A stretch of DNA of 64,000 bases from Candidatus Hydrogenedentota bacterium (GTDB lineage Bacteria; Hydrogenedentota; Hydrogenedentia; Hydrogenedentales; Hydrogenedentaceae): the NCBI GenBank assembly GCA_026415215.1, contig JAOAHN010000063.1, positions 778 through 64,777 of the forward strand, read 5' to 3'. Below the pieces are notes generated by a model. That model saw only the letters and a list, made by a program, of their open reading frames with translations, was not told the DNA's origin and made no database searches. Both the position numbers and the translations under genes were made by a program. Positions 1 to 64,000 of this stretch are shown here, one piece after another; within the stretch, counting starts at the first letter, position 1; every line of letters begins with the position of its first letter.

Positions 1-1199
1 AGGATATTCACACCATTAAAAAAGTTGAGCATACTGCGGAAAAGTTCTTGAGCAAGGGCTATAAAAACTTCGTTGTTCTCGGTATAGGAGGGTCTGCCTT
101 GGGAATCATTGCTCTGAACACAGCACTAAATCCTCCTTTCTATAATCTTTTACCTCAAAACATTAGAAAAGGCCACCCTAAGCTATTCGTAATGGACAAT
201 ATCGATCCCGATACTTTCTCACAGATGCTCTCAATATGCCCTATCGAAGAAACCTTATTCAATGCCATCTCCAAATCTGGCGAAACTGCAGAAACAATGT
301 GCCAATTAATGATTGTCCTTGACATGATTGAGAAAACTGTAGGAAAGGACAAAGTAAAAGAGCACTTAGTATTGACAACAAGTCCCAAAATTGAAAATGC
401 CCCAAAAAGTCTCTTCCACCCAATCGTAGAAAAATATGAACTTACCCAATTTGACATTCCTCTAAATGTAGGAGGTAGATTTTCAGTGTTTTCACCTGTA
501 GGTTTATTTCCCTCGGCTATCTTAGGCTTCAACATTCAGGAAATGCTTGAAGGCTGTGAAAAAATGGACGAGTTATGTTTAAATCCTAACTTGGAACTTA
601 ATCCCGCATATCAATTTTCAGCAATTCATTATCTTCTCGACAAGAACAAAGGTAAAAAAGTATCTGTAATGATGCCATATTCAGACAAACTAAAGGACAT
701 TGCTGATTGGTACCGCCAGCTCTGGGCCGAAAGTTTAGGAAAGAAATATGATTTAAATGGAAATATTGTTTACTCTGGCCAAACTCCCATAAAAGCATTA
801 GGAGTAACAGATCAACACTCTCAAATACAACTATATAGGGAAGGTCCTAACGACAAAATTATAAATATTATTAAGGTAAACAATTTTGATAACATCTTGA
901 AAATCCCCAATATTTTAAGTGAAATATCTGAGCTCGATTACCTTAGAGACAAAACAATGAATGCACTTTTAGCCGCTGAGCTGATAGGGACGCGCGATGC
1001 ATTAGTTTTAAGTCAAAGACCCGTAATAACAATTGAAATAGATGAAGTCAGAGAATACACTGTAGCTCAACTTATGTATATGCTCGAAGTTGCTACTGCT
1101 ATGGCAGGAAAATTGTATGGAGTTAACGCTTTTGACCAGCCAGGGGTAGAAGAAGGTAAAAGAATCGCTCGAGAACTGATGAGAAAAATACAAGTATAA
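1..1199 (+). CDS. pgi: Glucose-6-phosphate isomerase, 5'-partial. The reading frame is open back to the window start, so the TTG at 48 is not the true start.
   Basis: Has the VLGIGGSALG phosphoglucose-isomerase motif and bacterial/archaeal PGI-like length and composition. The frame continues upstream (…DIHTIKKVEHTAEKF…) with no stop. Confidence 0.8.
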   Translation, partial: DIHTIKKVEHTAEKFLSKGYKNFVVLGIGGSALGIIALNTALNPPFYNLLPQNIRKGHPKLFVMDNIDPDTFSQMLSICPIEETLFNAISKSGETAETMCQLMIVLDMIEKTVGKDKVKEHLVLTTSPKIENAPKSLFHPIVEKYELTQFDIPLNVGGRFSVFSPVGLFPSAILGFNIQEMLEGCEKMDELCLNPNLELNPAYQFSAIHYLLDKNKGKKVSVMMPYSDKLKDIADWYRQLWAESLGKKYDLNGNIVYSGQTPIKALGVTDQHSQIQLYREGPNDKIINIIKVNNFDNILKIPNILSEISELDYLRDKTMNALLAAELIGTRDALVLSQRPVITIEIDEVREYTVAQLMYMLEVATAMAGKLYGVNAFDQPGVEEGKRIARELMRKIQV

Positions 1200-1217
1200 A
1201 TCTACTTATTCTCCATA

Positions 1218-2834
1218 ATGTCAAAAGAAAATGACAAAATAGAGATTCTTTCAACACCACCTGAAGAAAAACTCCCTTCATATCCTGGTCATTTTTTAAC
1301 ACCAGCTGAGGACCTCTACTCCAATAACAAATTTAAAACAACTTACAAAAGATTAGCTTTACTTGCCCTCTTTTTTACCCTATCACTATGGTTCACTGAC
1401 AGATATCTAAGATACAACCTCATAGAAACAAAGTATAGAATTGCGGTCTCTCTTGAGCCAGAATCTGCTCGACCGATAATGAGAAGTGTAGTTAAAGAGT
1501 TGCAAAAAAAATTAGACACCAGTGAGTACTCACTGCAGTATTTACAATACATAGAGTTTCTTGCATCAATAGAGGAAGGAGATGAAGTCTTAAAACTATA
1601 CGAATCTATTTATCCATTCAATAATCAAAATCCAGAGTTTTTAATTAGATTAGGGTGCAGGGAGTATCTCCTTGGAAACTACGAAAAAGCGAAAATATAC
1701 TTTTCAGAAGCAGGTAATCTTGCACCTTTAAATTCTTTATCCAACTACCTGTTACTATCTGCAAATTTTAAGCTTTCCACTTACTCTGATTTCGATGCTT
1801 TAATTACAACTCTAATAAAGGAAAACATAAATAACCACTCATTAATATTTCCTGAACCCTTTTGGCATCCCTCACTCCCGGTATATTCCTACGCTTATTA
1901 TCTTAGAAAGAAAGAAACCTATGAGAGAGCACTTTCACCTATTTACGAACTGTGCTATAGTGTAACGAATCACCTGACCGACTTAGGCAGAGATAGTAAT
2001 CCATATCCCTCAGATAAGGTCAAAACGGTTCTCGAAGGGTTATACTTGATGGGAGAAAAAATTGCAAGAAAAACCATACTAAATGACCAGTACCTCGGTT
2101 CATTACCTCTACATCTTTCCCTCACAATCCAGAGACATATTCTTCACTACTATGAAAATACTAAGGAGAAACTTAAAATAAAATCTGATTTATTAGAATC
2201 TGAGAAAAGCAAAATTAGTAAAATCTCTGAAAACTTAGACCTATTATCATCTCTCAACTCTGAGCGAGAGAAAACCTTTGAAAAAAGCAAAAATAACCTT
2301 TTCTTTCTCTTGTTAACTGTAGTCTTCAATGCGGTTGGACTCTTGCTCCTCTACTTAGTCTCAAAACTTTTTAATCATCTCTTAACTGATCAGTCACCTA
2401 TTTTATCCCAACCTAACAGATTGTCTGTTATGACCCCTTTACTATGGGTAATTATTTTTACAATAATACTATTTTTATTAACACCTAACAGCTTATACTC
2501 ACCATTCTCAGTTTACAGTCACTCCTCAATCCTAAAGATCTTGGTAATAGCTAATTTTTTTATTCCTCTTTTAATATCTATTGTAGAATCATATAAACAA
2601 AACTCGGAATTATCAAATAGACAAACCTTAAAGAAAAATACCTTTCTCCTTTTTACCTTTTACTTTGAAAATACAGTATTTTTCCAACTTTATTCTCTTA
2701 TTATTGGAATCTCAATATGGTTTCTTGCATTTAGATTTCTTTTCTTCTCATACCCTTACCAATTAAATCTTGTACCGGACCTACTTACAGAAAGAGAGAT
2801 ATACCTTGTCCAATCCATAATCAAACAGTATTAG
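1218..2834 (+). CDS. Hypothetical membrane protein with an N-terminal TM helix, a TPR-like helical region, a coiled-coil stretch and a C-terminal polytopic region.
   Basis: Hydrophobic segments near aa 45-60 and a cluster of 5-6 TM-like segments after aa 355. Lys/Glu/Ser-rich coiled-coil around aa 320-350. No recognisable catalytic motif. Confidence 0.45.
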   Translation: MSKENDKIEILSTPPEEKLPSYPGHFLTPAEDLYSNNKFKTTYKRLALLALFFTLSLWFTDRYLRYNLIETKYRIAVSLEPESARPIMRSVVKELQKKLDTSEYSLQYLQYIEFLASIEEGDEVLKLYESIYPFNNQNPEFLIRLGCREYLLGNYEKAKIYFSEAGNLAPLNSLSNYLLLSANFKLSTYSDFDALITTLIKENINNHSLIFPEPFWHPSLPVYSYAYYLRKKETYERALSPIYELCYSVTNHLTDLGRDSNPYPSDKVKTVLEGLYLMGEKIARKTILNDQYLGSLPLHLSLTIQRHILHYYENTKEKLKIKSDLLESEKSKISKISENLDLLSSLNSEREKTFEKSKNNLFFLLLTVVFNAVGLLLLYLVSKLFNHLLTDQSPILSQPNRLSVMTPLLWVIIFTIILFLLTPNSLYSPFSVYSHSSILKILVIANFFIPLLISIVESYKQNSELSNRQTLKKNTFLLFTFYFENTVFFQLYSLIIGISIWFLAFRFLFFSYPYQLNLVPDLLTEREIYLVQSIIKQY

Positions 2835-2859
2835 TATCTAACTTTTCCAAAAACTCCAA

Positions 2860-2889
2860 TTGATTTACCCCCTCATGACTTTGTATAAT
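2860..2889 (+). promoter_or_regulatory. Candidate sigma-70 promoter, TTGATT-18-TATAAT, upstream of the two-component operon.
   Basis: TTGATT at 2860-2865 and TATAAT at 2884-2889, followed by an AGGAGG RBS at 2945-2950. Confidence 0.3.
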
Positions 2890-2956
2890 AAATGCTAATC
2901 CAATTAAAAATGTTAAATATGGAATAATTACTAAATACTGTTATAGGAGGTTGGAA

Positions 2957-3544
2957 ATGATGAATAGAGAACAGAAAGCTTATACAACCTTCGAAGCGGC
3001 GAGAATATGTCATGTTACTCATCACAGCATAAAAAATTGGATTAGGCAAGGCTTAATCAAAGCATCCAGAACTCCAGGTGGACATTACAGAATCTTGGAA
3101 AAAGACTTAGATGAATTCCGTGAGAAATACGACATGTTCCCCAAGGATGCGAACATGAAGAGGTATAGGATAATGGTAGTCGATGATGACCCTGAAGCAA
3201 TTCAACTAATAGAAACTGTTTTGGGTAACGATGACTATGAAATCATTAAAGTAGCTAATGCTACAGAAGTTGGTATAAAGGCTGTTTTACTATCTCCAGA
3301 TTTAATACTTCTTGATTTTCTTATGCCAGAAATCAACGGATTCGATGTCTGTAGAGCACTTAGGAATAATGATATAACAAGAAATATCCCTATAATGGCA
3401 GTAACCTGCCTTACTAAAGAATCCGATATAGAAAGAATATTTGCATGCGGAGCAGATGAATACCTTGCAAAGCCTTTTAAAGTTGACCAGCTCCTTGAAA
3501 AGGTTAAGGAATTAGTTACTAAGGGTAGAGCTGTTCTTAAATAA
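2957..3544 (+). CDS. Response regulator with an N-terminal MerR/excisionase-type HTH (HTH_17-like) and a C-terminal receiver domain.
   Basis: The N-terminus (…FEAARICHVTHHSIKNWIRQGLIKASRTPGGHYRI…) matches the excisionase/MerR HTH. The receiver has the canonical VVDDD pair, phospho-acceptor Asp in LLDFLMP, a conserved Thr (AVTCLT) and Lys (AKPF). The ATG at 2957 is 6 nt after AGGAGG; the tracked TTG at 2951 lies inside the RBS. Confidence 0.75.
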   Translation: MMNREQKAYTTFEAARICHVTHHSIKNWIRQGLIKASRTPGGHYRILEKDLDEFREKYDMFPKDANMKRYRIMVVDDDPEAIQLIETVLGNDDYEIIKVANATEVGIKAVLLSPDLILLDFLMPEINGFDVCRALRNNDITRNIPIMAVTCLTKESDIERIFACGADEYLAKPFKVDQLLEKVKELVTKGRAVLK

Positions 3545-3581
3545 CTTCCGCTGTAAAAATTGCTCCTAAGGAAAGAAAAGA

Positions 3582-6500
3582 ATGAATCCATCTAACCAAA
3601 GGAGCGGAGGTATCGAGAAAAAGTTTTTTGTTGCCATTTTCTGGGTTGGCATTCTCCCAATGACAATTACCCTAATTGTTGCTTATGTTTTCGCAAGAGA
3701 AAGTCAATGGGTAACTACAAAGAGAAATCTGACCACCGCAGTCAGGAGAACAACAGAAGGGCTAAAACTTGCCATAAATACTCGTCTAAATATTACCGAA
3801 AAAATTTCCACTGACCCTTTATTCGAAAAATTTCTAAAGCTCCCATCTAATGAGAGAAATACTTTAATACCCGAAATAACGGAAAAACTGAAAAAAGTTA
3901 AAAATACTTCCGATGGCAAAACCATCTCTTTGGCAATATTAGATACTAACAAAAATATTCTCGTTGCTCTGCCAGATTTTAACATAGGAACTGAAATAAT
4001 TCCCGAATGGCATACAAAAATTGAAAAGCCAAAGATTATATCAATTACCACATTTCCATCATCGAATATATTTACTTTCACCATTGGAGCACCAATAAAA
4101 GATAGAGAAAATTCGAATACAATAGGATTCTTGTTAGAAATACAAAGCATAGATGAACTGATTGAGTTTGCTCTCGGCAGTAGCACATCCGCATCTGAAG
4201 GATTAGGCTCAGAACATATCTATTATTCCTTGAGTTACCTTTCTGAGAAAGGTGGTATCTCAATATTTAAATCTCCCCCAAAGTCGCCTATATCCGCCAA
4301 AGATTATTATTACGAGCCTGTAGACAAAAGACTCCTTCAAAGAATAAAAAGAGCTTTTCCTAAAAATGAGGGTATTCTAACACTATTCAGTTTTATGGTT
4401 AATAATAAACGCCTACCTGTTTTAATAGCTTTCCAAAAAATATTTCCGGAGTATGAACTATATACAATAGTTTTTAGGCCTTTCTATGAAATATTCTGGT
4501 TTATTCATGTAGGTTCTATAGTGGCTCTTATTTTAGCGGGAATGGTGATCCTAATCTTCTCAATAATCGGCTACAGGATTGTAAATAAAAATATTCTTTT
4601 ACCTTTAAGCCTTATAAATGAGGGAGCCCAAATAATAAGACAGGGAGACCTCGATCTAAAACTAAAAATTGCCACAGGTGATGAACTGCAAGAAGTAGCC
4701 GAATCCTTCAACGAAATGGCTAGCACATTGAGGAAGAACATTAGAAAATTAGAAGAATCGGAAGAAAGATACAGAAATCTTGTCAACTCGATGCGAGACG
4801 GAATATTTCAAACGGACGAGAACGGAAAAATAACATTCATCAACCCGGCGGGGGCGAAGATTCTTGGTTATAGTCAACCTGAAACAGCAATAGGAACCTC
4901 CATAAACGAGTTCTTGGTGAGTGACGATGATTTTGAGTATATCAAAAATCAACTTACAACTACTGGTTTTATCCACCAACATCGTATATGGATAAAACCT
5001 TACGAAGGTGAACCAATATGCATAGAAATATCAGCAGATAGAAAAAAAGACCCTCTAAAAAAAGTATACATATTAGAAGGTATCTTCAGAGACATCACTC
5101 AAAATGTTCTCCTTGAGAAAGAAGTCCACAAGAGAGCCGAAAGAATCAGAGCTGTAAACCTCATCGCTCAAAGTATAAATTCAAGCCTCGAAGTCGGCAA
5201 AGTATATGAGACTATATTAGAAGAGATTAAAAGGTTAATCCCATCTGCGGATTTAGTGCTTTTGGCAATAAATAAATACAAAAGTGGTGATACCGACAGT
5301 CCTTCTGTTGAATATGAAATACTTAAGAGCTCTTCAAAAAATGTTGAGGAGATTCCTATTCCAAACAAAAGTATAACAAGGTTATCGACAAAAAAAGATT
5401 TTATTCATTATGACTTTCTACAGTCAGAAGACGAAGAAATAGCGAAAGAATTTCCTCCCAGGATTTCGAGCCTTTTAGGTATCCCCCTCTACACAGAACA
5501 AGAATTCCTTGGATGCCTAATTCTCGCATCTGAAACTCCCAAAGTGTTTTCATCACATGAAATAAATACTGTAGAAGAACTTGCTCCCCATATCGCTGTC
5601 GCTATAAGAAATGCAAAACTACTTGAAAAACTCAGACAAACTCTGGATGAAGTAAACCAAGCAAAAGAACAACTAAATATGGCAAACGAAGAATTGAAAA
5701 CACTTGATGAGATGAAAACAAATTTATTGTCAAATGTATCTCATGAATTAAGAACACCTCTTGTAGCGGTAATGGGATACACAGACATGGTTTTAAAAGG
5801 GAAAGCAGGGCCTATAACAGAAAACCAAAAAGAATTCTTGACGATAAGTATGAGAAATATAGAAAAACTTGTAACTCTCATAGATAACCTACTTGACTTT
5901 TCAAAATTATACAAAGGTAAAGAAGAGCTTATATTTAGCACTTTTGACTTAATAGAATGCGTCGAATATGGAATTCAGAATATTAGGCCCATGGCTGAAC
6001 CAAGAGGAATAACTCTGGAAGTTATATACCCCGAGAAGCCTATACTTGTAGATGGCGACAAAGGAAAAATACTACAAGTCCTAAATAACCTTCTGTCAAA
6101 TGCAGTAAAGTTTAATAAGAATAACGGAGCAATAACTGTCACAATAGAAAAAGTGGAGGATAGAGAGGTAGAAATTTCTGTATCAGACACGGGCATAGGA
6201 ATCCCTGAAGAAGCCCTGGACAAAATCTTTACAAGATTTTACCAAGTAGACTCCTCTTCAACAAGAAAATATGGTGGAGCTGGTATAGGTTTGGCTATAT
6301 CTCAAGACATTATCAGGCTCCATGGAAGTACAATAAGTGTCAAAAGTAAATTGGGCGAAGGTAGCACCTTCTCCTTCAGATTACCATTACACGGTAGATC
6401 ACCTAAAGACCATGCAAAATTTGATAAAGAATTAACTCCAGAGGAAACTCACCTATTAGTTGAGTTAGTTACTCAAGACCGAGGCCTCAATGCTCAAATT

Positions 6501-7205
6501 CGCCAATGGCTAATCGAAGAAAACATCGATGTTATAAGTGCTCTTCATCAATCTGCTGCGGTTTCTCTATTCCTAAAATACAGCCCCGACTGCATAATTA
6601 TTGACTGTGAGGATTCCCCTCTCGCTAAAGAAAGGCTAAGGGAAATTATTGAGAATCCGGCATTAGAAAATGCCCCATTAGTTGTTCTTACCGATGATAA
6701 CAGAATTGGAAGCCTATACCCTGATAAGGCTATATCTACAATATCTAAAAGTTTTGGAAAAAGTAAATTAATCTCGGCGATAAGATACACTGTAAAAGCA
6801 TCTTCTTCGGAAATACCTTCTGAACTTGGAGATAAAATACTCTATCTTGATAATGAGGAACTTACTAAGTTAGTAAAGCCAATTCTTGAATCAAGCGGCT
6901 ATAAAGTCGAAGCCGTTACTACAGGAGAGGGCGCCCTCGAAAAAATACTAACTGGTGAATTCAGAGTACTCATATCAGAAATAACGCTCCCAGGACTTGA
7001 CATCTGGGAAACCTGTAAAATAATAAGAAGCAATCCTCAACTAAGAAGAATTAAAATAATCATAACTACAACAAAAACTCCCCAGGAAGTAGAAGAAAAT
7101 TGTAAAAAATACAACTTACATATAGACGGGCTACTACCAAAACCCTTCACAGCAGATGACCTACTTAGCGTAGTTAATAAATACTTCTCAGTGAGTCACA
7201 AGTAA
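3582..7205 (+). CDS. Hybrid sensor histidine kinase: TM, a roughly 260-aa extracytoplasmic sensor, TM, HAMP, PAS, GAF, HisKA, HATPase_c and two C-terminal receiver-like domains.
   Basis: HAMP-like LPLSLINEGAQIIRQGDLDLKLKIATGDELQEVAESFNEMA. PAS RYRNLVNSMRDGIFQTDENGKITFINPAGAKILGY. H-box SHELRTPL. ATPase G-boxes DTGIGIP and GGAGIGLAI. Two REC-like folds at the C-terminus. Confidence 0.85.
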   Translation: MNPSNQRSGGIEKKFFVAIFWVGILPMTITLIVAYVFARESQWVTTKRNLTTAVRRTTEGLKLAINTRLNITEKISTDPLFEKFLKLPSNERNTLIPEITEKLKKVKNTSDGKTISLAILDTNKNILVALPDFNIGTEIIPEWHTKIEKPKIISITTFPSSNIFTFTIGAPIKDRENSNTIGFLLEIQSIDELIEFALGSSTSASEGLGSEHIYYSLSYLSEKGGISIFKSPPKSPISAKDYYYEPVDKRLLQRIKRAFPKNEGILTLFSFMVNNKRLPVLIAFQKIFPEYELYTIVFRPFYEIFWFIHVGSIVALILAGMVILIFSIIGYRIVNKNILLPLSLINEGAQIIRQGDLDLKLKIATGDELQEVAESFNEMASTLRKNIRKLEESEERYRNLVNSMRDGIFQTDENGKITFINPAGAKILGYSQPETAIGTSINEFLVSDDDFEYIKNQLTTTGFIHQHRIWIKPYEGEPICIEISADRKKDPLKKVYILEGIFRDITQNVLLEKEVHKRAERIRAVNLIAQSINSSLEVGKVYETILEEIKRLIPSADLVLLAINKYKSGDTDSPSVEYEILKSSSKNVEEIPIPNKSITRLSTKKDFIHYDFLQSEDEEIAKEFPPRISSLLGIPLYTEQEFLGCLILASETPKVFSSHEINTVEELAPHIAVAIRNAKLLEKLRQTLDEVNQAKEQLNMANEELKTLDEMKTNLLSNVSHELRTPLVAVMGYTDMVLKGKAGPITENQKEFLTISMRNIEKLVTLIDNLLDFSKLYKGKEELIFSTFDLIECVEYGIQNIRPMAEPRGITLEVIYPEKPILVDGDKGKILQVLNNLLSNAVKFNKNNGAITVTIEKVEDREVEISVSDTGIGIPEEALDKIFTRFYQVDSSSTRKYGGAGIGLAISQDIIRLHGSTISVKSKLGEGSTFSFRLPLHGRSPKDHAKFDKELTPEETHLLVELVTQDRGLNAQIRQWLIEENIDVISALHQSAAVSLFLKYSPDCIIIDCEDSPLAKERLREIIENPALENAPLVVLTDDNRIGSLYPDKAISTISKSFGKSKLISAIRYTVKASSSEIPSELGDKILYLDNEELTKLVKPILESSGYKVEAVTTGEGALEKILTGEFRVLISEITLPGLDIWETCKIIRSNPQLRRIKIIITTTKTPQEVEENCKKYNLHIDGLLPKPFTADDLLSVVNKYFSVSHK

Positions 7206-7217
7206 CCTATCTTAACC

Positions 7218-8285
7218 TTAAGATTCTCTATAAAATAACCTATCCTCGGGGGGTATCTCTACCTCAATTCGAGTTCTGGCAGTATCAAGGCGAGGGGGAT
7301 AAAGTACTCTTATTGGCTCCGATCTTTCCTCAGCAATCCACTTGCTAAGCTCTTCCAGACCGTGAGTTGCAGATTCCCGAACTGGTAGCCAAACATGAGC
7401 TATTGCCTCTCGTAAAATCATTCTTCTCTCTTCATATGTCCAAATAACTATTTCGACATCTTTACCAAACTCTTTTCCTGCTAATCTACTCGCTTCCCTC
7501 AAGGCTATAGGGTCTTCATTACCACTACCATCTACAATTGCTGTTATACTTGGATTGGACAACAAGTAACAAGCACTCCTATACAAACTATCAAAATTAA
7601 ATTTAACAGGTTGAACTAAGTCTTTGTTGAATGGTATTCCGAATTCCTCTAAAGCTCTTCTGTAACCGGCAATCCTTTCTGCTCCTGGCTGGTATCCATC
7701 AAAAGCCTGAAGGAAACCAATTACCTTATGCCCCCTTTCTATTAGAAACTTCGTACTAATATATGCAGAATATTCATAATCTACAGTAGCATGGGAAATC
7801 TCAGGGAAAGAACTCAAACGCCCAAAAGCTACATACGGAATCCCAGCATCGTGAATTTTTCTCACAGTGGTATCGTTTAATGCAATAGGACCAACTAAAA
7901 CACAAGCCCTAAATAAATTATCAAAGACTCCTCGTGCGTAATTCCGTATTTCAAATGTTTCATAAGGCATAAAATCAAAACATATATACTCACCTTTCTT
8001 ACCGAAAATCCTATATAACTCATAGAAAAGCCACAAGAAAAATTTACTACTAAAAGGGACTATTTCTATTGGCGCTGGAAAAGTAATTCCTATACAAGCA
8101 GGTGTATTTACTCTCAATGATCGAGCAAAAATATTAGGATGGTATCCTGTTTTTTTAATTATCTCTAAAATTTTTACTCTGGTTTCAAATTTCACCCCAT
8201 CTTTGTTATTAATAACCTTGCTCACCGTTTTCGGTGATACCCCTGCTTCTTTAGCAATATCATATATAGTCACCTTTCTTTTCAT
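7218..8285 (-). CDS. LacI-family transcriptional regulator.
   Basis: N-terminal HTH VTIYDIAKEAGVSPKTVSKVINNK followed by a periplasmic-binding-protein-like sugar-binding fold. Confidence 0.8.
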   Translation of the reverse strand: MKRKVTIYDIAKEAGVSPKTVSKVINNKDGVKFETRVKILEIIKKTGYHPNIFARSLRVNTPACIGITFPAPIEIVPFSSKFFLWLFYELYRIFGKKGEYICFDFMPYETFEIRNYARGVFDNLFRACVLVGPIALNDTTVRKIHDAGIPYVAFGRLSSFPEISHATVDYEYSAYISTKFLIERGHKVIGFLQAFDGYQPGAERIAGYRRALEEFGIPFNKDLVQPVKFNFDSLYRSACYLLSNPSITAIVDGSGNEDPIALREASRLAGKEFGKDVEIVIWTYEERRMILREAIAHVWLPVRESATHGLEELSKWIAEERSEPIRVLYPPRLDTARTRIEVEIPPEDRLFYRES

Positions 8286-8599
8286 AATTTAATACTTCCT
8301 CCTTTTTTCGCAAATACACACTGGAAAAAAATCTACTTCTTCCTCACAATATAAATCGTAATATAAACTCTCTTTTTTACATTTTTGCTCTTCCTATAAT
8401 CTTCCTATATCTTTGTATTATTTTTTTCAAAACATTTGAAAATTTAAAGTGAAATTTTATCATATCCTATTTAACAATTCAATCATCATTCATACACACC
8501 TATATCTATTTCATCTACTATAGTATTTTGGTAATCGGTTACTTATGGCATAAAACAATCAGCCAAATCTAATAAAATAAGCATTTAAGAAGGTCAAAT

Positions 8600-9290
8600 A
8601 TGGGGAAAAAGGGTTAGGCTAATCAAACTTCTTGTTGTCATAGCTTTTAATCAGTATTCTCAAAGCAATTCTACTTCCCGCTCTCGCACATGCTCGTGAT
8701 ATAGATCCTCGTTCAATTCGTCGGAATAATCTTAAACAATGGAGTCTTGTACTCAAAATAATTCTAATTAGACAAAAGGTGAACATTTCTCCAGTGTAAA
8801 TGGGATTACACCCAAGAACAGATGGATAGCCCAGATGGATATTAGATGTTGGTCTAAATGCACTTGGTCTCTATACTGAGTACTTAACTGGCCCGATGAT
8901 TATCTTTTGTCCTTCCGATGCTATTTAGGAACTTCAATTGCTCGTGTTATTTTATTGGAATCTATCCACAAATAAACAAGTATATTTTGGCGAGGCAAAG
9001 AATCAGAAACGGTGTGAGTTCTACAGTGTATCGTCTAAAAGAAGGTATAAAAATATTCTCAATTACAGGCATTAAATTAACAATCCAAATGCTTCTGCCC
9101 AAGCTCAGAGCAGTGTTTGGATAATGTTCTACCAACTTTGTACAAATCCCCACGCATACAGCCACATTCCGGGTGGCTCCAATGTGCTTTACATGAATGG
9201 ACATGTCCAATTCCTGAGATATGGCGAATGTGAACTGCCGCAGTTAACAGACCAATGGCATTATTAGTAGGTATATTGACTTCTAACTAA
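8600..9290 (+). pseudogene. Decayed tandem paralog of the downstream prepilin-type/DUF1559 gene (9523..10506), with an early stop and internal deletions.
   Basis: DNA is collinear with 9508..10506, including the RBS and start context (aagaaggtcaaatATGggg vs aaggaggtcaaaatATGcaa). It shares the N-terminal hydrophobic segment, a middle block (8840-8935 vs 9811-9880) and a near-identical 3' end (9121-9290 vs 10337-10506). A TAG stop falls at codon 6 and roughly 300 nt are missing relative to the intact copy. Confidence 0.7.
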
Positions 9291-9395
9291 ATAATAGACT
9301 CAAGTAAATCTTCAACTTAGAATCATCTTTTAGTGACTATTTTAGTGATTATATTGAATACGAGTTATAACCGCTTATTTTTTTCTTTCAAACGA

Positions 9396-9424
9396 TTTGA
9401 CATCTGAATTTTTATTAATATAAG
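9396..9424 (+). promoter_or_regulatory. Candidate sigma-70 promoter, TTGACA-17-TATAAG, for the DUF1559 gene.
   Basis: TTGACA at 9396-9401 and TATAAG at 9419-9424. AAGGAGG RBS at 9508-9514 before the ATG at 9523. Confidence 0.35.
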
Positions 9425-9522
9425 ATTAGTGCAAAGTTTACTTTTATTCTTTCAGTAATCGATTACTTCTCTGTGTGAAGTAGTCAAGTAAACCTTAAGA
9501 ACAAGTTTAAGGAGGTCAAAAT

Positions 9523-10506
9523 ATGCAAAAGAAGGGTTTTACTTTAATTGAACTACTCGTCGTCATCGCCATTATTGGCATACTTGCTGCAATTCTACTT
9601 CCTGCTCTCGCCCGCGCCCGTGAAGCCGCTCGCCGGTCAAGCTGTCAGAACAATCTAAAACAATGGGGACTCGTTTTCAAGATGTATTCCAACGAAGCTA
9701 AGGGAGAAAGATTTCCCCCGATTCAGGCAGGTGTCTACTTGGATGCAAATCAGCAATACAGAGGTGTGTTAGACGCTGGACCAAATGTATTTGTCCTTTA
9801 TCCAGAATACTTGACTGACCCAATGATAGTCTTCTGTCCATCTGATGCAGAGTTGGGAACTTCTATTGCCCGAGCACACTTCAATGACGATGTGAACCAA
9901 GATTGGTGTCTGGGTTATGCACACAACCATGGTGGAAGATGCGCTCGCGCTATCGACATGAGCTACGGTTACCTCGGATGGGTTTTAGATAAGGGTAATT
10001 GCGACGATCCTATAACCACTGTTTCCTCTTTCCCATTATTAGGAACATTAGCCCAAATGTTAGGCGTACAGCTCGATCCCAACACTCAGATCTCATCCCA
10101 AGTAGGTGCTGCTTTTGAATATCTTGTCCAGCAGGCGCTTCCTTTAATAGGAGTAGATCCTAATACCTTACCCAAAGGGATTTATCCTACCATCGACCAA
10201 GACATCCCTGTTACTGCAGGTCTTGGTAATGGCGGTGGCTCGACAATCTATAGGCTAAGAGAAGGTATTGAGAGATTTTTAATTACCGACATCAACAATC
10301 CAAGTGCCTCTGCCCAAGCTCAAAGCAGTGTTTGGATAATGTTCGACCAACTCTCTACAAATCCCTCTGCATACAACCACATTCCGGGTGGCTCTAATGT
10401 GCTTTACATGGATGGACATGTGCAATTCCTGAGATACGGCGAATGTGAACCTGCCCCAGTTAACAAACCAATGGCGGTATTGGTTGGAATCCTAACTTCG
10501 AGCTAA
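9523..10506 (+). CDS. Prepilin-type N-terminal cleavage/methylation domain protein with a C-terminal DUF1559 (H-X9-DG) domain, a pseudopilin-like secreted protein.
   Basis: [44 protein letters not shown] is the classic type IV pilin-like leader and methylation site. The C-terminal [15 protein letters not shown] fits the H-X9-DG motif. This family is massively expanded in Planctomycetes and other PVC lineages (established knowledge). Confidence 0.8.
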
Positions 10507-10542
10507 TCTACGGTACTCTCTCATAATACTATAAGTAGTTTA

Positions 10543-10590
10543 GGGTCCACACTCCGGGCGGTCGTATCGAACGATACGGCCGCTTAAACT
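10543..10590. terminator. Probable bidirectional rho-independent terminator between convergent genes.
   Basis: Imperfect GC-rich hairpin CGGGCGGTCGTATCG-AAC-GATACGGCCGC followed by TTAAACTTTTATT. Confidence 0.45.
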
Positions 10591-10649
10591 TTTATTCTGA
10601 CGGAGGGAAAAAAATACACTCCCCGAACCAATTATAAAAGCCGAGGAAA

Positions 10650-11897
10650 CTACCCCTCTATAATTTTTGGCGGTTCGGAAGCATAATCAACCTGATAAAT
10701 CTTCCCCCCACTTGCGATAGATTTCCTTGCACACTCATTTATTAATTCGTTGTAATATGAATTGGTAGGAGTAGCAATTATTCCATTTCTATCAATCTCA
10801 TTAAGTAGGTTGAGTTGTGCTTCTAACTCTGAACAATTTTCTAATCTAAGTACTACATTTATCAATTCTTCTATTGAAGTATAACCATACCCAACGGGTT
10901 TCAAACCCTCTCCATTCCACGGAACCATCCTGAAATAATCCGTATTGACTAAATAGAATTTCTTTTTTGGTTCCCCCAAGTCTTCTCTTAAAGCATAGGT
11001 AACACCTCTGAATTGGTCGTCGTGTCTCAGTGTAGCAGTGCAATCTTTCCCCTCGAAAAACATTTCAAGTCCCTGTTGATTACTTCCACCTCCGATATCT
11101 GGATAGCCTAATCCATTTATTAAAGACAAAATACCACCATTTTCATAAACAACTCTGCCTTGGCTCCACATATACCCCTCTTTACCATTCGGAAAATTCT
11201 TTTTTATCCCAACCACTGAAACAGAGACTGGTTTTAACCCTGTAATAAAAGTTACGAGGTCCACATAATGACATCCCACATATGTAAATGGGTCTGAAAT
11301 ATCACAAGTAAACCAATTCTGAAAGTTGCTGTGTCGATAATAATATGGCTCAATCATTTTTGCTTCACCAATAACAAACTCCCCAAATAGCCCTGCTTTA
11401 TAATTCCTTCTTGCAAGCAGGGCTCTAATATCAAATCTCTTGTGATATTCTACCCCCACAAATAACCCTTTAGATTTTGCAATTTTCTCTATTTCTGCCA
11501 ACTGAGCGTAAGACTGAACTAAAGGTTTCACACAGATAACATGTTGGTTATTACTTAGTGCCTCCATTATCGCAGGATAATGTAAATTATCAGGCAAAGC
11601 AATGAAAATACACTGCCGAGGAGATAACTTTTTAATAACTTCTTTATAGAGTTCAGGATAATACTCATTTTCAGGAGTTTTTAAGGGAGGAAAAGCCTCA
11701 AAACTTTGGTTTGGGAACGCTTCTTTGATAAATGGACTTTCAGCAAGATTTTTAAGAGGGGTAGAATGACGGGCACAAATTAAAATTCTCCCCACTTGCC
11801 CTAACCTCTGTAAATGGTATAAGCTCGGGAGAATTTGGTCATGAACTATCATTCCCCCTCCTATAATTAGAACATCTACTTTTTTCACGCCAACCAT
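10650..11897 (-). CDS. Gfo/Idh/MocA-like NAD(P)-dependent oxidoreductase (divergent member).
   Basis: N-terminal Rossmann VDVLIIGGGMIVHDQILP, a VKPL segment at the position of the family EKP motif, and about 415 aa length. Confidence 0.45.
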   Translation of the reverse strand: MVGVKKVDVLIIGGGMIVHDQILPSLYHLQRLGQVGRILICARHSTPLKNLAESPFIKEAFPNQSFEAFPPLKTPENEYYPELYKEVIKKLSPRQCIFIALPDNLHYPAIMEALSNNQHVICVKPLVQSYAQLAEIEKIAKSKGLFVGVEYHKRFDIRALLARRNYKAGLFGEFVIGEAKMIEPYYYRHSNFQNWFTCDISDPFTYVGCHYVDLVTFITGLKPVSVSVVGIKKNFPNGKEGYMWSQGRVVYENGGILSLINGLGYPDIGGGSNQQGLEMFFEGKDCTATLRHDDQFRGVTYALREDLGEPKKKFYLVNTDYFRMVPWNGEGLKPVGYGYTSIEELINVVLRLENCSELEAQLNLLNEIDRNGIIATPTNSYYNELINECARKSIASGGKIYQVDYASEPPKIIEG

Positions 11898-11921
11898 TTT
11901 CTTTTATTCCCTAATAACTAT

Positions 11922-12917
11922 TTATTTTTCGTATACCACATCAATCTTTTCTTTAAGTTTTTCTATACGCTGATTCAAAATCTTCTTTAATTCTATCTCT
12001 GTTAACTGTTTCTCTAAACCCAACCTCATTTTTTCGTAGGGAATAGTAGTTCCTTTTTGATATTTTCCTAATACTTTTATGATATTCCAACCGTTTCTCG
12101 ACCTAAAAGGAGGAGAAACACTGCCCACAGGCAAAAGAACGAGATAATGTTTTACTTCAGGCAATACCTCTCTTAATGTGACCTCATAGTATGAAAATCC
12201 CTGCTTGGTAGAGAAACTATCTTTTGAATATTTTCTTGCAGCAGAGAAAAAATCCTCTCCTTCTTGGAGTTTTAAATAAATGCTCTTTATCTGGTTTTCA
12301 ACTTCAGGCGAATTCGTAAAATCTGGTAGAAAAATATTAGCAAAGTCATATGTATCAGCAGTCCTTCGTATAATCCCCTTGTTCGAAAGCTGTAAATAGG
12401 TTTCTTTTATCTTTTCCTCCGGGATTGATATATCTCTTTTAACCTTTTCAATGTACTTATCAATCATAATCTTCCGCTTGATTTGCTCTTTGATGTAATC
12501 CTCATCTACGCCATTTTCCTTTAGCCACCTTTTATACACCTCTTGTCCTCCTAAACTTTCTATACCACTTTGAAGAATTTCATCCACCTCCTTTTCTTCG
12601 TAAGTAGTGTTATCTTCGGTAGCAAGTATGAAGACCATTTGTTGAAATACAATTTCCTCAAGCACTTTAGATTTAAAAGTCTCTATAGCTTTAGGAAAAA
12701 GAGCAGGAGGATACTCCAATAATTCAAACTCTCTATACTTTAAATAAGCATTAAAGTCCCCCACTGTTATATTGTAAGAGCCAATCCTTACTAATATCTT
12801 ATTCTCTGGAAGAGACGAAAAACCATCGCCTCTGCTCCCCCCTGTAGCATAAAAAGGGCATGTAACAATGATAATCAAAGTGATAATTACTAATCTCTTC
12901 AGATAAATATGAACCAT
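11922..12917 (-). CDS. Secreted SurA/PrsA-like peptidyl-prolyl isomerase (parvulin domain).
   Basis: Signal peptide. The C-terminal parvulin-like segment DSFSTKQGFSYYEVTLREVLPEV…GSVSPPFRSRNGWNIIKV matches the spacing of the GG.LGwf…G.vS.pv.t.fG.H.IkV pattern. Confidence 0.5.
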   Translation of the reverse strand: MVHIYLKRLVIITLIIIVTCPFYATGGSRGDGFSSLPENKILVRIGSYNITVGDFNAYLKYREFELLEYPPALFPKAIETFKSKVLEEIVFQQMVFILATEDNTTYEEKEVDEILQSGIESLGGQEVYKRWLKENGVDEDYIKEQIKRKIMIDKYIEKVKRDISIPEEKIKETYLQLSNKGIIRRTADTYDFANIFLPDFTNSPEVENQIKSIYLKLQEGEDFFSAARKYSKDSFSTKQGFSYYEVTLREVLPEVKHYLVLLPVGSVSPPFRSRNGWNIIKVLGKYQKGTTIPYEKMRLGLEKQLTEIELKKILNQRIEKLKEKIDVVYEK

Positions 12918-12950
12918 TTTTTGAGAATCTGTCCCGAGGGTTCTAAGAAA

Positions 12951-14000
12951 CTATTGAATCTTTATAGGTTTCCCAAGGCGAGCAGATTTATAGATTTGTT
13001 CTATCAAAGCAACCGCATGCCTTGCTTCTCTTCCATCAACTGCGGGCTTTCTCCCTTTTAAAATTGCCTGAGCAAAATCTTCAATTTGCCTCCTATGTCC
13101 CTCAATTTTTAATGCTGCGAGCGGGTCACTTGCTCCCGAGCCTAATTCTGATTCTCTTTTCATTTCCTTTTCTACTTTCACATCAATTGGCTTCCTTTTA
13201 GTGAATTTCCAGAAAACTATCTTACCATCTTCAAGCACGGCACTCCCCTCCGATCCGTGTACTTCAACCCTTGCAGGATGACCAGGCCAAGTGGCGGTGC
13301 TACCTTCTATTACACCATACGCACCATTTTCAAATTCCAACACAGCGGTAGCAAGGTCTTCCACCTCAAGCCCTTCATGAGCAATACATTGAGTTTGTGC
13401 AAAGACTCTCTTCACTCGTCCCATAAACCAAAGAAGTAAATCTATTTGGTGTATCCCTTGATTCATCAGGGCGCCACCACCATCAAGTTTCCAAGTCCCT
13501 CGCCACGAAGCACTCTTATAATATTCCTGAGAACGATACCACTTTATATATGCATCTCCAAGCACTAATTTCCCGAACCTATTTTGTTCTATGGCTTGCT
13601 TAATTAACTTAGACCCATCTGCAAATCTACTTTGAAAGATACAACCTAATAAAACCCCGGCTTTCTCAGTAGCTCTAATTATTCTATCTATCCGGGATGA
13701 GGTAACTTCTAACGGTTTCTCAGAGAGAATATGCTTGCCCGCTTGAGCACATTCCTCTGCTATTTCAGCCCTTAACCCACTAGGAACACACAAACACACA
13801 GCTTGCACATCTTTTCGCTTAACCATCTCCCTATAATCAGTATATGCATCTACATTATATTTATCTGCGAGCTTCTTTGCATTTGCCTCAACTACATCAG
13901 AAACAGCTACCAACATTGCGCACGATACCGCTTGAATCGCCGCCGCATGAACAGGTCCTATATTCCCACACCCTATTATTCCAAAGCCAACTTTTTTCAT
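12951..14000 (-). CDS. Gfo/Idh/MocA family oxidoreductase.
   Basis: GFGIIGCGNIGPVHAAAI Rossmann start, EKP motif (ILSEKPLE) and about 349 aa. Confidence 0.8.
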   Translation of the reverse strand: MKKVGFGIIGCGNIGPVHAAAIQAVSCAMLVAVSDVVEANAKKLADKYNVDAYTDYREMVKRKDVQAVCLCVPSGLRAEIAEECAQAGKHILSEKPLEVTSSRIDRIIRATEKAGVLLGCIFQSRFADGSKLIKQAIEQNRFGKLVLGDAYIKWYRSQEYYKSASWRGTWKLDGGGALMNQGIHQIDLLLWFMGRVKRVFAQTQCIAHEGLEVEDLATAVLEFENGAYGVIEGSTATWPGHPARVEVHGSEGSAVLEDGKIVFWKFTKRKPIDVKVEKEMKRESELGSGASDPLAALKIEGHRRQIEDFAQAILKGRKPAVDGREARHAVALIEQIYKSARLGKPIKIQ

Positions 14001-14134
14001 AAATTTATGCCTCCTGCACGCTATTAATTATAGTTCTTCCATCATTGCCTAAATCCAGAATATTCTTGTGATATAATAACACATTCCCGAATAATGTCAC
14101 TATTCAATGGGATATACCTCCTTAGGAAACCTCA

Positions 14135-15307
14135 ATGAAAACTGCAGTACAATTTGGGGCAGGAAATATAGGACGGGGCTTCTTAGGCCAATTATACTTT
14201 GAAAGCGGATATTACACAATTTTTATAGATGCATTGCCAGAATTAGTCAATCTTCTAAATGAAAGAAAGTGTTATCCTATAAAAATCGTAGGAAATAATA
14301 GAGAAAATACCGTCAGAATAAAGAACTTCGAGGCTTGTCATATTTCTGATAAAGGAAAAATCATCAACGCTATAAGGAACGCAGATATAGTATCCACTGC
14401 AGTCGGACAAAAAGGCATACCTGAAGTAATCAAGATACTATCAGAAGGCGTTGTTGCTCGACTTTTAGAAGAGAATATGCCCCCTCTAAATGTAATAATC
14501 TGTGAAAACTTGCCAGAACCTCAAAAGACATTTTATGAATTAATTATCAAACAGATTCCGGACCATCTCAAGGAGAAATTTGACGAAAACATAGGGTTAG
14601 TAGAAGCTTCCATAGGAAGAATGGTCCCAGTAGTTACAGAGAAAGAAAAATTAGAGGATCCATTACTCATTAAAGTAGAGGAGTATTCTGAACTACCAGT
14701 GGATAGAGACAGCTTTAAAGGTAAAATCCCTCATATCAAAAACATGAAACTTTGTTCTCCTTTTTATGCCTATGTTCACAGGAAATTGTATTTACATAAC
14801 TTAACTCATGCGACAACTGCTTATCTGGGAGCTCTAAAAAAATACAAATATATATGGGAAGCTATTGAAGATAAAGATATTAGAAACATTGTTTATGAAG
14901 CAGGAAGTGAATCTACTCAAGCGATTCATAAATTAGATAAACTTCCTATGGACGAACTTAAAAATCATTTAGAGGATTTATTAGTAAGGTACGCTAACAA
15001 AAATCTTGGCGACCAGATTGCAAGAGTCAGCAAAGACCCCATAAGAAAACTTTCTCCAGGAGAAAGATTTATTGGTGCAGCTAACTACTGTATAAAAGCA
15101 GGAATAATACCTGAGCACATCTCCATAGGAATTGCAAGTGCTCTATTTTTCGATGGTGAGGATGATGAAAGCTTAACTCTCAGAGAAATTAGAGAAAAAA
15201 GGGGAGTAGACTACATATTAAAAGAAATATGTAAAATCAGTAACGATTCTCTCCTGTTTAATTTGATAAAAAAAGCCATTGATAAAGTAAAATCTTTTGC
15301 AAAATAA
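14135..15307 (+). CDS. mtlD: Mannitol dehydrogenase family protein, mannitol-1-phosphate 5-dehydrogenase-like.
   Basis: The N-terminus [25 protein letters not shown] closely parallels MtlD [24 protein letters not shown]. Length 390 aa. Confidence 0.6.
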   Translation: [390 protein letters not shown]

Positions 15308-15328
15308 GAAGTTAGGAAAGGAAATCAT

Positions 15329-16666
15329 ATGTTTGAAGTAAAAATGCCTAAGCTTGGTCAAACAGTAGAAGTAGCTACAATAGTCCAGTGGCTAAAAAAA
15401 GAAGGAGATTATGTTAAAGAAGGAGAACCATTATTTACGGTTCAAACTGACAAAGCTGAGATAGAATATGAATCACCATATTCGGGAACATTACTGAAAA
15501 TCCTTGCTCAAGAAGGCGAAGAGGTTCCCGTATTAACAGTTGTAGCATTAATTGGCGAAAAGGATGAAGTAATCCCCGAAAATTATCTTACTCGACCAAA
15601 AACATCCGGGGAAGAAGCGGTAGTTTCAGAAACATCTATCACCTCAAATCTTGGTAGCAGAGAACTTCATAAAGACGCTCAAATCATAGATACTCCTAAT
15701 AATATTGTTTCATCTGGAGAAATAAAAGCGTCTCCAAGAGCCAAGAAAACTGCAGAAGAATTAGGAGTATCTTTAGAAGGTATAAAGGGAACTGGTATCG
15801 AAGGTAGAATCACTTCTAAAGACATAATAGAAGCCTATGAAAAACAACCTAAAATTACCCCCACAGCGAAAAAAATTGCTGAACAAAAAGGTATAGATAT
15901 AACATCCATCACAGGAACAGGACCACAGGGGAAAATTACAAAGGAAGATGTAGAAAAAGCAATCTCTAAAAAGCAGGCTCCACTGGAAAAAGTTAGCCCA
16001 CCAATAAGTGCCCAGAAAATACCTCTAACTCCTATGAGAAAGATAATAGCAGAAAGGATGTCACATAGTTTGAGTGTTGCTCCTCATTATTATGTAACAG
16101 TGGAAATAGATATGATGAATGCAAAACTTTTGAGAGAGAGGCTTCCTTTCAAAGTGTCCTTTAACGACATAGTGTTGTATGCCACTGTAAGGGCAATCAG
16201 AGAATACCCATCAGTAAATGTGCAATGGGGAGGAGACTGTATCATTCAAATGCCCGATATAAATTTAGGTGTGGCAGTTGCATTACCACAAGGGCTCATT
16301 GTGCCTGTTATAAAAAAAGCCCAGGAACTCTCATTGGAAGGAATATCCAAAGCTGCCAAGGAACTAATACAAAAAGCTCAAAACAACAAACTTCTTCCAG
16401 ATGACTACACAGGGAACACATTTACAGTCTCTAATTTAGGTCCTTATGGGGTAGACCACTTTACCGCCATAATAAACCAACCTGACAGTGCTATACTTGC
16501 AGTAGGACAAATAAAAGATCGACCAGTTGTCATAGATGGAGGGATATACATACGACCAATAATGAAGATTACCATGTCTTGTGATCACAGAGTAATCGAT
16601 GGAGCATTGGGAGGCCAATTTATGGGGAAACTAAAAGAAATATTAGAAAAAGCAGATTTTATCTAA
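15329..16666 (+). CDS. Dihydrolipoamide acyltransferase (E2) of a 2-oxoacid dehydrogenase complex: one lipoyl domain, two E3-binding (PSBD) domains and a catalytic domain.
   Basis: Lipoyl-lysine context TVQTDKAEIE. Two PSBDs (SPRAKKTAEELGVSLEGIKGTGIEGRITSKDI and TPTAKKIAEQKGIDITSITGTGPQGKITKEDV). Catalytic DHRVIDGA motif. Confidence 0.85.
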   Translation: MFEVKMPKLGQTVEVATIVQWLKKEGDYVKEGEPLFTVQTDKAEIEYESPYSGTLLKILAQEGEEVPVLTVVALIGEKDEVIPENYLTRPKTSGEEAVVSETSITSNLGSRELHKDAQIIDTPNNIVSSGEIKASPRAKKTAEELGVSLEGIKGTGIEGRITSKDIIEAYEKQPKITPTAKKIAEQKGIDITSITGTGPQGKITKEDVEKAISKKQAPLEKVSPPISAQKIPLTPMRKIIAERMSHSLSVAPHYYVTVEIDMMNAKLLRERLPFKVSFNDIVLYATVRAIREYPSVNVQWGGDCIIQMPDINLGVAVALPQGLIVPVIKKAQELSLEGISKAAKELIQKAQNNKLLPDDYTGNTFTVSNLGPYGVDHFTAIINQPDSAILAVGQIKDRPVVIDGGIYIRPIMKITMSCDHRVIDGALGGQFMGKLKEILEKADFI

Positions 16667-16688
16667 AAATCAAAGGAGGAGCATATAT

Positions 16689-18068
16689 ATGGAATATGAT
16701 GTAGTAGTAATTGGAGCAGGACCGGGAGGATATGTTTCTGCTATTAGAAGTGCACAAAGAGGTGCAAAGACAGCAGTAGTCGAAAGAAAATATCTTGGCG
16801 GAGTATGCCTAAACATAGGGTGTATACCTACAAAATCTCTCCTACACACTGCCCACTTATACAAACTCGCTAAAAGGGGTAGGGAGTTCGGCTTAAATAT
16901 AGATAATCTCTCAATAGATTTGAAAGAGTTAACAAAAAGAAAGGATAAAGTAATAAGCCTTAACCGAGGTGGCATAGAAAGATTATTTAAAAAATATTCC
17001 ATAGAATTTATTGAGGGCGAGGCTAATATCTATAAACCAAATGAGGTTTTAGTAAATGACAGAAAAATTACTACTAAAAATATAATAATTGCTACAGGTG
17101 GAAGACCAGTAGAGCTTTCTTTCTTGAGGTTTGACAAGAACAAAATAATCTCGAGCACTGAAGCTCTCAACTTAACCGAATTACCTCCTCGGATAGGTAT
17201 AATAGGAGCAGGAGCAATTGGATGTGAGTTTGCATGCATATGGAATTCTTTTGGAAGTGAGATACACCTTATCGAAATGATGCCAAACATTCTTCCAAAA
17301 TCAGATGAGGAATTAACCAAAAAACTCGAATCTATATTCAAAAAAGAAGGCATCAAAGTATATACTAATACAAAAGTCGAAAACGCAGAAATATCCAATA
17401 ATGGAATTAAATTAAATCTTCAAGGTAAAGCGGAAAAAATCATAGAAGTAGACACAGTACTACTTTCCATAGGAATGCGATGCAATTCAGAACTTCTACA
17501 AGAACCATTAAGAAACGCTTTGAAGATTAACAAAAAAGGAGGAATTATAGTTAACAACAAAATGGAAACAGGTATCCCAGGGATCTATGCTATAGGTGAT
17601 GTAATAGATACCACCTGGCTGGCACACGGTGCATCAGCAGAAGGAATAGTTGCGAGCACTAATGCCACAGGAGGAAACAAAAAACTTGATTATAGAGTGG
17701 TTCCTTCCTGTACTTTCACATTTCCTGAACTGGCATCAGTAGGATTGACCGAGCAGGATGCTAAAGAAAAAAATATTCCTATCAAGATTGGCAAATTCCC
17801 CTTTATGAATTCAGGCAGGGCCCACACTATAGGTGAGACAGAAGGAATGGTAAAAGTTATTGCTAATAGTGAGACAGAGGAAATTATAGGAGTCCATATA
17901 TTAGGACCTGAGGCTGGAGAACTTATCGCTACTGCTGGAGTAGCAATGAAAATGGAGGGAACCATCGAAGAAGTAGCTGAAACAATATTTACACACCCCA
18001 CACTTTCGGAAACTATAATGGAAGCTTGTGAAGACTTTTATGGATTAAGTATTCATAACCCTAAATAA
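16689..18068 (+). CDS. lpdA: Dihydrolipoyl dehydrogenase (E3).
   Basis: YDVVVIGAGPGGY FAD site, redox-active GGVCLNIGCIPTK disulfide and a C-terminal interface domain. Confidence 0.9.
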   Translation: MEYDVVVIGAGPGGYVSAIRSAQRGAKTAVVERKYLGGVCLNIGCIPTKSLLHTAHLYKLAKRGREFGLNIDNLSIDLKELTKRKDKVISLNRGGIERLFKKYSIEFIEGEANIYKPNEVLVNDRKITTKNIIIATGGRPVELSFLRFDKNKIISSTEALNLTELPPRIGIIGAGAIGCEFACIWNSFGSEIHLIEMMPNILPKSDEELTKKLESIFKKEGIKVYTNTKVENAEISNNGIKLNLQGKAEKIIEVDTVLLSIGMRCNSELLQEPLRNALKINKKGGIIVNNKMETGIPGIYAIGDVIDTTWLAHGASAEGIVASTNATGGNKKLDYRVVPSCTFTFPELASVGLTEQDAKEKNIPIKIGKFPFMNSGRAHTIGETEGMVKVIANSETEEIIGVHILGPEAGELIATAGVAMKMEGTIEEVAETIFTHPTLSETIMEACEDFYGLSIHNPK

Positions 18069-18080
18069 TTCTCTAAAAAT

Positions 18081-20351
18081 ATGACTCTGTTAAAGTCAAC
18101 ATATACGAAAGATATCTTCTTAAACATTTTCTTCTTGCTCTTACTCCCTACAGCATTATTAGCATTCGATTTCTTTGGCAAGAAGATTCCGGGAAATTAC
18201 CATTTGATTTGTCAAAACCCCTTAGCAGTTAGTGAAAACAACACAATTCTCACAAAATCTTTCGAAGACCCAACAACAGACTGCTCCGCGTATCTCGAAG
18301 ACTATATTTATCTAAATGATATTAAAAGGGACCGTCTCTTTTCTCATTTAATTTGGAACGCCACATCCGGAACAGGAGCACCATTCCTCGCACGATGGCG
18401 TACAAGAATATTTTCTGTATTTACAGTGCCTTTCTACTTTTTATCTATATTTCATGCAGTTTTTTTAAGCATCTGGTTAAAAATTGTAATTGGTGGAATA
18501 GGGATATACTTACTCGCACTAACCTACAACCTCTTACCCTCCACATCCCTATTAGTAGCCACAATTTTTCAAACCCTGGGCATCTTTACTTTTGTTCCCC
18601 TACACCCAATTACAGATACGGTAGCAATAGCTCCATATTACCTTGTTATTCTAAACTTAATGTCTAAGGGAAATACAAAACTATGGTTACTCCTAACACT
18701 TCCTATAGCCTTAATGCTACTTGGTGGGAGATTACAATCAATAATAGTTACTCTGATTTTTTCATTCTTATATCTGCTTTTAAATGATATTTTCGCAAAG
18801 AAAAAATCTCGACAAATAATCAGGGAAATAATGCTATTATCGTCCGCTTGGCTGTTAGGTTTTGGAGTGATTTTATTTCAAATCTTGCCATATATAGAAT
18901 GGGCTCGACTCAAAGCTGATGCCGGTTTTGATTATATACCACACTTTTCCTTTGCGGATATTTTTTCGCTCATCATACCCGTTGCTTCAAAAGAAGTGAA
19001 CGAAAAACTGATTCTTCAAAAAATTATAAACTCTCCAAGCCTCTTTTTGATACTGCTCATACCCCTATATATAAGTGGAAGAAAGTTGATAAAGAACAAG
19101 ATGAAAAGGAACATAGAGTTCTTTTGGATATCAGCTACTATTCCATTTATTGTGGTATTACTACTATCTTTAGATGCAGGGAAATATTTAGCTTCTATAG
19201 AACTCCTAAAAAACTTGGAACTTATTGATACCAGTTGGATTTTCATACTTGCCACAGCACTATTAATAGGATTAGCAATAGAATCGTGGAATCTGTTTAA
19301 TCCAGACGAGTGTAGAAACTGTACAAAGAAACTTATCGTATACGCTCCCTTATTCTGGGGTATAATTTTCATATCTTTACTCGCAGGAAGATTTTCACTT
19401 GATATAGGTTCTAACACTTTCTGGTATCATTACATTCTCGGACTGGCATTACTGTCAGTGATTTGCCTTTATTTTGTAATCACTTTATTTTCCCCCTCTC
19501 CCCGGAATGGTGTATACGCAATGATAATAATTTTCCTTGCTTTTTCACAATATATATATGGAGTTTACAAGCCACATCTTTCCTATACATCTCTCCTCAA
19601 ATCCCAAGAAGCCTTCGTCAACCTCGAACCATTTGGCAAGAGAATCTCCACTTTTAGTGACAAACCAATCATTCCAAGCTTTTCAAACAAGGTAACTATA
19701 TTGCCTCCCCCAAAAGAAAAAAGAACCTCTCGACTTGACATTTTTTTCCAACAGGCTTTGAACGACCCTAATCTCTGGACAAGAGTAGGTTCAAATGTTT
19801 TTCTTCTTCCCTCAGAAACAGACTATCTCAACAATATTTCCAAACTAAGGGATAAATTAAGGCTTTTAAGCCAAGACAAATCAGGTATTTCCATTTTTAA
19901 GTATGATGGTGATACAAGCAGAGCATATGTAATATACAATTGGAAAAATATTCCAGACATAAAACAAATCACCTTGTCATCTAATTTTCCACATATTGTA
20001 GAGAGTACAGGAAATGATGTTTCTGGCAGTTCTGAAGTTCTTAATGTTAACATTAATGATGTCTCCTCTACGAAAGCAATCATCAATGTCCCCAAGACAA
20101 AGCCAGGCATATTAGTTATCAGCGATACATACTATCCAGGTTGGGAAGCAACTATAGACGGAAAACCAACTGAGATAGTAGCAGTAAATGGAGCTTTTAG
20201 GGGAATAGAATTAAGTGAGGGCGAACATATAATTGAGATAAGTTATACCTGCACTCCTTTCTATGTAGGCGGAGCTTTTTCATTCTTATTTCTATTAACA
20301 TGGTTTACGCTCGCAAAGTTTACGCTCAAATTTACTTACTCTAATAGATAA
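18081..20351 (+). CDS. YfhO-family polytopic membrane protein (glycosyltransferase-like).
   Basis: About 14 predicted TM segments plus the characteristic C-terminal block SDTYYPGWEATIDGKPTEIVAVNGAFRGIELSEGEHIIEISY. Confidence 0.65.
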   Translation: MTLLKSTYTKDIFLNIFFLLLLPTALLAFDFFGKKIPGNYHLICQNPLAVSENNTILTKSFEDPTTDCSAYLEDYIYLNDIKRDRLFSHLIWNATSGTGAPFLARWRTRIFSVFTVPFYFLSIFHAVFLSIWLKIVIGGIGIYLLALTYNLLPSTSLLVATIFQTLGIFTFVPLHPITDTVAIAPYYLVILNLMSKGNTKLWLLLTLPIALMLLGGRLQSIIVTLIFSFLYLLLNDIFAKKKSRQIIREIMLLSSAWLLGFGVILFQILPYIEWARLKADAGFDYIPHFSFADIFSLIIPVASKEVNEKLILQKIINSPSLFLILLIPLYISGRKLIKNKMKRNIEFFWISATIPFIVVLLLSLDAGKYLASIELLKNLELIDTSWIFILATALLIGLAIESWNLFNPDECRNCTKKLIVYAPLFWGIIFISLLAGRFSLDIGSNTFWYHYILGLALLSVICLYFVITLFSPSPRNGVYAMIIIFLAFSQYIYGVYKPHLSYTSLLKSQEAFVNLEPFGKRISTFSDKPIIPSFSNKVTILPPPKEKRTSRLDIFFQQALNDPNLWTRVGSNVFLLPSETDYLNNISKLRDKLRLLSQDKSGISIFKYDGDTSRAYVIYNWKNIPDIKQITLSSNFPHIVESTGNDVSGSSEVLNVNINDVSSTKAIINVPKTKPGILVISDTYYPGWEATIDGKPTEIVAVNGAFRGIELSEGEHIIEISYTCTPFYVGGAFSFLFLLTWFTLAKFTLKFTYSNR

Positions 20352-20420
20352 AAAAGCATAGTAATTAACATTTAGTGAAGAAAAGATTTTCTCCTATTAG
20401 AAGTTTCTGAATAAATCCTT

Positions 20421-23027
20421 TTATACCAGAACGGGTTCTACTTCATTCACCACCACAAACAAAAACTCATTCTTATCATCAACATCAATCCTCACTTCAC
20501 TACCTTCCTTAATTCCTTTAGAGAGGATTTGCATTGCTAACGGATCTACAATCCTACGCTGGATTAGGCGTTTTAAAGGTCTTGCTCCGTAAGTTGGATC
20601 ATATCCTTCTTCTGCAAGCAAATTTTTTGCTCTATCCGTGAGTACAATCTTAATCTTTCTTTCATCGAGTCGTTTTTGAATTTGCTTTATCTGAAGTTCA
20701 ACAATTTGTCGGATATCTTCCTTACTTAATGGATTGAATAAAATTATCTCATCAACCCTATTTAAAAATTCAGGTCTGAAATGGCTTCTAATCACATTTG
20801 TAACATAATCTACCTGTTTTTCATAACTCATGTCCTTTCTTAGAAAAACTTCACTGCCGAGATTAGATGTCATTATGACTATCGTATTTCTGAAGTCCAC
20901 AGTTCTACCTTTACCATCAGTCAACCTGCCGTCATCTAAAAGTTGCAATAACACATTGAATACCTCGGGATGTGCTTTCTCTATTTCATCTAATAATACT
21001 ACGCTGTAGGGTTTCCTTCTAACTGCTTCTGTAAGTTGTCCACCCTCTTCATAACCCACATACCCTGGCGGAGCACCTATTAATCTTGCCACAGAATGTT
21101 TCTCCATATATTCAGACATATCTATCCGAATCATAGCACTTTCGTGGTCGAACAATAGCTCAGCAAGTGCTCGAGCAAGCTCAGTTTTACCCACTCCCGT
21201 CGGACCAAGAAAGATAAAAGAGCCAATCGGTCTGTTAGGGTCTTTTAATCCCGATCTCGCCCGGCGCACCGCATCAGAGACAGCTTTAATACCTCCTTTT
21301 TGTCCCACAACCCTTTGAGAAAGACGTTCCTCCATATTCACAAGTCTCTGTATTTCACTTTCCATAAGTCTATCTACTGGAATTCCTGTCCAGCTTGAAA
21401 CTATTTTCGAAATATGCTCTTCTGTGACCTCTTCGCTTAGGAATGAACCGGACTTTTGATGTTCTTCAAGTTCCCTCCTTTTTCTCTCCAATTCCTTATT
21501 TAACTCTGTAAGAACACCATATCGAATTTCCGCTACTTTATCATAGTTGTTTTGCCTCTCGGCTATCTCTTCTTGTCTCTTAGCCTCTTCAATTTTCGCC
21601 TTTATCTCCCGAATTTGATTTATTAATAATTTTTCTTTTTGCCACTTTGCTTTTTTAGCACTCAGTTGCTCTTTAAGCTCCGAGATCTCCCTTTCTATCG
21701 ACTCTCTCCTCTCAACTCCTGAACGCTCAGTTTCTTTTTTTAACGCTACATACTCTATCTCCAACTGTCTAATCCTTCGGTCTAAAACATCTATCTCATA
21801 AGGCATACTATCTATCTCAATTCTTAAACGAGATGCGGCTTCATCAACAAGGTCTATCGCTTTATCCGGAAGAAATCTGTCAGTTATGTATCTATGACTT
21901 AGATACGCAGAGGCAACCAATGCGGCGTCTCTTATTCTCACCCCATGATGCACTTCGTATTTTTCCTTAAGCCCCCGAAGGATGGCAATGGTATCTTCAA
22001 TACTTGGCTCATCCACTAAAATTGGCTGAAACCTTCTTTCAAGTGCGGGGTCTTTCTCAATATATTTTCGATATTCGTCTATAGTGGTTGCACCTATACA
22101 ATGCAATTCTCCCCTTGCAAGAGCTGGCTTGAGCATATTAGAAGCGTCAATCGCACCCTCAGCTGAACCCGCACCTATTATCGTATGCATCTCATCTATA
22201 AATAAGATTATATTTCCTTCCGACTCTTGAACCGTATTTAAAACTGCTTTTAACCGCTCTTCAAACTCTCCCCTAAACTTGGTGCCCGCTATTAATGATG
22301 CCATATCTAAAGCGGCTATTCTCTTATTTTTTAATGTCTCAGGTACATCACCCGAAACTATACGCTGAGCTAAACCTTCCACTATGGCGGTCTTCCCAAC
22401 ACCTGGCTCACCTATCAATACAGGGTTATTTTTCGTTCGTCTCGAAAGAACCTGGATCACTCTTCTAATTTCCTCATCACGACCTATAACCGGATCTAAT
22501 TTCCCAGCTCGAGCAAGCTGGGTTAGGTCCCTACTAAACTTTTCCAGAGCATTGTAAGTAGACTCGGCATTAGGATCGTCAACTTGCTGGTTGCCTCTTA
22601 TCTCTCTTAGTACAGATAGCACCGCTTGTTCTTTCAAACCTAATTCTCTTAGTATCTTTCCAGCATAGTTATCTTTGTCCTGAATCATTCCCAGCAACAC
22701 ATGTTCAGAACTTAGGTAGCTATCTTTCAGATTTTTAGCATACTCCCAAGATACTTCAAAAACCTTTTGAAGTTCTTGAGATAAAGAGGGGTTATGAAGT
22801 CCTGAAACCTTTGGAAATCTCTGAAAATCTCTCTCTATTAGATTTCTCAATTGTCCCACAGACAAACCAAATCTCTGAATTATTGGGAGAACTGCAGAAT
22901 TAGACTTTACCAATAGAGAAGAAAGCAAATGCAAAGAAGTAACTTCCGGATGCCCCTTATTAGATGCCAAGTCTAAGGCATCTGAAACAGATTCTTGTAG
23001 CGGGATAGTTAGTTTGTCAAACCTCAT
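20421..23027 (-). CDS. clpB: ClpB disaggregase chaperone (AAA+).
   Basis: Clp N-domain, two Walker A sites (GEPGVGKT and GPTGVGKT) and a long coiled-coil middle domain. The start is at MRFDKL, where a GAAAGGAG RBS lies 8 nt upstream. The tracked start at 23045 is a TTG inside that RBS. Confidence 0.95.
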
Positions 23028-23175
23028 GTATAACACTCCTTTCAAGTAATTTCATCACAAAATTTTACCTAACATTAGCAATATACATGCCAAATATTAT
23101 CATCATATTCCCTTTACTAACATATCATTTATAAAAGCGTTAGTTTCAAAAAACAACAATATAATTACCTATCAT

Positions 23176-23217
23176 GTTTTAAAATGAAAAGACCGAGTAT
23201 TTTTTCACTCGGTCTTT
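23176..23217 (-). terminator. Rho-independent terminator downstream of the outer-membrane protein gene.
   Basis: Perfect 10-bp stem AAGACCGAGT / ACTCGGTCTT with an 8-nt loop. On the minus strand it is followed by TTTTCATTTT. Confidence 0.55.
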
Positions 23218-23251
23218 AGAAATGCAAATACCAAAATTAGCCTGAGTTAGA

Positions 23252-24856
23252 TTAAAACTTAAGAACACTCATCCAAAAGATATACCCAGCGTTGTCATCA
23301 TCAGTTCCGCCTGCGAAATCAGTCCCATTCCCTTGGATATATGCCCCTTGTGCAAGGCCATCTCCTACAAACAAGTAATTTCCATACAGCATAAACCACA
23401 AATCTTTAGAATAGTTGTATCTAATCCAAGCTGCAAGCTCCCAACCTATATCGTCCTCTCCCTCCTCAGTCCAAAAACTGAAAAATGGCAAGGCGTAAAA
23501 CTTCCTTCCAAAAATTTTGAAACTCTTAGGAGGATCAAATGGGGAGACAATCCCATCGTATGCTCCATGAAAGTGGAACAATATCTTCTCAGTAGGCTTT
23601 AGTTCAAACCCTAATTGAACCTGCCAGTAATTTGAAAGCCATCCATTATCGTTAACCGTTGGTAAATAGTTCCTATCAGAAAACAATCTATTGAAAGAAT
23701 GACTCGCCTCAGGCTCATAGAAAGGATTTATCCAATCCCAAAAACTTATATCTCTGTTATCATGGCCTTGGAAATACACTCCTAAAGTATATATTCTAGG
23801 TGTCCATTTGACATCTTGAAATGTATAACCGAGTGTTAGCTCCGCTCCCAAATCTCCCCATGAGGCGTCATCGTCACCGTATAAAAACCCTCCTATAGGT
23901 TTAAACCTCGCTCCAATAGAATCCGCATCTCCAAACTGGTAAGCCAACTCTAAATCATAATCAAATGATGAGTATTTTCCGAAAGCCCTGATTCCCACAG
24001 TATGCAAACGAGTAACACCGTAATCATCTCTATTTAATAAATCTTCCATAAATTCCAAGACAGGATCATCTTTTGTGTCGTGCGGACTTAACCCGTCCCT
24101 CAGGAAATACCAGTAAGCAGATAAACTAAGAGGTTTCCACCCAGAGTATGTTCCGTAAACTCCATAAAAGTCAATATCTCCATCTTGCTCTACATTATAT
24201 CTCTCAGCAAGCTTTGAGGCGAAAGCATCTAAAGTCCAGTTTCCTTCCTTGTAGGTTAATCTAATCGAATCTTGGGATGAATATTGAGAGGGGGTTAACA
24301 TATTCGTAACTAACCATCCCTTACCCATGATTAAATCTTGCCTGCCAATCTTTACTGTAATAGGCATATCAAATATATTTCTTACCTCAATATATGCTTG
24401 CTCAATCTCCACATCATCTTTAGACTCGGCTCTTGTATCCACACCAGTAACATAATCTTTCGACCTGAAATCTTCCCCCCCCACATAGAAATCATAAAAC
24501 TCAATAAATGCAGTGATGTCATCAGTAAAATCTGCTTTAAAGTTTAACAGAACGCTCGTTTCATATCTTGACCAGTCAGAACCCTCATTATCCCACTTAA
24601 ACATAGATGTTACCTTATCTCCTCCAACTGGTCTCTTAATCAAAAAAGCGGGAGGGATTCTTTCTTCTCTCGGTGCAAAGGTATTTATATACCATCTTCC
24701 TCTAATCCTTAGCTCTCCTCCCACGGAAACCGATTGTAACTCTCCTAATGTTTCAAAAGCTAAAAACAAAAAGATAATAAAAGATAGGTATCCCCTCGCC
24801 TTAATCATCATTTTGCATTCCCTTTCCATAATAAAAGTTAGTTGCTTTACTCCCAA
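23252..24856 (-). CDS. Putative outer-membrane beta-barrel protein (alginate-export / porin-like).
   Basis: N-terminal hydrophobic leader, GGELRIRGRWY start typical of alginate-export-type barrels, alternating amphipathic strands rich in aromatic residues, and a C-terminal Phe (…SVLKF). Confidence 0.45.
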   Translation of the reverse strand: MGVKQLTFIMERECKMMIKARGYLSFIIFLFLAFETLGELQSVSVGGELRIRGRWYINTFAPREERIPPAFLIKRPVGGDKVTSMFKWDNEGSDWSRYETSVLLNFKADFTDDITAFIEFYDFYVGGEDFRSKDYVTGVDTRAESKDDVEIEQAYIEVRNIFDMPITVKIGRQDLIMGKGWLVTNMLTPSQYSSQDSIRLTYKEGNWTLDAFASKLAERYNVEQDGDIDFYGVYGTYSGWKPLSLSAYWYFLRDGLSPHDTKDDPVLEFMEDLLNRDDYGVTRLHTVGIRAFGKYSSFDYDLELAYQFGDADSIGARFKPIGGFLYGDDDASWGDLGAELTLGYTFQDVKWTPRIYTLGVYFQGHDNRDISFWDWINPFYEPEASHSFNRLFSDRNYLPTVNDNGWLSNYWQVQLGFELKPTEKILFHFHGAYDGIVSPFDPPKSFKIFGRKFYALPFFSFWTEEGEDDIGWELAAWIRYNYSKDLWFMLYGNYLFVGDGLAQGAYIQGNGTDFAGGTDDDNAGYIFWMSVLKF

Positions 24857-24977
24857 AAAGACAGGGAACTATTATACTCTCAGTTTTTCATCATTTCAAA
24901 CTAATATTAGAAATTTTCCACTTAGTGTTGGTGTTAATTACATAAAAAATTATTAGGATATTATAGGAGGTTCAAAA

Positions 24978-25559
24978 ATGGTAGCGGTAAACTCTCAAAT
25001 GGTCCCTCTTGGCACTATTGCACATCACTTTGAATTACCAGATCCCACAGGAAAAATATATAAATTAAGCAACCTAAAAGGAGAAAAAGGAACATTAATA
25101 ATATTTATGTGTAATCATTGTCCATTTGTTAAGCATGTAATCAGAGAAATTGTGAACATTGCAAATGACTATGTTAGAAAAGGGATTGCAGTAGTAGGTA
25201 TCAATTCTAACGATACCCAGAAGTACCCTGAGGATTCACCTCAAAATATGATTGAATTCATCAAACATGAAGAAATACCATTTCCATACCTTATAGATGA
25301 AACTCAAGAAGTGGCAAAATTATACAAAGCAGCTTGCACTCCAGATTTTTTCCTCTTTGATTCAGAGCTAAGACTTTTCTACAGAGGACAATTGGATAGT
25401 TCGAGACCCGGAAATAATATACCAGTTAGTGGAGAAGATCTCAGAAATGCCCTCGAGTCTCTCCTTTCAGGTAAATCTCCACCAGCAAATCAAAAACCGA
25501 GTATGGGATGCAACATAAAATGGAAACCAGGTAATGAACCCGACTATTTTAAGCCCTAA
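24978..25559 (+). CDS. Thioredoxin-fold protein with a CxxC active site (AhpC/TSA or TlpA-like).
   Basis: FMCNHCPFV CxxC motif in a thioredoxin-like context. No signal peptide. Confidence 0.55.
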   Translation: MVAVNSQMVPLGTIAHHFELPDPTGKIYKLSNLKGEKGTLIIFMCNHCPFVKHVIREIVNIANDYVRKGIAVVGINSNDTQKYPEDSPQNMIEFIKHEEIPFPYLIDETQEVAKLYKAACTPDFFLFDSELRLFYRGQLDSSRPGNNIPVSGEDLRNALESLLSGKSPPANQKPSMGCNIKWKPGNEPDYFKP

Positions 25560-25703
25560 CTGATATTCCTTATAATAGACACAATTTTACTGTCTTTACT
25601 CCTATAGTTTATCAACCACTTGGAAAAGATACTACTCTATTGTGTATATTTTTATAATTAAATTTGTATATTTATATAATAATGCTGGTATAAGGTTACA
25701 AAT

Positions 25704-26162
25704 ATGGGTAATGAAAATGCTCAAATCAGTAAATCGGAGGTAAGGATACAAACCTTTAGAATATCCATGTACATTCTTTCAGCTTTATATCTTGGAGGTG
25801 CATTATTTTTCTTTTTCATTCCTGACGGCGTATACTATATTCTCAATTTCCCTCCTCTATTTCTCAAGGTATTACATCCACTCCCCAAAGAAAATGTAGA
25901 CTTTTTCTGGTTACCCCTTGTAGGTTCTTTGATGTTTGTTCTATCCCTTATTGCATATCATTCAGCCAAGGACCCAAAAAATACAACCTTGGTAAATATC
26001 CATATAATATCTAAATTTGTATCATCAATGGGGTACCTCTACCTATTCATCTTTTCTTCCAAAATATTTGGATACATTATCGGCTTTACCCTCGACCTAC
26101 TTATATGCATCTATGTGTTTTATCTGAAAATCCAGATTAAAAACTATATAAAAGAAACATGA
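25704..26162 (+). CDS. Small polytopic membrane protein (4 TM), first gene of a translationally coupled 4-gene operon.
   Basis: Four hydrophobic helices. ATGA stop/start overlap with the next gene. Confidence 0.4.
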   Translation: MGNENAQISKSEVRIQTFRISMYILSALYLGGALFFFFIPDGVYYILNFPPLFLKVLHPLPKENVDFFWLPLVGSLMFVLSLIAYHSAKDPKNTTLVNIHIISKFVSSMGYLYLFIFSSKIFGYIIGFTLDLLICIYVFYLKIQIKNYIKET

Positions 26163-27196
26163 AATTCCCATACAAAGTTACTAATTCTCCGTTTTTCCAA
26201 CAATTTGAAAAATGTTATGAAGTATGGTATTGGAAATTAAATTCACTTGATAAAAAGTTCGCTTTTTGGTATAGATTTACAATACTTAAAACTCCACTCA
26301 AATCTATTGTCGAGGTATGGGGAATTCTCACACAAAATCTCTCAACTACTCATCAGAGCCCCAAATACCTGTTGAGAGGAATAAAAAATACCTTCGACCT
26401 TAATGAGTTAAAAGTTTCATCTGAAGCAAATAAAAGCTTACTTGAAGTTCGAGAAAACTTTACGAACTTTAGTGAAACAAGAGGTCATATAACTGACAGT
26501 GAAGGTGTTATTAAATGGATACTATTCCATAGACCCGAGAATGGTCCATTGTATTATAACTTTATTCCACAAACCCTTTGGAAAATAGGACTTTCAAAAA
26601 ACTATGCTGTCACTACATATGAAAATCTGATGTTTGAAGGAGAGATTATTTGCGACGATAAAGTGATCCCCGTTGAACAAGCACTTGGAATGCAAGGTCA
26701 CCTATGCGGAACACAACAAGGACACTCTTGGGCTTGGGCTCATGGAAATATTTTTTATAACGAAAAAACAGGAGAAAGAGTCCCGTGTATTGTAGATATT
26801 TTAACTGCTCGCACTAAGTTAGGAAATTTTTTAACATCTCCTAAAATTTCATCTGTATTTATAAAATATAAAGACCAAATATTTTCTACTTCGAGCATTA
26901 CCGATTTACTTAAAGTCCACTCCTATTATGAGCCATCTTACTGGAAACTCAAAATCAAGAACAATAAACGCAAATTTATAATTGATGTAGACACAGAAGA
27001 AGCCTCTATAGCGGGCGTAAAATATGAAGATACTGACAACACTAATCTATACTGTTACAACTCAAAAGTCGCTACTATAAAAATTAAGATTTTAGATGCG
27101 GTTTCCAACGAAGAAACACTTCTGATTAGCCCTAAATTATCAGCATTTGAATGGGTTCAAAGAGAAATTTGGAACAAAAGGGAAATCTTGATATAA
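26159..27196 (+). CDS. Hypothetical soluble protein, possibly tocopherol-cyclase / CrtC-like fold (weak).
   Basis: N-terminal SPFFQQFEKCYEVWYWKL…KKFAFWYRFTIL loosely resembles the FFEGWYFR…FAFMYSI start of tocopherol cyclases. This is memory-based and low confidence. Confidence 0.35.
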   Translation: MKFPYKVTNSPFFQQFEKCYEVWYWKLNSLDKKFAFWYRFTILKTPLKSIVEVWGILTQNLSTTHQSPKYLLRGIKNTFDLNELKVSSEANKSLLEVRENFTNFSETRGHITDSEGVIKWILFHRPENGPLYYNFIPQTLWKIGLSKNYAVTTYENLMFEGEIICDDKVIPVEQALGMQGHLCGTQQGHSWAWAHGNIFYNEKTGERVPCIVDILTARTKLGNFLTSPKISSVFIKYKDQIFSTSSITDLLKVHSYYEPSYWKLKIKNNKRKFIIDVDTEEASIAGVKYEDTDNTNLYCYNSKVATIKIKILDAVSNEETLLISPKLSAFEWVQREIWNKREILI

Positions 27197-27200
27197 AACC

Positions 27201-27635
27201 ATGAAAAACTTTGTGATTAAAAACTCTTATTACATCATCTCGACTTTCTTCAGTGATTCAAATACCATATTAGAGGGGACATCACCGGAAGACCTGTGGC
27301 TTGAAATAAGAAAAACCTTATCCTCGATTCCCAGAGTAAACAGACTGCTAATTTTGTTCTCTATAATACTTATTTCATTTATATTACCTCCCTACGGAAC
27401 ATTCAATATTTTTTACAAAGCTCCTCTTGAAAAAAGAAAAAAATGGTTAAGTGCATGGGCGGAGTCGCAATTTTCAATATTTAAATATGCGTTCGTAGGT
27501 GTCCGCATAATACTTTACGGAAGTTTTTCTCAGCTTCCCACTGTAATGCAAAAAACAGAGTATTTATCTACTTCTCTCAAGACGAGAGATTATGAGTTAA
27601 CCTGTACAGAGGTAATCAACCGGTTAAATGAATGA
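27201..27635 (+). CDS. Small single-TM protein, possibly an accessory subunit of the downstream GMC oxidoreductase.
   Basis: One TM (LLILFSIILISFILPP). Overlaps the GMC start by 8 nt. Confidence 0.35.
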   Translation: MKNFVIKNSYYIISTFFSDSNTILEGTSPEDLWLEIRKTLSSIPRVNRLLILFSIILISFILPPYGTFNIFYKAPLEKRKKWLSAWAESQFSIFKYAFVGVRIILYGSFSQLPTVMQKTEYLSTSLKTRDYELTCTEVINRLNE

Positions 27636-29175
27636 TTTCATAAGAGAAATATATCACTCGAAAAATGTAATAGACCTATACTCAAATCCTTCTTGTGAAT
27701 ACACTAAAATTACATACGACTTTATTGTAGTCGGTAGCGGGGCAGGTGGAGCAGTAGTTGCTAAAGAATTGTCCGAAATTGGGGCAAAAGTAGCACTAAT
27801 AGAAGAAGGCCCATTACCCTTTCCATTTGAAAAATCTGCCTTTCGTTCTCTATTGAAAATATATAGAGAAAGTGGTTTTACAGGAGTCTTAGGAAAGCCT
27901 ATGATTCCCATACCACTTGGTAGGTGCGTTGGTGGAACTACTACTATAAACTCAGGCACTTGCTTCAGAACTCCGCAAGAAGTTTTTGACAAATGGAATA
28001 ATGAACTTAACCTTTCTACCCTTGTGAATAGCAATTGGGAATATCTCTTCACAAAAGTAGAAAAAGAAATCCATGTCGAAGAAGCAAAATGGGAAGTAAT
28101 GAACAAATCAAGTCATTTCATAAAAAGAATATTCACTACTCATGGATATGAATGTTTGCCATTGCGAAGGAATACAGAAAACTGTCAAGGCTGCGGAATG
28201 TGTTGTTATGTTTGCACTTCAGGTGCTAAAAAAAGTATGGAAGTTAGTTATATCCCTAAAGGGATAAAAAATGGGATGCTTCTTTTCTATAACGCAAAAG
28301 TTACAAGGATTTCATTAGACTCAAACCATAAAAGAATAACGGGAGTAGAAGTAGAAATTGTAAATCCCTCTAATAAGAAGCCTTTAGGAAAGATTAATAT
28401 AAAAGGAGGAGTGGTAATAATCGCATGCGGAGCGCTTCTTACCCCATCCCTCTTACAAAAAAGTGGCATAGCGAGAAATAACACTCACTTAGGAAAACAT
28501 TTAACTATACACCCCGCAAGTAAAATCTCCATAGAATTAGAAGAAGACATATATTCATGGGTGGGAATTCCTCAAGCTTGCTATAGCACTGCTTTGGAGA
28601 AGGAAGGAATAATATTTGAAGGGGTAGCAATGCCTCCTGATTTAGGACCATCTGCTATACCTTTTATAGGAGAAGAACTTGTAAACTACTTCACCAATTA
28701 TAGAAAAATGGCAACCTTTGGCTTCATGATAAAAGACTCTACTGAAGGTTATCTCAAAACACATATAAATAACCAGCCAATCTATTACTATCAGTTAACT
28801 GAAAGTGATGTATCAAGATTGAAAAAAGCGATAACTTTTCTTTCTGAATTAGCTATGAGTGAAAAAACAAAAAAGGTCTATGCTATGGTAAGCAAAAAAC
28901 CAAATGTTTTTTCCTCATTAGAAGATATTCAAAAGTTTATGAAAACGAAACACTCTCCGAATGATTTTGAATGTATGGCTTTTCATCCACTGGGCACATG
29001 TAGAGTAGGAACTTCACCTGAAAATGGTGTCTGTGACGAAACACTTAAGGTATTTGGAACGGAAAACCTGTATATATGCGATGGGAGTGCAATTCCTACT
29101 TCTCTCGGAGTAAACCCTCAACTAACCATAATGGCTTTTGCCACAAGATTAGCAACCATTATAAGCAAAACCTAA
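27628..29175 (+). CDS. GMC-family FAD-dependent oxidoreductase.
   Basis: N-terminal YDFIVVGSGAGGAVVA FAD fold. C-terminal GMC signature AFHPLGTCRVG and GSAIPTSLGVNPQLT. Confidence 0.85.
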   Translation: MNDFIREIYHSKNVIDLYSNPSCEYTKITYDFIVVGSGAGGAVVAKELSEIGAKVALIEEGPLPFPFEKSAFRSLLKIYRESGFTGVLGKPMIPIPLGRCVGGTTTINSGTCFRTPQEVFDKWNNELNLSTLVNSNWEYLFTKVEKEIHVEEAKWEVMNKSSHFIKRIFTTHGYECLPLRRNTENCQGCGMCCYVCTSGAKKSMEVSYIPKGIKNGMLLFYNAKVTRISLDSNHKRITGVEVEIVNPSNKKPLGKINIKGGVVIIACGALLTPSLLQKSGIARNNTHLGKHLTIHPASKISIELEEDIYSWVGIPQACYSTALEKEGIIFEGVAMPPDLGPSAIPFIGEELVNYFTNYRKMATFGFMIKDSTEGYLKTHINNQPIYYYQLTESDVSRLKKAITFLSELAMSEKTKKVYAMVSKKPNVFSSLEDIQKFMKTKHSPNDFECMAFHPLGTCRVGTSPENGVCDETLKVFGTENLYICDGSAIPTSLGVNPQLTIMAFATRLATIISKT

Positions 29176-31880
29176 TTTGTATGTAGGGAGAAAGAATCAA
29201 TCCAAAAAACTGCGGAATTATGAACCGTTGGAACAATCTTAATAGACTTAACCCGACCTAACCATCGAGGATGCGTTCTTAAATCAAATGTATAGATATA
29301 ATAATTCCCGTCAGCTCTAACAGGAATAGTTATTGAATTAGCTTCATCAAAATTCATCATCTTGAAAGCCCAGTAGAGTTTTACTTGAGAAACTCCCTCA
29401 CTAACATTATCTACCCTTAGCCTAATTGTAGCTCTCGGATACTTGAAAGCCAAAATTCCTTCAGTGTCATAGAAGAAAAAATATATAGAGGAATTTTCCG
29501 TGAGGGTCTTTCCCATTAAACTACCATCTACTACCTTCAAGTCATCTATCCCACTTAACACCTTCCATCCAGAAGTGCTATCCTGAAAATCCCAAAAAGT
29601 CCTTATCGGCTCAATCGGAAAATCATAAGGACCTAATCCAACATCTTCAGGAGCTATATTTACGGGCAGTGGTTCAGTATTCGACTTGGCAAAAACATCT
29701 CTTATAGCCTCATACATAGAAAATCCAAACTCGACATTAGGCTCTATATAACTGCCCTCTCCCCATTCATTCAAGGGACCCAATACCACAATGTTATTGT
29801 GATTTTCCTCTGTGTAATGTCTCGCCTTCAACAAAATCTCTCTAAATAACTCCGGAGTTCTACCAGAAATTACTAAAGCTCTTGTTCCATGCCAAGGACG
29901 GGAATCCCACCCTGTTTCTACTAAGGGATAATATATGATTCCCTCACAAAGGTTCCTTTTTTCTACCCACGAGGAATATGCAGTTTGTACTACATCTTCA
30001 TATCTCGCATAGTTAGAAACTGATGACTTCTGTAATGCTTTTTCAAACTCATGATAGTTTGTAAAACAAGCATAACCTTCTTCTACTAAAGTCTTTAACT
30101 CCGATGGAGTTCGGTTATTATTAACCGCCATGAAAACTATTCCATCGAATCCCTTCTCTTTGGCTAATTCCTGCGACCTCGTCAATAAAACCTTTACCGA
30201 GTCAGAGCCACCTAAATCATTTCTCAAATTCTCAGGGGACCAAATACAAACCAAGGGTTTATTACCTAACTTATAATAAGAAGGCAAATTAAAATAATTA
30301 TCGAGCCATTCGAGATTAACTTTTTCCCAATCTTCGGGAGAGTGAGTTTTAGGAGGGTTATGATTAGCCCACATTATAGCTACTTTTAGATAGTCCCTAT
30401 ATTTCGCTTTTTTATATGCTTCAAACCAATGTTTCAAAGATTGCCTTCCCGCAACCCAGTACCAATCAACCAAAAAACACTTTATCCCATTTTCCACTGC
30501 CCATTTAATTTGCCAATCTACACATTCTGGGTTACCCTCATTATAAAAACCTAAAGCTGGTTTTCTAACAGGGGATACGGTCCTAATACAATCCCACTTC
30601 TCCGCTGTGTCCCATCCTGGGAAATAAAAAGCACATAGATCCACCTTAGTCTCAATAGGTTTAGGCTCAGGAACATAATCTACCTCAACCTTCTGAATCT
30701 CTGGAAGAACAGTGATTTCGGCTGTATTTTCAGCTAACAAATCCTCTTTCGAGAAAGCTTGGACTTTTAATAAATGTTTACCATCTTTATCGCTTTTTAT
30801 AATCCATTTAACACTCGTATATTCCCCATACTCTACTATGTAAGGAGGCTCCGGCATTGGCCCTTCAACTATATCTATTCCTTCGGAAACTTCTAATCTT
30901 ACATCTCTAATTTCCTTCTCACCACCACCTATGTTACTAAACCTTGCCATAATTCCAAAAGGCCTGTTAACTCTATTGATTGCGTTCTCAGGTCCAAGGT
31001 AATTAACAGATAATTCAGGTTGCCCTAAAGGCTCTTCTCCTAAACTAATCTTAAATATCTTCATTTTTTGTGAATCAGGCAGTATAAATCCCATTGCTAC
31101 AAGTGTCCCAATCCAATTATTCTCCGAGGACATGTCCAAAGTGATGTAATGTCTTTTGCCATCACACTTATTAAAGGGAACTGAGATAGAGCGAAGACCT
31201 GAAATCTCTTTACTACTCCACAAAAATGTAATTGGAGGAACACAACCATCACTTGAATACTCAATACTTATAAAGGTTCTCTTACCCAACTCCAACTCTA
31301 AAGGTGGAGAAAAAAAATAATTAGAATTTTCTTCAATTTTCCAGCTCGAAATATCACCTTCGGGGAAAATCCAATCCCAAACATTATTAAAAGGAGATTC
31401 TTTACTCCAGGATTTAATAGAAATCTTTTCTATCTCAAAATTTACCCCTTCATACAAGTCTAACCTAATTTTCTTTATTTTACCTTCCTTATGCCAAAAG
31501 GGGAATATGCAAATCTCCTGCCATTCATTAGTATCCTTAACATTAAAGAAAGTAGATTTCTCCTGAGATAATCCGCCGTAAGGACCCTCATCGGTTCCAC
31601 TCCAAAATAACTGGCCAACCCCTCCTTTATCCACCCGGAGTTTCACTTTTAGATATTGATATGGTGTCGCTTCCAAATCCAATTTCTCACAAAGCAAATA
31701 AGGATCATAGCCCGAGGTAAATCCACTCAACTTTCCATCCGAAACTCTAATGTTTGAAATATACGAGTTAGGGACCCATACCGAAATCACATCCTCCTTA
31801 TCAAAAAACCACTCAGGTAATTGAGAAAACACAAGAAGTGAGAACATCAGAATACTCATACCGTAGTAATCTCCCTCCAA
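29172..31880 (-). CDS. Large secreted protein with a WbsX-like (GH99-like TIM-barrel) glycosyl hydrolase/transferase-like domain.
   Basis: N-terminal hydrophobic leader. The central AFYFPGWDTAEKWDCIRTV…GFYNEGNPECVDWQIKWAVENGIKCFLVDWYW resembles the WbsX FYLPQFH…GyYdl.npev…A..yGIdGF.fyhYW block. Confidence 0.45.
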   Translation of the reverse strand: MEGDYYGMSILMFSLLVFSQLPEWFFDKEDVISVWVPNSYISNIRVSDGKLSGFTSGYDPYLLCEKLDLEATPYQYLKVKLRVDKGGVGQLFWSGTDEGPYGGLSQEKSTFFNVKDTNEWQEICIFPFWHKEGKIKKIRLDLYEGVNFEIEKISIKSWSKESPFNNVWDWIFPEGDISSWKIEENSNYFFSPPLELELGKRTFISIEYSSDGCVPPITFLWSSKEISGLRSISVPFNKCDGKRHYITLDMSSENNWIGTLVAMGFILPDSQKMKIFKISLGEEPLGQPELSVNYLGPENAINRVNRPFGIMARFSNIGGGEKEIRDVRLEVSEGIDIVEGPMPEPPYIVEYGEYTSVKWIIKSDKDGKHLLKVQAFSKEDLLAENTAEITVLPEIQKVEVDYVPEPKPIETKVDLCAFYFPGWDTAEKWDCIRTVSPVRKPALGFYNEGNPECVDWQIKWAVENGIKCFLVDWYWVAGRQSLKHWFEAYKKAKYRDYLKVAIMWANHNPPKTHSPEDWEKVNLEWLDNYFNLPSYYKLGNKPLVCIWSPENLRNDLGGSDSVKVLLTRSQELAKEKGFDGIVFMAVNNNRTPSELKTLVEEGYACFTNYHEFEKALQKSSVSNYARYEDVVQTAYSSWVEKRNLCEGIIYYPLVETGWDSRPWHGTRALVISGRTPELFREILLKARHYTEENHNNIVVLGPLNEWGEGSYIEPNVEFGFSMYEAIRDVFAKSNTEPLPVNIAPEDVGLGPYDFPIEPIRTFWDFQDSTSGWKVLSGIDDLKVVDGSLMGKTLTENSSIYFFFYDTEGILAFKYPRATIRLRVDNVSEGVSQVKLYWAFKMMNFDEANSITIPVRADGNYYIYTFDLRTHPRWLGRVKSIKIVPTVHNSAVFWIDSFSLHTN

Positions 31881-32023
31881 ATAGTATGAATTTTGGAAAA
31901 TGGATTATAAACTTTGAGAAATTATAACAAATAATAATCCGCCGAGATTGGAATATTATCCCGGCGGACTGGATAAGCCTTTTTTCGAAATTCTACTTTA
32001 ATGCAACACTATGGAGCAACTAC

Positions 32024-34879
32024 TTACCGTGGTAGGCAGAATCCATCAATGTCAGCACTATTGTCTCCACAATCTCTCATATATCCACCGATATTGAAGA
32101 ATTGTATCAGTCTTAGTAACTCTGTAAGTTGGATTTTCCAATCCTGGGGACTGTAATCGCTCAAATGCGGTTTACACATTCTTAGGGACAGATCATCACC
32201 TGGCATATATCCATCCTCTGACTGACTCAAAGCACAGTGATAACCTCCAGCGTTGAAAAATTGAATAACTCTCAAGAGTTCACCAAGCTCAATCTTCCAA
32301 TTTCGATTAGTGTCCGCAGAGTGATATGGGGAATCCTCTCCTTCATCATCACCTTCAATACTCCCTTCTGAGACTCCTTCTATTTCACCTTCAAGTATTA
32401 TCTCTCCTTCTAAACCGCCCTCTGAGAGCCCTTCCGTATCACCTTCTACTTCACCTTCATTTACTCCCTCCTCAATCACACCTTCGGATGAACCTTCTTC
32501 GATCCCTTCAGTAGAACCTTCAATAACACCTTCCTCAACACCATCTACAGAACCTTCTATTTCGCCTTCAGATACTCCTTCAGTAACACCTTCAAAAACT
32601 CCTTCTGAGACACCTTCGGGTATTCCCTCGACAACACCCTCAGACACTCCTTCCATCACACCTTCGGAGATCCCTTCTCCTTCTTCATAGCCCTCTACAA
32701 TACCTTCACTCACACCTTCTTCAACAGATCCTTCCAAAGAACCTTCCGCTGTACCTTCTCCTTCTTGAACCATATACGGTTCAAAGTCATAACAATCCAA
32801 TACACCATTTTGATTCAAATCAACCGCATTTAATTGTTCTTGAGTAATGGAAGAATTTAATCCTTGCAGTTCATAAAGAATCAGAACCTCATCTCCATTA
32901 ATATCAATATCTGTGAACAGGTCATATATAACGCTTACTCTACTGAACTCACTTACACTTAATTGCCCGTCCCCATTAGTATCCACAAGATACCATCCTA
33001 ATAGCACTGTATCACTCCACCCAGTAATAGCCTTCAATTCATCCCTTGAAAGCAGTTTATTTCCATCTGTATCTCCAAACATCAAAAGGATATAATAATA
33101 ATGGACAATATCCGTTATATCACAAGGAGCCTCACCTCCATATACCCAACTATAATCCTCCGGACAAGGTGGGCATCCACCCCCGTCTGATGTCACATTG
33201 ATATCCAATGCAGAAGCCACAAATACATCATAATTCTGTGGAGATGTTACATGTGCTGTGTATTCACCCTTATTACAAACATTGTCAAAATCAGGATCAC
33301 CATCTGAGGCAAGATATTGGCCCGCAGTAGTGTCATATTCGTCGATAGTAAATGTTCCCCAGAAGTAAATGTAATCAATAATCTGAACTATTCTATTTAT
33401 GAAAGCTTTCTCGCCAGTGGTTAAGACACCAGCGATTACCGGAATGAATACCGAACTGGAAATAAACTGACCGATAAAAGGCAAAGAATTCCATTTAGTC
33501 TGGGCAGTTACTCTATTATTCATATAAGAATTCCTGACACAACAGAAAATTGGTAAATCAGGATGTGCAAGAATATAGTCTAACAATCTGGCTTGAGCAA
33601 CATCCGCTATTCCATTTTCGTCAATATCTGCGGTATCAGGATTAAGTCCTAACCAAGAAGCAAGGTTGTATAAGCTTCTTAGCGAGCTCTCAAACTGTGA
33701 ACTCACAGGGGAATTACTACATGTACTCCAACACCATTCAGCATAACAAGATTGGGGGAGCGGACCTATCAGATCCCAACAATCGAGATAGCCATTATCA
33801 TCTATATCTATTTCGTCAAATTTAGCCTGGGTTATCTTGCTACTCAACTGTCTTATCTCCGTCAAAGTTACTTTATTATCCCCGTCTGCATCTAAGTGTT
33901 GAGGTAATAAGCCACCTAAACGATTACTATCAACAAATTCTTGGTAGGACATATAGCCATCTCTATCTTTATCAATCAACCACCACCCCAACTCAAGTAA
34001 AATTCCATTAACGAACGCCTTTAGTTCATTCTTCGAAAGTTTTCCATCTGCATTGGTATCCCCGAAGAGCACAAGCAGAGCGAAGTAATTCTCATTAGAC
34101 CTCATATCACACTGGGGCCCCGGGGTTCCTTCTCCCTCACCAGTGCCCTCACCTTGCCCACAGTCAGGACAGCCCCCGTAATAGTCCCTTACATTAGGAT
34201 TTACTGCAGCGGATACAAAAGCATTAAAATCATCGGGTATCGTTAAAACCCAAGCTCTATACTCACCAATATTACAGACTCTATCAAGGTCAGCATCACC
34301 CTTAGCATTGAGATACACTATGTTTGAACCATCAAGCTCTAAGAGAGAAAGATCTGGCAAGTCAGGAATTATCCATTTTAACGCACTTAGTATCGTATTT
34401 ATGATTTCTTCATTTCCCATCGTTGCTAAAGCGGCAAAAAATGTCTTTAGATTTTCTAAATCAGGAGGCTCCCCAAGATAAGATGGCCAACCCGCATTAA
34501 TAGCCATAGCTAAAGCTTCGACCTTTACCCTATTCGCTACATAAGACCAATATATACAATTCCGAGTAGAAATCGCATTAAGAGGATTCATCTTCATTAT
34601 AGTGTCAAATAATCTTGCTTGAGCAACATCCTTCATTCCGTCAAAGTCAAGATCTAAGTTGTCCGGATTACCACCCAATAGAGGGATCTTCGTATACAGC
34701 TCACGCATCGAGTTTTCAAAACTCTCTGTATAAATTAGCCCAGGTATAATGTTATTACAAGGAGGAATATTACAATAATCTGGTTCTTGGGACTGCGAAT
34801 ATACATAGCCTAAATTAAACAAAATAAAAACTACTAATATATACATCACCCTGGGAGTATATGTAACACTTACTTTCAT
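32024..34879 (-). CDS. Large secreted Ca-binding repeat protein with multiple EF-hand/dockerin-like loops, two copies of a roughly 175-aa module, an acidic EG-repeat tract and a C-terminal twin ELLRVIQFFN module.
   Basis: Signal/TM leader. Canonical 12-residue loops DTNADGKLSKNE, DKDRDGYMSYQE, DADGDNKVTLTE, DTNGDGQLSVSE. An (EG[VIS]xEG)n tract of about 140 aa. C-terminal NWKIELGELLRVIQFFNAGGYHC … DWKIQLTELLRLIQFFNIGGY. Confidence 0.7.
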   Translation of the reverse strand: MKVSVTYTPRVMYILVVFILFNLGYVYSQSQEPDYCNIPPCNNIIPGLIYTESFENSMRELYTKIPLLGGNPDNLDLDFDGMKDVAQARLFDTIMKMNPLNAISTRNCIYWSYVANRVKVEALAMAINAGWPSYLGEPPDLENLKTFFAALATMGNEEIINTILSALKWIIPDLPDLSLLELDGSNIVYLNAKGDADLDRVCNIGEYRAWVLTIPDDFNAFVSAAVNPNVRDYYGGCPDCGQGEGTGEGEGTPGPQCDMRSNENYFALLVLFGDTNADGKLSKNELKAFVNGILLELGWWLIDKDRDGYMSYQEFVDSNRLGGLLPQHLDADGDNKVTLTEIRQLSSKITQAKFDEIDIDDNGYLDCWDLIGPLPQSCYAEWCWSTCSNSPVSSQFESSLRSLYNLASWLGLNPDTADIDENGIADVAQARLLDYILAHPDLPIFCCVRNSYMNNRVTAQTKWNSLPFIGQFISSSVFIPVIAGVLTTGEKAFINRIVQIIDYIYFWGTFTIDEYDTTAGQYLASDGDPDFDNVCNKGEYTAHVTSPQNYDVFVASALDINVTSDGGGCPPCPEDYSWVYGGEAPCDITDIVHYYYILLMFGDTDGNKLLSRDELKAITGWSDTVLLGWYLVDTNGDGQLSVSEFSRVSVIYDLFTDIDINGDEVLILYELQGLNSSITQEQLNAVDLNQNGVLDCYDFEPYMVQEGEGTAEGSLEGSVEEGVSEGIVEGYEEGEGISEGVMEGVSEGVVEGIPEGVSEGVFEGVTEGVSEGEIEGSVDGVEEGVIEGSTEGIEEGSSEGVIEEGVNEGEVEGDTEGLSEGGLEGEIILEGEIEGVSEGSIEGDDEGEDSPYHSADTNRNWKIELGELLRVIQFFNAGGYHCALSQSEDGYMPGDDLSLRMCKPHLSDYSPQDWKIQLTELLRLIQFFNIGGYMRDCGDNSADIDGFCLPR
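32330..32760 (-). repeat. Coding low-complexity tandem repeat (acidic EGVSEG-type tract) inside 32024..34879.
   Basis: Reiterated ccttc/accttc units in the DNA, translating to …EGVSEGIVEGYEEGEGISEGVMEGVSEGVVEGIPEGVSEGVFEGVTEGVSEGEIEG…. Confidence 0.7.
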
Positions 34880-34966
34880 ATTTTATTCTCCTATAATCCT
34901 ACTTAAGTTTTAATCTTAGGTTTAATAGATAAAAGCACTAAATAACACAGCCACTCACATATTCTA

Positions 34967-35440
34967 TCAACATCTGATTGGGAAAACTAACTTATTAGAA
35001 TCTTGTACATGAAAGGTTATATGGAAACCTTCAACATCGCCTTTCTTCTTGCTGATTACCGAGAAGTTAAAACAAGCCCCAAGTAAACTTATATCTCGAA
35101 CTCTGACCAATCTAATTCCACTCGATTGTCTGTCTGTAAGATGCTTATTGTATTCATCTTTAATAATTACCGCCTCATAAACCTTAATATTCTTCCGAGT
35201 AGAATCCCTATTAGCCCCTCTCGCCAACTTCGAATAGAGAGCACATAAGTCCCTTACATCTACCCATCCATCATCATTAACATCATAAATAAAGAAATTT
35301 GCAACTATCTCATATCGAAGGATATGAGAGACCAACCTTTCCCATTCTCCTACTGAGGGTTTAAAACCCACATGAGAATCACAAACTCCATATATTAGCA
35401 AACATACCACCACACTTATTTTCAATAATGACTTAAACAT
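34967..35440 (-). CDS. Small secreted protein with a single dockerin/EF-hand-like repeat.
   Basis: Signal peptide. YDVNDDGWVDVRDLCALYSKL fits a dockerin-type Ca loop plus helix. Confidence 0.4.
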   Translation of the reverse strand: MFKSLLKISVVVCLLIYGVCDSHVGFKPSVGEWERLVSHILRYEIVANFFIYDVNDDGWVDVRDLCALYSKLARGANRDSTRKNIKVYEAVIIKDEYNKHLTDRQSSGIRLVRVRDISLLGACFNFSVISKKKGDVEGFHITFHVQDSNKLVFPIRC

Positions 35441-35522
35441 CTTTATCCTAATTTTGTATAATTATTATAACACAAAATCTCGTAAAAGATATCGTGTACT
35501 CACTGTATTCAGAGTGTTGTTT

Positions 35523-36905
35523 ATGCAACAAAGATTACAACAAATTCCGCAACTAAGGCAAGAGCTAAGGCTATCTCAAACTCAAATCCAGTCATTGGAA
35601 ATTCTTCAGCTTCCCACACCAGAGTTAGAAACCCGATTAAGAGAAGAAACTGAAAAAAATCCTTTTTTAGAAATTGAAGAGAAGAGTAGCCTATCTTATG
35701 ATGACATAACAACCATTGAAGAAAAAGACCCCGAACAATATTACTCCAAAGATTTTAACAGAACACTGCCCTTAGATTTGAGTAAAAATCGTCACTCAGA
35801 ACTACCTGTTAATATTGTTTCAGTGACCCCTTCTCTGAAACAGCATTTAATAAAACAACTTAGATGTACCACTGAAGAACCCAGAATTCTCCAGATAGGC
35901 GAGGCGATAATAGCAAATATAGACAGAAAAGGCTATCTCTCAGAAACTGTGGAGGATTTAGCTCAGTCACTTAATGTAGGCAAAGAGGAGGTAGAAAAGG
36001 TCTTAGAAATTATACAGAGTTTCGAGCCTCCAGGCGTAGGTGCAAGAAATCTTAAAGAATGTCTTCTCATTCAGGCTAAAATTCTTTTTCCTGACAACTT
36101 TCTTTTAATAGAACTATTAGACAATCACTACGACGAGTTTATAAATTCACAAAAAAATAAAATAGCTAAAAACTTAAAGATCACACTGGAAGAAGTAGAA
36201 AACATCTACAAACTTATTAAAGAAAACTTTAATCCTCATCCAGGATACCAGTACCCAGAACCACCTGAGTATATATTCCCAGATCTTATAGTTAAAGAAT
36301 TAGAGGATGGCAAATATACCGTAGAGTTAGTAGATGAATACCTCCCCAAGGTTAAGCTGGTTGAAACTTTATCTCAAGAAGATATAAAAAAACTACCCTC
36401 CGAAGAAAAAGAAAAAGTAAAAGAGTGGAAAGAAACCGCTAAATCACTTATAAGAAGCATAGAATTAAGGAAAGATACCCTATTGAAAGTGGGGGAAGAA
36501 ATTGTAAGGAGCCAAGAAGGTTTTATGAAAAAGGGCCCCTCACACTTAAAGCCTATGACTTACAAAGACATAGCCCAAAAGTTAGGGGTTCACGAATCAA
36601 CAATATCCAGATGCATTGCAGGAAAGTGGATTGCTACACCTCAAGGGATATATGAGCTGAAATTTTTCTTCACGAGAGGACTCGAATCAGCTAAAGAGGG
36701 AGAAACAGTATCCGCTCAGGCGATAAAAAATTTAATATTAGAAATTGTTAACCAGGAAAATAAAGCAAAACCTCTTAGCGACGAAAAAATTGCCGAAATG
36801 ATAGAAAAACAACTCGAAGTAAAAATAGCTCGAAGAACTGTTGCAAAATATAGAGAAGAACTTAAAATTCCCAACTCATCTGATAGAAAAAGAATCCAAA
36901 AATAA
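35523..36905 (+). CDS. rpoN: RNA polymerase sigma-54 factor.
   Basis: Gln/Leu-rich region I (MQQRLQQIPQLRQELRLSQTQIQSLEILQLPTPELE…NPFLE) and a C-terminal RpoN box ARRTVAKYRE. The start is at the ATG at 35523 rather than the tracked 35454. Confidence 0.9.
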   Translation: MQQRLQQIPQLRQELRLSQTQIQSLEILQLPTPELETRLREETEKNPFLEIEEKSSLSYDDITTIEEKDPEQYYSKDFNRTLPLDLSKNRHSELPVNIVSVTPSLKQHLIKQLRCTTEEPRILQIGEAIIANIDRKGYLSETVEDLAQSLNVGKEEVEKVLEIIQSFEPPGVGARNLKECLLIQAKILFPDNFLLIELLDNHYDEFINSQKNKIAKNLKITLEEVENIYKLIKENFNPHPGYQYPEPPEYIFPDLIVKELEDGKYTVELVDEYLPKVKLVETLSQEDIKKLPSEEKEKVKEWKETAKSLIRSIELRKDTLLKVGEEIVRSQEGFMKKGPSHLKPMTYKDIAQKLGVHESTISRCIAGKWIATPQGIYELKFFFTRGLESAKEGETVSAQAIKNLILEIVNQENKAKPLSDEKIAEMIEKQLEVKIARRTVAKYREELKIPNSSDRKRIQK

Positions 36906-36911
36906 AATACC

Positions 36912-40163
<3,252 letters not shown>

Positions 40164-40216
40164 TCAAATGATAAAATCTCTCAAGATACTCTTTATCTCC
40201 CAAAGTTAATCCTTTT

Positions 40217-40795
40217 GTGAAAGGTAGTGTAATGATAATAAAAGAAGTTATCCAAGGAAAACTTCCTGGGATTAAGCTAATAAAAATAGGCAAGTTTGAG
40301 GATACACGAGGCTGTTTTGCTGAATTGTATCATCAAATGGATTTCCATCAGGTAGGTCTATCAGAAAAATTCGTCCAAGACAATTTAAGTTTCTCAAAAA
40401 AGTTGGTGCTAAGAGGAATGCACTATCAACTCGAACCATACGGAATGGGAAAACTAATATCCTGTCTAAGCGGGGAAATATTCGATGTCGTAGTAGACCT
40501 CAGAAAAGGCTCCCCCACTTATGCTCAATGGGAAGGATTCTACTTATCATCTGATGATCTATGCTGGCTTTGGGTTCCAGTTGGTTTTGCCCATGGTTTT
40601 TTAAGCTTATCAGAAAACACCATTATTCTATATAAATGCACACAACTTTATAATCCATCTGCCGATAGAACCCTCTCTTATTGTTGTCCTAAAATTAATA
40701 TAAAATGGCCCGAGGAACCATTAATAATCTCCGAAAAGGATAAAAATGCTCCTTGTCTCGATGAAGCAGAATACAACTTCATATACAGCGAGTAA
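40217..40795 (+). CDS. rmlC: dTDP-4-dehydrorhamnose 3,5-epimerase (cupin fold).
   Basis: FEDTRGCFAELY…LRGMHYQ…KLISCLSGEIFDVVVDLRKGSPTY…WVPVGFAHGF matches the RmlC pattern. Confidence 0.8.
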   Translation: MKGSVMIIKEVIQGKLPGIKLIKIGKFEDTRGCFAELYHQMDFHQVGLSEKFVQDNLSFSKKLVLRGMHYQLEPYGMGKLISCLSGEIFDVVVDLRKGSPTYAQWEGFYLSSDDLCWLWVPVGFAHGFLSLSENTIILYKCTQLYNPSADRTLSYCCPKINIKWPEEPLIISEKDKNAPCLDEAEYNFIYSE

Positions 40796-40835
40796 ATTTA
40801 CAACTATTTATCTCTAACCCATACCGGTTCTAATT

Positions 40836-42275
40836 ATGCTGAACTTAAATAAAACGACAATGGTAGTTAATCTCTCTGTCTTACTGCTCGTTCTTCTCTC
40901 TATATTCTCAGTATTTTTCCCCTATCAGATTCAGTCTTATCTTTTCGACCGAATAAACATCTTTTCTAACTTAAGTAACAACCCCATAAGGATTATTAAA
41001 AGTAACTATCCCAATGAAAAAAACATTTATGATACATTAGCCGAAGCTCTCAAAAAGAATTCAATACCAGTAAGAGAAGTTCCTTGTGAGAAGGATGCCC
41101 TCACATATCATACTTTACTTAAAGACAAGGGAGATTTAACAATTGTGCCCAGCTTCATATCTCTCATGCATATTAACAGAATTTCACCGATTGCACTCAC
41201 AACACCCTCACACTTAATAATATTATCTCCTAAAAGTTATCAAATTTCAGAGTTCGCCCAACTAACAGGGAAAAAAGTTGGTATAAAAGATAAAAACGAG
41301 GTGGGACTTATATTATTTCAGTACCTTACAAAAATATACCTTTTTGACATACCGCCGACATTGATTCAAGAACCAATCAGAGATATAGAAAAGAGTTTTA
41401 GAGATGGAATAGTTGAATGCGTAATTTGGATAGCTGATATTCATTCGCCTGAAGTTCTAAAAGAGATTAAAGAGGGGGATTATAATCTTGTTGAAATATC
41501 ACTGGCAGATACGCTAACTAAAATGCTCCCAGGTTTACATATCCAATCTATAAATTTAAGCCAGATTGGACAAAACAAAACACTTACTCTGGAAATAGAT
41601 AATGTATTAGCAGTGAGTAAAAAAGTTTCTAATCATACAATTCGGAGGGTAATAAACACCATAAGCAAACCTGAAATATATGCCAAGATAAACTCCAGTA
41701 AGCCATTCCCTTCACTACCACCTTACCTACCAATTCACCCAGAAATAGAAAATTTCTTAAAAAGTGGAAAGCAAATTTCTTCATTACAACTAAGAACACT
41801 TATCATTTCTTTCATCTTTATTATCGTTCTATCTAATTCCATAAGGTACTTAGTAAAACAGTGGAAAAGTAGAAAGGATAAAAAATCCAATGAAGAATTA
41901 GAAAAAACGCTTCAAGATTTAAAAAAGATAGATGCTAACCTTACCATAAATACCCCTTATGAGGAGCAACTAAACTATATAAAAATAATAAAATCTCAAC
42001 TTAGTTGGGGTATACAAAATTACAACCACAACAAAATTAGTGCTTACCAACTAATAATTCTTCTTCATAGAATCCTACAGACAACATTGACCTTTACCGA
42101 GAAAACTATTGAATCTAACTTGAAAAAAACTTATCTTGAAAAAATAGAAAGCAAAGCAACCCAACTCCCAACCTCCACTAACACAAAGGGTAAATCTGAA
42201 CTTATACAAGAAAACTCATCAGAAAATATCCAGCCACTTTTGTTCGAGGTAGAAGACATAAAAGAAAAAAAATAG
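40836..42275 (+). CDS. Hypothetical bitopic membrane protein with a roughly 300-aa extracytoplasmic domain between two TM helices and a cytoplasmic coiled-coil tail.
   Basis: TM at aa 9-28 and about aa 315-333. A Lys/Glu-rich C-terminus. No recognisable output domain. Confidence 0.4.
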   Translation: MLNLNKTTMVVNLSVLLLVLLSIFSVFFPYQIQSYLFDRINIFSNLSNNPIRIIKSNYPNEKNIYDTLAEALKKNSIPVREVPCEKDALTYHTLLKDKGDLTIVPSFISLMHINRISPIALTTPSHLIILSPKSYQISEFAQLTGKKVGIKDKNEVGLILFQYLTKIYLFDIPPTLIQEPIRDIEKSFRDGIVECVIWIADIHSPEVLKEIKEGDYNLVEISLADTLTKMLPGLHIQSINLSQIGQNKTLTLEIDNVLAVSKKVSNHTIRRVINTISKPEIYAKINSSKPFPSLPPYLPIHPEIENFLKSGKQISSLQLRTLIISFIFIIVLSNSIRYLVKQWKSRKDKKSNEELEKTLQDLKKIDANLTINTPYEEQLNYIKIIKSQLSWGIQNYNHNKISAYQLIILLHRILQTTLTFTEKTIESNLKKTYLEKIESKATQLPTSTNTKGKSELIQENSSENIQPLLFEVEDIKEKK

Positions 42276-42309
42276 ATATTCCAAATTAGGAAAAAGGAGT
42301 AAGTGCCTT

Positions 42310-43260
42310 ATGAAACATCAGTATATTGCGGACCTACACGAAGGAGACCAAATTAACGAGTATTTCCTTCTGATTAAGAAAGATCTAAAAGATAATCCTT
42401 CAGGAGAGAAATTCTTAATCTTCACAGTGCAGGATAAAACTGGAGAAATGGGCGGTATTCTCAAAGATAATCCAGTCGACATATCTCAAAAAATTTCTGT
42501 TGGAGATGTAGTAGTAATAAAAGGCACTGTGAAACTATTTAGGGAACAACTACAAATTCACGCAACAAACATAACTACTATCAGCTGTGAACATTACTCC
42601 ATGGATGATTTAGTTTTACCTCAAGAACCAATAGAAAAATTTCAAAGAGAATTTTGGGATATATTAGAGTCCATTTCTAACAAATGGCTTAAGAAACTCA
42701 TCGAAAAAATTAAGGCAGACTCTGAAATAATCCAAAGGTTCTTGAGAGCTCCAGCAGCAAAAAAATTGCACCACAACCTTAGAGGTGGTTTACTCAAACA
42801 TTGCTATGAAATGATGAAGATTTCAGAAACCATATGCGAGCTATACCCTAATATCAACAGAGATTTACTGATTTCGCTCTGTTTCTTTCATGACCTCGGA
42901 AAAATCGAAGAATTGTCTGTCAACCAGGCATTTACAGATTACACTCATTCAGGCAAGCTTATAGGCCATTTAGTTCAGGGTGTACTTCTAATAGAAAAAA
43001 AGATTAACGAGATAGAAGGCTTTCCCGAAGATTTGAAACTACAAATAATACATGGCATATTATCCCATCACGGAGATCCAGAAAAAGGTTCTCCAGTTGT
43101 TCCCAAAACTTTAGAGGCAATAGTTCTACATCATATCGACTTTCTTGATTCCCAAACTAACGCTCTAAGTAAAATAGAAAAAGATACCTTAGCCCGAGGA
43201 GAAAAATGGAGCGAATATTTGCCCCTTTTAGGAAGGCAAATATGGACAAAAAAAATCTAA
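42310..43260 (+). CDS. OB-fold plus HD-domain phosphohydrolase (YhaM-like 3'-5' exoribonuclease family).
   Basis: N-terminal OB-fold-like region, then HD motifs (…FFHDLGK…, HHGDPEKGSPVVPKTLEAIVLHHIDFLDS). Confidence 0.65.
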   Translation: MKHQYIADLHEGDQINEYFLLIKKDLKDNPSGEKFLIFTVQDKTGEMGGILKDNPVDISQKISVGDVVVIKGTVKLFREQLQIHATNITTISCEHYSMDDLVLPQEPIEKFQREFWDILESISNKWLKKLIEKIKADSEIIQRFLRAPAAKKLHHNLRGGLLKHCYEMMKISETICELYPNINRDLLISLCFFHDLGKIEELSVNQAFTDYTHSGKLIGHLVQGVLLIEKKINEIEGFPEDLKLQIIHGILSHHGDPEKGSPVVPKTLEAIVLHHIDFLDSQTNALSKIEKDTLARGEKWSEYLPLLGRQIWTKKI

Positions 43261-44485
43261 TATGAGCGCTCAAATTATTAGATTATAAAAGTATTTTAGC
43301 TGAGTCGTTAAAAATTTCTACATACTTCTAATCAATATTCTATGTTTTTTCATAAAATAAATCATATAGCACAGTAAATCTTACCAATATAAATAGTCAA
43401 CTCACCTATGTGTTCAGAATTACTATGTTACCATACATACTTCTACAGTAATATAAATATATAAAGAGTTTATATCAGGTTTATTAAGTATGAATAAAGA
43501 AAGAAAGTGATAGATCAGGAATTAAGTATCATCCTAAGGAAAAGACCACTGTCCAGGAACGGAAGATAACCCATGAGTCGAGATAGTATATATTAAGTTT
43601 AGCCCAACAGTTAAAACTAAACAGAAGAACGGTATTGAAATGGAACGATAGGAGTTGAGGGGTACATCTTCTCTCAACATCGGTTCCAGACTGTCCTCAA
43701 TCCAATAGGAAAGTGAGTTGTATGTAAGGTGAGTAGAGCTATCCGCCTAAATTTTCGGGATATTGTGGATATCTTAAATTTATCTAACTCGCAGTTAAAC
43801 CATAGCAATGCGTCACGATATCTCCATCAATATGAAGTTCCCAAAAAAGAGCGAAAAAAAGCGGAGGGATAAAAGAGAACTCTGATAGCAAGGGGATTTG
43901 AGCCTACATTCCCGGTGTTTATTCATATTAATGTAAAGAAATACCGAAATTGCCAGGAGACCTTCAGAAGAAGATATACTTGGGGCTCCAGAATGTGCAA
44001 TCTGGTAGGTTTATGTGTCTCCGATAGATGGACAGAATGCTTATATTCCCAGGAGTTTCGGCAGGAAATGATAGAACTCTTCTTACATTCGTCCACATTA
44101 TTCTTACTGACAATTAGGAATGAATTTACTGATAAATATTATCAGAAGCGAGAGAACCCCTCGCGGATGAGCGTGCGTTTGTCAAAGTGTATGTGAGGGG
44201 AGGAATAGAAGATAAGTTAACCTGTCTATACATGCCGAGTAAGAAAAAATTAGCAGAGCAGTTAAAAGTAGAACTGTGGAAATACTCAAGAAATATCATT
44301 TTATAAACTATATAAGATGATAAAGGTATCAGAAAGGTGAGTGTTAAATAACCGAGACTATTCAGAGTAAGTGTTTAAGTAATATTGGGGTCTGTGCCTC
44401 CTTAATCCATCTACTAACAACGCAAATAACTATAATCTGTTAAATCCTTACATATATTAGCCCTGATTAGCCAAATCATGTATTC

Positions 44486-45496
44486 TTAAAGAATCAGATT
44501 AAAATCAATGGGCTCACATAAAGCTTTTAGGTTTTCGTGGGGCGTACCACCTGGAACCTCACATCCCGCACCTATCATAAGAGGAAACCCCACTTCCCTA
44601 TACAAATCTCTTAACTTTCCCTTTATTTCGTCAGGAGTAGAGTTCATAACCTCTCTAACTGGGTCAATATTAGTGACTAAAACTGAATCTGGGCCCAAAA
44701 TCTCTCTTGCTTCTCTTAATGGAACAAACCAATCTAAATCGTAAATATCGCAGGGGAGTTCTCTCCAGAAGTTCAACAAGTGCTTTGTATTACCACAAAT
44801 ATGGAGTCTTACAAATCCTCCAGCATCTTTAATTGCCTTCATAAGTTTATATTCGTGTGGGAAAATTAACTCGTAATAGGTTTGAGGTGATACTTGACTT
44901 GCAATAGCATCGCCAATGCCAATCGTATCTGCACCCTCCTGAAGTTGGGCAAGAGCAAACCGAATAGAAGTTTCAGTACAAAACCCCATCAGTTCAAAAG
45001 CATATTCAGGTCTAATAAGCAAATCTGTAAGAAAATCCGTAACTCCCCTTAAATCTGCAGCCTCCGCTGCAGGTCCTTCTACCCAACCCATCACAGAATA
45101 ATTTTTATTTGCTCTATTTCTCATCTCTCTTACTGCAAGAAGTCTATCCATCATCCTTTCCGCTTTATAAGGATTCGGAGGTTCCAATCTTGTAAAATCA
45201 AGATCATCCTTCAATAAAGGCTCTACACAACGAGGAACTTCATCCTCTGGAAAATATAACTCCGCTCCAAATCCTGAGGTCTCTCTAAACGGATCCGAAA
45301 TTGCACTCCACTGATCAACCCCAAAGTCCTCACTACATTTCTCATTTGCTCTAACCAACACATGATAATCGCTTACGAACTCTCTGTATTTTGCTCCTAT
45401 ATAGTGCGCTGAAAAAAACATTAGAATGGGAATTCTTGGCAAAAAATCTACAGGCTGTTTTTTTATAGTTCTCTCGTATCGCTCAAGTGAGTTCAT
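44486..45496 (-). CDS. Uroporphyrinogen decarboxylase (URO-D) family protein, UroD/MtaA-like.
   Basis: About 336 aa with URO-D-family architecture (…RIPILMFFSAHYIGAKYREF…, …GAGCEVPGGTPHENL…). Confidence 0.6.
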   Translation of the reverse strand: MNSLERYERTIKKQPVDFLPRIPILMFFSAHYIGAKYREFVSDYHVLVRANEKCSEDFGVDQWSAISDPFRETSGFGAELYFPEDEVPRCVEPLLKDDLDFTRLEPPNPYKAERMMDRLLAVREMRNRANKNYSVMGWVEGPAAEAADLRGVTDFLTDLLIRPEYAFELMGFCTETSIRFALAQLQEGADTIGIGDAIASQVSPQTYYELIFPHEYKLMKAIKDAGGFVRLHICGNTKHLLNFWRELPCDIYDLDWFVPLREAREILGPDSVLVTNIDPVREVMNSTPDEIKGKLRDLYREVGFPLMIGAGCEVPGGTPHENLKALCEPIDFNLIL

Positions 45497-45553
45497 AAAG
45501 TATTTACCTTCTCTACTCTAATGATAACCAAAACATTTAGATCAAACAAAAAA

Positions 45554-48430
45554 TTATACTCTTTGAAAATTCCCTTTATATTTATCCCTTAATCCCAATT
45601 TCTCTCTTAAAAATTTCCCAGTATACGATTCTTTAACCTTTACAATTTTCTCTGGCGGACCCACAGCAACAACATTTCCACCATCTTCTCCTCCCTCTGG
45701 ACCAAGATCGATTATCCAATCTGCAGTTCTTATAACCTCGAGATTGTGTTCAATTACAATCACAGTATTTCCGTAATCTACAAGTTGATGAAGCACTCTT
45801 AAAAGTCTGTCCACATCTACAGCATGTAGCCCTGTCGTAGGTTCATCAAGAATGTAAAGAGTGTTACCAGTGTGCCTTCTTAAAAGCTCAGTAGCAAGCT
45901 TAACCCTCTGTGCCTCCCCTCCTGAAAGGGTAGTAGCGGGCTGACCAAGTTTTATGTACCCTAAACCGACCTCATAAAGAGTGCGCAGAGGTTTAGCAAT
46001 AGAAGGGATATTCTTAAAAAAATCGAGCGCATCTTCAACTGTCATATCAAGAACATCTGCCACGCTCTTACCTTTATATAAGACTTGTAGAGTGTCCCGA
46101 TTATATCTCTTTCCTTTACAGGTTTCACACGGGATATATACATCTGGTAAAAATTGCATTTCTATTACTAAAAAACCATTACCTTCACACTCTTCACACC
46201 TTCCACCTTTAACATTAAAACTAAACCTTCCCGGTGTGTAGCCTCTTGCCCTCGCTTCAGGAGTCTTACTAAATAATTCTCTTATAGGAGTAAACACCCC
46301 CGTGTATGTAGCAGGATTAGACCTTGGAGTTCGGCCAATCGGAGACTGGTCTACATCTATTATCTTGTCTATATGCTCTAACCCTTCTATAGTTTCATAA
46401 TAAAGCTTCCTATCCGGTTTCTTCTTGTTAAGTGCGAACTGAACAGCGGGAAACAAGGTCTCATTTACTAAACTCGATTTACCAGAGCCGGATACACCTG
46501 TAACACAAATGAACAATCCCAATGGGAAAGCTACATCAATATTCTTTAGGTTATTCAAAGAGGCACCTCTTACAACAAGCCATTTGTCTTTAGGGCTACG
46601 CCTTTTGGTAGGAACATAAACTTTAAACTTCCCAGAGAGATATTGTCCCGTATACGAGTTCTCACATTTCTCAATATCAGAAGGCTTACCTTGAACAACC
46701 ACCCTACCCCCATGGATACCGGCGCCAGGCCCTAAATCTACTACATAGTCAGCGGAACGAATAGTAGTTTCGTCATGTTCGACTACTATCACGGTATTTC
46801 CCAAATCTCTCAATCTTTGCAAAGTGTTAATCAATCTTTGGGTATCTCTCGGATGTAAACCTATGCTCGGCTCATCGAGTACATATATTACTCCAACTAA
46901 TCCAGAACCTATCTGACTTGCCAATCTAATCCTCTGTGATTCACCTCCGGATAAAGTGCCCGCAGACCTATCGAGTGTAAGGTAATCTAACCCAACATTA
47001 GCGAGAAAAGTTAATCTTAATTTGATTTCTTTCAACAATCTTTCCGCAATCTTGGCTTGAAGCTCACCCAACTCTAAATTATCGAAAAAGTTTAGCAGTT
47101 CTCTAACTGACATGCTCGTTACTTCAACTATATTTTTACCTCCAATTTTTACAGCTCTTGCCTCTGGCTTTAACCTCGTCCCCTGGCACATACGACATAT
47201 CTTAGTTGTCATATACTTTTCAATCATCTCTCTTGCACGAGTCGAAGTTGTATCTCTATATCTTCTTTCTAAATTAGGTATTACCCCTTCGAAAGACTTA
47301 TAAGTCTCATATTTGCTGTTAGCCATGTTATAAGTAAAATGTATGACCTCATCTCCCGAGCCGTAGAGAATCACATCCTTTAACTCCTCAGATAAATCTT
47401 TCCAAGGGGTAAAGGGACTTTCTCCATAATGTTCACAGACCATTCTTAACATTTTCCTATACATAGAATCGAGCACAGGGCGTTGACTCCATGGCTCAAT
47501 TGCACCCTCCGCAATTGATAATTCCGGATCAGGCACTACCAAATCTGGGTCTATTTCAGTCACAGTCCCTAACCCACCGCAAGCAGGACAAGCACCGTTA
47601 GGGTTATTAAACGAAAACATTCTCGGCTCAAGTTCTTCTACGGAAATTCCACAATCTATACAAGATAGATGTTCACTGTGTATGACCTCTTTAGGATGCT
47701 GACCAGGAATCTCGTACCAAACTCTAACCAACCCTTTTCCATATTTAAGGGCAGTTTCAACTGAGTCTGTTAACCTCTTCTGAACTTCAGGCTTTATTAC
47801 CAATCGATCTACAACTACATCTACATCATGTTTCACATACCTCTCTAATTTAATATCATCTTCGACATTATAAATTGTTCCATCTACTCTAATCCTGACA
47901 AATCCAGACTTCTTTATCTCTTCGAACAACTTTGTATAATTACCTTTCCTCTGTCTAACAACAGGAGCAAGTATCTGGACCTTCGTCTGTTCAGGAAATT
48001 TCATCATTACATCCACAATTTGCTGGGGCGTTTGCGCTGTAATAACCTTCCCACATTTATAACAATGAGGAGTACCAACCCGCGCAAAAAGCAATCTCAA
48101 ATAATCATATATTTCCGTCACAGTTCCCACAGTGGACCGAGGATTTCTATGAACCGTCTTTTGCTCTATGGAAATAGCAGGACTCAACCCCTCTATAAGG
48201 TCCACATCCGGCTTTTCCATCTGCTCCAAAAATTGCCTCGCATAAGCAGAAAGACTTTCTACATATCTTCTTTGTCCTTCTGCATAAAGGGTGTCAAACG
48301 CCAAACTTGACTTACCTGAACCACTTAGGCCAGTTATAACTATTAGTTTATTTCTCGGCAGGTCTAAATTAATATTAGCTAAATTATGCTGTCTTGCTCC
48401 TCTTATCATTATGTAATTCAGTGAATCCAT
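45554..48430 (-). CDS. uvrA: Excinuclease ABC subunit A.
   Basis: IRGARQHNL start, two ABC cassettes ([10 protein letters not shown] and [10 protein letters not shown]), zinc-finger Cys clusters and about 958 aa. Confidence 0.95.
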
Positions 48431-48476
48431 AGGAAAACAAACCCTAAACCAACAACTTTAGCTCCACAAAATTTTC

Positions 48477-50411
48477 TTAAAAAGAACTTACCTCTCCCTT
48501 CTGCTCTTGATTCTCCATCGAAAATTTTCCCCCTATAAAAATATTTCCATCATTAGTTTCTAATAGCAAACTAAATTTACCATCTCCTAAAACAGTTTCT
48601 CCCTCCTGATTTACTCTCGAAAAGGAACCCGTCAGAGTATAAGTTGAATCAATTATTCCATTTACTGCTTTTGCTTTTACCTTACAATTAGGATTTGATG
48701 GAAGAATGATACTTATACCGCCACCCATACACTTTAAATCTAAATCACTCATGATATCTGATAAAAACAAAGCCTTAATTTCACCATTTTGGTTTACTAC
48801 CTTAGTACTCGCTGTTGAGTCCTCTAAATTTATTTTTGCTTCAACACCGTTAATAGTCAAGTTGCCACCTACAAATTTAGTATTCACAGACCCTTTTTTA
48901 ATATTAATATCACCTACTCCCTCCGAACCTTCAATGTAAACATTACCATTTACCATAGAAACAACATATTCACCCTTAATATTTCTAAGAGATAAATTTC
49001 CACCTTCTTGGTTAACTCTTAAATTCTTTTCCATAGATTCAAAAGTGCATTCTCCACCACCAGAAATCACATCCACACCTATAAAAGAGGGACACAATAT
49101 TTGAATCTCCACTCTCCAATCTGCAACATCAACACCTAAACCATCTAATAAGCCCCCAATTGTCAAATATAGCCTGTTATCAGTTCGATGAAAATCCCTA
49201 ACTATTTTCTCCATAACTACAGGTGCCTTCTCCGAGTCATTTAACCATACCAGACGCGAAATCTTAATAGTCACCTTATTTTGGTCTGAACCTATCAAAT
49301 GAATTCCACCTCTTTGATTATTAATAATCAAAATATCCTCTGAATTCGCAGTCTCTTCCAAAACAATCATATCTGTAAACGGTTTTGCAGTCGATACCTT
49401 TTCACTTACCCCACTATCAGCTTCGCTTCCAGACTGTATGACTATCTTAGAAAAATTTGCACTAAGGTAAAGCTCTCTCTTAGATTCAGGATTCAATAAT
49501 TCAATCTTATTAAAGTAACCTACACTCTTTTTTACCACAGGCAAATCAGAGACAAACTCTCCGCCTACCATACTGCCAGTTATACTGCTCTCCTTTCCCG
49601 CTGATAAATAATACCTTAATTCACCTCCATCCATATTTATCTGGACTTTAGGAGAAGAAATCTCCCTTAAAACTACATCACACATCGAAGAATTTAAATT
49701 TATATCTCCTCCCATATCAACTATTTCTGCTCTTGTCCTAGCTAAGTTTAATACAGCATTTCCAGTTACTTTCTTAAGAGACAAAGAGAACTCTCCTTGC
49801 ATCTGAATACTCACAGCCCCCCCTATGTTTTGAACATCAACATTTCCAAACTGACATAAAATACTCACATTCCCTAATATGTCCCGAATAGTTACATCAC
49901 CAAAAAAATTATCAACACTTATCGAAGAAAACCTCGGAACCATTAATTCGTAGTCAATTTGCAAATACTCTATGTTAGTTTCTGGTGTTTTACTCTGTAT
50001 ATGAAAGTTATTCTCTTCTTTCGAAGTTGATAATTCAAAGCTGTTAACTAATTGATCAACAACATCTTTAGAATTTCCACCTGCGGTGATAGTTGCTTCT
50101 ACTCTAATGATTGGGTTATTCCAACTTTTTATATTAACCTTACCAAACTCATTCTTTATAGACAAGATGACTGTATCTGTCTCTATTTCAAATTGTTCAC
50201 TGATTTTGCGAGAAGAAGAAAAAGGTAGTTTTTCATCCCGCATTAAATTAGAACGAATCAACAAATCCGAAAATGAACCTAATTGCTGGATACCCCTTAT
50301 AATCCTTTCAAACCCAGACTTTAAATATTGTGAGCGTTGTTCCTGCGCGAACAAATTTGTACAAAAAAACATAAAAAACAGTAGAAATATCTGTTTTCTG
50401 CTTAAATGCAT
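48477..50411 (-). CDS. Secreted protein with DUF4097-like (putative adhesin, beta-rich) repeats.
   Basis: Signal peptide. Reiterated GDVTIRDILGNVSI…GNVDVQNIGGAVSIQ-type strands. Confidence 0.45.
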   Translation of the reverse strand: MHLSRKQIFLLFFMFFCTNLFAQEQRSQYLKSGFERIIRGIQQLGSFSDLLIRSNLMRDEKLPFSSSRKISEQFEIETDTVILSIKNEFGKVNIKSWNNPIIRVEATITAGGNSKDVVDQLVNSFELSTSKEENNFHIQSKTPETNIEYLQIDYELMVPRFSSISVDNFFGDVTIRDILGNVSILCQFGNVDVQNIGGAVSIQMQGEFSLSLKKVTGNAVLNLARTRAEIVDMGGDINLNSSMCDVVLREISSPKVQINMDGGELRYYLSAGKESSITGSMVGGEFVSDLPVVKKSVGYFNKIELLNPESKRELYLSANFSKIVIQSGSEADSGVSEKVSTAKPFTDMIVLEETANSEDILIINNQRGGIHLIGSDQNKVTIKISRLVWLNDSEKAPVVMEKIVRDFHRTDNRLYLTIGGLLDGLGVDVADWRVEIQILCPSFIGVDVISGGGECTFESMEKNLRVNQEGGNLSLRNIKGEYVVSMVNGNVYIEGSEGVGDINIKKGSVNTKFVGGNLTINGVEAKINLEDSTASTKVVNQNGEIKALFLSDIMSDLDLKCMGGGISIILPSNPNCKVKAKAVNGIIDSTYTLTGSFSRVNQEGETVLGDGKFSLLLETNDGNIFIGGKFSMENQEQKGEVSSF

Positions 50412-50473
50412 ATTATATCCCCATTAATTTATATACTCTATTTCTTCTCTCTTACCTAACGATTAATTTCATA

Positions 50474-51898
50474 CTATTTCTTTATTCTCAATTTAGAGAG
50501 CATTTCCCTTAAAATTTTTAATACTCTATTCCCATCTACACGCTCTCCAAACTTTTCCATATCAAACTCACCAGTAAAAATTTTCTCTACCATCTTTCTT
50601 ACTTCTTTCTCTACTAATGCTCTTGCAGGGATATTTGCAAGCATACCATAAGTAGGCGCCTTAGAATATCTCCCTATATCTCGGTTTCCTCTAACTTTTT
50701 CTACAGAATCTCTTAAATCCTCAATATACCTCTCAACAATATCTTTATGAGTAGGGTTAATCATTTGATGTATACTCGGCGGTTTCTGTTGTCTATCAAT
50801 ATGCCATCCTTTTTCTTCCATCACATCAGCCACAGCGTAAATATTCAAGTTTTTATCTGTACTATAGTATGCAAACACAGGACCACACGGATTGCCAACT
50901 ATATCCAAACCCGGTATACTTCTAATCCCTTCCTGAAATCTCTCAACAGTATCAATAAGAAGCTTACTATTATCCATATATCCTTTCTCTCCAATCGACA
51001 TAAGCGTAGCCCATGCAGAGGCAATAGCACCTCCAGGTCTCGTCCCTAACATTCCAGGACTCATATATATACCACCGGGCCAATTCACATACACAAATAT
51101 TTGCTCTCTCATGAACTCTATCGACTTATACAAAATCACAGAAGCACCTTTTGCAGAATAACCATATTTGTGGATATCCACCGAAATAGAAGTCACTCCA
51201 GGAACTCGAAAATCAAATAATGGAACTTCTTTTCCTAACTTTTCCCACCAAGGTAAGACCATCCCTCCTATACATGCATCCACATGAAGGAGAAGGTTAT
51301 ATCTTTGAGCAAGTTTTCCTAACTCAATTATAGGATCCACTGCACCACAAGGGTAATTAGGTGCAGAACCAACCACTGCAACAGTCTTTGATGTAATCCG
51401 CCTTTCTACAGCATCTACATCTACCCTCCCTTCAGAATCTACAGGAGCATGTACTATTTTTATATCAAAGTATTCTCCCGCTTTTTCAAAGGCTACATGA
51501 GCTGTATCGGGCACTATGACCTCTGGGATAAAGAACCTATCTCTTCTCCTATTTCTAATATAATCTCTGTAGGTCTTCATCGCTAAAAGTATACTTTCAG
51601 TCCCACCAGATGTCATACAACCTACAACACCATCATCTCCATTCAATAAATTAGCAACCATCCTAACAACCTCAGACTCAAATTTTTTTAGACTCTGAAA
51701 AGCAAAAGGATTTAATCCATTTTCATGAAAGAAACTCGTATATACTTCCTTAAGAAACTCTGTATGTTCATCAGATAGATGAAATACAAGGCTAAAAATC
51801 TTACCCTCTTCCCATCGTGCATCTCTCTCCCTTGCTTTACTCATCTCAATCATAATTTCATCTCGAGACATCCCAATCTCTGGAATGGTCATACTCAT
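50474..51898 (-). CDS. PLP-dependent group II decarboxylase, sphingosine-1-phosphate-lyase-like / glutamate-decarboxylase family.
   Basis: The PLP-lysine block SISVDIHKYGYSAKGASVILYK parallels S1P-lyase SxSADTHKYGxAPKGSSV. CMTSGGTESILLA also matches the family. Confidence 0.7.
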   Translation of the reverse strand: MSMTIPEIGMSRDEIMIEMSKARERDARWEEGKIFSLVFHLSDEHTEFLKEVYTSFFHENGLNPFAFQSLKKFESEVVRMVANLLNGDDGVVGCMTSGGTESILLAMKTYRDYIRNRRRDRFFIPEVIVPDTAHVAFEKAGEYFDIKIVHAPVDSEGRVDVDAVERRITSKTVAVVGSAPNYPCGAVDPIIELGKLAQRYNLLLHVDACIGGMVLPWWEKLGKEVPLFDFRVPGVTSISVDIHKYGYSAKGASVILYKSIEFMREQIFVYVNWPGGIYMSPGMLGTRPGGAIASAWATLMSIGEKGYMDNSKLLIDTVERFQEGIRSIPGLDIVGNPCGPVFAYYSTDKNLNIYAVADVMEEKGWHIDRQQKPPSIHQMINPTHKDIVERYIEDLRDSVEKVRGNRDIGRYSKAPTYGMLANIPARALVEKEVRKMVEKIFTGEFDMEKFGERVDGNRVLKILREMLSKLRIKK

Positions 51899-51931
51899 TG
51901 TTTACCTCCTATCTTGCATCTCTTTAAATAC

Positions 51932-52771
51932 TCAAAATACAAGTACATTAAAAGCAATTATAATCATCTTAGATAATATGTAAACTAAGTCAACAAAGAT
52001 TGAAAATACAAACAATGCAACTACTGCATTCCTCAAATTTTGAAAAGTTTCATTCCATCCATTTGATAAAGGGAGTGAGGTGTATAAAGAAAATACAACT
52101 GAATTGAATCCCAAAATAAATGTCAATATTTTTGCAAAGTTCTTAGCCTCTTGTAACCATGCCATATCTTTAGGATGACTACCTACATAAATAACATATA
52201 TATAGTAAATTCCCTCGACAATTGAATGAAAACCAACATAAATCAATGCGGTAATTATCAAAGTAATAACTGACCGCATAATTATTGCAGGCCAGCTAAT
52301 CCTAATGAATTTCTGGATACCTTGCGAATTTTTGTACATAATCAAAAATAGAAAAAAGTATAAGAGCAAACCAATCCCCAAAAGTAAACCTAATTGCACA
52401 AAAAATACTCTCACCCAAAGCGGGTTAACTTTTAATTTCTTCCCAATTCCTCCACACACACCCAACCAAACTGACTGAGAAGGAGAAAGGGCCAATCTAT
52501 CAGAATTATCCAACTCATATAAGATACACTCTGACATCTTTTCTGCGGTTCCAAACCTAACCTCTAAAAGTTTTCTTACTTCTGAATCTCCTAATTGAAT
52601 TCCCTTCTCTTTCGTCAAAAACTCATAGATTTCTTCTCTTTTTTTAACTAATTCATTGCTGATATCTTGTAGGTCAAAGCCTTGCCTCCCCTCCAACTTT
52701 TTTTGTAATAAATTTTTTACTTCTCCAATGTAATCATCAACTATTCTGGAGTGTGATTTGGTTGTGCTCAT
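51932..52771 (-). CDS. PspC-domain membrane protein.
   Basis: RLALSPSQSVWLGVCGGIGKKLKVNPLWVRVFFVQLGLL matches the PspC domain, followed by extra TM helices. Confidence 0.55.
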   Translation of the reverse strand: MSTTKSHSRIVDDYIGEVKNLLQKKLEGRQGFDLQDISNELVKKREEIYEFLTKEKGIQLGDSEVRKLLEVRFGTAEKMSECILYELDNSDRLALSPSQSVWLGVCGGIGKKLKVNPLWVRVFFVQLGLLLGIGLLLYFFLFLIMYKNSQGIQKFIRISWPAIIMRSVITLIITALIYVGFHSIVEGIYYIYVIYVGSHPKDMAWLQEAKNFAKILTFILGFNSVVFSLYTSLPLSNGWNETFQNLRNAVVALFVFSIFVDLVYILSKMIIIAFNVLVF

Positions 52772-52939
52772 TTAATATTTAGTCATTAGTTTTAGAATAT
52801 TTTACTACAAAACTCTATTTTGTAATAGGAATAGAGAATACAATAAAAAACATTAATTTGTGAAATATAACTACAAGTTTAATATAATTCTTGCGGAAAA
52901 TTAACTACCGTAGAGAATTGAAATTCAGGGAACTGTATT

Positions 52940-54640
52940 ATGAACCTAATAACTAAGATCAAACTTTTATGGCACATAGCTAAGTGGAGAGCCACCTGGG
53001 ATTGGAGAAATACAAAAAAAGCAGTGAGAGTTCCGGGAAATCCAAAATTTATGAGTGCAAGGGAAGCGGTATCGCTTATTAAGGACGGATCTGTAATAGG
53101 AACCTCTGGATTAGCAGGGAATCAGCGATCTTCTCTAATCTGGTGGGCGATCAGAGAAATGTTTGAAGAAACTGGTCACCCAAGAGACTTGACAATAGTT
53201 AGCGTAGGAGGACAAGGCGGGAGGGGTAAAATACCTGGAACATTAGAAGAACTCGGCTTACCAGGTTTATGCACGAGACTGTTTACAGGCCACACGGAAA
53301 CATTTAAATCCCTACTAAAACTTGCTGACCAAGGACTCTGTGAAATTCAATGCATACCGCAAGGTACTCTTACTCTCATATTAAAAGCGATGGGAGAAGA
53401 AGGGAAAAACTATGTAATTAATAAGACAGGCATAGGAACTTTTATTGACCCCAGAGTAGGAAGAGGGACTCCAGTAGTAAATGGAGGTAAAAAACAGTGG
53501 GTAGAGGTGGTAGATGGGTGCCTAAAATATGAAGTGCCTTGGCTTGATGTAGCTGTGTTTAACGCACCAGCAGCCGATAGAGAAGGAAATATTTATGTGA
53601 AAAACTGTGCTATGATCGGGGAGAGTTATGAGATTACCAAAGCGGTAAAGCGTAGAGGAGGTGTTGTCATCGCTAATGTGGGATTGTTAGTAGATAAAGG
53701 ATATGACGAGATATTCCTACCTGCAAGTGATATAGATGCAATAGTTGTTTGGAAGGGCACAGAGCAATCAGGTGGGATACAACATAGAAAATATTGGGAC
53801 TTCTTTACTCTCAATAGCAAGACTCCAATAGAAGAAGGTATAGCAAGAGTTAGATTTGTCAATCGTGTATTGAAAATTACACCAGTTAGGACACCTGCAG
53901 ACGATGTATTGGCAAGGCTTGCTGCAAAAATTTTCGTCCAGAACTCTAAAAAAGGTGACTATATCGACATCGGAGTTGGTCTCCCAGAAGAAGCTTCGAG
54001 ATTACTATTCGAAAGTGGAGTACTAAAATATGTTACCCTTATGACAGAGAGTGGTGTTATAGGTGGACTACCCGCCCCAGGTATATTCTTTGGGGCTTCG
54101 ATTAATCCATCAGAAATAGTTTCCTCTGCTACAATCTTTACTCGAATGTACCAAAGACTCGATGGTGTCATCCTTGGTGCATTACAAGTAGACAGTGAGG
54201 GTAATGTTAATGTGTCAAAGCGCGGAGAGGGTGCTATAAATTATGTGGGTCCGGGAGGATTCATAGATCTAACAACCGCAGCCAAAACAGTCTACTTTTG
54301 CGTAGCTTGGGGTAACGAAGCCAAGATAAAAGTAGTAAATGGGAAGGTCAAAGTAATCGACCCTGGAAAACCAAAATTTATTGAAAAAGTAGATGAAATA
54401 ACATTCTCTGGGAAGGAAGCTCTAAAAAATGGCAAGAAAGTCTTCTATATTACTCATATAGGTGCATTTATGCTTACTGAGAGAGGAATGGAGATTAGAT
54501 GGATAATGCCCGGAGTAGACCTCCAAAAAGATATACTCGAAGTTACTCCTATGAGAGTAATCGTTCCCGAAAACGGACCAGAAGTAGTAGAAGAATCTAT
54601 AATTACAGGTAACAACTTCAAACTGACATTGGAAAGTTAA
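52940..54640 (+). CDS. Acyl-CoA:acetate / propionate CoA-transferase (Pct/YdiF family, fused A/B subunits).
   Basis: GIGTFIDPRVGRG and the C-terminal ITFSGKEALKNGKKVFYITHIGAFMLTERGMEIRWIMPGVDLQKDILE match propionate CoA-transferase ITFSGK…YITERAVF…IAPGVDLQKDIL. Confidence 0.8.
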   Translation: MNLITKIKLLWHIAKWRATWDWRNTKKAVRVPGNPKFMSAREAVSLIKDGSVIGTSGLAGNQRSSLIWWAIREMFEETGHPRDLTIVSVGGQGGRGKIPGTLEELGLPGLCTRLFTGHTETFKSLLKLADQGLCEIQCIPQGTLTLILKAMGEEGKNYVINKTGIGTFIDPRVGRGTPVVNGGKKQWVEVVDGCLKYEVPWLDVAVFNAPAADREGNIYVKNCAMIGESYEITKAVKRRGGVVIANVGLLVDKGYDEIFLPASDIDAIVVWKGTEQSGGIQHRKYWDFFTLNSKTPIEEGIARVRFVNRVLKITPVRTPADDVLARLAAKIFVQNSKKGDYIDIGVGLPEEASRLLFESGVLKYVTLMTESGVIGGLPAPGIFFGASINPSEIVSSATIFTRMYQRLDGVILGALQVDSEGNVNVSKRGEGAINYVGPGGFIDLTTAAKTVYFCVAWGNEAKIKVVNGKVKVIDPGKPKFIEKVDEITFSGKEALKNGKKVFYITHIGAFMLTERGMEIRWIMPGVDLQKDILEVTPMRVIVPENGPEVVEESIITGNNFKLTLES

Positions 54641-54643
54641 AAA

Positions 54644-55375
54644 TTAGCGTCCACTTACAAATGATTCTATCTCTGAAAATCTTTCTATAAACTCATACCA
54701 ACTTTGAAATATAAAGTCTGCACGAGTATCATTTCTATATTTGTCATTAACACCAACAAATAATCCTCCGTACCCACCTACTTCTTTAATACCTTTAATG
54801 TCAGTAGGCTCAAGATCCCCAATATGAAGTATGTTCTCAGGCCTCACATTTAACTTCTCTGCAGTCAACTCAAACATTATCGGACGAGGTTTTGAGACTC
54901 CAACTTCATCAGAATAACAACAGAACGAAAAATATTGAGAAAATTCATATTCATCAAGCAACTTCTGCAAGGACCTCCCCGGAGATATTCCCGTATCAGA
55001 AATCAAAGCCACGGGAAAATTTTCATAAGCAAGTTTTACAGCATCAATAGCACCTTCTATAGGTTCAGGCTGATATACCAAAATTGCAGTAGCAAATTCC
55101 TCTACTAAAAAGTCAAACTGCGATTTACTGAACTCAACTCCGAGATGAAGCGAAACAATATCTACCGCATCTTCAGGGTTTAGAGTTCTCTGTTCCTCTA
55201 TATGGCATCGGGCAAACTCTTTAGCAGCGATTGAAAGTGCTTCTTTAGCTTCTTCGAGAGAAACTGCCCCTCTCAAAATATTCGATATAGCTTTAGCCCG
55301 ATATTCCTGCCTCTCTTTCCCAAAAGCATCTTTAAATAAAGTTCCCCAAAAGTCAAATGTTATAGCCTTTATCAT
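54644..55375 (-). CDS. HAD-superfamily hydrolase.
   Basis: N-terminal motif I ITFDFWGTL and a C-terminal HIGD motif. Confidence 0.6.
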   Translation of the reverse strand: MIKAITFDFWGTLFKDAFGKERQEYRAKAISNILRGAVSLEEAKEALSIAAKEFARCHIEEQRTLNPEDAVDIVSLHLGVEFSKSQFDFLVEEFATAILVYQPEPIEGAIDAVKLAYENFPVALISDTGISPGRSLQKLLDEYEFSQYFSFCCYSDEVGVSKPRPIMFELTAEKLNVRPENILHIGDLEPTDIKGIKEVGGYGGLFVGVNDKYRNDTRADFIFQSWYEFIERFSEIESFVSGR

Positions 55376-55418
55376 ACCGCATACCCATCTACTAACTAAT
55401 TCATTTACAGAAAACTAA

Positions 55419-56819
55419 TTACTCACTCACTCGAATTATCTCACTAATCTGCTCCCTTACTGCACTCACCATTTCATCTTCCACAGTAGGAGCCCATCCT
55501 ACAGGAGAAGCATACTGCTCTTGAATAACCTTTGCCTGATACAGGCCTAATCTGACTATCTCCCTTGTAGGAATATACAAATTATGCTCACCCATATATC
55601 CAAACACCATAATGGGATAATTATATCTAAAAGCATCCTTTATCCGCATACCTATAGGAGCACATACCTCCCCCTGAAGCGCGACTAATATGAAATTTCC
55701 AATTTTAGCAACAATAGATTCTTCATATCTACAGGGATATTCCCTACCATCTGGATTTTCTTCAATTAAAAAGCCATCGTCAGTGCAAATTTTGTCTGAT
55801 GACTTATTGGGGAAAGGAATTCCTTCACGGTAGTGTTTCAAAAGTGACCTTATCCAGTTTGAACTTCTCCTATGGTCGGGATAGGGCACGAAGCCTATGT
55901 CCATTGGATGAAACAAAGCCAGTTTTTCAGCTTGTTCTCTTGGCATAGGCTTGGCAAGGGAAAGCGATACGACTTTAAATGAACTCGATATCTTACCCTC
56001 TATGGGTGTTTTTTTCTCGTTTGCAACCCTAATAACCTCTCTGGATAATTCTTCAGCATACTTTATTACTACCGCTTCATCAGCATGCATGAAACTCTTT
56101 GTAAACTGATTCCCCCCACATGCATCAGCATACATAGCAATACATCCATCAAATGCTTTTTCAACAAAATCCATTGCATAGCCGGGATGCCCAGGATGGA
56201 TTACATTATCTTTACCTGCTAACTGAAGAGGATGTGTAGGATGATTAAATAAAATTGCGTATACTTTGCCAGCGCTGTCCACAACTTTTAACACCTGGAC
56301 CTCATAGTCTACTGGAGCATTACCAACACTCAGTAAGTGATAAACATATCCATTTCCAAATTCTAAATGAACTGGACCTGTGAGATTTTCCAATGCTCTT
56401 TTCACTAAATCGAATATCTTATTAGCCAGCCATCTACCATACTCAAAATTTTCAGGAACTATTTGAATAGGTGCACAGTGGTTATGAGTAGCAAGAGGTA
56501 TGAAGTACTCATGCGAAATGCCCAACTCGTGTTTTAGGCGAGACCTTAATATAGGTGTAGCTACATCCAAACAGTTCAAATCGTATGTCACTATCACAAG
56601 TTTAGAATTCCCATCATCAAGCACAAGAACCCTTGCATATAAATCCTTCGCAACTTCAACCATTCTCTCACCAAATACACCCACAGGTTTGTTATCTAAA
56701 CTTGGAGGAGTAATTATATCCTTTGCAGTCCCTACCCGAAGAAAAGCTTGTCCTACACCACAGAACAAAACTGAAAAAGATAAACACAAAGTAAAAACTC
56801 TTAATTTAAAAAAGTTCAT
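55419..56819 (-). CDS. Secreted neutral/alkaline ceramidase-like hydrolase (tentative).
   Basis: Signal peptide. VGTAKDIITPP…VGVFGERM…ARVLVLDDGNSKLVIVTYDL and PLATHNHCAP parallel the ceramidase N-terminal ADITgP…mGYa…RAfvl…vfvsaD and THTHSGP blocks. This is memory-based. Confidence 0.4.
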   Translation of the reverse strand: MNFFKLRVFTLCLSFSVLFCGVGQAFLRVGTAKDIITPPSLDNKPVGVFGERMVEVAKDLYARVLVLDDGNSKLVIVTYDLNCLDVATPILRSRLKHELGISHEYFIPLATHNHCAPIQIVPENFEYGRWLANKIFDLVKRALENLTGPVHLEFGNGYVYHLLSVGNAPVDYEVQVLKVVDSAGKVYAILFNHPTHPLQLAGKDNVIHPGHPGYAMDFVEKAFDGCIAMYADACGGNQFTKSFMHADEAVVIKYAEELSREVIRVANEKKTPIEGKISSSFKVVSLSLAKPMPREQAEKLALFHPMDIGFVPYPDHRRSSNWIRSLLKHYREGIPFPNKSSDKICTDDGFLIEENPDGREYPCRYEESIVAKIGNFILVALQGEVCAPIGMRIKDAFRYNYPIMVFGYMGEHNLYIPTREIVRLGLYQAKVIQEQYASPVGWAPTVEDEMVSAVREQISEIIRVSE

Positions 56820-56929
56820 AAAGGCTCTCCTTCTACGCCCAAAAGAAAAATGGAATATTATTAAATAGTATTTTTATTATAATAAAAAGAATTCGGGACT
56901 TAATCACCAAATTTTGGAGTAAATTATAA

Positions 56930-58465
56930 ATGCCAGAAAAAAAGGAAAAAATTCTGGTAGTAGATGATGAACTAATAATCAGAGAGCTACTAACAGACCT
57001 ATTAACGGAAGAGGGTTTCGAAGTCATAACTGCTCCTGATGGAGAAGATGCATTACAGATAATAAAAGAGGACAAAGAAATTTCCATAATCTTTACTGAT
57101 ATATTGATGCACAGGATGGATGGTATCCAACTTATCCACAAGGCAAAAGAGATAAACCCAAACTTTGTTCCTATAATAATGACAGGCTATGCAACATTAG
57201 AGACGGCGAGAGCGGCTGTTAAAGAAGGAGCCTATGACTATGTTCTAAAACCTTTCAATATATCAGAAATAAAAACCGCTGTATACAATGCAATAGAGCG
57301 TCATAGATTAATCCTCGAAAACGCCCGACTAAAGGAAATTACCGAACTATTCAAAATCAGCGAGAATATATCTTCTATCAGAGATGAGGAACAACTGCTC
57401 CGATTCATATTAAACACTGCTTTAGAATATACAGAAGCAGAAAGGGGTTCAATATTAATAGTAACTGAGGATGGAAAACACCTTAAATTAGTAGCTGGAA
57501 CGGGGATTCCACAAGAATTGATAGGAAATGTGATTCCCATGAAGCCTACCTCCATTTCCGGAATAGTAGCGTTAAATATGGAACCGTTTTTTGTTGAGGA
57601 CATTGAATCCCAGCCTGAGATAAAAGAATACATCATAGGACTGAAAAATAAATCATTTATATCCGTTCCGTTAAAAAGGAAAAAAAGTGATTTTATAACT
57701 CATCATCCTCTAATGGATAACCCTTCAGATATTATTGCGGTATTGAATGTAACTGATAAGAGGAACAATGCTCCATTTACAGAGTCAGACCTTAAAGTGT
57801 TGAGAATCATAGGCAACCACGGCGCAGTTGCGATTGAGAATGCAAGGCTAATTAGGGAAATAGAATCTGCACAGAGAGAAATCGTGTTTACCTTGGGTGA
57901 GATAGTAGAAACTCGTTCCCGAGAAACAGGAAGCCATGTGAAAAGAGTCGCGGAGTATTCGAAAGTACTCGCATCCAAAATAGGCTTATCTCCTAAAGAG
58001 GCAGAGATTTTGAGATTAGCCGCTCCTCTTCACGATGTAGGTAAAGTGGGTATCCCTGATGCTATCCTAAATAAACCAGGCTCCCTAACCCCATCTGAAT
58101 TCGAAATAATTAAGACTCACACTATCATTGGACACGATATGCTTAAGAAAACAAAGGGTGTTGTTCTCCAGTCAGCAGCAATAATTGCTCTCGAACATCA
58201 CGAAAGATATGACGGAAACGGTTATCCTCAAGGTAAAAAAGGAAAGGAAATACACATATACGGAAGAATAGTAGGAATAACTGATGTGTTCGATGCTTTA
58301 GGTGTAGATAGAATATATAAAAAAGCATGGTCGCTTGAGGAAATTAAAGACTATTTCGCAGACCAAAGAGGCAAGCAGTTTGATCCTGAACTTGTAGATA
58401 TTTTCTTTGCAAACATAGAGGAAATACTCCAGATACGCGAACGCTTCCCTGAAAAACAACAATAA
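56930..58465 (+). CDS. Response regulator REC-GAF-HD-GYP (c-di-GMP phosphodiesterase, RpfG-like).
   Basis: Canonical receiver (ILVVDDE…IFTDILMHRMDG). A central GAF domain. An HD-GYP domain with HD…HHERYDGNGYP. Confidence 0.85.
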   Translation: MPEKKEKILVVDDELIIRELLTDLLTEEGFEVITAPDGEDALQIIKEDKEISIIFTDILMHRMDGIQLIHKAKEINPNFVPIIMTGYATLETARAAVKEGAYDYVLKPFNISEIKTAVYNAIERHRLILENARLKEITELFKISENISSIRDEEQLLRFILNTALEYTEAERGSILIVTEDGKHLKLVAGTGIPQELIGNVIPMKPTSISGIVALNMEPFFVEDIESQPEIKEYIIGLKNKSFISVPLKRKKSDFITHHPLMDNPSDIIAVLNVTDKRNNAPFTESDLKVLRIIGNHGAVAIENARLIREIESAQREIVFTLGEIVETRSRETGSHVKRVAEYSKVLASKIGLSPKEAEILRLAAPLHDVGKVGIPDAILNKPGSLTPSEFEIIKTHTIIGHDMLKKTKGVVLQSAAIIALEHHERYDGNGYPQGKKGKEIHIYGRIVGITDVFDALGVDRIYKKAWSLEEIKDYFADQRGKQFDPELVDIFFANIEEILQIRERFPEKQQ

Positions 58466-58473
58466 ATAGTATA

Positions 58474-61107
58474 CTAATACTCATACGCACCTATGTCGTA
58501 ATCAGATCCGTCCCCCCGTGGAGCTGAAATTCCGTCTCTACCTCTCATGTTATTCTCAATATCGAAAATCACGGAGCCCCACTCTTCACTACTGGTATCA
58601 AATCCCGCATCCACACACGGCGAACTACTGGAAAGCCTTAAGTTGCCACCTTGAGGAAAAACAAACAGAGGGTCTACTGAAATATTGCCTACCCCCTGCT
58701 TCTCTACCTGTAGATTACAATAATAGAATTCAGGTTCTCCTCCCAACGAATATACTCCAGCACCTGAATTTTCCCAAATTATAGTATTCCCAAATCTTAA
58801 ACCTCCGTAATAATTGAACACCGCCCCACCCTGAATATTTGAAAGCAGATCAGTCATATTCCCATAAAAGGTGCAGTTCGTAACGATTATATTTTCACAA
58901 AAATCGAGGTGAAGCCCCCCTGTTCGTTCAGTCGAGTAACTGAAATCATATGACTGGTTACGGAAAACAACCGAATTTATTAACTTGCCGGAGCTTCGTG
59001 TCAGGAATCCCATACCACCGCTTGCCCGAGAATAGCCTGGATGGTCATTAGTCGAAACCGAATTATTTCTAAACTCAGAACTTTCAATTCTGAAGCTTGA
59101 ATACCACAAATAAATAGCACCACCTAATGCTCTTGCTACCGCTCCATAGTAATTTCCATTTATCCGCCCATCACCTATCCCTTCTGCGGAGCATGAGTTT
59201 AGATAAAAATAACTATTTTCCAAAGATAATGATGAATTATAAGAGTAAATTGCGCCTCCGCCCGCTGTCGCATATACATTTCCTATCGAATTTTTCCATT
59301 CACACCGAGCGTTAGCCACATTTCTCTCAAATCTACACCTGACAAAATTCGCAACGCTATCAGATACATAAACCGCACCACCATAATTGTAAACAGAGGC
59401 TGTCCCATTCAGTTCAACCCTGTTTTCAATAAAATGGCAGTCATACGCTGATAGCTTTCCGCTCAGAATAGCTATCGCCCCTCCAGCTCCTTCTGCTTTA
59501 TTCTGGAAGAATTTGCAATTTCTAACAGTCATCCTCTTTCCAGGGATGTATAATCCCCCTCCGTCCGAAGCGTCTAAGTATATACCATTAAATCGGGCAA
59601 TACCCCCCTTAATAACGAAACCATCTATCTCACAATAATTATCCCCTAATAAAACATGCCACGCTGGTTCACCTGCTCGAGATTTGCTCCCATCGATGAC
59701 TGTTACATTCGTATTAAAGTTCCTTTGGGATAAACTAATCTCATTTCCACTAAAACCACCATATAATTTAACAAGTTCTCTTAGGACAAGTGCCCCGTAG
59801 GGATTATTTCTCACTTCGTCGTAAATACCACCTGCAACCCAAACTTCTCCTCCACCTAACTCATAAGCCTTATTTATCCCCTCCTGAATTGTAGTATAAG
59901 CAGAATCCCAAGTTAATCCATCTGGTTCAACTTCTTTATTTACATTACTTTTCTTAACATGTATTCTCACGCCCTCATGTATTTCAATGTAATTCTCTCT
60001 AACTATGGTATCTGTGCCAGCAGTAGTAGTCACACTTAATCTTACGGTGTAAACTCCAGGCTGAGTATATATATGAACTGGATCTCTCTGAACACTAAAA
60101 GAACCATCCCCAAAATTCCAAAGCCACTGGGGATCTGTTCCGTTTCCTAACCTACTTTCATCGGTAAACTCCACTTCCGTACCTACTAGAGTCCTGGTTG
60201 GCGATGCGGAAAAATTTGCTTTAGGGGGATAAGGCAAAGCACTATATATCCTAATCCAACCTGCCAATATGCTCAAAGGATACAAAATCCCCTGAGGGTA
60301 TGTGGTTGATAATATATTTTCACTATACAAAGAGTATATATCTCCGAAGTCTACTTCCTCAGATATGTGAAATCTAATAGCCATAAGAAGCCCTGAGGAC
60401 ATTCCAGTTGTAGAGGTACCAGAAATAACAACTCTCAACCTCCCAGGTACTATCTGGGAAACTGTTAAACTCCTACCTGTATTAAATATGACAAGCCCAG
60501 GAATAGACTCTACATAATTTAGTTTTCTATGGTTGTAGAGTAAATCAAACTGAATAGAATCGAGGAAAACATCTTTTGTATCTAATGTAAACGGGACAGA
60601 CACATCAGAATTAGGAACTGCATCTTTTCTATCAATAACCACTCTTGCATATTGATATACTTCCCCCTCTCCCTCAGGTGAGCCTTCCAATTCTCCTTCT
60701 TCATTATTAGGGGGGCATAGAATAGGTCTGAAGCCATCTTCAGTCCCTGAGTATGGCTCGTAACCACAAGAATTATAAAATTGTATTAGTCTCAAAATCT
60801 CATTAAGAGTAATACGCCACTTATTATTTTCCTCAAAATCACTGTCATGAGGTTCACAACTCTGATCACCCGGCCCGGGGTTATACCCATCTTCCCCATT
60901 GGGGTCACAATGATAACTCTTTACATTATAGAATTGAATTACTCTAAGAAGTTCAGATAAATTTATTTTCCCATCTCTATCTTTATCAGCCGAATGATAT
61001 TCGGTTTGGTCTGTATATCCATAAATACTAATTACTATAAAAAAAATAAAAACAAACAATATACACTTTTTTCCTCTACTACTCATTTTGTTTTCCTTTA
61101 TCAGCAT
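58474..61107 (-). CDS. Secreted protein with an N-terminal dockerin/EF-hand twin module, a PKD domain and a right-handed parallel beta-helix (pectate-lyase fold).
   Basis: Signal/TM. DKDRDGKINLSELLRVIQFYN … NKWRITLNEILRLIQFYNSCGY. PKD WNFGDGSF…HIYTQPGVYTVRLSV. PbH1-like repeats (NCKFFQNKAEGAGGAIAI, GGAVYVSDSVANFVRCRFERN, GGAIYSYNSSLSLENSYF). Confidence 0.7.
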   Translation of the reverse strand: MLIKENKMSSRGKKCILFVFIFFIVISIYGYTDQTEYHSADKDRDGKINLSELLRVIQFYNVKSYHCDPNGEDGYNPGPGDQSCEPHDSDFEENNKWRITLNEILRLIQFYNSCGYEPYSGTEDGFRPILCPPNNEEGELEGSPEGEGEVYQYARVVIDRKDAVPNSDVSVPFTLDTKDVFLDSIQFDLLYNHRKLNYVESIPGLVIFNTGRSLTVSQIVPGRLRVVISGTSTTGMSSGLLMAIRFHISEEVDFGDIYSLYSENILSTTYPQGILYPLSILAGWIRIYSALPYPPKANFSASPTRTLVGTEVEFTDESRLGNGTDPQWLWNFGDGSFSVQRDPVHIYTQPGVYTVRLSVTTTAGTDTIVRENYIEIHEGVRIHVKKSNVNKEVEPDGLTWDSAYTTIQEGINKAYELGGGEVWVAGGIYDEVRNNPYGALVLRELVKLYGGFSGNEISLSQRNFNTNVTVIDGSKSRAGEPAWHVLLGDNYCEIDGFVIKGGIARFNGIYLDASDGGGLYIPGKRMTVRNCKFFQNKAEGAGGAIAILSGKLSAYDCHFIENRVELNGTASVYNYGGAVYVSDSVANFVRCRFERNVANARCEWKNSIGNVYATAGGGAIYSYNSSLSLENSYFYLNSCSAEGIGDGRINGNYYGAVARALGGAIYLWYSSFRIESSEFRNNSVSTNDHPGYSRASGGMGFLTRSSGKLINSVVFRNQSYDFSYSTERTGGLHLDFCENIIVTNCTFYGNMTDLLSNIQGGAVFNYYGGLRFGNTIIWENSGAGVYSLGGEPEFYYCNLQVEKQGVGNISVDPLFVFPQGGNLRLSSSSPCVDAGFDTSSEEWGSVIFDIENNMRGRDGISAPRGDGSDYDIGAYEY

Positions 61108-61110
61108 CTC

Positions 61111-63117
61111 TCAACGGGAATTACACCCACACTTCACTCCCGTAATGTTTTTTAGGTACTCTTCTAATTCTTCACGGGAGATTTTTCCATCTCTATCTTT
61201 ATCTATCTCGAGCAATAAGTCTATAGGAATTTGAGGATACCTTTCAACTACCTCTTCGTAGCTTAAATACCCATCACCATCTATATCGCAATAAGAAAAT
61301 GTAGACCACAGCAAAAGAGCAAAATTTCTCTTCTCTTTCTCCGTTAGAGCTACTGATTTTTTATAAGACACATCCAAAGCCAAACGACTGGCAAAGGGAA
61401 TGTATACCTTAAGCGACTGGGGTTTTATATAGCCATCTACATCTGTAAATTCTATCTCTACCCACCCCATCTCAAGGATTACCACTTCCTTAGAATTTCT
61501 CCATAATTCAAATCCTTTAGGTCTCCACTTGGCCCCTTTATTCACTGCATCCGGTGGAAATATGCTAACCATTAACTCACCAACTTTTATAAAGGTCTCT
61601 ACCACAACCTTGTTCTCACCCGAATCAATTTCTACATCTATATAATCATTTTTAAAATCCAAATACCGAGAATAAACCCATCCCTGAGGTTGATAAAAGA
61701 AAACTCTATAAACCCCAGCTGACAATCCCGTTACACTCTCTCCACTGGAACGCCAAGCCTCATCCCCCTCAATCTTCCATTGGGCCCCACTAATCACGGC
61801 CTCCTCTGGTTCAATAATAACGGTAAGAGAAGCAAAAACTTCATCTTCTCCCTCTCCTTCTATTATTCCTTCACCTTCTCCCTCGAGAATACCCTCTAAC
61901 ACACCTTCTCCCTCATACGGAGACTCACCCTCACCACACCATACACAACCACCACCATCACTGAACTCTTCAACACTCAACACCCTCCTCTTATAGCCTT
62001 CCAAACCCTCACTCGAATCCATCGCATATCTATACTCACCTAAATTACACACCCCATCCATATCAGCATCACCATACATACTCAACCAACACGAACTACT
62101 CACATTAAATAAAGCCATATTCGGCAACGGCACCTCCAATGGCAATTCATCTATCATACCCACCAACATCTCCACTGTAGACCTTTCTCCAACCGTCATT
62201 ATCCCTGCCACTACTCTCTCAAACCTCGCACGATCCACTATCAAAAATATCACCGGTTGGCTCGCCGCTATCTCATCTGCATATAACTTCGCGCTATCCA
62301 AATTAACTACATAAGTAGCTACAACACAACAATATATTCCCATATCCCACCTACTCAATACACCATCAAGTATCCACGCCTGAGCTACATCCAGCACCCT
62401 ATTGCCATCCAAATCCGCTTTATCCGGGTCCTCTCCAAATAACTCGTAAAACCACCTCAAATCAGATTCAAAACTACTACTCACCTCCCCACTATTACAA
62501 CCAACCTCAAGACAATTATCTATATTACAAGGATCAAACCAAAATCCTCCCTCTCCTTCTCCTTCTGCAACACCCTCTCCCTCCTGTGTCCCCTCAATAC
62601 CTCCCTCATTCACACCTTCCCCCGATCCTTCAGAAGAATCGCAGACACAAACTAAGTTTGCAACAACTGATTCAGTAGTTATATTAGGTCCATCAGTACG
62701 ATACATACCGTATGAAGTCACTGCCAAAGGAGAAGTATATCCTTCTTCTACATTTATCTTGAAAGAAAATTTAAAAGGAAAATTAGGTATGAATATCCAG
62801 GCAAACTCAAATCTTCCTCTTGTTCCCCCAGACGGATAAATAGGTGGGAGTGCACCGGAAACTAACGATACAAAGCTACACTGCTGAGGAACTTCCGTCA
62901 CCAATCCAAGGGCAGTAACAGTGCTTGAACCAGTATATATAAATTCTACCTCCACTACTAAATCTTTGCCAGGTGTGTACTTATTACCGTTAGAAATATA
63001 CCCTTCCCCACCTATAGTCTGTGAAATTTTTAAATCTGTTTCAGCGAAACTCCAAATCGAGAAAAACAACACCACGAATAGGAAAACCAACACAAATTTT
63101 TCATATATACTATACAC
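61111..63117 (-). CDS. Secreted paralogous Ca-binding repeat protein with one copy of the 175-aa module, EG tracts, a repeated beta-rich domain and a C-terminal EF-hand pair. It lies 3 nt upstream of 58474..61107 on the same strand.
   Basis: Leader peptide. SFESDLRWFYELFGEDPDKADLDGNRVLDVAQAWILD … DADMDGVCNLGEYRY … GGGCVWCGEGE. C-terminal DIDGDGYLSYEE and DKDRDGKISREE canonical EF-hand loops. Confidence 0.65.
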   Translation of the reverse strand: MYSIYEKFVLVFLFVVLFFSIWSFAETDLKISQTIGGEGYISNGNKYTPGKDLVVEVEFIYTGSSTVTALGLVTEVPQQCSFVSLVSGALPPIYPSGGTRGRFEFAWIFIPNFPFKFSFKINVEEGYTSPLAVTSYGMYRTDGPNITTESVVANLVCVCDSSEGSGEGVNEGGIEGTQEGEGVAEGEGEGGFWFDPCNIDNCLEVGCNSGEVSSSFESDLRWFYELFGEDPDKADLDGNRVLDVAQAWILDGVLSRWDMGIYCCVVATYVVNLDSAKLYADEIAASQPVIFLIVDRARFERVVAGIMTVGERSTVEMLVGMIDELPLEVPLPNMALFNVSSSCWLSMYGDADMDGVCNLGEYRYAMDSSEGLEGYKRRVLSVEEFSDGGGCVWCGEGESPYEGEGVLEGILEGEGEGIIEGEGEDEVFASLTVIIEPEEAVISGAQWKIEGDEAWRSSGESVTGLSAGVYRVFFYQPQGWVYSRYLDFKNDYIDVEIDSGENKVVVETFIKVGELMVSIFPPDAVNKGAKWRPKGFELWRNSKEVVILEMGWVEIEFTDVDGYIKPQSLKVYIPFASRLALDVSYKKSVALTEKEKRNFALLLWSTFSYCDIDGDGYLSYEEVVERYPQIPIDLLLEIDKDRDGKISREELEEYLKNITGVKCGCNSR

Positions 63118-63195
63118 AATTTACCTCCTAAATATGCTGGTTATCTAATTATACCCTATAAACACCTATTAAAGGTTATGTAGACTAAATTAATA

Positions 63196-64000
63196 TCAGT
63201 TACAATCCTCTAACAATTTAAATCCACAAGACACAGGTTCAACTATATATACCCCATATTCATTATATTCATCAGATATCTTCTTGGCAAGTAATTCAGC
63301 TTCGTCTTTTGAACCAAAAATAGCAAAGATAGTTGACCCGCTTCCTGTCATACATACATTTTTAACACCTAAACTATTCACAAAATCTTTTATCTTTCTC
63401 AACTTAGGGTAAAGAACAAAGGCTGGAATTTCTAATCTATTATATAACACCTTCTCCCATCTCTTTCGGTACAACTCGACCAGCATTTTTCTAAAATTGT
63501 AGGAAAAAAAACTCCTTTTTTTCCTAATTCTCCTAACAACAAGAGAAGGATGTGTATATACTTCTCTGGTTGATGATGAAAAACCTGGGTCGATTAACAC
63601 TATATAATAATCACACATAAAAGGTAACTTTCTAACAAAATCACCTATTCCACTTACCGCACAGGTCCCCCCCGTAAAGAAGAATGGCACATCAGCACCC
63701 AACTTAGTGGCAAATTTTATCAATTCCTCTTTACTTAGTCCTAACCCCCACAAAACATTCAAACCTGCCAAGGTCCCGGCACAATTGCTTGAACCTCCTC
63801 CCAATCCTCTACCTATAGGGATCCTTTTCTCCAAATAGATTTTTACACCTTTTTTAACCCCGAAGTTAGTTGCCAAAATATTAGCAGCTTTTATAACCAA
63901 GTTCCTCTCATCAGTTGGTAATGATTTCTCATTAGAAATGAAAAATACGCCTTTCCGAGAATCTTCCAAAATTAATTCGTCTGATAAACCTATACTCTGA
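63196..64000 (-). CDS. ispE: 4-diphosphocytidyl-2-C-methyl-D-erythritol kinase (GHMP kinase). The N-terminus lies beyond the window end.
   Basis: GHMP ATP-binding loop IPIGRGLGGGSSNCAG and IspE-like length/order. The minus-strand frame is open to position 64000. Confidence 0.75.
   Translation of the reverse strand, partial: QSIGLSDELILEDSRKGVFFISNEKSLPTDERNLVIKAANILATNFGVKKGVKIYLEKRIPIGRGLGGGSSNCAGTLAGLNVLWGLGLSKEELIKFATKLGADVPFFFTGGTCAVSGIGDFVRKLPFMCDYYIVLIDPGFSSSTREVYTHPSLVVRRIRKKRSFFSYNFRKMLVELYRKRWEKVLYNRLEIPAFVLYPKLRKIKDFVNSLGVKNVCMTGSGSTIFAIFGSKDEAELLAKKISDEYNEYGVYIVEPVSCGFKLLEDCN

Follow-up and report, generated by a model that had tools for sequence, protein, structure and literature searches.

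What becomes of a hybrid histidine kinase whose last receiver domain carries a glutamate where the phosphorylatable aspartate should stand? Such a domain belongs among the pseudo-receivers, which account for a few percent of receiver domains; according to reviews, the switching of the bacterial ones is still largely unexplained (PMC12632262). The kinase that raises the question here is encoded in a stretch of 64,000 nucleotides (the window) from a Candidatus Hydrogenedentota bacterium. It ends in two CheY-like domains, REC1 and REC2, and the glutamate lies in the second. The analysis below follows this residue from its place in the fold to its distribution among orthologous kinases, and then to what REC2 may still do.

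The kinase and its partner regulator

The kinase follows the layout HAMP-PAS-GAF-HisKA-HATPase, then REC1 and REC2 (Pfam and structural model). Two membrane helices are predicted at about residues 14-38 and 305-333, flanking an extracytoplasmic region of about 265 residues. An identical protein is present in the protein collection as P0005. The features of the locus are the following:

2960..3544, + strand: response regulator with an N-terminal HTH_17/MerR-like DNA-binding domain and a C-terminal canonical receiver (Pfam, orthologues)
3582..7205, + strand: sensor histidine kinase, 1207 aa (ORF list, Pfam domains, orthologues)
4584..5606, + strand: the cytoplasmic signal-input modules together (HAMP, PAS, GAF)
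4584..4733, + strand: HAMP, cytoplasmic signal-input module (Pfam, 38.7 bits)
4764..5096, + strand: PAS, cytoplasmic signal-input module (Pfam, 58.7 bits)
5202..5606, + strand: GAF, cytoplasmic signal-input module (Pfam, 34.2 bits)
5715..6392, + strand: kinase core, HisKA and HATPase_c
5715..5909, + strand: HisKA (Pfam, 57.3 bits)
5742..5744, + strand: phospho-His721, within SHELRTPL
6054..6392, + strand: HATPase_c with N, G1 and G2 boxes (Pfam, 111.1 bits)
6453..6806, + strand: REC1, a strongly diverged CheY-like domain (Pfam, 20.3 bits; AlphaFold2; profile alignment)
6603..6605, + strand: Asp1008, on the acceptor column of REC1 (profile alignment to solved receivers)
6834..7196, + strand: REC2, an aspartate-less pseudo-receiver (Pfam, CheY alignments, AlphaFold2, orthologues)
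6849..6851, + strand: Asp1090, first acid of REC2
6852..6854, + strand: Asn1091, second acid of REC2
6978..6980, + strand: Glu1133, GAA codon, phospho-acceptor position of REC2
7068..7070, + strand: Thr1163
7140..7145, + strand: Lys1187-Pro1188

A phospho-His box together with N, G1 and G2 boxes (NLLSNAVKF, DTGIGI and GGAGIGL) makes this a HisKA-type sensor histidine kinase. The core is the best conserved region of the protein: it is 90% identical inside the clade of four genomes to which the window belongs, and only 5-7% of its family-conserved positions are replaced.

The preliminary description of the locus had paired the kinase with an HTH_17-REC regulator, and the pairing is borne out, the regulator lying immediately upstream of the kinase in 16 of the 16 loci where this can be checked (locus L001 is cut off upstream). 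It scores 48.5 bits against HTH_17 and 83.7 bits against Response_reg. Orthologues begin with MNREQ, which places its start at 2960, and the mechanical ORF of 197 residues begins with a TTG at 2951; the acceptor aspartate is residue 122 of that ORF (codon 3314..3316). Across loci the regulator is 73-93% identical, with the acidic pair, the acceptor Asp, the Thr and the Lys intact in each. Because it is adjacent, conserved to this degree and fully canonical, it is the likely phospho-acceptor of the kinase, and throughout the phylum Hydrogenedentota the two genes appear to form a conserved two-component system. Pfam scans of the window's ORFs and intergenic ORFs revealed no Hpt domain, nor is one annotated in the flanks of five orthologous loci, and Rfam and tRNA scans of the 64-kb window gave no matches.

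Glutamate on the acceptor column of REC2

REC2 matches the Pfam family Response_reg (PF00072) with 52.1 bits, above the curated cut-off of 30.2 bits. The translation of 6834..7205 reads KILYLDNEEL...FRVLISEITLPGLD...IIITTTKT...LLPKPF. When it is aligned by phmmer with solved CheY structures, "vliSEitlPgld" pairs with "fviSDwnmPnmd" or "viiSDvnmPvm", and because the SE is thus set against the SD of CheY, Glu1133 falls on the column of CheY Asp57. This column was calibrated on 395 receiver domains aligned to REC2 and drawn from 146 representative matches, mostly unrelated proteins: 385 of them have Asp, and Glu, with four cases, is the commonest exception. The exhaustive representative search behind this set returned chiefly generic receivers and served for this calibration only. 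In the AlphaFold2 model (mean pLDDT 89) each REC domain is built of five strands and five helices, and Glu1133 is the final residue of strand beta3; Asp1090 and Asn1091 immediately follow beta1, Thr1163 ends beta4 and Lys1187 immediately follows beta5. The predicted fold resembles CheY4 (Foldseek, TM 0.88, rmsd 1.9-2.0 Å). Glu1133 is therefore exactly on the phospho-acceptor column, a placement on which four independent lines agree: the CheY alignments, the 395 receivers, the 121 orthologues described below and the AlphaFold2 model.

The acidic pair asks for more care. Its register is ambiguous in single-sequence alignments, with Pfam and one CheY alignment putting Asp1090 on the second acid; the orthologue alignment and the modelled end of beta1 favour Asp1090-Asn1091 as the pair, and this register is used here. 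The preliminary description had read a Glu codon at 6978..6980 in place of the usual Asp, and DN instead of DD with the Thr and Lys positions kept. Both readings hold, and of the checks it had proposed, the comparison with orthologues sets Glu1133 on the acceptor column and the structure prediction puts that residue at the end of beta3. It had also named what would overturn it, a genuine acceptor Asp in the nearby PGLD, and here the answer is negative: Asp1140 is the "DG" aspartate at the start of helix alpha3, equivalent to CheY Asp64.

Two other candidates were considered and set aside. Asp1140 as an alternative acceptor is rejected, as it occurs beside the true acceptor Asp in Asp-type orthologues. 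An assembly error as the source of the Glu is likewise rejected, four independent assemblies of the same clade agreeing on it with GAA or GAG codons.

Measured against a canonical receiver, REC2 thus lacks the acceptor Asp (Glu1133) and has one acid in place of the Mg-binding two (Asp1090-Asn1091), and retains the Thr at the end of beta4 and the Lys after beta5. With a score above the Pfam cut-off, Glu at the acceptor and Asn as second acid, it is an aspartate-less receiver (ALR) and a pseudo-receiver (PsR) as these are defined in the literature, the former as a PF00072 domain without the acceptor Asp and the latter as one in which any of the five active-site residues is missing (PMC12632262, PMC4395418). 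The tethered phosphorylatable Asp that a phosphorelay hybrid kinase requires is a Glu in REC2, and in REC1 it is an Asp within a degenerate domain that scores below the cut-off. The pattern itself is already known. Among ALRs, Glu occupies the acceptor in 26%; the first acidic residue survives in 65% and the second in only 29% (PMC4395418). Pseudo-receivers commonly have Asn as their second acid and Glu as the acceptor residue (PMC12632262). The combination seen in REC2 is in fact the modal pseudo-receiver pattern, and the locus adds no new principle in this respect.

Origin and remodelling of the glutamate forms

Orthologues of the kinase were gathered with the full-length query and a genome scan, which gave 120 full-length proteins; those that carry a name are nearly all labelled Hydrogenedentota. 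A word-index search for homologues of a 268-aa C-terminal fragment gave four matches, none of them over the REC2 of an orthologue. Among 121 Hydrogenedentota orthologues the REC2 acceptor column holds Asp in 114 and Glu in seven, and nothing else, and the Asp-Asp acidic pair is present in 111. The Glu is thus a trait of the window's lineage and not of the family as a whole; with a canonical Asp receiver in 114 of the 121, the change is a recent loss in one lineage. Loss of REC2 itself was sought in 119 full-length orthologues and found in none, all of them reaching the acceptor column.

In a neighbour-joining tree computed without REC2, the Glu forms stand at three separate places, each with Asp-type sisters. 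Outside the window's clade, the Glu-type protein P0013 has the Asp-type P0014 as a close relative, and the Glu-type pair P0069/P0120 has P0037 as its sister. The Glu codon is GAA in the window and GAA, GAA and GAG in the three other members of its clade; in Asp-type orthologues the acceptor codon is GAT or GAC. Thr and Lys are kept in all Glu forms. This distribution shows the Asp-to-Glu swap to be recent and to have happened on at least three occasions in the kinase family. If replacements followed the 26% Glu background of ALRs (PMC4395418), three Glu in three events would have p ~0.018. The fact that Glu alone replaces Asp in the three events, taken with the purifying selection described below, gives some evidence that a carboxylate at the acceptor may have been selected.

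The four-genome clade of the window has a heavily remodelled REC2. Of 47 family-conserved REC2 positions, 19 are replaced in every member of the clade; for the sister clade the figure is three of 49 (Fisher p = 6e-5). Of the 19, 17 come in addition to the Asp-to-Glu and Asp-to-Asn changes, and the replacements are themselves fixed inside the clade. They lie near the active site, in helix alpha1, in an alpha4 insertion and ahead of beta5. Helix alpha1 of a receiver is the face that docks on the His-bearing helix of the kinase. Identity of REC2 to outgroup orthologues is 32.7% for the window's clade and 49.1% for the sister clade, and in the same comparison the gap for the other domains ranges from 1.4 points in the opposite direction (HATPase) to 9 points. 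The residue that serves as aromatic switch, which precedes the Lys by three positions, is Tyr or Phe in outgroup orthologues and Leu or Ile here; its loss predates the Asp-to-Glu change, and because of it the usual activation coupling may not operate in REC2.

Inside the clade, REC2 dN is 0.17-0.27 with dS saturated, and this dN equals the values for the sensor, PAS and GAF domains. Because most pairs of sequences show saturation at synonymous sites, the case for selection on REC2 is made from dN and saturation and not from a dN/dS ratio. The Glu1133 codon shows synonymous turnover. Together these comparisons show a burst of remodelling and then purifying selection. REC2 is therefore an aspartate-less pseudo-receiver that has been maintained, and neither an error nor a relic in decay.

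How does this compare with the known ALR/PsR domains? Chlamydia ChxR, the plant pseudo-response regulators and Ascomycota Rim15 likewise combine a PF00072-type fold with an acceptor Glu, a retained first acid and Lys, and a lost second acid (Asn in REC2). Rim15 offers a further parallel, with one sub-lineage carrying Glu and a true receiver in the rest of the orthologous family (PMC12632262). Unlike these, REC2 is no stand-alone regulator, being tethered as the C-terminal receiver to a membrane sensor kinase; a single bacterial family of orthologues has seen the swap three times or more; and the kinase is no orphan, its canonical partner regulator adjoining it.

Proposed mechanism and its alternatives

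Most members of the family have a kinase that closes with a diverged REC1 and then a catalytically complete REC2. In the window's clade, REC2 has turned into an aspartate-less pseudo-receiver through the change of the acceptor Asp to Glu and of the second Mg-binding Asp to Asn. Such a domain should be unable to receive a phosphoryl group from His721, and direct transfer from the His to the Asp of the neighbouring regulator (3314..3316) would therefore be the kinase's sole signalling route. REC2 would be retained for regulation or docking, as a module that works independently of phosphorylation and is fixed in a single signalling state, and an ancestral intramolecular phosphate sink or feedback branch would thereby have been removed. 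The likeliest fixed state is a phospho-Asp-like "on", suggested by the retained carboxylate, Thr and Lys; this is the least certain step. Taken as a whole (non-phosphorylatable REC2, direct transfer to the regulator, REC2 kept as a fixed-state module), the explanation is one that we favour with moderate confidence. It is also conceivable that the ancestral REC2 fed a phosphorelay and not a sink, since an Hpt may lie outside the 64 kb and the short flanks.

Receivers of hybrid kinases that work without a phosphorelay are known from VirA (PMC4705274) and from CikA and ShkA (PMC12632262). The hybrid kinase VirA of Agrobacterium passes its phosphate straight to the adjacent regulator, and its C-terminal receiver serves in docking and regulation, where it can activate as well as inhibit (PMC4705274); VirA differs from the present kinase in keeping its Asp (D766), in having no tandem REC and in its regulator, the OmpR-type VirG, which belongs to another family. 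Synechococcus CikA (GAF-HisKA-HATPase-pseudo-receiver) is also a GAF kinase whose terminal receiver-like domain has no acceptor Asp; a separate regulator takes its output and the pseudo-receiver modulates autophosphorylation (PMC12632262). The likeness is architectural, with no homology beyond the domain level: the single C-terminal pseudo-receiver of CikA binds quinone and KaiB, whereas the window's kinase is membrane-bound, with HAMP, PAS and a tandem REC. Caulobacter ShkA (DHp-CA-pseudo-receiver-receiver) shares the order after the kinase core, a degenerate REC and then a second REC, and the structure of full-length ShkA (6qrj) is one of those that match the tandem REC model, though the window's second REC, unlike that of the 114 Asp-type orthologues, is no true receiver. 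The ShkA pseudo-receiver controls kinase autophosphorylation (PMC12632262) and binds c-di-GMP, and its REC2, a true receiver, passes phosphate into an Hpt phosphorelay; here REC2 is a pseudo-receiver as well, no Hpt was found in the window or the five orthologous flanks, and the sequence similarity is at the generic REC level only.

A stricter reading, that of the preliminary description, would make REC2 a phospho-mimic lock. The Glu1133 carboxylate would reach Thr1163 and Lys1187 and hold the domain permanently in a phosphorylated-like state, so that the effect of phosphorylated ancestral REC2, for example relief of kinase autoinhibition, is now constitutive. Replacement of Asp by Glu alone in three independent events and retention of Thr and Lys in every Glu form fit this reading, as does the standing of Glu as the commonest residue at the site in aspartate-less receivers (PMC4395418). 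Laboratory Asp-to-Glu phospho-mimics such as NtrC D54E use the same substitution in the same column; many receivers, those of NtrC, OmpR and others, are partially activated by it (PMC4395418 ref. 31; PMC12632262). These are, however, mutants of intact receivers, while the change in REC2 is natural and fixed and came with loss of the Mg-binding Asp and many replacements. The substitution also fails as a phospho-mimic in several receivers (CheY, PhoB, Spo0A without extra mutations), and in ChxR the Glu is not required for activity (PMC4395418); whether Glu mimics phospho-Asp thus depends on the receiver, and in ChxR it does not (PMC4395418, PMC12632262). Glu is moreover the most conservative substitution and could be favoured by fold or electrostatics alone, REC2 has no aromatic switch residue, and the 18 accompanying replacements in the clade suggest a new structural solution over simple mimicry. 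On balance a strict lock is possible but doubtful. The evidence for selection of a carboxylate does not by itself demonstrate an active-state lock of REC2.

The second alternative turns to REC1, whose Asp1008 could be the functional intramolecular acceptor of the family, with REC2 an accessory; the REC2 Asp would then have been lost repeatedly because phosphorylation of REC2 was always dispensable. The preliminary description had this domain without a DD pair and keeping an Asp in CIIIDCED. The Asp does stand on the acceptor column, as Asp1008, but the pair is not wholly gone: its columns hold Gln965-Asp966 in the profile alignment, so the first acid alone is lost. Thr1037 and Lys1056 occupy the Thr and Lys positions. 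Conservation among orthologues is 98% for both Asp1008 and Asp966 and 91% for Thr1037, the column of Lys1056 holds either Lys or Arg, and AlphaFold2 models REC1 confidently as a (beta-alpha)5 fold (pLDDT ~97). By alignment, then, the REC1 active site is less degenerate than first stated. That its highly conserved Asp could be a real intramolecular acceptor counts against the explanation favoured above, and the repeated loss of the REC2 Asp indicates that REC2 phosphorylation is non-essential. Against a working REC1 stand a Response_reg score of 20.3 bits, under the cut-off of 30.2, a Gln as first acid, an Arg in about 85% of orthologues on the Lys1056 column, and the missing "MP" loop motif after the acceptor; the Pro that usually follows the Lys is missing too, with Ser in its place in the window's kinase and Gly in the consensus of the family. 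The published definition makes REC1, too, a pseudo-receiver (PMC12632262), and a fully canonical REC2 in 114 of 121 orthologues argues that REC2 is the one used. An acceptor role for REC1 is accordingly judged unlikely. Two Arg in its alpha4-beta5-alpha5 region, which corresponds to the c-di-GMP-binding face of ShkA-like pseudo-receivers, are present in 95-98% of orthologues and lost in the window's clade.

Might REC2 of the clade simply be a decaying, functionless relic? Evolution did speed up on the branch to the clade and two of the five catalytic residues are gone, but four genomes with saturated synonymous sites show no frameshifts, stops or truncations, REC2 has the same dN as the sensor, PAS and GAF domains, the replacements peculiar to the clade are fixed, the fold is predicted confidently and the domain is present in 119 of 119 orthologues, which leaves decay very improbable. 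Still less credible is a REC2 that is phosphorylated after all, on Asp1140 of PGLD, seven residues downstream of Glu1133, or as glutamyl phosphate on Glu1133, which is possible in principle: Asp1140 aligns with CheY Asp64 and co-occurs with the acceptor, hence is no displaced acceptor, the Mg-binding Asp is also lost (Asn1091), and glutamyl phosphate has no known example in a bacterial signalling receiver (PMC4395418).

In annotation, the window's kinase should not be classed as a phosphorelay hybrid kinase. The family also provides a clean comparative set, with about 120 orthologous kinases, a conserved partner regulator and three Asp-to-Glu conversions of different ages, each with close Asp-type sisters. 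Such a set could test natural Glu as a phospho-mimic, and the role of a tethered receiver without an obvious phosphotransfer protein. Tentatively, in this system conserved across an uncultured phylum, the tethered receiver of the kinase might be no phosphorelay step but a phosphorylation-controlled autoregulatory switch, hard-wired at least three times by Asp-to-Glu, a natural phospho-mimic; in the oldest case, compensatory changes would then have reshaped the active site and the docking helix. Were this true, the family would be a natural experiment on Hpt-less hybrid-kinase receivers and on the conversion of a receiver into a pseudo-receiver.

The sensor kinase and its two receivers

The protein considered here is a sensor kinase:

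3582..7205, + strand: sensor kinase ORF, 1207 aa, with the glutamate site at its 3′ end

Pfam places HAMP, PAS, GAF, HisKA and HATPase_c domains in that order, followed by two Response_reg matches, of which the last 123 residues (REC2) score 52.1 bits and the preceding stretch (REC1) 20.3 bits, below the cut-off of 30.2 bits. An extracytoplasmic region of about 265 aa lies between two hydrophobic stretches (residues ~14-38 and ~305-333), and the kinase core is complete, with His721 within SHELRTPL and the N, G1 and G2 boxes. The protein is itself in the collection searched, under the NCBI label 'ATP-binding protein [Candidatus Hydrogenedentes bacterium]'.

The preliminary description placed a glutamate at the phospho-acceptor position of REC2, and four independent lines bear this out. 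When 6834..7202 is aligned by phmmer with solved CheY structures, RVLISEITLPGLD pairs with FVISDWNMPNMD, Glu1133 (codon 6978..6980) corresponds to CheY Asp57, and the Thr and the Lys of 'KPF' are also correctly paired. Among 395 receiver domains aligned to REC2, which came from 146 representative hits in mostly unrelated proteins, the acceptor column holds Asp in 385, and Glu (4) is the commonest exception. Across 121 aligned orthologues it holds Asp in 114 and Glu in 7. Finally, residues 940-1207 modelled with AlphaFold2 (83 aligned sequences, mean pLDDT 89.1) form two (beta-alpha)5 domains; in REC2, beta3 ends in Glu1133 and beta4 in Thr1163, while Asp1090-Asn1091 come after beta1 and Lys1187 after beta5. 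In Foldseek searches the single domains match CheY-type structures (CheY4: TM 0.88, rmsd 1.9-2.0 A) and the tandem matches PleD, ShkA and the RcsC C-terminus. The nearby Asp1140 of 'PGLD' was considered as the acceptor and rejected: it is the 'DG' aspartate at the start of alpha3, and since it coexists with the true acceptor in Asp-type orthologues, the objection it might have raised fails. Because the acceptor aspartate and one Mg ligand are both missing, REC2 cannot be a normal phospho-acceptor.

The AlphaFold2 model gives REC1 a CheY-like fold with high confidence (pLDDT ~97), although its sequence is strongly diverged. Aligning a profile of 24 orthologues to solved receivers (RR468, PdtaR, EvgA, FrzS and others) gives Gln965-Asp966 as the acidic pair, Asp1008 as the acceptor, Thr1037 as the Thr and residue 1056 at the Lys position (Lys in the window, Arg in ~85% of orthologues). 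Conservation is 98% at Asp966 and likewise at Asp1008; the 'MP' loop motif and the Pro after the Lys are absent. REC1 had been described as lacking the acidic pair while keeping an Asp, which is right for the retained acceptor and for the first acid, replaced by Gln965, and wrong for Asp966, which remains. By the published definition (PMC12632262), its sequence makes REC1 a pseudo-receiver, although Asp1008 could conceivably still be phosphorylated. Two REC1 arginines near beta5, residues 1053 (6738..6740) and 1059 (6756..6758), are 95-98% conserved, the other Glu lineages included; the window's clade has Thr/Leu and Gly/Asn there instead. One possibility is that the pair forms a ligand or partner site.

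Recurrence and retention of the glutamate receiver

A genome scan, with one genome per species, recovered 11 orthologous loci, most labelled Hydrogenedentota, two Nitrospirales and two just 'uncultured bacterium'; a full-length protein search recovered 120 kinase orthologues of 40-100% identity, the window's own protein among them. Ten of the 11 scanned loci carry a textbook receiver (ILCVDDD ... LILLDIAMPGLDG ... VTAK ... KPF), and within this set the pattern YLDNE ... ISE ... LDI ... TTTK occurs only in the window and its closest relative. Where a phylum is named, the kinase orthologues are otherwise Hydrogenedentota, and the contigs of L001 (CAZZMK010000121.1), L008 (CAZBNU010000006.1) and P0116, labelled 'uncultured Nitrospirales' or 'Nitrospiraceae bacterium', are likely mis-binned or mislabelled.

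The seven Glu forms, which derive from independent assemblies, fall in three separate places of a neighbour-joining tree of the 121-sequence set from which the REC2 columns were left out: the window's clade (P0005, P0006 and P0007, with L001 outside the tree); P0013, a single sequence nested with the Asp-type P0008 and P0014; and P0069 with P0120, a pair whose sister is the Asp-type P0037. Acceptor codons are GAA or GAG in Glu forms and GAT or GAC in Asp forms, and therefore one third-position transversion suffices per event. Glu is the sole residue ever to replace the acceptor Asp in the 121 orthologues; three events out of three, against a published Glu share of 26% (PMC4395418), gives p ~0.018.

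The 'LDG' motif that opens alpha3 keeps its Gly in 115 of the 121 orthologues. This residue has become Ile in the window's clade (window Ile1141, 7002..7004; P0006, P0007, L001) and Val in P0013; a beta-branched hydrophobic residue occurs here only in these two of the three Glu lineages, and the Asp-type P0079 has Pro. This may be a convergent change accompanying Glu.

In the window's clade REC2 first changed rapidly and then came under constraint. Its identity to outgroup orthologues is 32.7%, versus 49.1% in the Asp-type sister clade, a deficit of 16 points; in the other domains the difference runs from 1.4 points the opposite way (HATPase) to 9 points. Every clade member departs from the family at 19 of the 47 conserved REC2 positions (those shared by 80% or more of the Asp-type orthologues), against 3/49 in the sister clade (Fisher p = 6e-5) and 16% in the remainder of the same protein (p = 3e-4). 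The replacements cluster at the beta1 end, the beta1-alpha1 loop and alpha1 (Phe to Leu, Arg to Pro, Cys to Ile), and again in beta3, the beta3-alpha3 loop, the residue after the Thr and before beta5; alpha4 carries a two-residue insertion. Among clade members these replacements are invariant or nearly so, identity is 67% in REC2 and 74% over the whole protein, and REC2 dN (0.17-0.27, dS being saturated) lies in the same range as that of PAS, GAF and the sensor region. One member has GAG instead of GAA as its Glu codon. The acceptor column is reached in all 119 full-length orthologues examined, so REC2 has been lost in none. This pattern speaks against REC2 being a relic and argues for a re-optimised, maintained domain; that the tethered REC2 is maintained by selection is clear. 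The younger pair P0069/P0120 has a smaller REC2-specific acceleration (49.5% vs 58.0% identity to outgroup).

The GAF domain (5202..5606) of the window's clade differs from the family at 13 of 34 otherwise conserved positions (38%), where the sister clade differs at 18%, so the lineage that remodelled REC2 changed the kinase's input side as well.

The regulator and the surrounding genes

Upstream of the kinase lie:

1218..2834: 538-aa protein with several hydrophobic stretches and no Pfam match, between phosphoglucose isomerase and the regulator
2960..3544: HTH_17-REC regulator, 194 aa, directly upstream of the kinase, with an HTH_17/MerR-like domain at the N-terminus and a receiver at the C-terminus (83.7 bits, Pfam)

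The output domain of the regulator is thus N-terminal to its receiver, and its true start is probably ATG 2960 (MNREQ) rather than TTG 2951. The pairing already proposed for kinase and regulator holds at every locus whose upstream flank is present: by tblastn at ten Asp-type loci and at L040 and L041 of the window's clade, and by gene calls and translations at the Glu-type L042-L044, making 16 loci with the window (L001, cut off upstream, is outside this count). Over the 12 tblastn loci, identity to the window's copy is 73-93% for the regulator and only 41-76% for the kinase, and every locus preserves the regulator's acidic pair as well as its acceptor Asp, Thr and Lys.

Ahead of the pair, in the window's clade and at most other loci, come phosphoglucose isomerase and a ~540-aa Pfam-less protein. 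The 538-aa protein is likewise placed in several more distant loci (35-56% identity) and may belong to the same functional unit. A LacI-type gene follows the pair in the window's clade and at four of the closest Asp-type loci, and L001 also has a LacI neighbour; the loci of the younger Glu pair, L043 and L044, have different neighbours. A search for Hpt domains turned up none, whether in the window's ORFs of 150 aa or more, in its intergenic ORFs or in the annotated flanks of five orthologous loci.

Further features of the window are:

8286..9522: 1.2 kb without a long ORF, with frame-shifted prepilin-type N_methyl/SBP_bac_10 (DUF1559-like) fragments at 8722..9287, 46-85% identical
32024..34879: 951-aa protein in which Pfam recognises only short EF-hand-type calcium-binding loops
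35454..36905: rpoN (sigma-54)
43261..44485: another 1.2 kb lacking any convincing ORF, GC 0.35 (window 0.37), in which neither an Rfam family nor a tRNA was found
56930..58465: second response regulator, REC-GAF-HD_5, putative HD-GYP-type phosphodiesterase
61111..63117: 668-aa protein in which Pfam recognises only short EF-hand-type calcium-binding loops

The first of these looks like a pseudogene: its counterpart at the same position in a related genome (L040 12975..14033) is intact, and the gene has an intact paralogue next door at 9523..10506.

A receiver that probably works without phosphorylation

The acceptor Asp is missing from about 2% of PF00072 domains; in these, Glu most often stands in its place, the second acid is commonly Asn, and the first acid and Lys are usually retained (PMC4395418, PMC12632262). 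The window's REC2 matches this modal pattern exactly, and its kinase resembles ShkA and CikA in holding a pseudo-receiver within a hybrid kinase. A change from Asp to Glu in one sub-lineage of an orthologous family has a precedent in fungal Rim15 (PMC12632262). Glu pseudo-receivers, sub-lineage swaps and pseudo-receivers in hybrid kinases are thus all already known.

The kinase core is intact and highly conserved, and the neighbouring regulator is canonical and conserved. The phosphate of His721 would be handed directly to the regulator Asp (codon 3314..3316). The ancestral REC2, like that of most living relatives, would have been a phosphorylatable sink, feedback or relay element, and in the window's lineage it would have become a fixed-state regulatory or docking module independent of phosphorylation. 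We consider this general pseudo-receiver model the probable one. Roles of this kind have precedents: the VirA receiver docks VirG and, with no phosphorelay, stimulates as well as inhibits signalling (PMC4705274), and the pseudo-receivers of CikA and ShkA control kinase autophosphorylation (PMC12632262).

The stricter proposal of the preliminary description, that Glu1133 mimics phospho-Asp and makes REC2 'constitutively on', appears rather doubtful. A locked, phospho-Asp-like state is consistent with Glu being the only replacement and with Thr and Lys being kept; however, Glu mimics phospho-Asp in some receivers only (PMC4395418, PMC12632262), and the aromatic switch residue of REC2 was already gone before the change from Asp to Glu. 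What the present family adds to the known pseudo-receivers is a recurrent, Glu-only conversion in a system conserved across a phylum, with matched Asp-type sisters, a comparative set that, without itself answering the phospho-mimic question, opens it to experiment.

Follow-up and report, generated by a model that had tools for sequence, protein, structure and literature searches.

A LacI-associated DUF1559 locus

The window, by which we mean the whole 64-kb stretch of DNA that was analysed, carries one intact DUF1559 gene preceded by the relic of a second, and a gene for a LacI-family regulator that is transcribed divergently from them (Table 1). The locus has a gene order that is conserved in many metagenome-assembled genomes (MAGs): histidine kinase, LacI-family gene (minus strand), DUF1559 (plus), GFO/IDH/MocA (minus), SurA-like PPIase (minus), a further GFO/IDH/MocA (minus) and mannitol dehydrogenase (plus). 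The position of the LacI-family gene is constant in all syntenic loci. In addition to the Pfam matches listed in Table 1, its product gave a Peripla_BP_3 match of 26.2 bits, just below the cut-off of 26.5.

Table 1. Features of the DUF1559 locus, in coordinates of the window
Feature	Position	Strand	Basis or remarks
LacI-family regulator gene, divergently transcribed	7218..8285	-	Pfam LacI HTH, 63.7 bits; Peripla_BP_1 above cut-off
Promoter-like site of the relic, TTGAAA-16-TATCAT	8436..8463	+	Consensus scan; adjoins homology block 8416-8439~9376-9400
Palindrome GTAATCGGTTAC, candidate operator of the adjacent LacI-family regulator	8531..8542	.	19.6 of a maximum of 20.6 bits; 58 nt before the ATG of the relic
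Shine-Dalgarno-like AAGAAGG of the relic	8587..8593	+	Sequence and alignment; AAGGAGG at 9509-9515 in the intact gene
Predicted pseudogene (relic) of the upstream tandem DUF1559/prepilin-like paralogue	8600..9290	+	ATG 8600-8602, TAG 8615-8617, terminal TAA 9288-9290; collinear blastn and tblastn matches to 9523..10506
Old, heavily decayed part of the relic	8600..9075	+	Equivalent to intact-gene codons 1-~115 and ~219-256; equidistant from all homologues
Internal deletion junction	8942..8956	+	~290-330 nt gone, the variable middle of the gene (residues ~110-218)
Younger 3' block, putative gene-conversion tract from 10291..10506	9076..9290	+	87.0% identity; one -1 frameshift near 9234
Spacer after the relic	9291..9380	+	T-run left; terminator hairpin of the relatives' upstream copies gone
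Promoter-like site of the intact gene, TTGACA-18-TAAGAT	9397..9426	+	Scan; -35 hexamer conserved in the alignment of upstream regions
Perfect palindrome GTAATCGATTAC, candidate LacI-type operator of the intact gene	9455..9466	.	20.6 bits, the maximum; 57 nt before the ATG
Intact DUF1559 gene, 327 aa, putative source or partner of the conversion tract	9523..10506	+	Pfam, NCBIfam, homologues, AlphaFold model
Predicted intrinsic terminator of the intact gene	10556..10585	+	13-bp stem, then T-run; MFE -27.5 kcal/mol, z=-3.6

The product of the intact gene has both the prepilin N-terminal motif and the DUF1559 domain with its H-X9-DG motif. Against Pfam it scored 35.7 bits for N_methyl (PF07963; cut-off 21.2) and 41.2 bits for SBP_bac_10/DUF1559 (PF07596; cut-off 23.3), and against NCBIfam 36.2 bits for TIGR02532 (cut-off 16.3) and 26.3 bits for TIGR04294, the C-terminal H-X9-DG model (cut-off 19). 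Its AlphaFold model (pLDDT 87) contains a pilin-like N-terminal helix, and the residues GFTLIELL are invariant across 56 homologues. An identical protein has been deposited from a Candidatus Hydrogenedentes MAG, and among the homologues listed at 59-85% identity all those with a source name come from Hydrogenedentes or Hydrogenedens. Scans of genome and metagenome collections returned no relative above 85% protein identity, and both the exact intact protein and the deposited protein, P0001, are absent from the contig index. Within the window, a tblastn search of all 64 kb with the intact protein found no additional DUF1559 copy.

The earlier note had placed the locus in the context of PVC bacteria. 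This framing has to be dropped, as the host is a member of Candidatus Hydrogenedentota, a phylum of the FCB group in the NCBI taxonomy. DUF1559 forms the largest paralogue group in Planctomycetes, with 68 paralogues in Planctopirus limnophila, and an InterPro remark quoted in the same study calls the family 'apparently restricted to Planctomycetes' (PMC10632474). That restriction does not hold at the Hydrogenedentota locus. Indeed, a scan of species-representative genomes gave 545 related stretches, most of the 80 loci listed being from Hydrogenedentota MAGs, and the family is clearly strongly expanded in this phylum. The intact gene bears all three signatures of the planctomycete family (PF07596, SBP_bac_10), namely N_methyl/TIGR02532, PF07596 and TIGR04294, and the relic shares this homology in its N- and C-terminal regions; the difference lies in the host, which belongs to no PVC phylum.

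In more distant genomes, with ~55-63% identity to the window in their histidine kinase and LacI proteins, the locus holds a single DUF1559 gene (e.g. L001-L004, L008, L009 (Ca. Hydrogenedens terephthalaticus), L012, L091 and L092); another distant genome, L088, has a DUF1559 pair of its own. The closest genomes, as found by their flanking proteins (73-78% identity), are L005/L006/L007 and L090, and each of these contains two intact tandem DUF1559 copies between the LacI-family and GFO/IDH/MocA genes. The flanking proteins of L005 and L090 are 79-85% identical, making the two slightly closer to one another than to the window. In neighbour-joining trees on raw p-distances, which like all the trees described here are not model-based, the upstream copies of L005 and L090 form a clade (191-196 of 200 bootstraps). 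These two copies differ at only 1-2% of second codon positions and at 44-47% of third positions, which suggests that the upstream paralogue is an old gene under purifying selection. In the full-length tree of intact genes, the live copy of the window is basal to all four L005/L090 copies, a position that would also fit a duplication in the ancestor of L005 and L090, once the lineage of the window had diverged, together with a separate old duplication here. Between the two copies of L005, identity is 94% in the first 150 alignment columns but 70-82% in the rest, a pattern that conversion between tandem copies would also fit.

A decayed paralogue upstream of the intact gene

To compare the relic with the intact gene, 8400..9330 was searched against 9331..10560 by blastn, and a global alignment was also made. 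The blastn comparison gave a block containing the ribosome-binding site (RBS) and ATG (8584-8615 with 9506-9538, 82%), two internal blocks (8665-8742 with 9589-9666, 76%; 8842-8941 with 9769-9869, 75%) and a terminal block (9076-9290 with 10291-10506, 87.0% over 216 nt, E=8e-68), as well as a fifth, weaker block in the promoter region (8416-8439 with 9376-9400, 84%). The order of the blocks was identical in the global alignment, and the relic is collinear with 9523..10506 from the promoter-like site and operator, via the RBS and ATG, to the stop codon. The collinearity that the earlier note had described, including the Shine-Dalgarno sequence and the start codon, is therefore borne out by both alignments, and the pairwise comparison it had suggested returned matched blocks of 75-87%. 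A conserved tail also exists as it had proposed, although its length is 215 nt and not ~170 nt.

The relic has accumulated numerous disabling lesions. It opens with ATG GGG AAA AAG GGT TAG, so that, as had been pointed out before, the sixth codon is a stop, and its terminal TAA aligns with the stop codon of the intact gene. With 691 nt against 984 nt, it is 293 nt shorter than its neighbour, in agreement with the previous estimate of ~300 missing nucleotides. This loss appears as a gap at alignment columns 359-691 (287 consensus positions, placed at ~8953), and in tblastn the match of the intact protein leaps at the same place from residue 109 to residue 219. Indeed, tblastn of the intact protein against the relic (E=4e-33 and 6e-20) gave matches in three frames, interrupted by internal stops and lacking residues ~110-218. 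Multiple alignment revealed indels of -2 near 8613, +1 near 8649, -1 near 8760, -2 near 8785, -1 near 8922, +5 near 9071 and -1 near 9234. In total, the relic contains at least seven frameshifting indels and several in-register stops in addition to the large deletion, and nowhere offers the uninterrupted frame of a functional DUF1559 gene.

Constraint on the sequence has also been relaxed. The GC content is 38.4% in the relic compared with 45.8% in the intact gene, and the changes specific to the relic are AT-biased (29 from G/C to A/T against 12 from A/T to G/C). In the H-X9-DG motif, DG has become NG. Relaxation is likewise evident at second codon positions, in alignment columns that are otherwise invariant and in the replacement of invariant residues, all of which are described below. 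An intact counterpart lies at the same position in L005/L006/L007 and L090, if orthology is taken from position. Judged by its homology and lesions, 8600..9290 is a non-functional and unannotated pseudogene, and the alignments and the lesions alike uphold the proposal that a tandem paralogue of the prepilin-like DUF1559 gene has decayed here while keeping its RBS and start context. A 23-mer spanning the deletion junction was absent from JGI metagenomes, and an Rfam search of 8200..10700 gave no RNA family at E<=1.

Two small open reading frames within the relic, 8918..9124 (plus strand) and 8962..9210 (minus strand), had been regarded as artefacts in the earlier note, and our results agree. 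By tblastn, the former is a piece of the homologous frame that runs into an out-of-frame stretch. The latter has an antisense counterpart in the intact gene, at 10279..10425 (minus strand), with a similar peptide. A Pfam search with the four small open reading frames of the relic and the antisense one of the intact gene gave no significant match (best E=0.17). For annotation purposes, 8600..9290 should be marked as a pseudogene, and no genes should be called at 8918..9124, 8962..9210 or 9124..9267.

Two ages within the relic and its proposed history

The similarity of the relic to its neighbour is very unevenly distributed. The 5' and middle segments are 55-67% identical to the neighbour and to the homologues of other genomes alike. 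In contrast, over the last ~217 aligned nucleotides identity rises to 87% with the neighbour but is only 64-75% with all other homologues. In the tail, the relic and the neighbour are monophyletic in 200 of 200 bootstraps, compared with 49 of 200 in the 5' block; there the relic groups with the L005/L090 copies in 100 of 200, a placement for which the block is too decayed to be decisive. Informative sites put the breakpoint between 9058 and 9088.

Codon positions tell the two parts apart in the same way. In the 5' block (columns 1-360), the relic differs from its neighbour at 30, 19 and 61% of first, second and third positions, respectively, whereas the intact neighbour differs from the homologues of other genomes over the same columns at 11-22, 5-8 and 52-60%. 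Third-position divergence in this block is thus at the between-genome level, which suggests that synonymous sites are saturated, and the excess of ~12-14% at second positions reads as the signature of later neutral decay. From the rate of decay, we estimate that a duplication no older than the decay would produce a third-position difference of roughly 30-40%; with 71 of 117 third positions differing, this expectation is rejected (binomial p<=5e-6). In the 3' block (last 223 columns), the corresponding values are 8, 8 and 21%, the last of these to be compared with 38-57% between genomes. Conservation within the family is highest at the 3' end, which inflates identity there, yet not to 87%, nor at synonymous sites.

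A similar division is seen at columns that are invariant among the 11 intact genes of the alignment. The relic is changed at 16-24% of these in its old part; the counts are 43 of 217 upstream of the tail (20%) and 7 of 97 within it (7%; Fisher p=0.004). The tail is itself unconstrained: it has a -1 frameshift near 9234, and Y, S and N stand in place of the family-invariant residues D275, N285 and D297. It forms a discrete segment that differs from the remainder of the relic in phylogeny and in divergence (87% against ~62% identity) and is bounded by a breakpoint, as is expected of gene conversion, which provides the best explanation of the high identity of the tail, better than uneven decay. 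The tract shows less decay than the remainder of the relic, and none of the invariant residues has been lost from the intact gene; from this we infer that the transfer ran from the intact gene into the relic.

These results are consistent with a model, which we consider likely, in which an old LacI-associated DUF1559 tandem pair lost its upstream member here, the relic being what is left of it, and the 3' end of the relic was later overwritten by gene conversion from the neighbour. The intact pairs of L005 and L090, and the clade formed by their upstream copies, suggest that the pair is old and that one member was lost in this lineage; that the relic is orthologous to the upstream copy of these relatives we infer from position and synteny alone. 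The tandem pair would thus be old, and probably shared by this lineage with L005 and L090, with both copies remaining functional for a long period. The upstream copy would then have lost constraint in this lineage and undergone AT-biased point decay, acquiring indels and stops, losing the variable middle third of the gene and, as judged from folding, having its terminator eroded. After the onset of decay, non-reciprocal recombination would have copied ~215 nt of the 3' end of the neighbour over the relic, and the converted block would since have gained its frameshift and its replacements of invariant residues. This order of events, like the direction of conversion, is the one that the uneven decay of the two parts suggests.

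The earlier note had read the locus as a snapshot of duplication followed by decay. As a rival to our model, this would mean a recent tandem duplication of the whole gene unit in this lineage, followed by rapid, uneven decay in which the tail was the slowest. Such a history would account for the collinearity from promoter to stop, with RBS, ATG and operator included, as well as for a tail that is 87% identical to the neighbour. However, neutral decay should be uniform, and the difference between 20% and 7% of invariant columns is not. Furthermore, third positions of the 5' block have reached the saturation seen between genomes while only 19% of second positions differ, so that much of the divergence probably arose under purifying selection, with both copies functional. 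A recent duplicate should be close to its neighbour throughout, but here the closeness is confined to the last 215 nt, the 5' two-thirds being no closer to the neighbour than to the homologues of other genomes, and the pair is intact in both of the closest relatives. We therefore regard a recent duplication as very unlikely. A different possibility is that the pair arose independently in this lineage, by an event that was old but separate from that in L005 and L090, with decay and conversion of the tail proceeding as in our model. L005 and L090 are closer to one another than to the genome of the window, whose intact gene is basal to their four copies, and the pair in L088 indicates that duplication recurs at this locus; to this extent a separate origin deserves some weight. 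We nevertheless think it unlikely, given that position, orientation, operator spacing and gene order all match those in L005 and L090, that a single common event followed by conversion is more parsimonious, and that the 5' block of the relic groups with the L005/L090 copies in twice as many bootstraps (100 of 200) as with its neighbour (49 of 200).

Two further explanations concern the nature of the relic itself. In Neisseria, antigenic variation depends on an expressed pilin gene, pilE, and silent partial copies, pilS, that donate sequence to it; the pilS cassettes contain the variable region but neither the promoter nor the constant N-terminus. The present locus resembles this system in having a pilin-like expressed gene beside a partial copy that is not expressed, and in showing evidence that the two have recombined, and the relic might accordingly be thought of as a silent donor cassette. 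Yet it has lost exactly the variable middle third that a donor needs, while retaining the promoter-like site, the RBS, the ATG and the constant N-terminal region; no part of the family is more conserved than the block it has in common with its neighbour; and the relic, not the gene, carries the aberrant D275Y, N285S and D297N, which point to transfer from the gene to the relic. The relic is not a pilS-type member, and a role as donor is extremely unlikely. The same applies to the idea that small proteins are encoded by 8918..9124, 9124..9267 or 8962..9210, since these lack Pfam matches and include a fragment of the old frame and an antisense frame that the intact gene has as well. The sequence comes from a MAG contig, and the searches turned up no second assembly of the organism, so that the relic might also have been generated artificially, through chimeric joining or because strain variants or paralogues were collapsed. 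We give this next to no credence: an assembly artefact would not yield AT-biased point decay, seven small indels and a codon-position-dependent loss of constraint, and both flanks are syntenic with the relatives. Moreover, the longest exact word common to the relic and the gene is 21 nt, and the final k-mers usually used by metagenome assemblers are longer than this.

Overall, the relic reflects ordinary turnover within a gene family; it is no fresh duplicate. It resembles, with no substantive difference, the bacterial pseudogenes that arise from birth-and-death turnover of tandem paralogues, having a functional homologous neighbour, frameshifts and stops, an internal deletion, AT drift and an intact counterpart in relatives; here the relic happens to lie in a poorly studied phylum and to belong to a family of unknown function. 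Gene conversion leading to concerted evolution is known between duplicated bacterial genes such as tufA/tufB and the rRNA operons. The discrete tract of high identity, the incongruent phylogenies of the segments and the breakpoint are all features of conversion of this type, and a similar tract is present at the 5' end of the L005 pair. The difference is that the recipient here was apparently already a decaying pseudogene, with no evident functional consequence of the event, the direction of which is the one that the state of the two sequences suggests. For DUF1559 genes, the locus is a record of birth-and-death turnover and gene conversion in a phylum other than Planctomycetes, the Hydrogenedentota.

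Control regions of the relic and the intact gene

Upstream of both the relic and the intact gene lies a palindrome with a central CG, (A)GTAAnCGnTTAC(T), and these are the only two strong sites for the motif in the 64-kb window (Table 1). In the relatives, every DUF1559 gene at this locus is preceded by the same motif at a distance of 56-65 nt, and in most of the single-copy genomes a second copy adjoins the start of the LacI-family gene. Its sequence is that expected of a LacI-family operator, with a core palindrome of 12-14 bp that is shorter than the usual 16-22 bp. The conservation of these palindromes before DUF1559 genes that lie beside a LacI-family gene suggests that the DUF1559 genes at this locus are probably repressed by the adjacent regulator, the product of 7218..8285, which is the presumed binder of both palindromes in the window. 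We considered retention of the operator by the relic as a sign of selection and set this aside, because by our own estimate a 12-nt site would survive 13-20% neutral decay with a probability of ~7-19%, which is not significant.

In the intact gene, the weaker homology block of the promoter region extends as far as the TTGACA of the promoter-like site. A promoter scan of the region gave 8 promoter-like sites compared with 7.6 expected from shuffles, and the scan is thus without statistical weight. At the other end of the relic, a terminator scan of the spacer 9291..9380 found no terminator-like site, and its predicted folding is weak (MFE -8.9 kcal/mol, z=+0.5). In contrast, predicted hairpins follow the intact upstream copies of L005 (14 bp) and L090 (11 bp), with z-scores of about -3.2 and -3.3.

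It is conceivable, though we think it rather doubtful, that the 5' control region of the relic is still in use. The operator at 8531-8542 is of consensus quality and has the canonical spacing and, as it is the sole strong site in the intergenic region between the LacI-family gene and the relic, it could serve in autoregulation of the divergent LacI-family gene. Similarly, the promoter-like site of the relic could function as a second promoter under LacI control. With the terminator of the relic gone, transcription from it could run on across ~900 nt of dead sequence and into the intact DUF1559 gene. This would make the pseudogene a co-opted regulatory leader or decoy.

A by-product of this analysis is of more use than the relic itself. 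The DUF1559 genes at this locus always lie behind the conserved candidate LacI-type operator, close to a LacI-family regulator and to sugar/polyol dehydrogenase genes. This combination of an operator and a LacI-family neighbour makes the regulation of a large family of unknown function accessible to experiment.

A candidate operator shared by the relic and the intact gene

A palindrome centred on CG, (A)GTAAnCGnTTAC(T), is conserved 56-65 nt 5' of each DUF1559 gene at this locus, and the two copies listed for the window are the only high-scoring sites in its 64 kb. In most single-copy genomes a second copy of the palindrome adjoins the divergent LacI-family gene. The LacI-family regulator probably uses this palindrome as its operator. 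Near the start of the LacI-family gene in the window (8286-8330), the second copy is either missing or degenerate, as it is in L005 and L090, the two-copy loci of the closest relatives. The relic's candidate operator is therefore the sole strong site between the LacI-family gene and the relic.

Positions of the palindrome at the DUF1559 locus
Locus	DUF1559 genes at the locus	First site	Second site
Window	Relic and intact gene	8531-8542	9455-9466
L001 (more distant genome)	Single gene	4806	4933
L005 (close relative)	Two intact tandem copies	3564	4797
L090 (close relative)	Two intact tandem copies	3648	4930
L088 (distant genome)	Own pair	3360	3635
L009 (Ca. Hydrogenedens terephthalaticus)	Single gene	3806	3931

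Downstream of the intact gene (window 10650-15307) lie two GFO/IDH/MocA oxidoreductase genes, one gene for a SurA-like PPIase and one mannitol dehydrogenase-family gene, an arrangement that is kept in all syntenic loci. These neighbouring genes suggest that the predicted LacI-controlled locus has to do with sugars or polyols. If the palindrome is indeed the LacI-family operator, the DUF1559 genes here would be sugar- or effector-responsive, and the predicted operator might offer a way to study this functionally uncharacterised family.

Strong terminator hairpins follow the intact upstream copies in both L005 (4612-4700; 14-bp stem) and L090 (4698-4800; 11-bp stem). No such hairpin was found in the relic's spacer (window 9291-9380; z=+0.5), in which only a T-run remains. 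A transcript begun 5' of the relic, if there is one, would not be terminated ahead of the intact DUF1559 gene.

Start codons of the DUF1559 genes

The start of P0001, the public protein record for the intact gene, appears to have been mis-called. The deposited protein (304 aa) begins with an ATT, codon 24 of 9523-10506, and because of this it is without the entire prepilin signal and methylation motif. A start at 9523 instead, an ATG preceded by AAGGAGG, gives the full 327-aa protein, and this aligns end-to-end with all homologues. In L090, the start called for the upstream DUF1559 gene (3642-4700; 352 aa) overlaps the operator palindrome at 3648. Since the conserved N-terminal sequence starts at 3717, translation was probably called 25 codons too early.

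Tandem DUF1559 copies in L005 and other loci

In the first 150 alignment columns, the two intact copies of L005 (3631-4614 and 4873-5850) share 94% identity, as against only 70-82% elsewhere. This pattern suggests that the 5' end of the pair holds a separate gene-conversion tract that arose in the L005 lineage.

Two or three DUF1559 genes also lie side by side at other Hydrogenedentota loci (L015, 2490-6473; L018, 960-4483; L017, 4001-6362), so tandem arrays of this family seem to be common across Hydrogenedentota.

Follow-up and report, generated by a model that had tools for sequence, protein, structure and literature searches.

In the window, a 64,000-nucleotide stretch of Candidatus Hydrogenedentota DNA, four + strand open reading frames lie end to end at positions 25704–29175, in the order A-B-C-D and with tight junctions. 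Gene A (25704–26162, + strand; 152 aa) encodes a four-helix inner-membrane protein, the partner of B; gene B (26159–27196, +; 345 aa) encodes a soluble all-β protein with the AttH/CrtC/tocopherol-cyclase double-barrel fold; gene C (27201–27635, +; 144 aa) encodes a small hydrophobic protein, the partner of D; and gene D (27628–29175, +; 515 aa) encodes an FAD oxidoreductase of the GMC family. The NCBI annotation places the start of C slightly differently, giving a protein of 140 aa.

At the A/B junction the TGA of A shares 4 nt with the ATG of B at 26159, where the DNA reads ACATGAAAT, and at the C/D junction the stop of C and the start of D overlap by 8 nt at 27628 (ATGAATGA). Between B and C, the TAA of B is followed by AACC and then by the ATG of C at 27201. 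Of the tight coupling put forward in the original prediction, both overlaps stand, and the 4-nt gaps that it cited come down to this single one. The + strand of the four-gene block is free of terminator-like sites, and D is the last gene of the operon, the gene beyond it being convergent. A promoter-like site at 25651–25680 (+ strand; TTTATA, an 18-nt spacer and TATAAT, with 10/12 consensus matches) is suitably placed within the 144-nt AT-rich spacer 5′ of gene A, as a consensus match of a kind whose frequency in the region does not exceed that in shuffles; no Rfam element was found at 25651–25680. Stop/start overlaps are frequent among bacteria and alone prove little. What goes beyond chance at this locus is the recurrence of the gene order across phyla and the occurrence of gene fusions, rather than the overlaps themselves.

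Protein B and its membrane partner A

The B family comprises 909 representatives. Protein B itself has no Pfam match, PF14249 included, even at E ≤ 1; 28 of 46 diverse relatives match PF14249 at E ≤ 0.01, two of them (P0030 and P0096) exceed its gathering score, and B falls within Pfam Tocopherol_cycl as part of a divergent branch. The similarity of the family to this model occupies the C-terminal half of the protein, at Pfam profile positions of about 133–335; the predicted resemblance to tocopherol cyclase is retained through the relatives, but its assignment to the N terminus is not. Residues 191–199 (WAWAHGNIF; 26729–26755, + strand) form the family motif WxWx[H/Q]xNxF, which is common to true tocopherol cyclases, where it has been described as FP+xWxW+QxNxF (PMC4963081). 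WxWx[QH]xNxF is present in 85 of 157 B-family members, nearly all with H replacing Q, and conservation across the family reaches 93% for W191 and W193 and 88% for H195. The YxEKNWG motif, conserved in tocopherol cyclases as their proposed catalytic region (PMC4963081), was found in 0/157 family members, B included.

Over its whole chain, B is structurally similar to solved AttH/CrtC-like double-barrel members, and its fold is the AttH/CrtC/tocopherol-cyclase double barrel, in agreement with the likeness to cyclase and hydratase families that had been proposed for the 345-aa protein. Among enzymes of this fold, CrtC adds a proton to an isolated C=C bond, for which its H, W, Y and D residues are essential (PMC4717167), and an AttH-like hydratase acts on the tails of membrane lipids (bioRxiv 10.1101/2025.10.20.683597). 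The CrtC Pfam model (PF07143) is matched by no B-family member. Of the candidate counterparts in B of the essential H-x-W…Y-x-D residues of CrtC, Y289 and D291 are 82–83% conserved and H189 is 42% conserved. Neither B nor D carries a signal peptide or a transmembrane segment.

Protein A is a four-helix membrane protein by hydropathy; its loops obey the positive-inside rule, with the N and C termini both cytoplasmic. An AF2 model (pLDDT 91) contains five helices. The fold is a generic four-helix bundle, with structural matches that do not surpass those to designed helical bundles, and F68-W69, S75, S103-K104, S107, G127 and D131 are conserved. Protein A has no Pfam or NCBIfam match, and all of its homologues (106/106) are annotated 'hypothetical protein'. 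A adjoins B in 31 of the 51 judgeable reference-genome loci and is fused to it in 2/51; among metagenome loci, fusion is seen in 8/54 and adjacency in 3/54. Where fused, A forms the N-terminal part ahead of B, and where separate it lies directly 5′ of B. These fusions are present in separate lineages; distant A-like proteins are also found without B.

Protein C and the GMC oxidoreductase D

Hydropathy of C shows one hydrophobic hairpin or transmembrane segment at about residues 40–71. Both small membrane proteins of the original prediction, A and C, hold up, as does its GMC assignment for D. None of 16 C homologues has any Pfam match, Gluconate_2-dh3 included, and the N terminus of C (MKNFVIKNSYY) lacks a twin arginine. 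A and C are unannotated protein families. D matches both domains of the GMC family, GMC_oxred_N at E 1e-46 (159.6 bits; gathering cutoff 23) and GMC_oxred_C at E 1e-24 (87.8 bits; gathering cutoff 24.6). Its residues 36–41 (GSGAGG; 27733–27750, + strand) constitute a Rossmann GxGxxG FAD motif that aligns to GGGSAG of choline oxidase, and in a phmmer alignment the catalytic pair H453 (28984–28986, +) and N496 (29113–29115, +) falls on H466 and N510 of choline oxidase.

A five-cysteine cluster, C-x2-C-x2-C-C-x2-C, lies at residues 186–196 of D (CQGCGMCCYVC; 28183–28215, + strand) and is followed by SGAKKS. The pattern C-x-G-C-G-x-C-C-Y-G-C-x-x-G-A-K is kept in 16 distinct D orthologues, and matches to Fer4 Pfam models are weak. 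By analogy with the glucose dehydrogenase of Burkholderia cepacia (BcGDH), discussed below, the cluster may bind Fe–S.

The direct upstream neighbour of D is always C, either as a separate gene or fused to the D N terminus, as in related loci L052, L048, L066, L064 and L068. A D-type GMC gene follows B in 27 of 37 loci with A and in 0 of 31 without it (Fisher p = 5e-11); the C–D unit joins B only where A occurs.

Gene context and candidate functions

The four-gene order recurs across different phyla with differing flanks, and A–B and C–D fusions occur beside it, so the arrangement is conserved elsewhere, as expected of the joint system originally proposed. Because A–B and C–D are each found fused in other genomes, we read the operon as two two-part enzymes. 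In L052, a tight operon comprises EamA, AGPS, GlpD, FAR, A, B and a fused CD, the AGPS matching 2uuu at E 2e-96; in L054 (Bacteroidota), an AB fusion is accompanied by GMC and AGPS genes (the latter at E 1e-86). A FAR-like gene lies directly 5′ of A in L042, L045 and L052 and adjoins B in L073, L044 has FadB-like and acyl-CoA dehydrogenase genes as neighbours, and a lipase-type Hydrolase_4 gene shares 4 nt with the start of AB in L066 and forms a fusion with B in P0135. The informative neighbours are all acyl-lipid genes, namely alkyl-DHAP synthase, fatty acyl-CoA reductase, G3P dehydrogenase, β-oxidation genes and a hydrolase of the monoacylglycerol-lipase type. They come from only some 7 of 137 loci, which may amount to three or four independent lineages. 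Genes for prenyltransferases, methyltransferases, quinones or isoprenoids do not recur in any of the 137 neighbourhoods. The 64-kb window itself contains neither prenylquinol-synthesis genes nor lipid genes of the neighbour type (AGPS, FAR and others). Of the lipid, isoprenoid or quinone modification at the membrane that the original prediction envisaged, the membrane-associated lipid reading is supported, and the neighbours elsewhere point to acyl lipids.

The conserved neighbours in Bdellovibrionota, the largest A–B group, are a secretin and a T2SSE ATPase, which the lipid model leaves unexplained. No cytochrome gene follows D in the related loci or in the operon of the window; a cytochrome-like ORF lies upstream in a single case, L065. 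Hydrogenedentes from a bioreactor have been described as lipolytic glycerol degraders (PMC6121073).

Several other readings of the operon merit weighing against this context. B could be a true chromanol-forming cyclase, VTE1-like and acting on a menaquinol- or plastoquinol-like prenylquinol to yield an antioxidant, with the GMC enzyme responsible for quinol/quinone redox. Its family overlaps Pfam Tocopherol_cycl, it keeps the WxWx[H/Q]xNxF motif adjoining the proposed catalytic region of tocopherol cyclases, and an AhpC/TSA-type thiol peroxidase-like gene lies just 5′ in the window; yet that gene is absent from L003 and L005, the Pfam similarity is limited to the C-terminal half of the model, YxEKNWG is missing throughout the family, and the neighbourhoods offer acyl-lipid genes in place of recurring prenyltransferase, methyltransferase, quinone or isoprenoid genes, leaving this an unlikely assignment. 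We consider it quite unlikely that C–D dehydrogenates sugars or glycosides as a complex of the bacterial FAD-dependent type, with a small subunit next to a catalytic GMC protein with Fe–S, and that B processes the keto-sugar product during glycan catabolism. The succession of a small gene and a Cys-cluster GMC gene does recall BcGDH γ–α, and the window is rich in glycan genes, with WbsX/GH99 downstream, GH2, and GFO/IDH/MocA and mannitol dehydrogenases. Against this, C lacks both a twin-arginine signal and a Gluconate_2-dh3 match, the operon has no cytochrome c subunit, the Cys spacing of D differs and its central region cannot be aligned to BcGDH, the glycan gene downstream runs convergently and gives way to another gene in L003, sugars are not known as substrates of any AttH-fold enzyme, and the partners found across phyla are lipid genes.

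It is very unlikely that B is a CrtC-like hydratase of a terminal isoprene double bond, with D oxidising the neighbouring hydroxyl to a keto-carotenoid or keto-isoprenoid: the CrtC model matches none of the family, H189 of the putative HxW is poorly conserved, crt genes occur in no neighbourhood, and the products would be tertiary alcohols, which a GMC enzyme does not oxidise. A system modifying the side chain or rings of steroids or polycyclic triterpenoids, suggested by likenesses of B to 25-phosphosteroid lyase, of D to cholesterol oxidase and of A to EBP/EXPERA, is highly improbable, since all three resemblances are weak or generic. D scores 99 bits against a cholesterol oxidase cutoff of 850, A does no better than against designed bundles, no sterol or hopanoid genes lie nearby, and the hosts are without known sterol synthesis or use. 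Strongly disfavoured, finally, is the idea that the four genes are mere co-transcribed neighbours with no common pathway. The wider Hydrogenedentota neighbourhood (YfhO, ClpB, Alginate_exp) is likewise syntenic, so that part of the gene-order conservation reflects relatedness; but the fusions of A with B and of C with D occur in separate lineages, the four-gene order is seen in different phyla with different flanks, and the C–D-type GMC gene is strictly nested in A-containing loci.

Taking the two-enzyme membrane-lipid reading forward, we regard this architecture as probable. The explanation taken as a whole, substrate class included, in which two two-component enzymes cooperate on a lipid on the cytoplasmic side of the inner membrane, has a little less than an even chance. 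A would tether B to the membrane and would probably present the lipid to it through conserved intramembrane H, K and D residues. B is expected, as is the case for every characterised member of its fold, to protonate a C=C bond of a long hydrophobic chain and so bring about addition or elimination there, with the conserved E331, H181, H195, E21, D291, Y289 and five Trp residues as candidates for this chemistry. C would anchor D. D in turn would oxidise a hydroxyl on the lipid, either a product or a substrate of B, and would deliver the electrons, possibly through a Cys-ligated Fe–S cluster, to the quinone pool and not to O2. As substrates, long-chain fatty-alcohol or ether (alkyl/alkenyl) glycerolipids are a tentative choice, favoured because the module is operonic with acyl-lipid genes in other lineages.

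Tertiary alcohols are not oxidisable by a GMC enzyme, so a simple hydrate-then-oxidise scheme would require an unusual substrate. The AttH-like hydratases so far known form tertiary alcohols only (bioRxiv 10.1101/2025.10.20.683597). In one speculative scheme, coherent in its chemistry, B adds water to the vinyl-ether bond of a (lyso)plasmalogen through an oxocarbenium ion to give a hemiacetal, which may collapse to a fatty aldehyde and a lysolipid or may be oxidised by D to an ester. For the latter step, the oxidation of a hemiacetal to a lactone by glucose oxidase provides a model. This scheme is improbable as it stands, and there is similarly little likelihood that A–B is a non-homologous vinyl-ether (plasmalogen) hydratase and C–D a hemiacetal or fatty-alcohol dehydrogenase. 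If true, it would constitute a bacterial route from alkenyl-ether to ester lipids, or one by which fatty aldehyde is freed and oxidised for β-oxidation, and would imply oxygen-independent ether-lipid turnover in Hydrogenedentota, Bdellovibrionota, Myxococcota-like and Bacteroidota lineages.

In 2016, attention was drawn to the tocopherol-cyclase-like proteins of non-photosynthetic bacteria as a group lacking an explanation (PMC4963081). For that group, the present analysis adds a structure class and obligate partners, a four-helix membrane protein that many lineages combine with a two-part GMC dehydrogenase, together with Rosetta-stone fusions and the hypothesis of a fatty-alcohol or ether-lipid substrate. 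It may bear on the making, remodelling and breakdown of ether lipids in bacteria that do not rely on the known enzymes, a matter that affects the interpretation of alkyl-glycerol biomarkers in sediments. Should the ether-lipid reading be correct, the field would gain a new enzyme family and the AttH/CrtC fold a new reaction type; should the substrate be another, two unannotated families (A and C) are still defined, with roles tied to known catalytic folds.

Comparison with known systems

'Tocopherol cyclase-like proteins' have been noted in heterotrophic bacteria (PMC4963081). With the tocopherol cyclases VTE1, SXD1 and Slr1737 (PF14249, EC 5.5.1.24), B shares its Pfam neighbourhood, by way of 28/46 relatives, the WxWx[Q/H]xNxF motif and the chemistry expected of it, in which a C=C of a long lipid tail undergoes acid-catalysed attack at the surface of a membrane. 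It differs from them in lacking YxEKNWG, in having H for Q, in falling below Pfam detection and in being paired with a four-helix membrane protein of its own and with a GMC enzyme, with no tocopherol or quinone genes near. Compared with the AttH/CrtC-fold enzymes CrtC (carotenoid 1,2-hydratase), kievitone hydratase (7a0q), AttH NE1406 (2ich), archaeal Hgs (hydroxy-GDGT synthase) and 25-phosphosteroid lyase (9fzn), B shows an identity of only 7–11%, leaves the CrtC and AttH Pfam models unmatched and has a different conserved set (E331, H181, H195, E21). The known hydratases of this fold produce tertiary alcohols on isoprenoids, whereas the gene context of B is one of acyl and ether lipids. Likeness to the fungal decalin-forming Diels–Alderases Fsa2 and CghA and the pericyclase 7dmo is in fold only; these are pericyclases of fungal polyketide–NRPS pathways, and near B there are no PKS or NRPS genes.

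For C–D, the closest arrangement is that of the Burkholderia cepacia FAD-GDH γ–α complex, in which a GMC subunit with a small partner carries a Cys-bound 3Fe-4S cluster (PMC6719666). The two have in common a GMC protein with the His/Asn pair, conserved cysteines clustered in its N-terminal domain and, just upstream, a gene for a small partner. C shows no sequence relationship to the hitchhiker subunit of BcGDH and lacks a TAT signal, the cysteines are spaced C-x2-C-x2-C-C-x2-C in D and CC-x4-C-x3-C in BcGDH, the two Cys regions giving no sequence alignment, and C–D is without a cytochrome c subunit and probably cytoplasmic, whereas BcGDH is periplasmic. In plant long-chain fatty alcohol oxidases (FAOs), an N-terminal extension and a CGxCCxGC motif together recall C plus D. 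FAOs (GMC; EC 1.1.3.20) are eukaryotic, membrane-associated and act on fatty alcohols (PMC9299179). We regard the comparison as a lead, and the FAR gene context of the module fits fatty-alcohol metabolism. The same proposed substrate class is handled by the known vinyl-ether and ether-lipid enzymes, namely the lysoplasmalogenases TMEM86A/B and YhhN, alkylglycerol monooxygenase (AGMO), PlsA/PlsR, CarF/PEDS1 and AGPS, none of which shows homology to any of the four proteins A–D. AGPS itself shares an operon with the module in L052 and L054, and if A–B acts on ether lipids, it would provide a route non-homologous to the known ether-lipid enzymes.

Operon layout and conservation of gene order

Four plus-strand ORFs, gene A (25704–26162, 152 aa), gene B (26159–27196, 345 aa), gene C (27201–27635, 144 aa) and gene D (27628–29175, 515 aa), occupy the coordinates of the original prediction. 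Reading the bases directly bore out its junctions: an ATGA stop/start overlap between A and B at 26159, a 4-nt gap (AACC) between B and C ahead of 27201 and an 8-nt overlap (ATGAATGA) between C and D at 27628. From the stop/start overlaps, we infer that A–D are translationally coupled. Public annotation (N3G21_05440) makes C 140 aa long, whereas reading from the first ATG gives 144 aa; this leaves the start codon ambiguous, and the B–C spacing may exceed 4 nt. No plus-strand terminator-like sites were seen within the A–D block, the 144-nt AT-rich spacer 5′ of A holds one promoter-like site and an Rfam search of the window and leader region returned no element or family at the gathering threshold.

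A 193-aa AhpC/TSA or redoxin-fold protein is encoded 144 nt upstream of A (24978–25559, plus strand); its gene is kept there in some Hydrogenedens relatives (loci L001 and L002) and absent in L003 and L005, a patchiness that places it probably outside the operon. At its end, a convergent 902-aa gene (29172–31880, minus strand) has a 4-nt overlap with the D stop codon; in related loci, its orthologues bear Glyco_tran_WbsX and Glyco_hydro_99 domains, and other genes replace it in L003. Elsewhere in the window are a type IV pilin-like protein (9523–10506, plus strand) that pairs an N-terminal methylation motif with DUF1559 (SBP_bac_10), as is typical of Planctomycetes-type genomes, and a 951-aa protein (32024–34879, minus strand) with two repeated halves, in which there are calcium-binding-like DxDxDG motifs (EF-hand or dockerin-like), and an extended acidic low-complexity tract of (E/G/V/S) repeats, such as EGVSEGVVEG. 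Window GC is 34–41%; 29 of 32 bins show negative GC skew, with the cumulative skew dropping almost steadily across positions 1–64000; and no tRNA genes were found in the 64 kb.

The A–B–C–D order, the conservation of which in related genomes had been raised as a check on the original prediction, persists within Hydrogenedentota at identities as low as 41%, including at one locus at which both flanks differ. Scanning one genome per species with a 15-sequence B alignment (a 46-sequence set proved too diverse for pattern scanning) identified 57 loci, hosted by Hydrogenedentota, Bdellovibrionota (Bdellovibrio, Bacteriovoracaceae and Oligoflexia), Myxococcota, ‘Deltaproteobacteria’, WWE3, Bacteroidota and others, and a metagenome scan added 80. 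Longer B proteins carry an N-terminal extension homologous to A, with AB fusion genes in L054, L055 and L064–L071; C is fused to the N terminus of D in L052 and L048, and GMC genes of around 600 aa that follow AB fusions carry the C part (significantly in L066, visibly homologous in L064 and L068). The operon is thus a two-gene AB|CD system elsewhere; this establishes that A pairs with B and C with D, and is Rosetta-stone evidence for two two-component enzymes.

Many distant B homologues occur without any of the partners. Among the 68 loci with enough flanking sequence, a D-type GMC gene follows B in 27 of the 37 that have A and in none of the 31 that lack it (Fisher p = 5e-11, the loci not being phylogenetically independent), demonstrating the nesting of C–D within A–B loci. 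A second GMC paralogue, bearing CxxCGxCxxGC, a ferredoxin-like motif, and lacking a C partner, lies alongside A–B in L044 (5942–7579) and L054 (9087–10712), such that the pairing of B with GMC oxidation survives a change of paralogue. This second type is found in two unrelated lineages and co-occurs with the C–D type in L044.

Protein B and its relation to tocopherol cyclases

Proteins A, B and C had no match in Pfam, NCBIfam or PDB sequence searches; the sole PDB profile match obtained in annotating them, to polyphosphate kinase (E 0.011), was judged spurious. B matches N3G21_05435, from a Candidatus Hydrogenedentes MAG, at 100% identity. With 16 homologues as input, AlphaFold2 gave a confident all-β model of B (pLDDT 86, pTM 0.87), the structural matches of which are Fsa2 and CghA (24.6 each), the pericyclase 7dmo and AttH (24.2 each), the CrtC domain of kievitone hydratase (22.7) and 25-phosphosteroid lyase (18.4), with the next best hit at 7.6. 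The modelled fold is that common to the CrtC and AttH hydratases. Searched by profile, 1.84 billion cluster representatives yielded 909 relatives (119 at E ≤ 1e-30); among 46 diverse relatives, 28 matched Pfam Tocopherol_cycl (best E 7e-17) and no second Pfam family recurred. Two exceeded the gathering score, and the match always falls in the C-terminal half of the Pfam model. These matches make B a divergent branch of that family, and the resemblance to tocopherol cyclase and CrtC originally proposed holds at the level of fold and, for tocopherol cyclase, of family.

It does not extend to true tocopherol cyclases, which are defined by YxEKNWG and an adjacent FP+xWxW+QxNxF motif (PMC4963081). 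The former is present in 0 of 157 B-family members; WxWx[H/Q]xNxF, with H replacing Q, occurs in 85 of the 157, and B itself reads WAWAHGNIF (residues 191–199). Over the same 157 members, the conserved residues are Glu331 (99%), an acidic residue at 213 (96%), His181 (91%), Glu21 (89%), His195 (88%), Asp291 (83%) and Tyr289 (82%), together with Trp54, Trp120, Trp191, Trp193 and Trp262 (85–99%). This acid, histidine and aromatic set is of the kind used by CrtC, the essential residues of which are His239, Trp241, Tyr266 and Asp268 (PMC4717167). A CrtC-like HxW at His189 of B was considered and rejected; as that histidine is only 42% conserved, we claim no one-to-one residue match. B would work like its fold family but is not a bona fide tocopherol cyclase.

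The GMC enzyme D and the membrane partners

D matches both Pfam GMC domains far over threshold, and by sequence is unambiguously a GMC flavoenzyme. Its FAD motif GxGxxG spans residues 36–41, and His453 and Asn496 align with the catalytic His466 and Asn510 of choline oxidase; the covalent-FAD histidine position of choline oxidase is isoleucine in D, and the flavin is therefore probably non-covalent. D is distant from all solved GMC enzymes (best E 6e-16, mainly over the last 80 residues). A five-cysteine cluster, C186-x2-C-x2-C-C-x2-C196 followed by SGAKKS, is kept as CxGCGxCCYGCxxGAK in 16 distinct orthologues. In Burkholderia cepacia FAD-GDH (BcGDH), a cysteine cluster in the GMC subunit binds a 3Fe-4S centre and a small partner subunit is also needed (PMC6719666). 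Compared against the PDB, the central cysteine segment of D gave no alignment to BcGDH and non-significant ferredoxin matches only. By analogy with BcGDH, D may contain an Fe-S centre through which electrons are relayed.

The small protein C has a single hydrophobic hairpin or transmembrane segment; none of 16 homologues had a family match, and a word-index search with the C alignment returned only 12 standalone relatives and no fusions of the fatty alcohol oxidase type. In A, the structure of which was predicted using database homologues, His100, Ser103-Lys104, Ser107 and Asp131 are conserved and intramembrane. Its lysine-rich loop 2–3 and its C terminus would put both ends of the protein inside, in keeping with the order of the AB fusion. 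Distant four-helix A-like proteins (around 141 aa) also occur standalone with no B gene nearby, at L144:7001–7426, L145:4761–5186, L146:7001–7426, L147:7001–7414 and L148:8001–8426; that in L144 lies among acyl-CoA dehydrogenases, a thiolase and a 3β-HSD/NAD_binding_4 reductase.

Lipid gene neighbourhoods and a candidate chemistry

The original prediction placed the operon in a lipid, isoprenoid or quinone modification pathway. Without exception, the informative neighbours of the module suggest acyl or ether lipids. In a groundwater ‘Deltaproteobacteria’ MAG, a tight seven-gene operon (L052:2188–10792) encodes EamA, an FAD-linked oxidase, a DAO/GlpD-type glycerol-3-phosphate dehydrogenase, an NAD_binding_4 gene resembling fatty acyl-CoA reductase (FAR), A, B and a CD fusion. 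The oxidase, with E 2e-96 to 2uuu versus 3e-35 to D-lactate dehydrogenase, is by sequence a full-length homologue of alkyl-DHAP synthase (AGPS), and compared with the myxobacterial Elb/Agps operons the gene set looks like a bacterial ether-lipid set of different make-up. An AGPS homologue (E 1e-86) likewise follows the AB fusion and a GMC gene in L054, a Bacteroidota MAG. FAR-like genes lie immediately 5′ of A in L042, L045 and L052 and adjoin B in L073, and L044 has FadB-like and acyl-CoA dehydrogenase genes. A Hydrolase_4 α/β-hydrolase of the monoacylglycerol-lipase/lysophospholipase family overlaps the AB start by 4 nt in L066, and Hydrolase_4 is fused to B in the relative P0135. Hydrogenedentes from bioreactors are described as lipolytic glycerol degraders (PMC6121073).

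Most neighbours reflect lineage synteny and carry no functional information. Among these are ClpB, Alginate_exp and WbsX in Hydrogenedentota, and the CCA-adding enzyme, YfiH, SepF and ProC beside a distant soil B subfamily, the latter set discarded as housekeeping synteny. Across Bdellovibrionota, A–B lies directly 3′ of, and on the same strand as, a secretin (PF00263) and a T2SSE/CpaF-like ATPase (PF00437), as in L149:272–4265 and also in L016, L022, L025, L027, L028, L030, L031, L033, L035, L046, L047, L057 and others; in L149, the ATPase gene overlaps the A start by 23 nt. Either synteny across the phylum or a genuine operon link to a pilus or secretion system accounts for this arrangement; as to chemistry, these neighbours (secretin, T2SSE ATPase, MetK and TldD) were uninformative. 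Within the window, homologues of AGPS, FAR and GlpD were sought and none was found, and its other genes encode sugar oxidoreductases, 2-oxoacid dehydrogenase E2 and E3, sigma-54 and glycosidases. Isoprenoid, carotenoid, quinone and sterol genes recur in no neighbourhood. Acyl or ether lipids are favoured as substrate over isoprenoids or quinones, and B is set apart from true tocopherol cyclases; with these two refinements, the original proposal is supported.

Unexplained tocopherol-cyclase-like proteins in heterotrophic bacteria were noted in 2016 (PMC4963081). Our literature searches found no characterization of the B family, A, C or the operon, and nothing relevant on tocopherol cyclase with GMC enzymes or bacterial gene clusters. 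The catalytic folds themselves are known, but the module of four parts appears to be undescribed, as do its fusions and its lipid setting.

We propose that the A–B and C–D enzymes both face the cytoplasm, as suggested by the lack of a signal peptide or transmembrane segment in B and D and by the topology of A. A would anchor B and may hand it a lipid through its conserved intramembrane residues, B would act on a C=C bond by proton-initiated addition or elimination, and D, anchored by C, would oxidize a hydroxyl. Such proton chemistry at C=C is that of CrtC, kievitone hydratase, tocopherol cyclase and the hydratase Hgs and, in reverse, of 25-phosphosteroid lyase. AttH-type hydratases yield tertiary alcohols (bioRxiv 10.1101/2025.10.20.683597); as these are not oxidizable, a coupled B-then-D scheme needs the cation to be stabilized otherwise. 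A vinyl ether would satisfy this requirement, in a speculative scheme that agrees with the context of AGPS, FAR and lipase genes and that we hold to be quite unlikely: protonation would give an oxocarbenium ion and addition of water a hemiacetal. The hemiacetal could break down to an aldehyde and a lysolipid, or be dehydrogenated by the GMC enzyme to an ester, a hemiacetal-to-ester dehydrogenation that is the chemistry of glucose oxidase.

Follow-up and report, generated by a model that had tools for sequence, protein, structure and literature searches.

Four secreted proteins encoded in a 64,000-nucleotide stretch of DNA (referred to here as "the window") share calcium-binding and other modules in shuffled order, and their sequences suggest that they are calcium-loaded modular proteins that are assembled or tethered on or near the cell surface in a calcium-dependent way, a reading that we regard as roughly an even call. 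An initial annotation had proposed a lineage-specific, calcium-dependent, dockerin-like extracellular or cell-surface modular system. We retain this main idea, but not its statements that a cohesin is lacking, that an enzyme system is present and that one protein carries a pectate-lyase-type beta-helix. The window comes from the chromosome of an uncultured member of the Hydrogenedentota near Candidatus Hydrogenedens; an origin from a mobile element or island was ruled out by the housekeeping context (UvrA, ClpB, RpoN and a GHMP-kinase/IspE-like gene are neighbours) and by synteny conserved across genomes. Anaerobic digesters and sediments widely harbour Hydrogenedentota, which, to our knowledge, have no cultured representative and whose cell surface is essentially undescribed.

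Results

Two conserved gene pairs

The four open reading frames (ORFs) listed in the initial annotation are all present, on the minus strand:

32024..34879, minus strand: A951, ORF of 951 aa, secreted (leader-like N-terminus)
34967..35440, minus strand: B157, ORF of 157 aa, small secreted protein (leader-like N-terminus)
58474..61107, minus strand: C877, ORF of 877 aa, secreted (leader-like N-terminus)
61111..63117, minus strand: D668, ORF of 668 aa, secreted (leader-like N-terminus)

Inspection of charge and hydrophobic core bore out the leader peptides claimed for all four, as in each a short, mostly positive stretch at the start leads into a hydrophobic core of 12 residues (Kyte-Doolittle 2.7-3.7). 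The genes had also been called a paralogous family, but blastp ruled out whole-gene paralogy: only modules are common, and the genes are made of shuffled modules. B157 has no module in common with A951, C877 or D668 (module HMM six-frame scan of the window) and is tied to them only via one dockerin/EF-type loop and the conserved gene order. No recognised catalytic domain was found in any of the four proteins by Pfam and NCBIfam scans.

The four ORFs are two conserved gene pairs, B157-A951 and D668-C877. Orthologs of A951 with identical architecture occur in Ca. Hydrogenedens genomes; the order B157 then A951 is kept in six loci (L001, L002, L004-L006 and L009), and small ORFs similar to B157 lie upstream in three others (L003, L008 and L010). 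A951 is 67-78% identical to its orthologs versus 43-46% for the neighbouring RpoN, which, together with the conserved synteny, indicates strong constraint on A951. In the other pair, C877 starts 3 nt downstream of the D668 stop codon. This tandem is kept in L034-L036 and L039-L042, and domain order and neighbours are unchanged in the C877 orthologs from L034 (81% identity) and L035/L036 (57%). Promoter and terminator scans gave nothing above shuffled background.

From the N-terminus, A951 consists of a signal peptide, module X, four EF-hands, a second module X, four further EF-hands, a Glu/Gly spacer and a YHSAD module. The order in C877 is signal peptide, YHSAD, Glu/Gly linker, cohesin, PKD, GGAI-repeat region and a choice-of-anchor-Q-like cap. 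D668 has a signal peptide, an Ig-like domain, a Glu/Gly tract, module X, a second Glu/Gly tract, two small beta domains and an EF-hand pair, and carries neither a YHSAD module nor a membrane anchor.

A cohesin in C877 and a decayed dockerin in B157

Three regions of C877 follow its N-terminal YHSAD module and linker:

60220..60660, minus strand: cohesin, C877 150-296 (Pfam Cohesin, PF00963, 25.5 bits versus a cut-off of 24.1)
59989..60228, minus strand: PKD, C877 294-373 (PKD_4, PF18911, 58.9 bits; PKD, PF00801, 43.2 bits)
58477..59973, minus strand: GGAI/N-rich repeat region, C877 379-877 (sequence repeats)

It had been stated that no cohesin-like partner is visible in the window; the profile evidence contradicts this and identifies a real cohesin domain in C877. 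Scanned alone, the region matches the Pfam model at E 1.6e-5 over model positions 3-113 of 139; the score is barely above the cut-off, and the domain is not listed when the whole 877 aa are scanned. A profile of 3 orthologous sequences, searched against the PDB, retrieved 5nrk_A and 5nrm_A (E 9e-6), 4ums_A, and 6kgc_A/6kg8_A (E 0.025). These first five matches all come from cellulosome entries: three are named scaffoldin/cohesin chains, and the other two, labelled 'Endoglucanase', are chains of ~140 residues from the entry for a cohesin-dockerin complex. The Pfam scores are 43.9 bits for the homolog in L084 and 38.6 bits for that in L046, and the 3-sequence HMM links them at E-values of 1.5e-16 and 7e-6, respectively. 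A metagenome scan with the C877 cohesin region alone found no relatives, and these homologs surfaced indirectly via a scan for YHSAD. The six-frame scan with module HMMs found one cohesin in the window, and thus no multi-cohesin scaffoldin; no membrane-anchored receptor was found in the window.

The PKD domain claimed for C877 was confirmed, and PKD-containing PDB chains match it at E-values down to 5e-11. The beta-helix of pectate-lyase type that had been assigned to the C-terminal half fared differently: C877 379-877 matched no Beta_helix/pectate-lyase family (PF13229, PF12708 and relatives) at E <= 10, and a 3-ortholog profile of the GGAI region matched no PDB sequence. Matches were confined to Chlam_PMP (11.6 bits) and, for the 55 residues at the C-terminus, choice_anch_Q (19.3 bits; cut-off 25), for which one C877 ortholog reaches E 1.4e-6. 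With neither HMM nor PDB support, the pectate-lyase identity was dropped. The GGAI-type repeats suggest that the region is probably a right-handed beta-helix.

B157 retains part of a dockerin:

35207..35296, minus strand: surviving dockerin-type loop and helix, B157 49-78, YDVNDDGWVDVRDLCALYSKL (Dockerin_1 match at 52-78; strict loop at 53)

The protein scores 15.9 bits against Dockerin_1 (PF00404; cut-off 22.9), with one repeat left, not two. Two dockerin repeats are present in the orthologs from L008, L009 and L010 (37.4, 28.7 and 35.9 bits, Pfam), and alignment with these indicates that B157 keeps the second repeat only. B157 is, on this alignment, a half-decayed classical dockerin; the family is dockerin-bearing and the window copy is degenerate. 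Of the dockerin candidates, the B157 orthologs pass PF00404, whereas B157 itself and the YHSAD modules do not. Having lost half its dockerin, B157 may no longer bind a cohesin.

The YHSAD module

Two copies of this module are found in the window:

32033..32335, minus strand: YHSAD double-repeat, C-terminal, A951 849-949 (HMM i-E 8e-41)
60718..61008, minus strand: YHSAD, N-terminal, C877 34-130 (copy used for the structure model)

A951 848-943 and C877 33-116 are 52% identical (blastp, E 1e-20). The module has ~95 aa and is internally duplicated, with a calcium loop, a helix and a beta-hairpin in the confidently predicted structure; its halves align with a score of 83 (z = 13 versus shuffles). 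The model contains two helices with a loop ahead of each, the second loop being 1-2 residues longer than a canonical EF loop.

Proteins with YHSAD have a single copy, which either forms the very C-terminus or follows immediately on the signal peptide and usually has a Glu/Gly spacer ahead of it; a spacer of the A951 type also precedes it in unrelated proteins. In digester metagenomes it is carried by hundreds of varied large secreted proteins, whose record names include Hydrogenedentota, Kiritimatiellia and Candidatus Vecturithrix. The passengers are mostly adhesin-type repeats (LRR, PKD, Flg_new_2, PASTA, Kelch) and not carbohydrate-active enzymes, while some YHSAD proteins elsewhere have peptidase, sulfatase-maturase-like or chitobiase-associated domains. 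Among proteins with module X and among small cohesin proteins, YHSAD swaps position with C-terminal transmembrane (TM), Cys-TM-basic and LPXTG-like tails; of three tandem cohesin proteins in L046, one ends in YHSAD, one in a TM helix and one in a Cys-TM-basic tail.

YHSAD matches no described family in Pfam, NCBIfam or PDB sequences. The best structural matches of the model are dockerins, but they are weak, and the Foldseek similarity is without significance. None of 52 YHSAD modules matched PF00404 at E <= 0.01, and hhalign against real dockerins aligned 23 columns with 33% probability. The tandem duplication of a calcium loop and a helix, i.e. the dockerin plan, is nevertheless present.

Module X

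The second shared module has three copies:

34127..34780, minus strand: module X copy 1, A951 34-251 (HMM i-E 8e-59; blastp versus D668, E 2e-19)
33131..33742, minus strand: module X copy 2, A951 380-583 (copy used for the structure model)
61903..62535, minus strand: module X copy 3, D668 195-405 (HMM i-E 2e-61; blastp)

The copies are 28-36% identical to one another (blastp, E 2e-19 to 3e-29); for copy 2, the blastp comparison places the module at A951 387-583. Module X is Cys-rich and ~200 aa long, and its confidently predicted structure is all-alpha, with two flanking EF-type loops and no relative among the solved structures compared in the PDB. It has no match in Pfam (2025 copy), NCBIfam (2026) or PDB sequences. 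The initial annotation was therefore right in pointing to two conserved modules without a named-domain identity: module X and YHSAD are both real, and we found no description of either in the literature on Hydrogenedentota. An exhaustive HMMER search turned up 79 proteins with module X. At the C-terminus, module X proteins can have YHSAD or, in its place, a TM/basic tail. A word-indexed homolog search returned nothing for module X or the C877 cohesin region; in view of the HMMER result, this reflects the sensitivity of the index and not absence. Module X appears to be confined to Hydrogenedentota.

EF-hands, acidic spacers and an Ig-like domain

Five features of A951 and D668 complete the set:

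33743..34102, minus strand: EF-hand block 1, A951 260-379 (four loops ~28 residues apart; Pfam EF-hand_1, _6, _7 and _8)
32777..33112, minus strand: EF-hand block 2, A951 590-701 (Pfam EF-hand_5 at 632-648; EF-block HMM i-E 9e-61)
61135..61314, minus strand: C-terminal EF-hand pair, D668 602-661 (Pfam EF-hand_7 at 606-655)
32327..32764, minus strand: acidic Glu/Gly spacer, A951 706-851 (EGxxEG-type repeats, tract detection)
62632..63045, minus strand: Ig-like beta domain, D668 25-162 (NPCBM_assoc / DUF11 / CARDB class, via homologs)

A strict EF loop was defined as the 12 residues D-x-[DNS]-x-[DNSG]-G-x-hydrophobic-x-x-x-[DE], and counts were compared with 2000 composition-preserving shuffles. 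A951 has five such loops, D668 three, and B157 and C877 one each, versus 0.000-0.016 expected; the shuffle maximum was 0 or 1 in 2000. The strict loops start at residues 274, 303 and 358 in block 1 of A951, whose fourth loop, DADGDNKVTLTE, was recognised by direct reading of the sequence, at 633 and 687 in block 2, and at 611 and 639 in the D668 pair, which PDB EF-hand proteins match at E 3e-4.

At the gathering cut-offs of five Pfam EF-hand families (PF00036, PF13405, PF13499, PF13202 and PF13833), A951 has scores of 64.8, 63.8, 49.1, 43.6 and 38.1 bits and D668 of 43.1, 43.2, 35.4 and 26.7 bits, so that both pass the HMM thresholds; C877 (17.7 bits) and B157 (14.6 bits) miss them. The EF-hand blocks in A951 and D668 are genuine, and calcium binding by them is predicted. 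The claim that all four proteins carry multiple canonical loops is accordingly true of A951 and D668, but not of C877 and B157, which are sub-threshold with a single strict loop each. Tract detection likewise placed the acidic EG-x-x-EG tracts, said to be common to all four, in A951, C877 and D668 but not in B157. No protein of the four matched Pfam TSP_3 at E <= 1, leaving a thrombospondin type 3 identity, which had been suggested as a check, without a match.

A951 has ~13-14 predicted calcium sites and is strongly acidic (D+E 17% versus K+R 5%). Its Glu/Gly spacer contains a degenerate 12/24-nt tandem repeat at 32553-32665. NCBIfam matches of the EF blocks to lanmodulin and XopAW (28 and 40 bits) are far below the cut-offs (135 and 120) and were rejected, as were FliH and serine-rich matches on the Glu/Gly tract, which are low-complexity artefacts. 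The window copy of D668 25-162 has no Pfam match; its jackhmmer homologs (five repeats in L116) match NPCBM_assoc with 82 bits and DUF11 with 30 bits.

Discussion

The shuffled modules, the cohesin and the decayed dockerin together give the look of a non-cellulosomal surface protein assembly. Non-cellulosomal cohesin and dockerin modules are found across bacteria and archaea. In the scheme that we propose, YHSAD would be a dockerin-derived or dockerin-like anchor with which passenger domains are held at the envelope in a calcium-dependent manner. C877 might act as a small adaptor/scaffoldin that is anchored via its YHSAD and whose cohesin captures a partner; candidate partners would be a classical dockerin of the B157 type or the YHSAD of another protein. 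A951, with its ~13-14 predicted sites and no catalytic domain, may have a structural or adhesive role as a surface protein held off by its 150-residue acidic spacer. A bolder and decidedly tentative version is that YHSAD is an enlarged new class of dockerin for membrane- or envelope-anchored cohesins, and module X a new Hydrogenedentota-specific, extracellular, calcium-dependent fold. If this were true, YHSAD-cohesin pairing would define a system of surface display common to several phyla of uncultured anaerobes, with hundreds of adhesins and enzymes carried per community. As cohesin and YHSAD occur in one polypeptide, their mutual binding, if real, would need self-association to be explained.

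That same fusion resembles the joining of cohesins to anchoring modules in scaffoldins, and fits a reading, to which we give perhaps a chance in three, in which YHSAD serves as an anchor or sorting domain and has nothing to do with cohesins: its ligand might be a glycan, LPS or S-layer component of the envelope, bound in a calcium-dependent way like that of SLH or other cell-wall-binding modules, or a dedicated machine for export or attachment might recognise it, as happens with the T9SS C-terminal domain. The C877 cohesin would then be one passenger among many and pair only with classical dockerins, which are present in genomes that carry YHSAD. Such an anchor would be in keeping with a terminal, single-copy module behind a spacer that has very diverse passengers, is exchangeable with TM and sortase-like tails, and is without significant sequence or Foldseek similarity to dockerins. 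However, dockerins are still its best structural neighbours, its tandem loop-helix duplication follows their plan, and no candidate glycan-binding feature or dedicated export/attachment machinery was seen beside the genes.

A cellulosome-like multi-enzyme complex for polysaccharide breakdown, with the C877 beta-helix as a lyase and neighbouring glycosidases recruited to it, could draw on the cohesin and dockerin-type modules, on the PKD and GGAI-repeat region with its possible polysaccharide lyase fold, and on the enzyme-related domains in some YHSAD proteins elsewhere. The glycosidases reported nearby are also there in part: a GH2 beta-galactosidase was confirmed and, together with a WbsX-like protein, adjoins A951 in conserved gene order. 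However, the six-frame scan found no YHSAD, cohesin or module X in either protein, and the "surface-enzyme system" seen in the initial annotation has no support, given this result and the absence of recognised catalytic domains from the four proteins. With no Beta_helix or pectate-lyase HMM match, a single cohesin in the window and mostly adhesin-type passengers, we consider such a complex improbable. We judge equally improbable that the proteins are soluble calcium buffers or matrix proteins that hold cations in extracellular polymer, with terminal modules serving folding or stability and nothing being assembled. The acidity, calcium loops and 150-residue Glu/Gly tract of A951, the lack of catalytic domains and the weak, far sub-threshold NCBIfam likeness to calcium-binding effectors and lanmodulin would suit that role, but it leaves unexplained the cohesin and dockerin domains as well as the strict terminality of YHSAD, its hundreds of unrelated passengers and its exchange with membrane anchors.

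Both unannotated domain families have confident predicted structures and merit domain-database entries. If YHSAD is a cohesin- or envelope-binding anchor, its sequence would be a simple marker by which to recognise surface proteomes in several candidate phyla; assembly of the cohesin-dockerin type would reach well beyond cellulosomes, and a new orthogonal calcium-dependent binding pair might become available for protein engineering.

The proposed calcium-dependent surface assembly can be compared with several known systems. Its likeness to cohesin-dockerin systems lies in the cohesin of C877 and the type I dockerins of the B157 family (two calcium-loop-helix repeats), both recognised at Pfam level, and in YHSAD as a terminal, one-per-protein tandem of calcium loop and helix with a flexible linker ahead; C877, joining a cohesin with an anchoring-type module, recalls adaptor scaffoldins. 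Unlike in cellulosomes, the linkers are Glu/Gly-rich and not Pro/Thr-rich, the host belongs to a candidate phylum and is not a cellulolytic Firmicute, and neither a several-cohesin scaffoldin nor dockerin-bearing carbohydrate-active enzyme cargo was seen within the window. The EF-hands of A951 and D668, which pass Pfam, have the 12-residue loops, the Glu/Asp at position 12 and the ~28-residue pairing of calmodulin-like proteins, but they lie in large, secreted, modular surface proteins, and the loops of module X and YHSAD are in non-EF-hand contexts.

Choice-of-anchor domains are extracellular and have alternative C-terminal sorting signals. The alternative ends (YHSAD, TM, Cys-TM-basic or LPXTG-like) of module X proteins and small cohesin proteins, and the weak choice_anch_Q match of the C877 cap, are reminiscent of these NCBIfam families; however, module X matches none of the models, and the "anchors" here include a folded domain of 95 aa, predicted to bind calcium, in place of a sorting peptide. 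As a terminal modular tag on many unrelated passengers within one genome, YHSAD is also like SLH and T9SS C-terminal domains, although it has no sequence match to such families in Pfam or NCBIfam. SLH domains form helical bundles and T9SS C-terminal domains beta-sandwiches, whereas the predicted fold of YHSAD consists of helix and hairpin repeats with a calcium loop.

Mosaic organization of the four proteins

Judged from sequence, the four proteins under study are EF-hand-rich mosaics with signal-peptide-like N-termini, and the window encodes both a cohesin and a member of a dockerin family. All four open reading frames (ORFs) reported in the initial annotation are present on the minus strand. 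They are named here by length in amino acids (aa); module X is a shared domain of about 200 residues, and YHSAD, named after the N-terminal motif of its double repeat, is a module of about 95 residues.

32024..34879, minus: A951, 951 aa; signal peptide, module X, four EF-hands, module X, four EF-hands, 150-residue Glu/Gly spacer, YHSAD
34967..35440, minus: B157, 157 aa
58474..61107, minus: C877, 877 aa; signal peptide, YHSAD, Glu/Gly linker, cohesin, PKD, GGAI-repeat region
61111..63117, minus: D668, 668 aa; signal peptide, Ig-like domain, Glu/Gly tract, module X, Glu/Gly tract, two small beta domains, EF-hand pair

Each N-terminus combines a short, mostly positive n-region with a strongly hydrophobic 12-residue core, and this charge and hydrophobicity are consistent with the leader peptides proposed for all four. 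Strict 12-residue EF loops number five in A951, three in D668, and one each in B157 and C877 (shuffled sequences predict 0.016 or fewer). With the Pfam EF-hand families, A951 (up to 64.8 bits) and D668 (about 43 bits) score above the curated cut-offs, and C877 and B157 below them. The notion of multiple calcium loops per protein holds for A951 and D668 but not for the other two, and the acidic EG tracts attributed to the set are present, as Glu/Gly tracts, in A951, C877 and D668.

The two shared modules that had been noticed are real, as both were delimited by blastp among the four proteins: module X at residues 34-251 and 387-583 of A951 and 195-405 of D668 (28-36% identity), and the YHSAD double repeat at residues 848-943 of A951 and 33-116 of C877 (52% identity). 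No further copies of module X, YHSAD, the EF block or the cohesin turned up when the whole window was scanned in six frames with HMMs. B157 has no module in common with the other three proteins. The four genes are thus not the paralogous family originally envisaged, but mosaics of modules, of which B157 shares none.

Orthologs of A951 range from 861 to 1158 aa, some with a third EF-hand block. The DNA encoding the A951 spacer carries a degenerate 12/24-nt tandem repeat (window 32553-32665; 66-75% matches), which may allow variation in spacer length. Through homologs, the N-terminal domain of D668 was assigned to the NPCBM_assoc / DUF11 / CARDB Ig-like class. Another locus (L116:7761-12323) encodes a protein of more than 1500 aa in which five tandem copies of this Ig-like domain (NPCBM_assoc / DUF11 class) occur alongside CARDB and CarboxypepD_reg domains. 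Both D668 and its ortholog P0127 carry a C-terminal KCGC motif (window 61111-61131).

A cohesin in C877

The initial annotation saw no cohesin in the window. However, when residues 145-292 of C877 were scanned alone, they matched Pfam Cohesin above the cut-off (25.5 bits against 24.1; E 1.6e-5), a match absent from the listing of the whole-protein scan. A profile made from the window copy and two orthologs matched the PDB chains 5nrk_A and 5nrm_A (E 9e-6), followed by three chains named cellulosomal scaffoldin or cohesin, and an HMM from the same three sequences reached metagenomic homologs that score clearly as Pfam cohesins (L084 with 43.9 bits across the whole model, L046 with 38.6 bits; L numbers denote homologous loci from other genomes or metagenomes). 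The order YHSAD-cohesin-PKD recurs in L039, L041, L042, L066 and L084, plus a truncated ORF of L040, and in L084 the PKD is followed by weak GGAI-type (Chlam_PMP) repeats, as in C877. Pfam also bears out the PKD domain of C877. The proposed pectate-lyase-type beta-helix is unsupported, as the C-terminal 500 residues gave no Beta_helix or pectate-lyase match, only weak Chlam_PMP and choice-of-anchor-Q matches.

B157, a decayed dockerin protein

A small secreted ORF lies immediately upstream of the A951 ortholog in nine loci (L001-L006 and L008-L010). In its more distant members (L008, L009 and L010) there are two DxNxDGxxDxxDL repeats, and their Pfam Dockerin_1 scores (28.7-37.4 bits) lie above the cut-off; B157 and its close relatives retain the second repeat only (15.9-17.4 bits with the same model). 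B157 is accordingly a decayed dockerin protein. In all aligned proteins of this family (window 34967-34969; L001-L006 and L009) the last residue, or one adjacent to it, is Cys (...LRC).

YHSAD, a candidate anchoring module

YHSAD is an internally duplicated unit of about 45 residues (the halves score 83, z = 13) with the consensus H-S-A-D-x-N-x-D-x-x-I-x-L-S-E-L-L-R-V-I-Q-F-Y-N-x-G-G-Y-H-C...E-D-G-Y-x-P-G. The first loop has the canonical EF form, and the second exceeds it by one to two residues. A word-indexed search returned 143 matches, none with a Pfam label over the module; those with a named source come from Hydrogenedentes, Kiritimatiellae/Kiritimatiellia and Candidatus Vecturithrix MAGs. 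For YHSAD, all proteins that this search retrieved were shorter than 180 aa, and for module X and the cohesin it retrieved none despite long homologs in the exhaustive library, meaning that an empty result from it does not equal absence. At least 537 relatives were found in a metagenome scan, with dozens of separate contigs within single digester assemblies.

Among 94 ORFs from 80 retrieved loci, YHSAD occurs once per protein, mostly at the extreme C-terminus and otherwise mostly directly after the leader peptide (mid-protein in two), usually with an EGxxEG spacer N-terminal to it. The passengers are domains characteristic of extracellular proteins: Flg_new_2, PASTA, LRR, PKD, GLUG, FGE-sulfatase, M26 and trypsin-like peptidases, Kelch, Beta_helix, CotH and FG-GAP. 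YHSAD therefore follows the plan of a dockerin, yet cannot be classified as one.

The 79 proteins carrying module X have one of two C-terminal ends: YHSAD, or a hydrophobic helix plus basic tail that follows a conserved Cys or an LPxTG-like motif. In L046, from a high-GC organism unlike that of the window, three tandem small cohesin proteins (L046:1113-3690, metagenome contig NPIG01002590.1) have three different C-terminal ends: YHSAD, a plain TM helix, and a Cys-TM-basic tail. Such interchangeable ends are expected if YHSAD does the job of a membrane or sortase-type anchor. YHSAD is an unannotated, widespread, terminal module that is swappable with membrane anchors, and we infer that it is a calcium-dependent anchoring module, possibly an enlarged dockerin. 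The ORF upstream of the L046 trio (23..1060) contains thrombospondin-type DxDxDGVPD repeats.

Module X

All three copies of module X keep an N-terminal CxxxxC, a DxDxNGxxDVAQA loop with a helix after it, a CC pair at the centre, the canonical EF loop GDADxDGVCNxGEY and, towards the C-terminus, GGGCPxC; these conserved cysteines suggest disulfides. Neither Pfam nor NCBIfam nor the PDB sequences gave a match. Among 1.84 billion representative proteins, an exhaustive HMMER search recovered only 79 carriers at E <= 1e-3, and a scan of one genome per species gave 33 loci. All of these come from records under the names Hydrogenedens, Hydrogenedentes, Hydrogenedentota or Hydrogenedentales, or from MAGs labelled "uncultured bacterium" or "uncultured Nitrospirales bacterium" that contain the same genes. 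The best locus match is 87% identical, and that of Ca. Hydrogenedens terephthalaticus 67%, which makes the source organism of the window a Hydrogenedens relative. Module X is an unannotated domain that seems confined to a single phylum. The Nitrospirales-titled MAGs (binchicken, SRP216815; L002, L003, L009, L011, L015, L016, L020, L023, L024, L028, L032 and L033) hold genes of the Hydrogenedens type whose identity to the window reaches 82%, and their titles are probably wrong taxonomic labels.

Possible roles of the proteins

C877 might be a small adaptor, itself anchored, that recruits a partner via its cohesin; either the YHSAD module or a classical dockerin is a candidate partner. A951, in which no catalytic domain was recognised, could be a structural or adhesive calcium-loaded surface protein displayed on its acidic spacer. 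A cellulosome-like enzyme complex would also employ cohesins and dockerins, but this reading is weak because neither a catalytic domain nor a tagged glycosidase was found. In principle, cohesins and dockerins outside cellulosomes are nothing new. Known families explain the system only in part; it fits best as a variant of cohesin-dockerin-type surface assembly, and two domain families, module X and YHSAD, deserve description.

Genomic context

The four genes lie in an ordinary chromosomal setting (GC about 37%), with neighbours that include genes for UvrA, ClpB, RpoN, a GHMP-kinase (IspE-like), a GH2 beta-galactosidase, a GMC oxidoreductase and the following protein.

29172-31880, minus: WbsX-like protein, 902 aa; C-terminal half matches WbsX family PF14307 (104.7 bits)

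The order GH2, rpoN, B157, A951, WbsX-like and GMC oxidoreductase is kept in Ca. Hydrogenedens genomes, with 67-78% identity for A951, 43-46% for RpoN and 57-66% for the other neighbours. The D668-C877 tandem, 3 nt apart, is kept in L034-L036, where an HD-GYP response regulator and a ceramidase-like gene again lie downstream, and in L035 the GHMP-kinase gene lies directly upstream, as in the window. All four are core genes under constraint and not parts of a mobile island.

The response regulator (window 56930-58465, plus strand; GAF and HD-GYP-type domains) is convergent to C877 and occupies the same place in L034-L036; its constant position makes it a possible regulatory partner. In Ca. Hydrogenedens genomes, too, the WbsX-like protein is encoded next to A951 on the downstream side; its long N-terminal region is unannotated. 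A 644-aa ORF (48477-50411, minus) has no Pfam match at E <= 0.001. The listed TTG start of rpoN (35454) is 13 nt from the divergent B157 start (35440; window 35440-35523). The sequence with which RpoN proteins typically begin (MQQRLQQIPQL...) is reached only at residue 24 of the listed ORF, so the true start is probably near 35523, which would leave about 80 bp between rpoN and B157 for divergent promoters.
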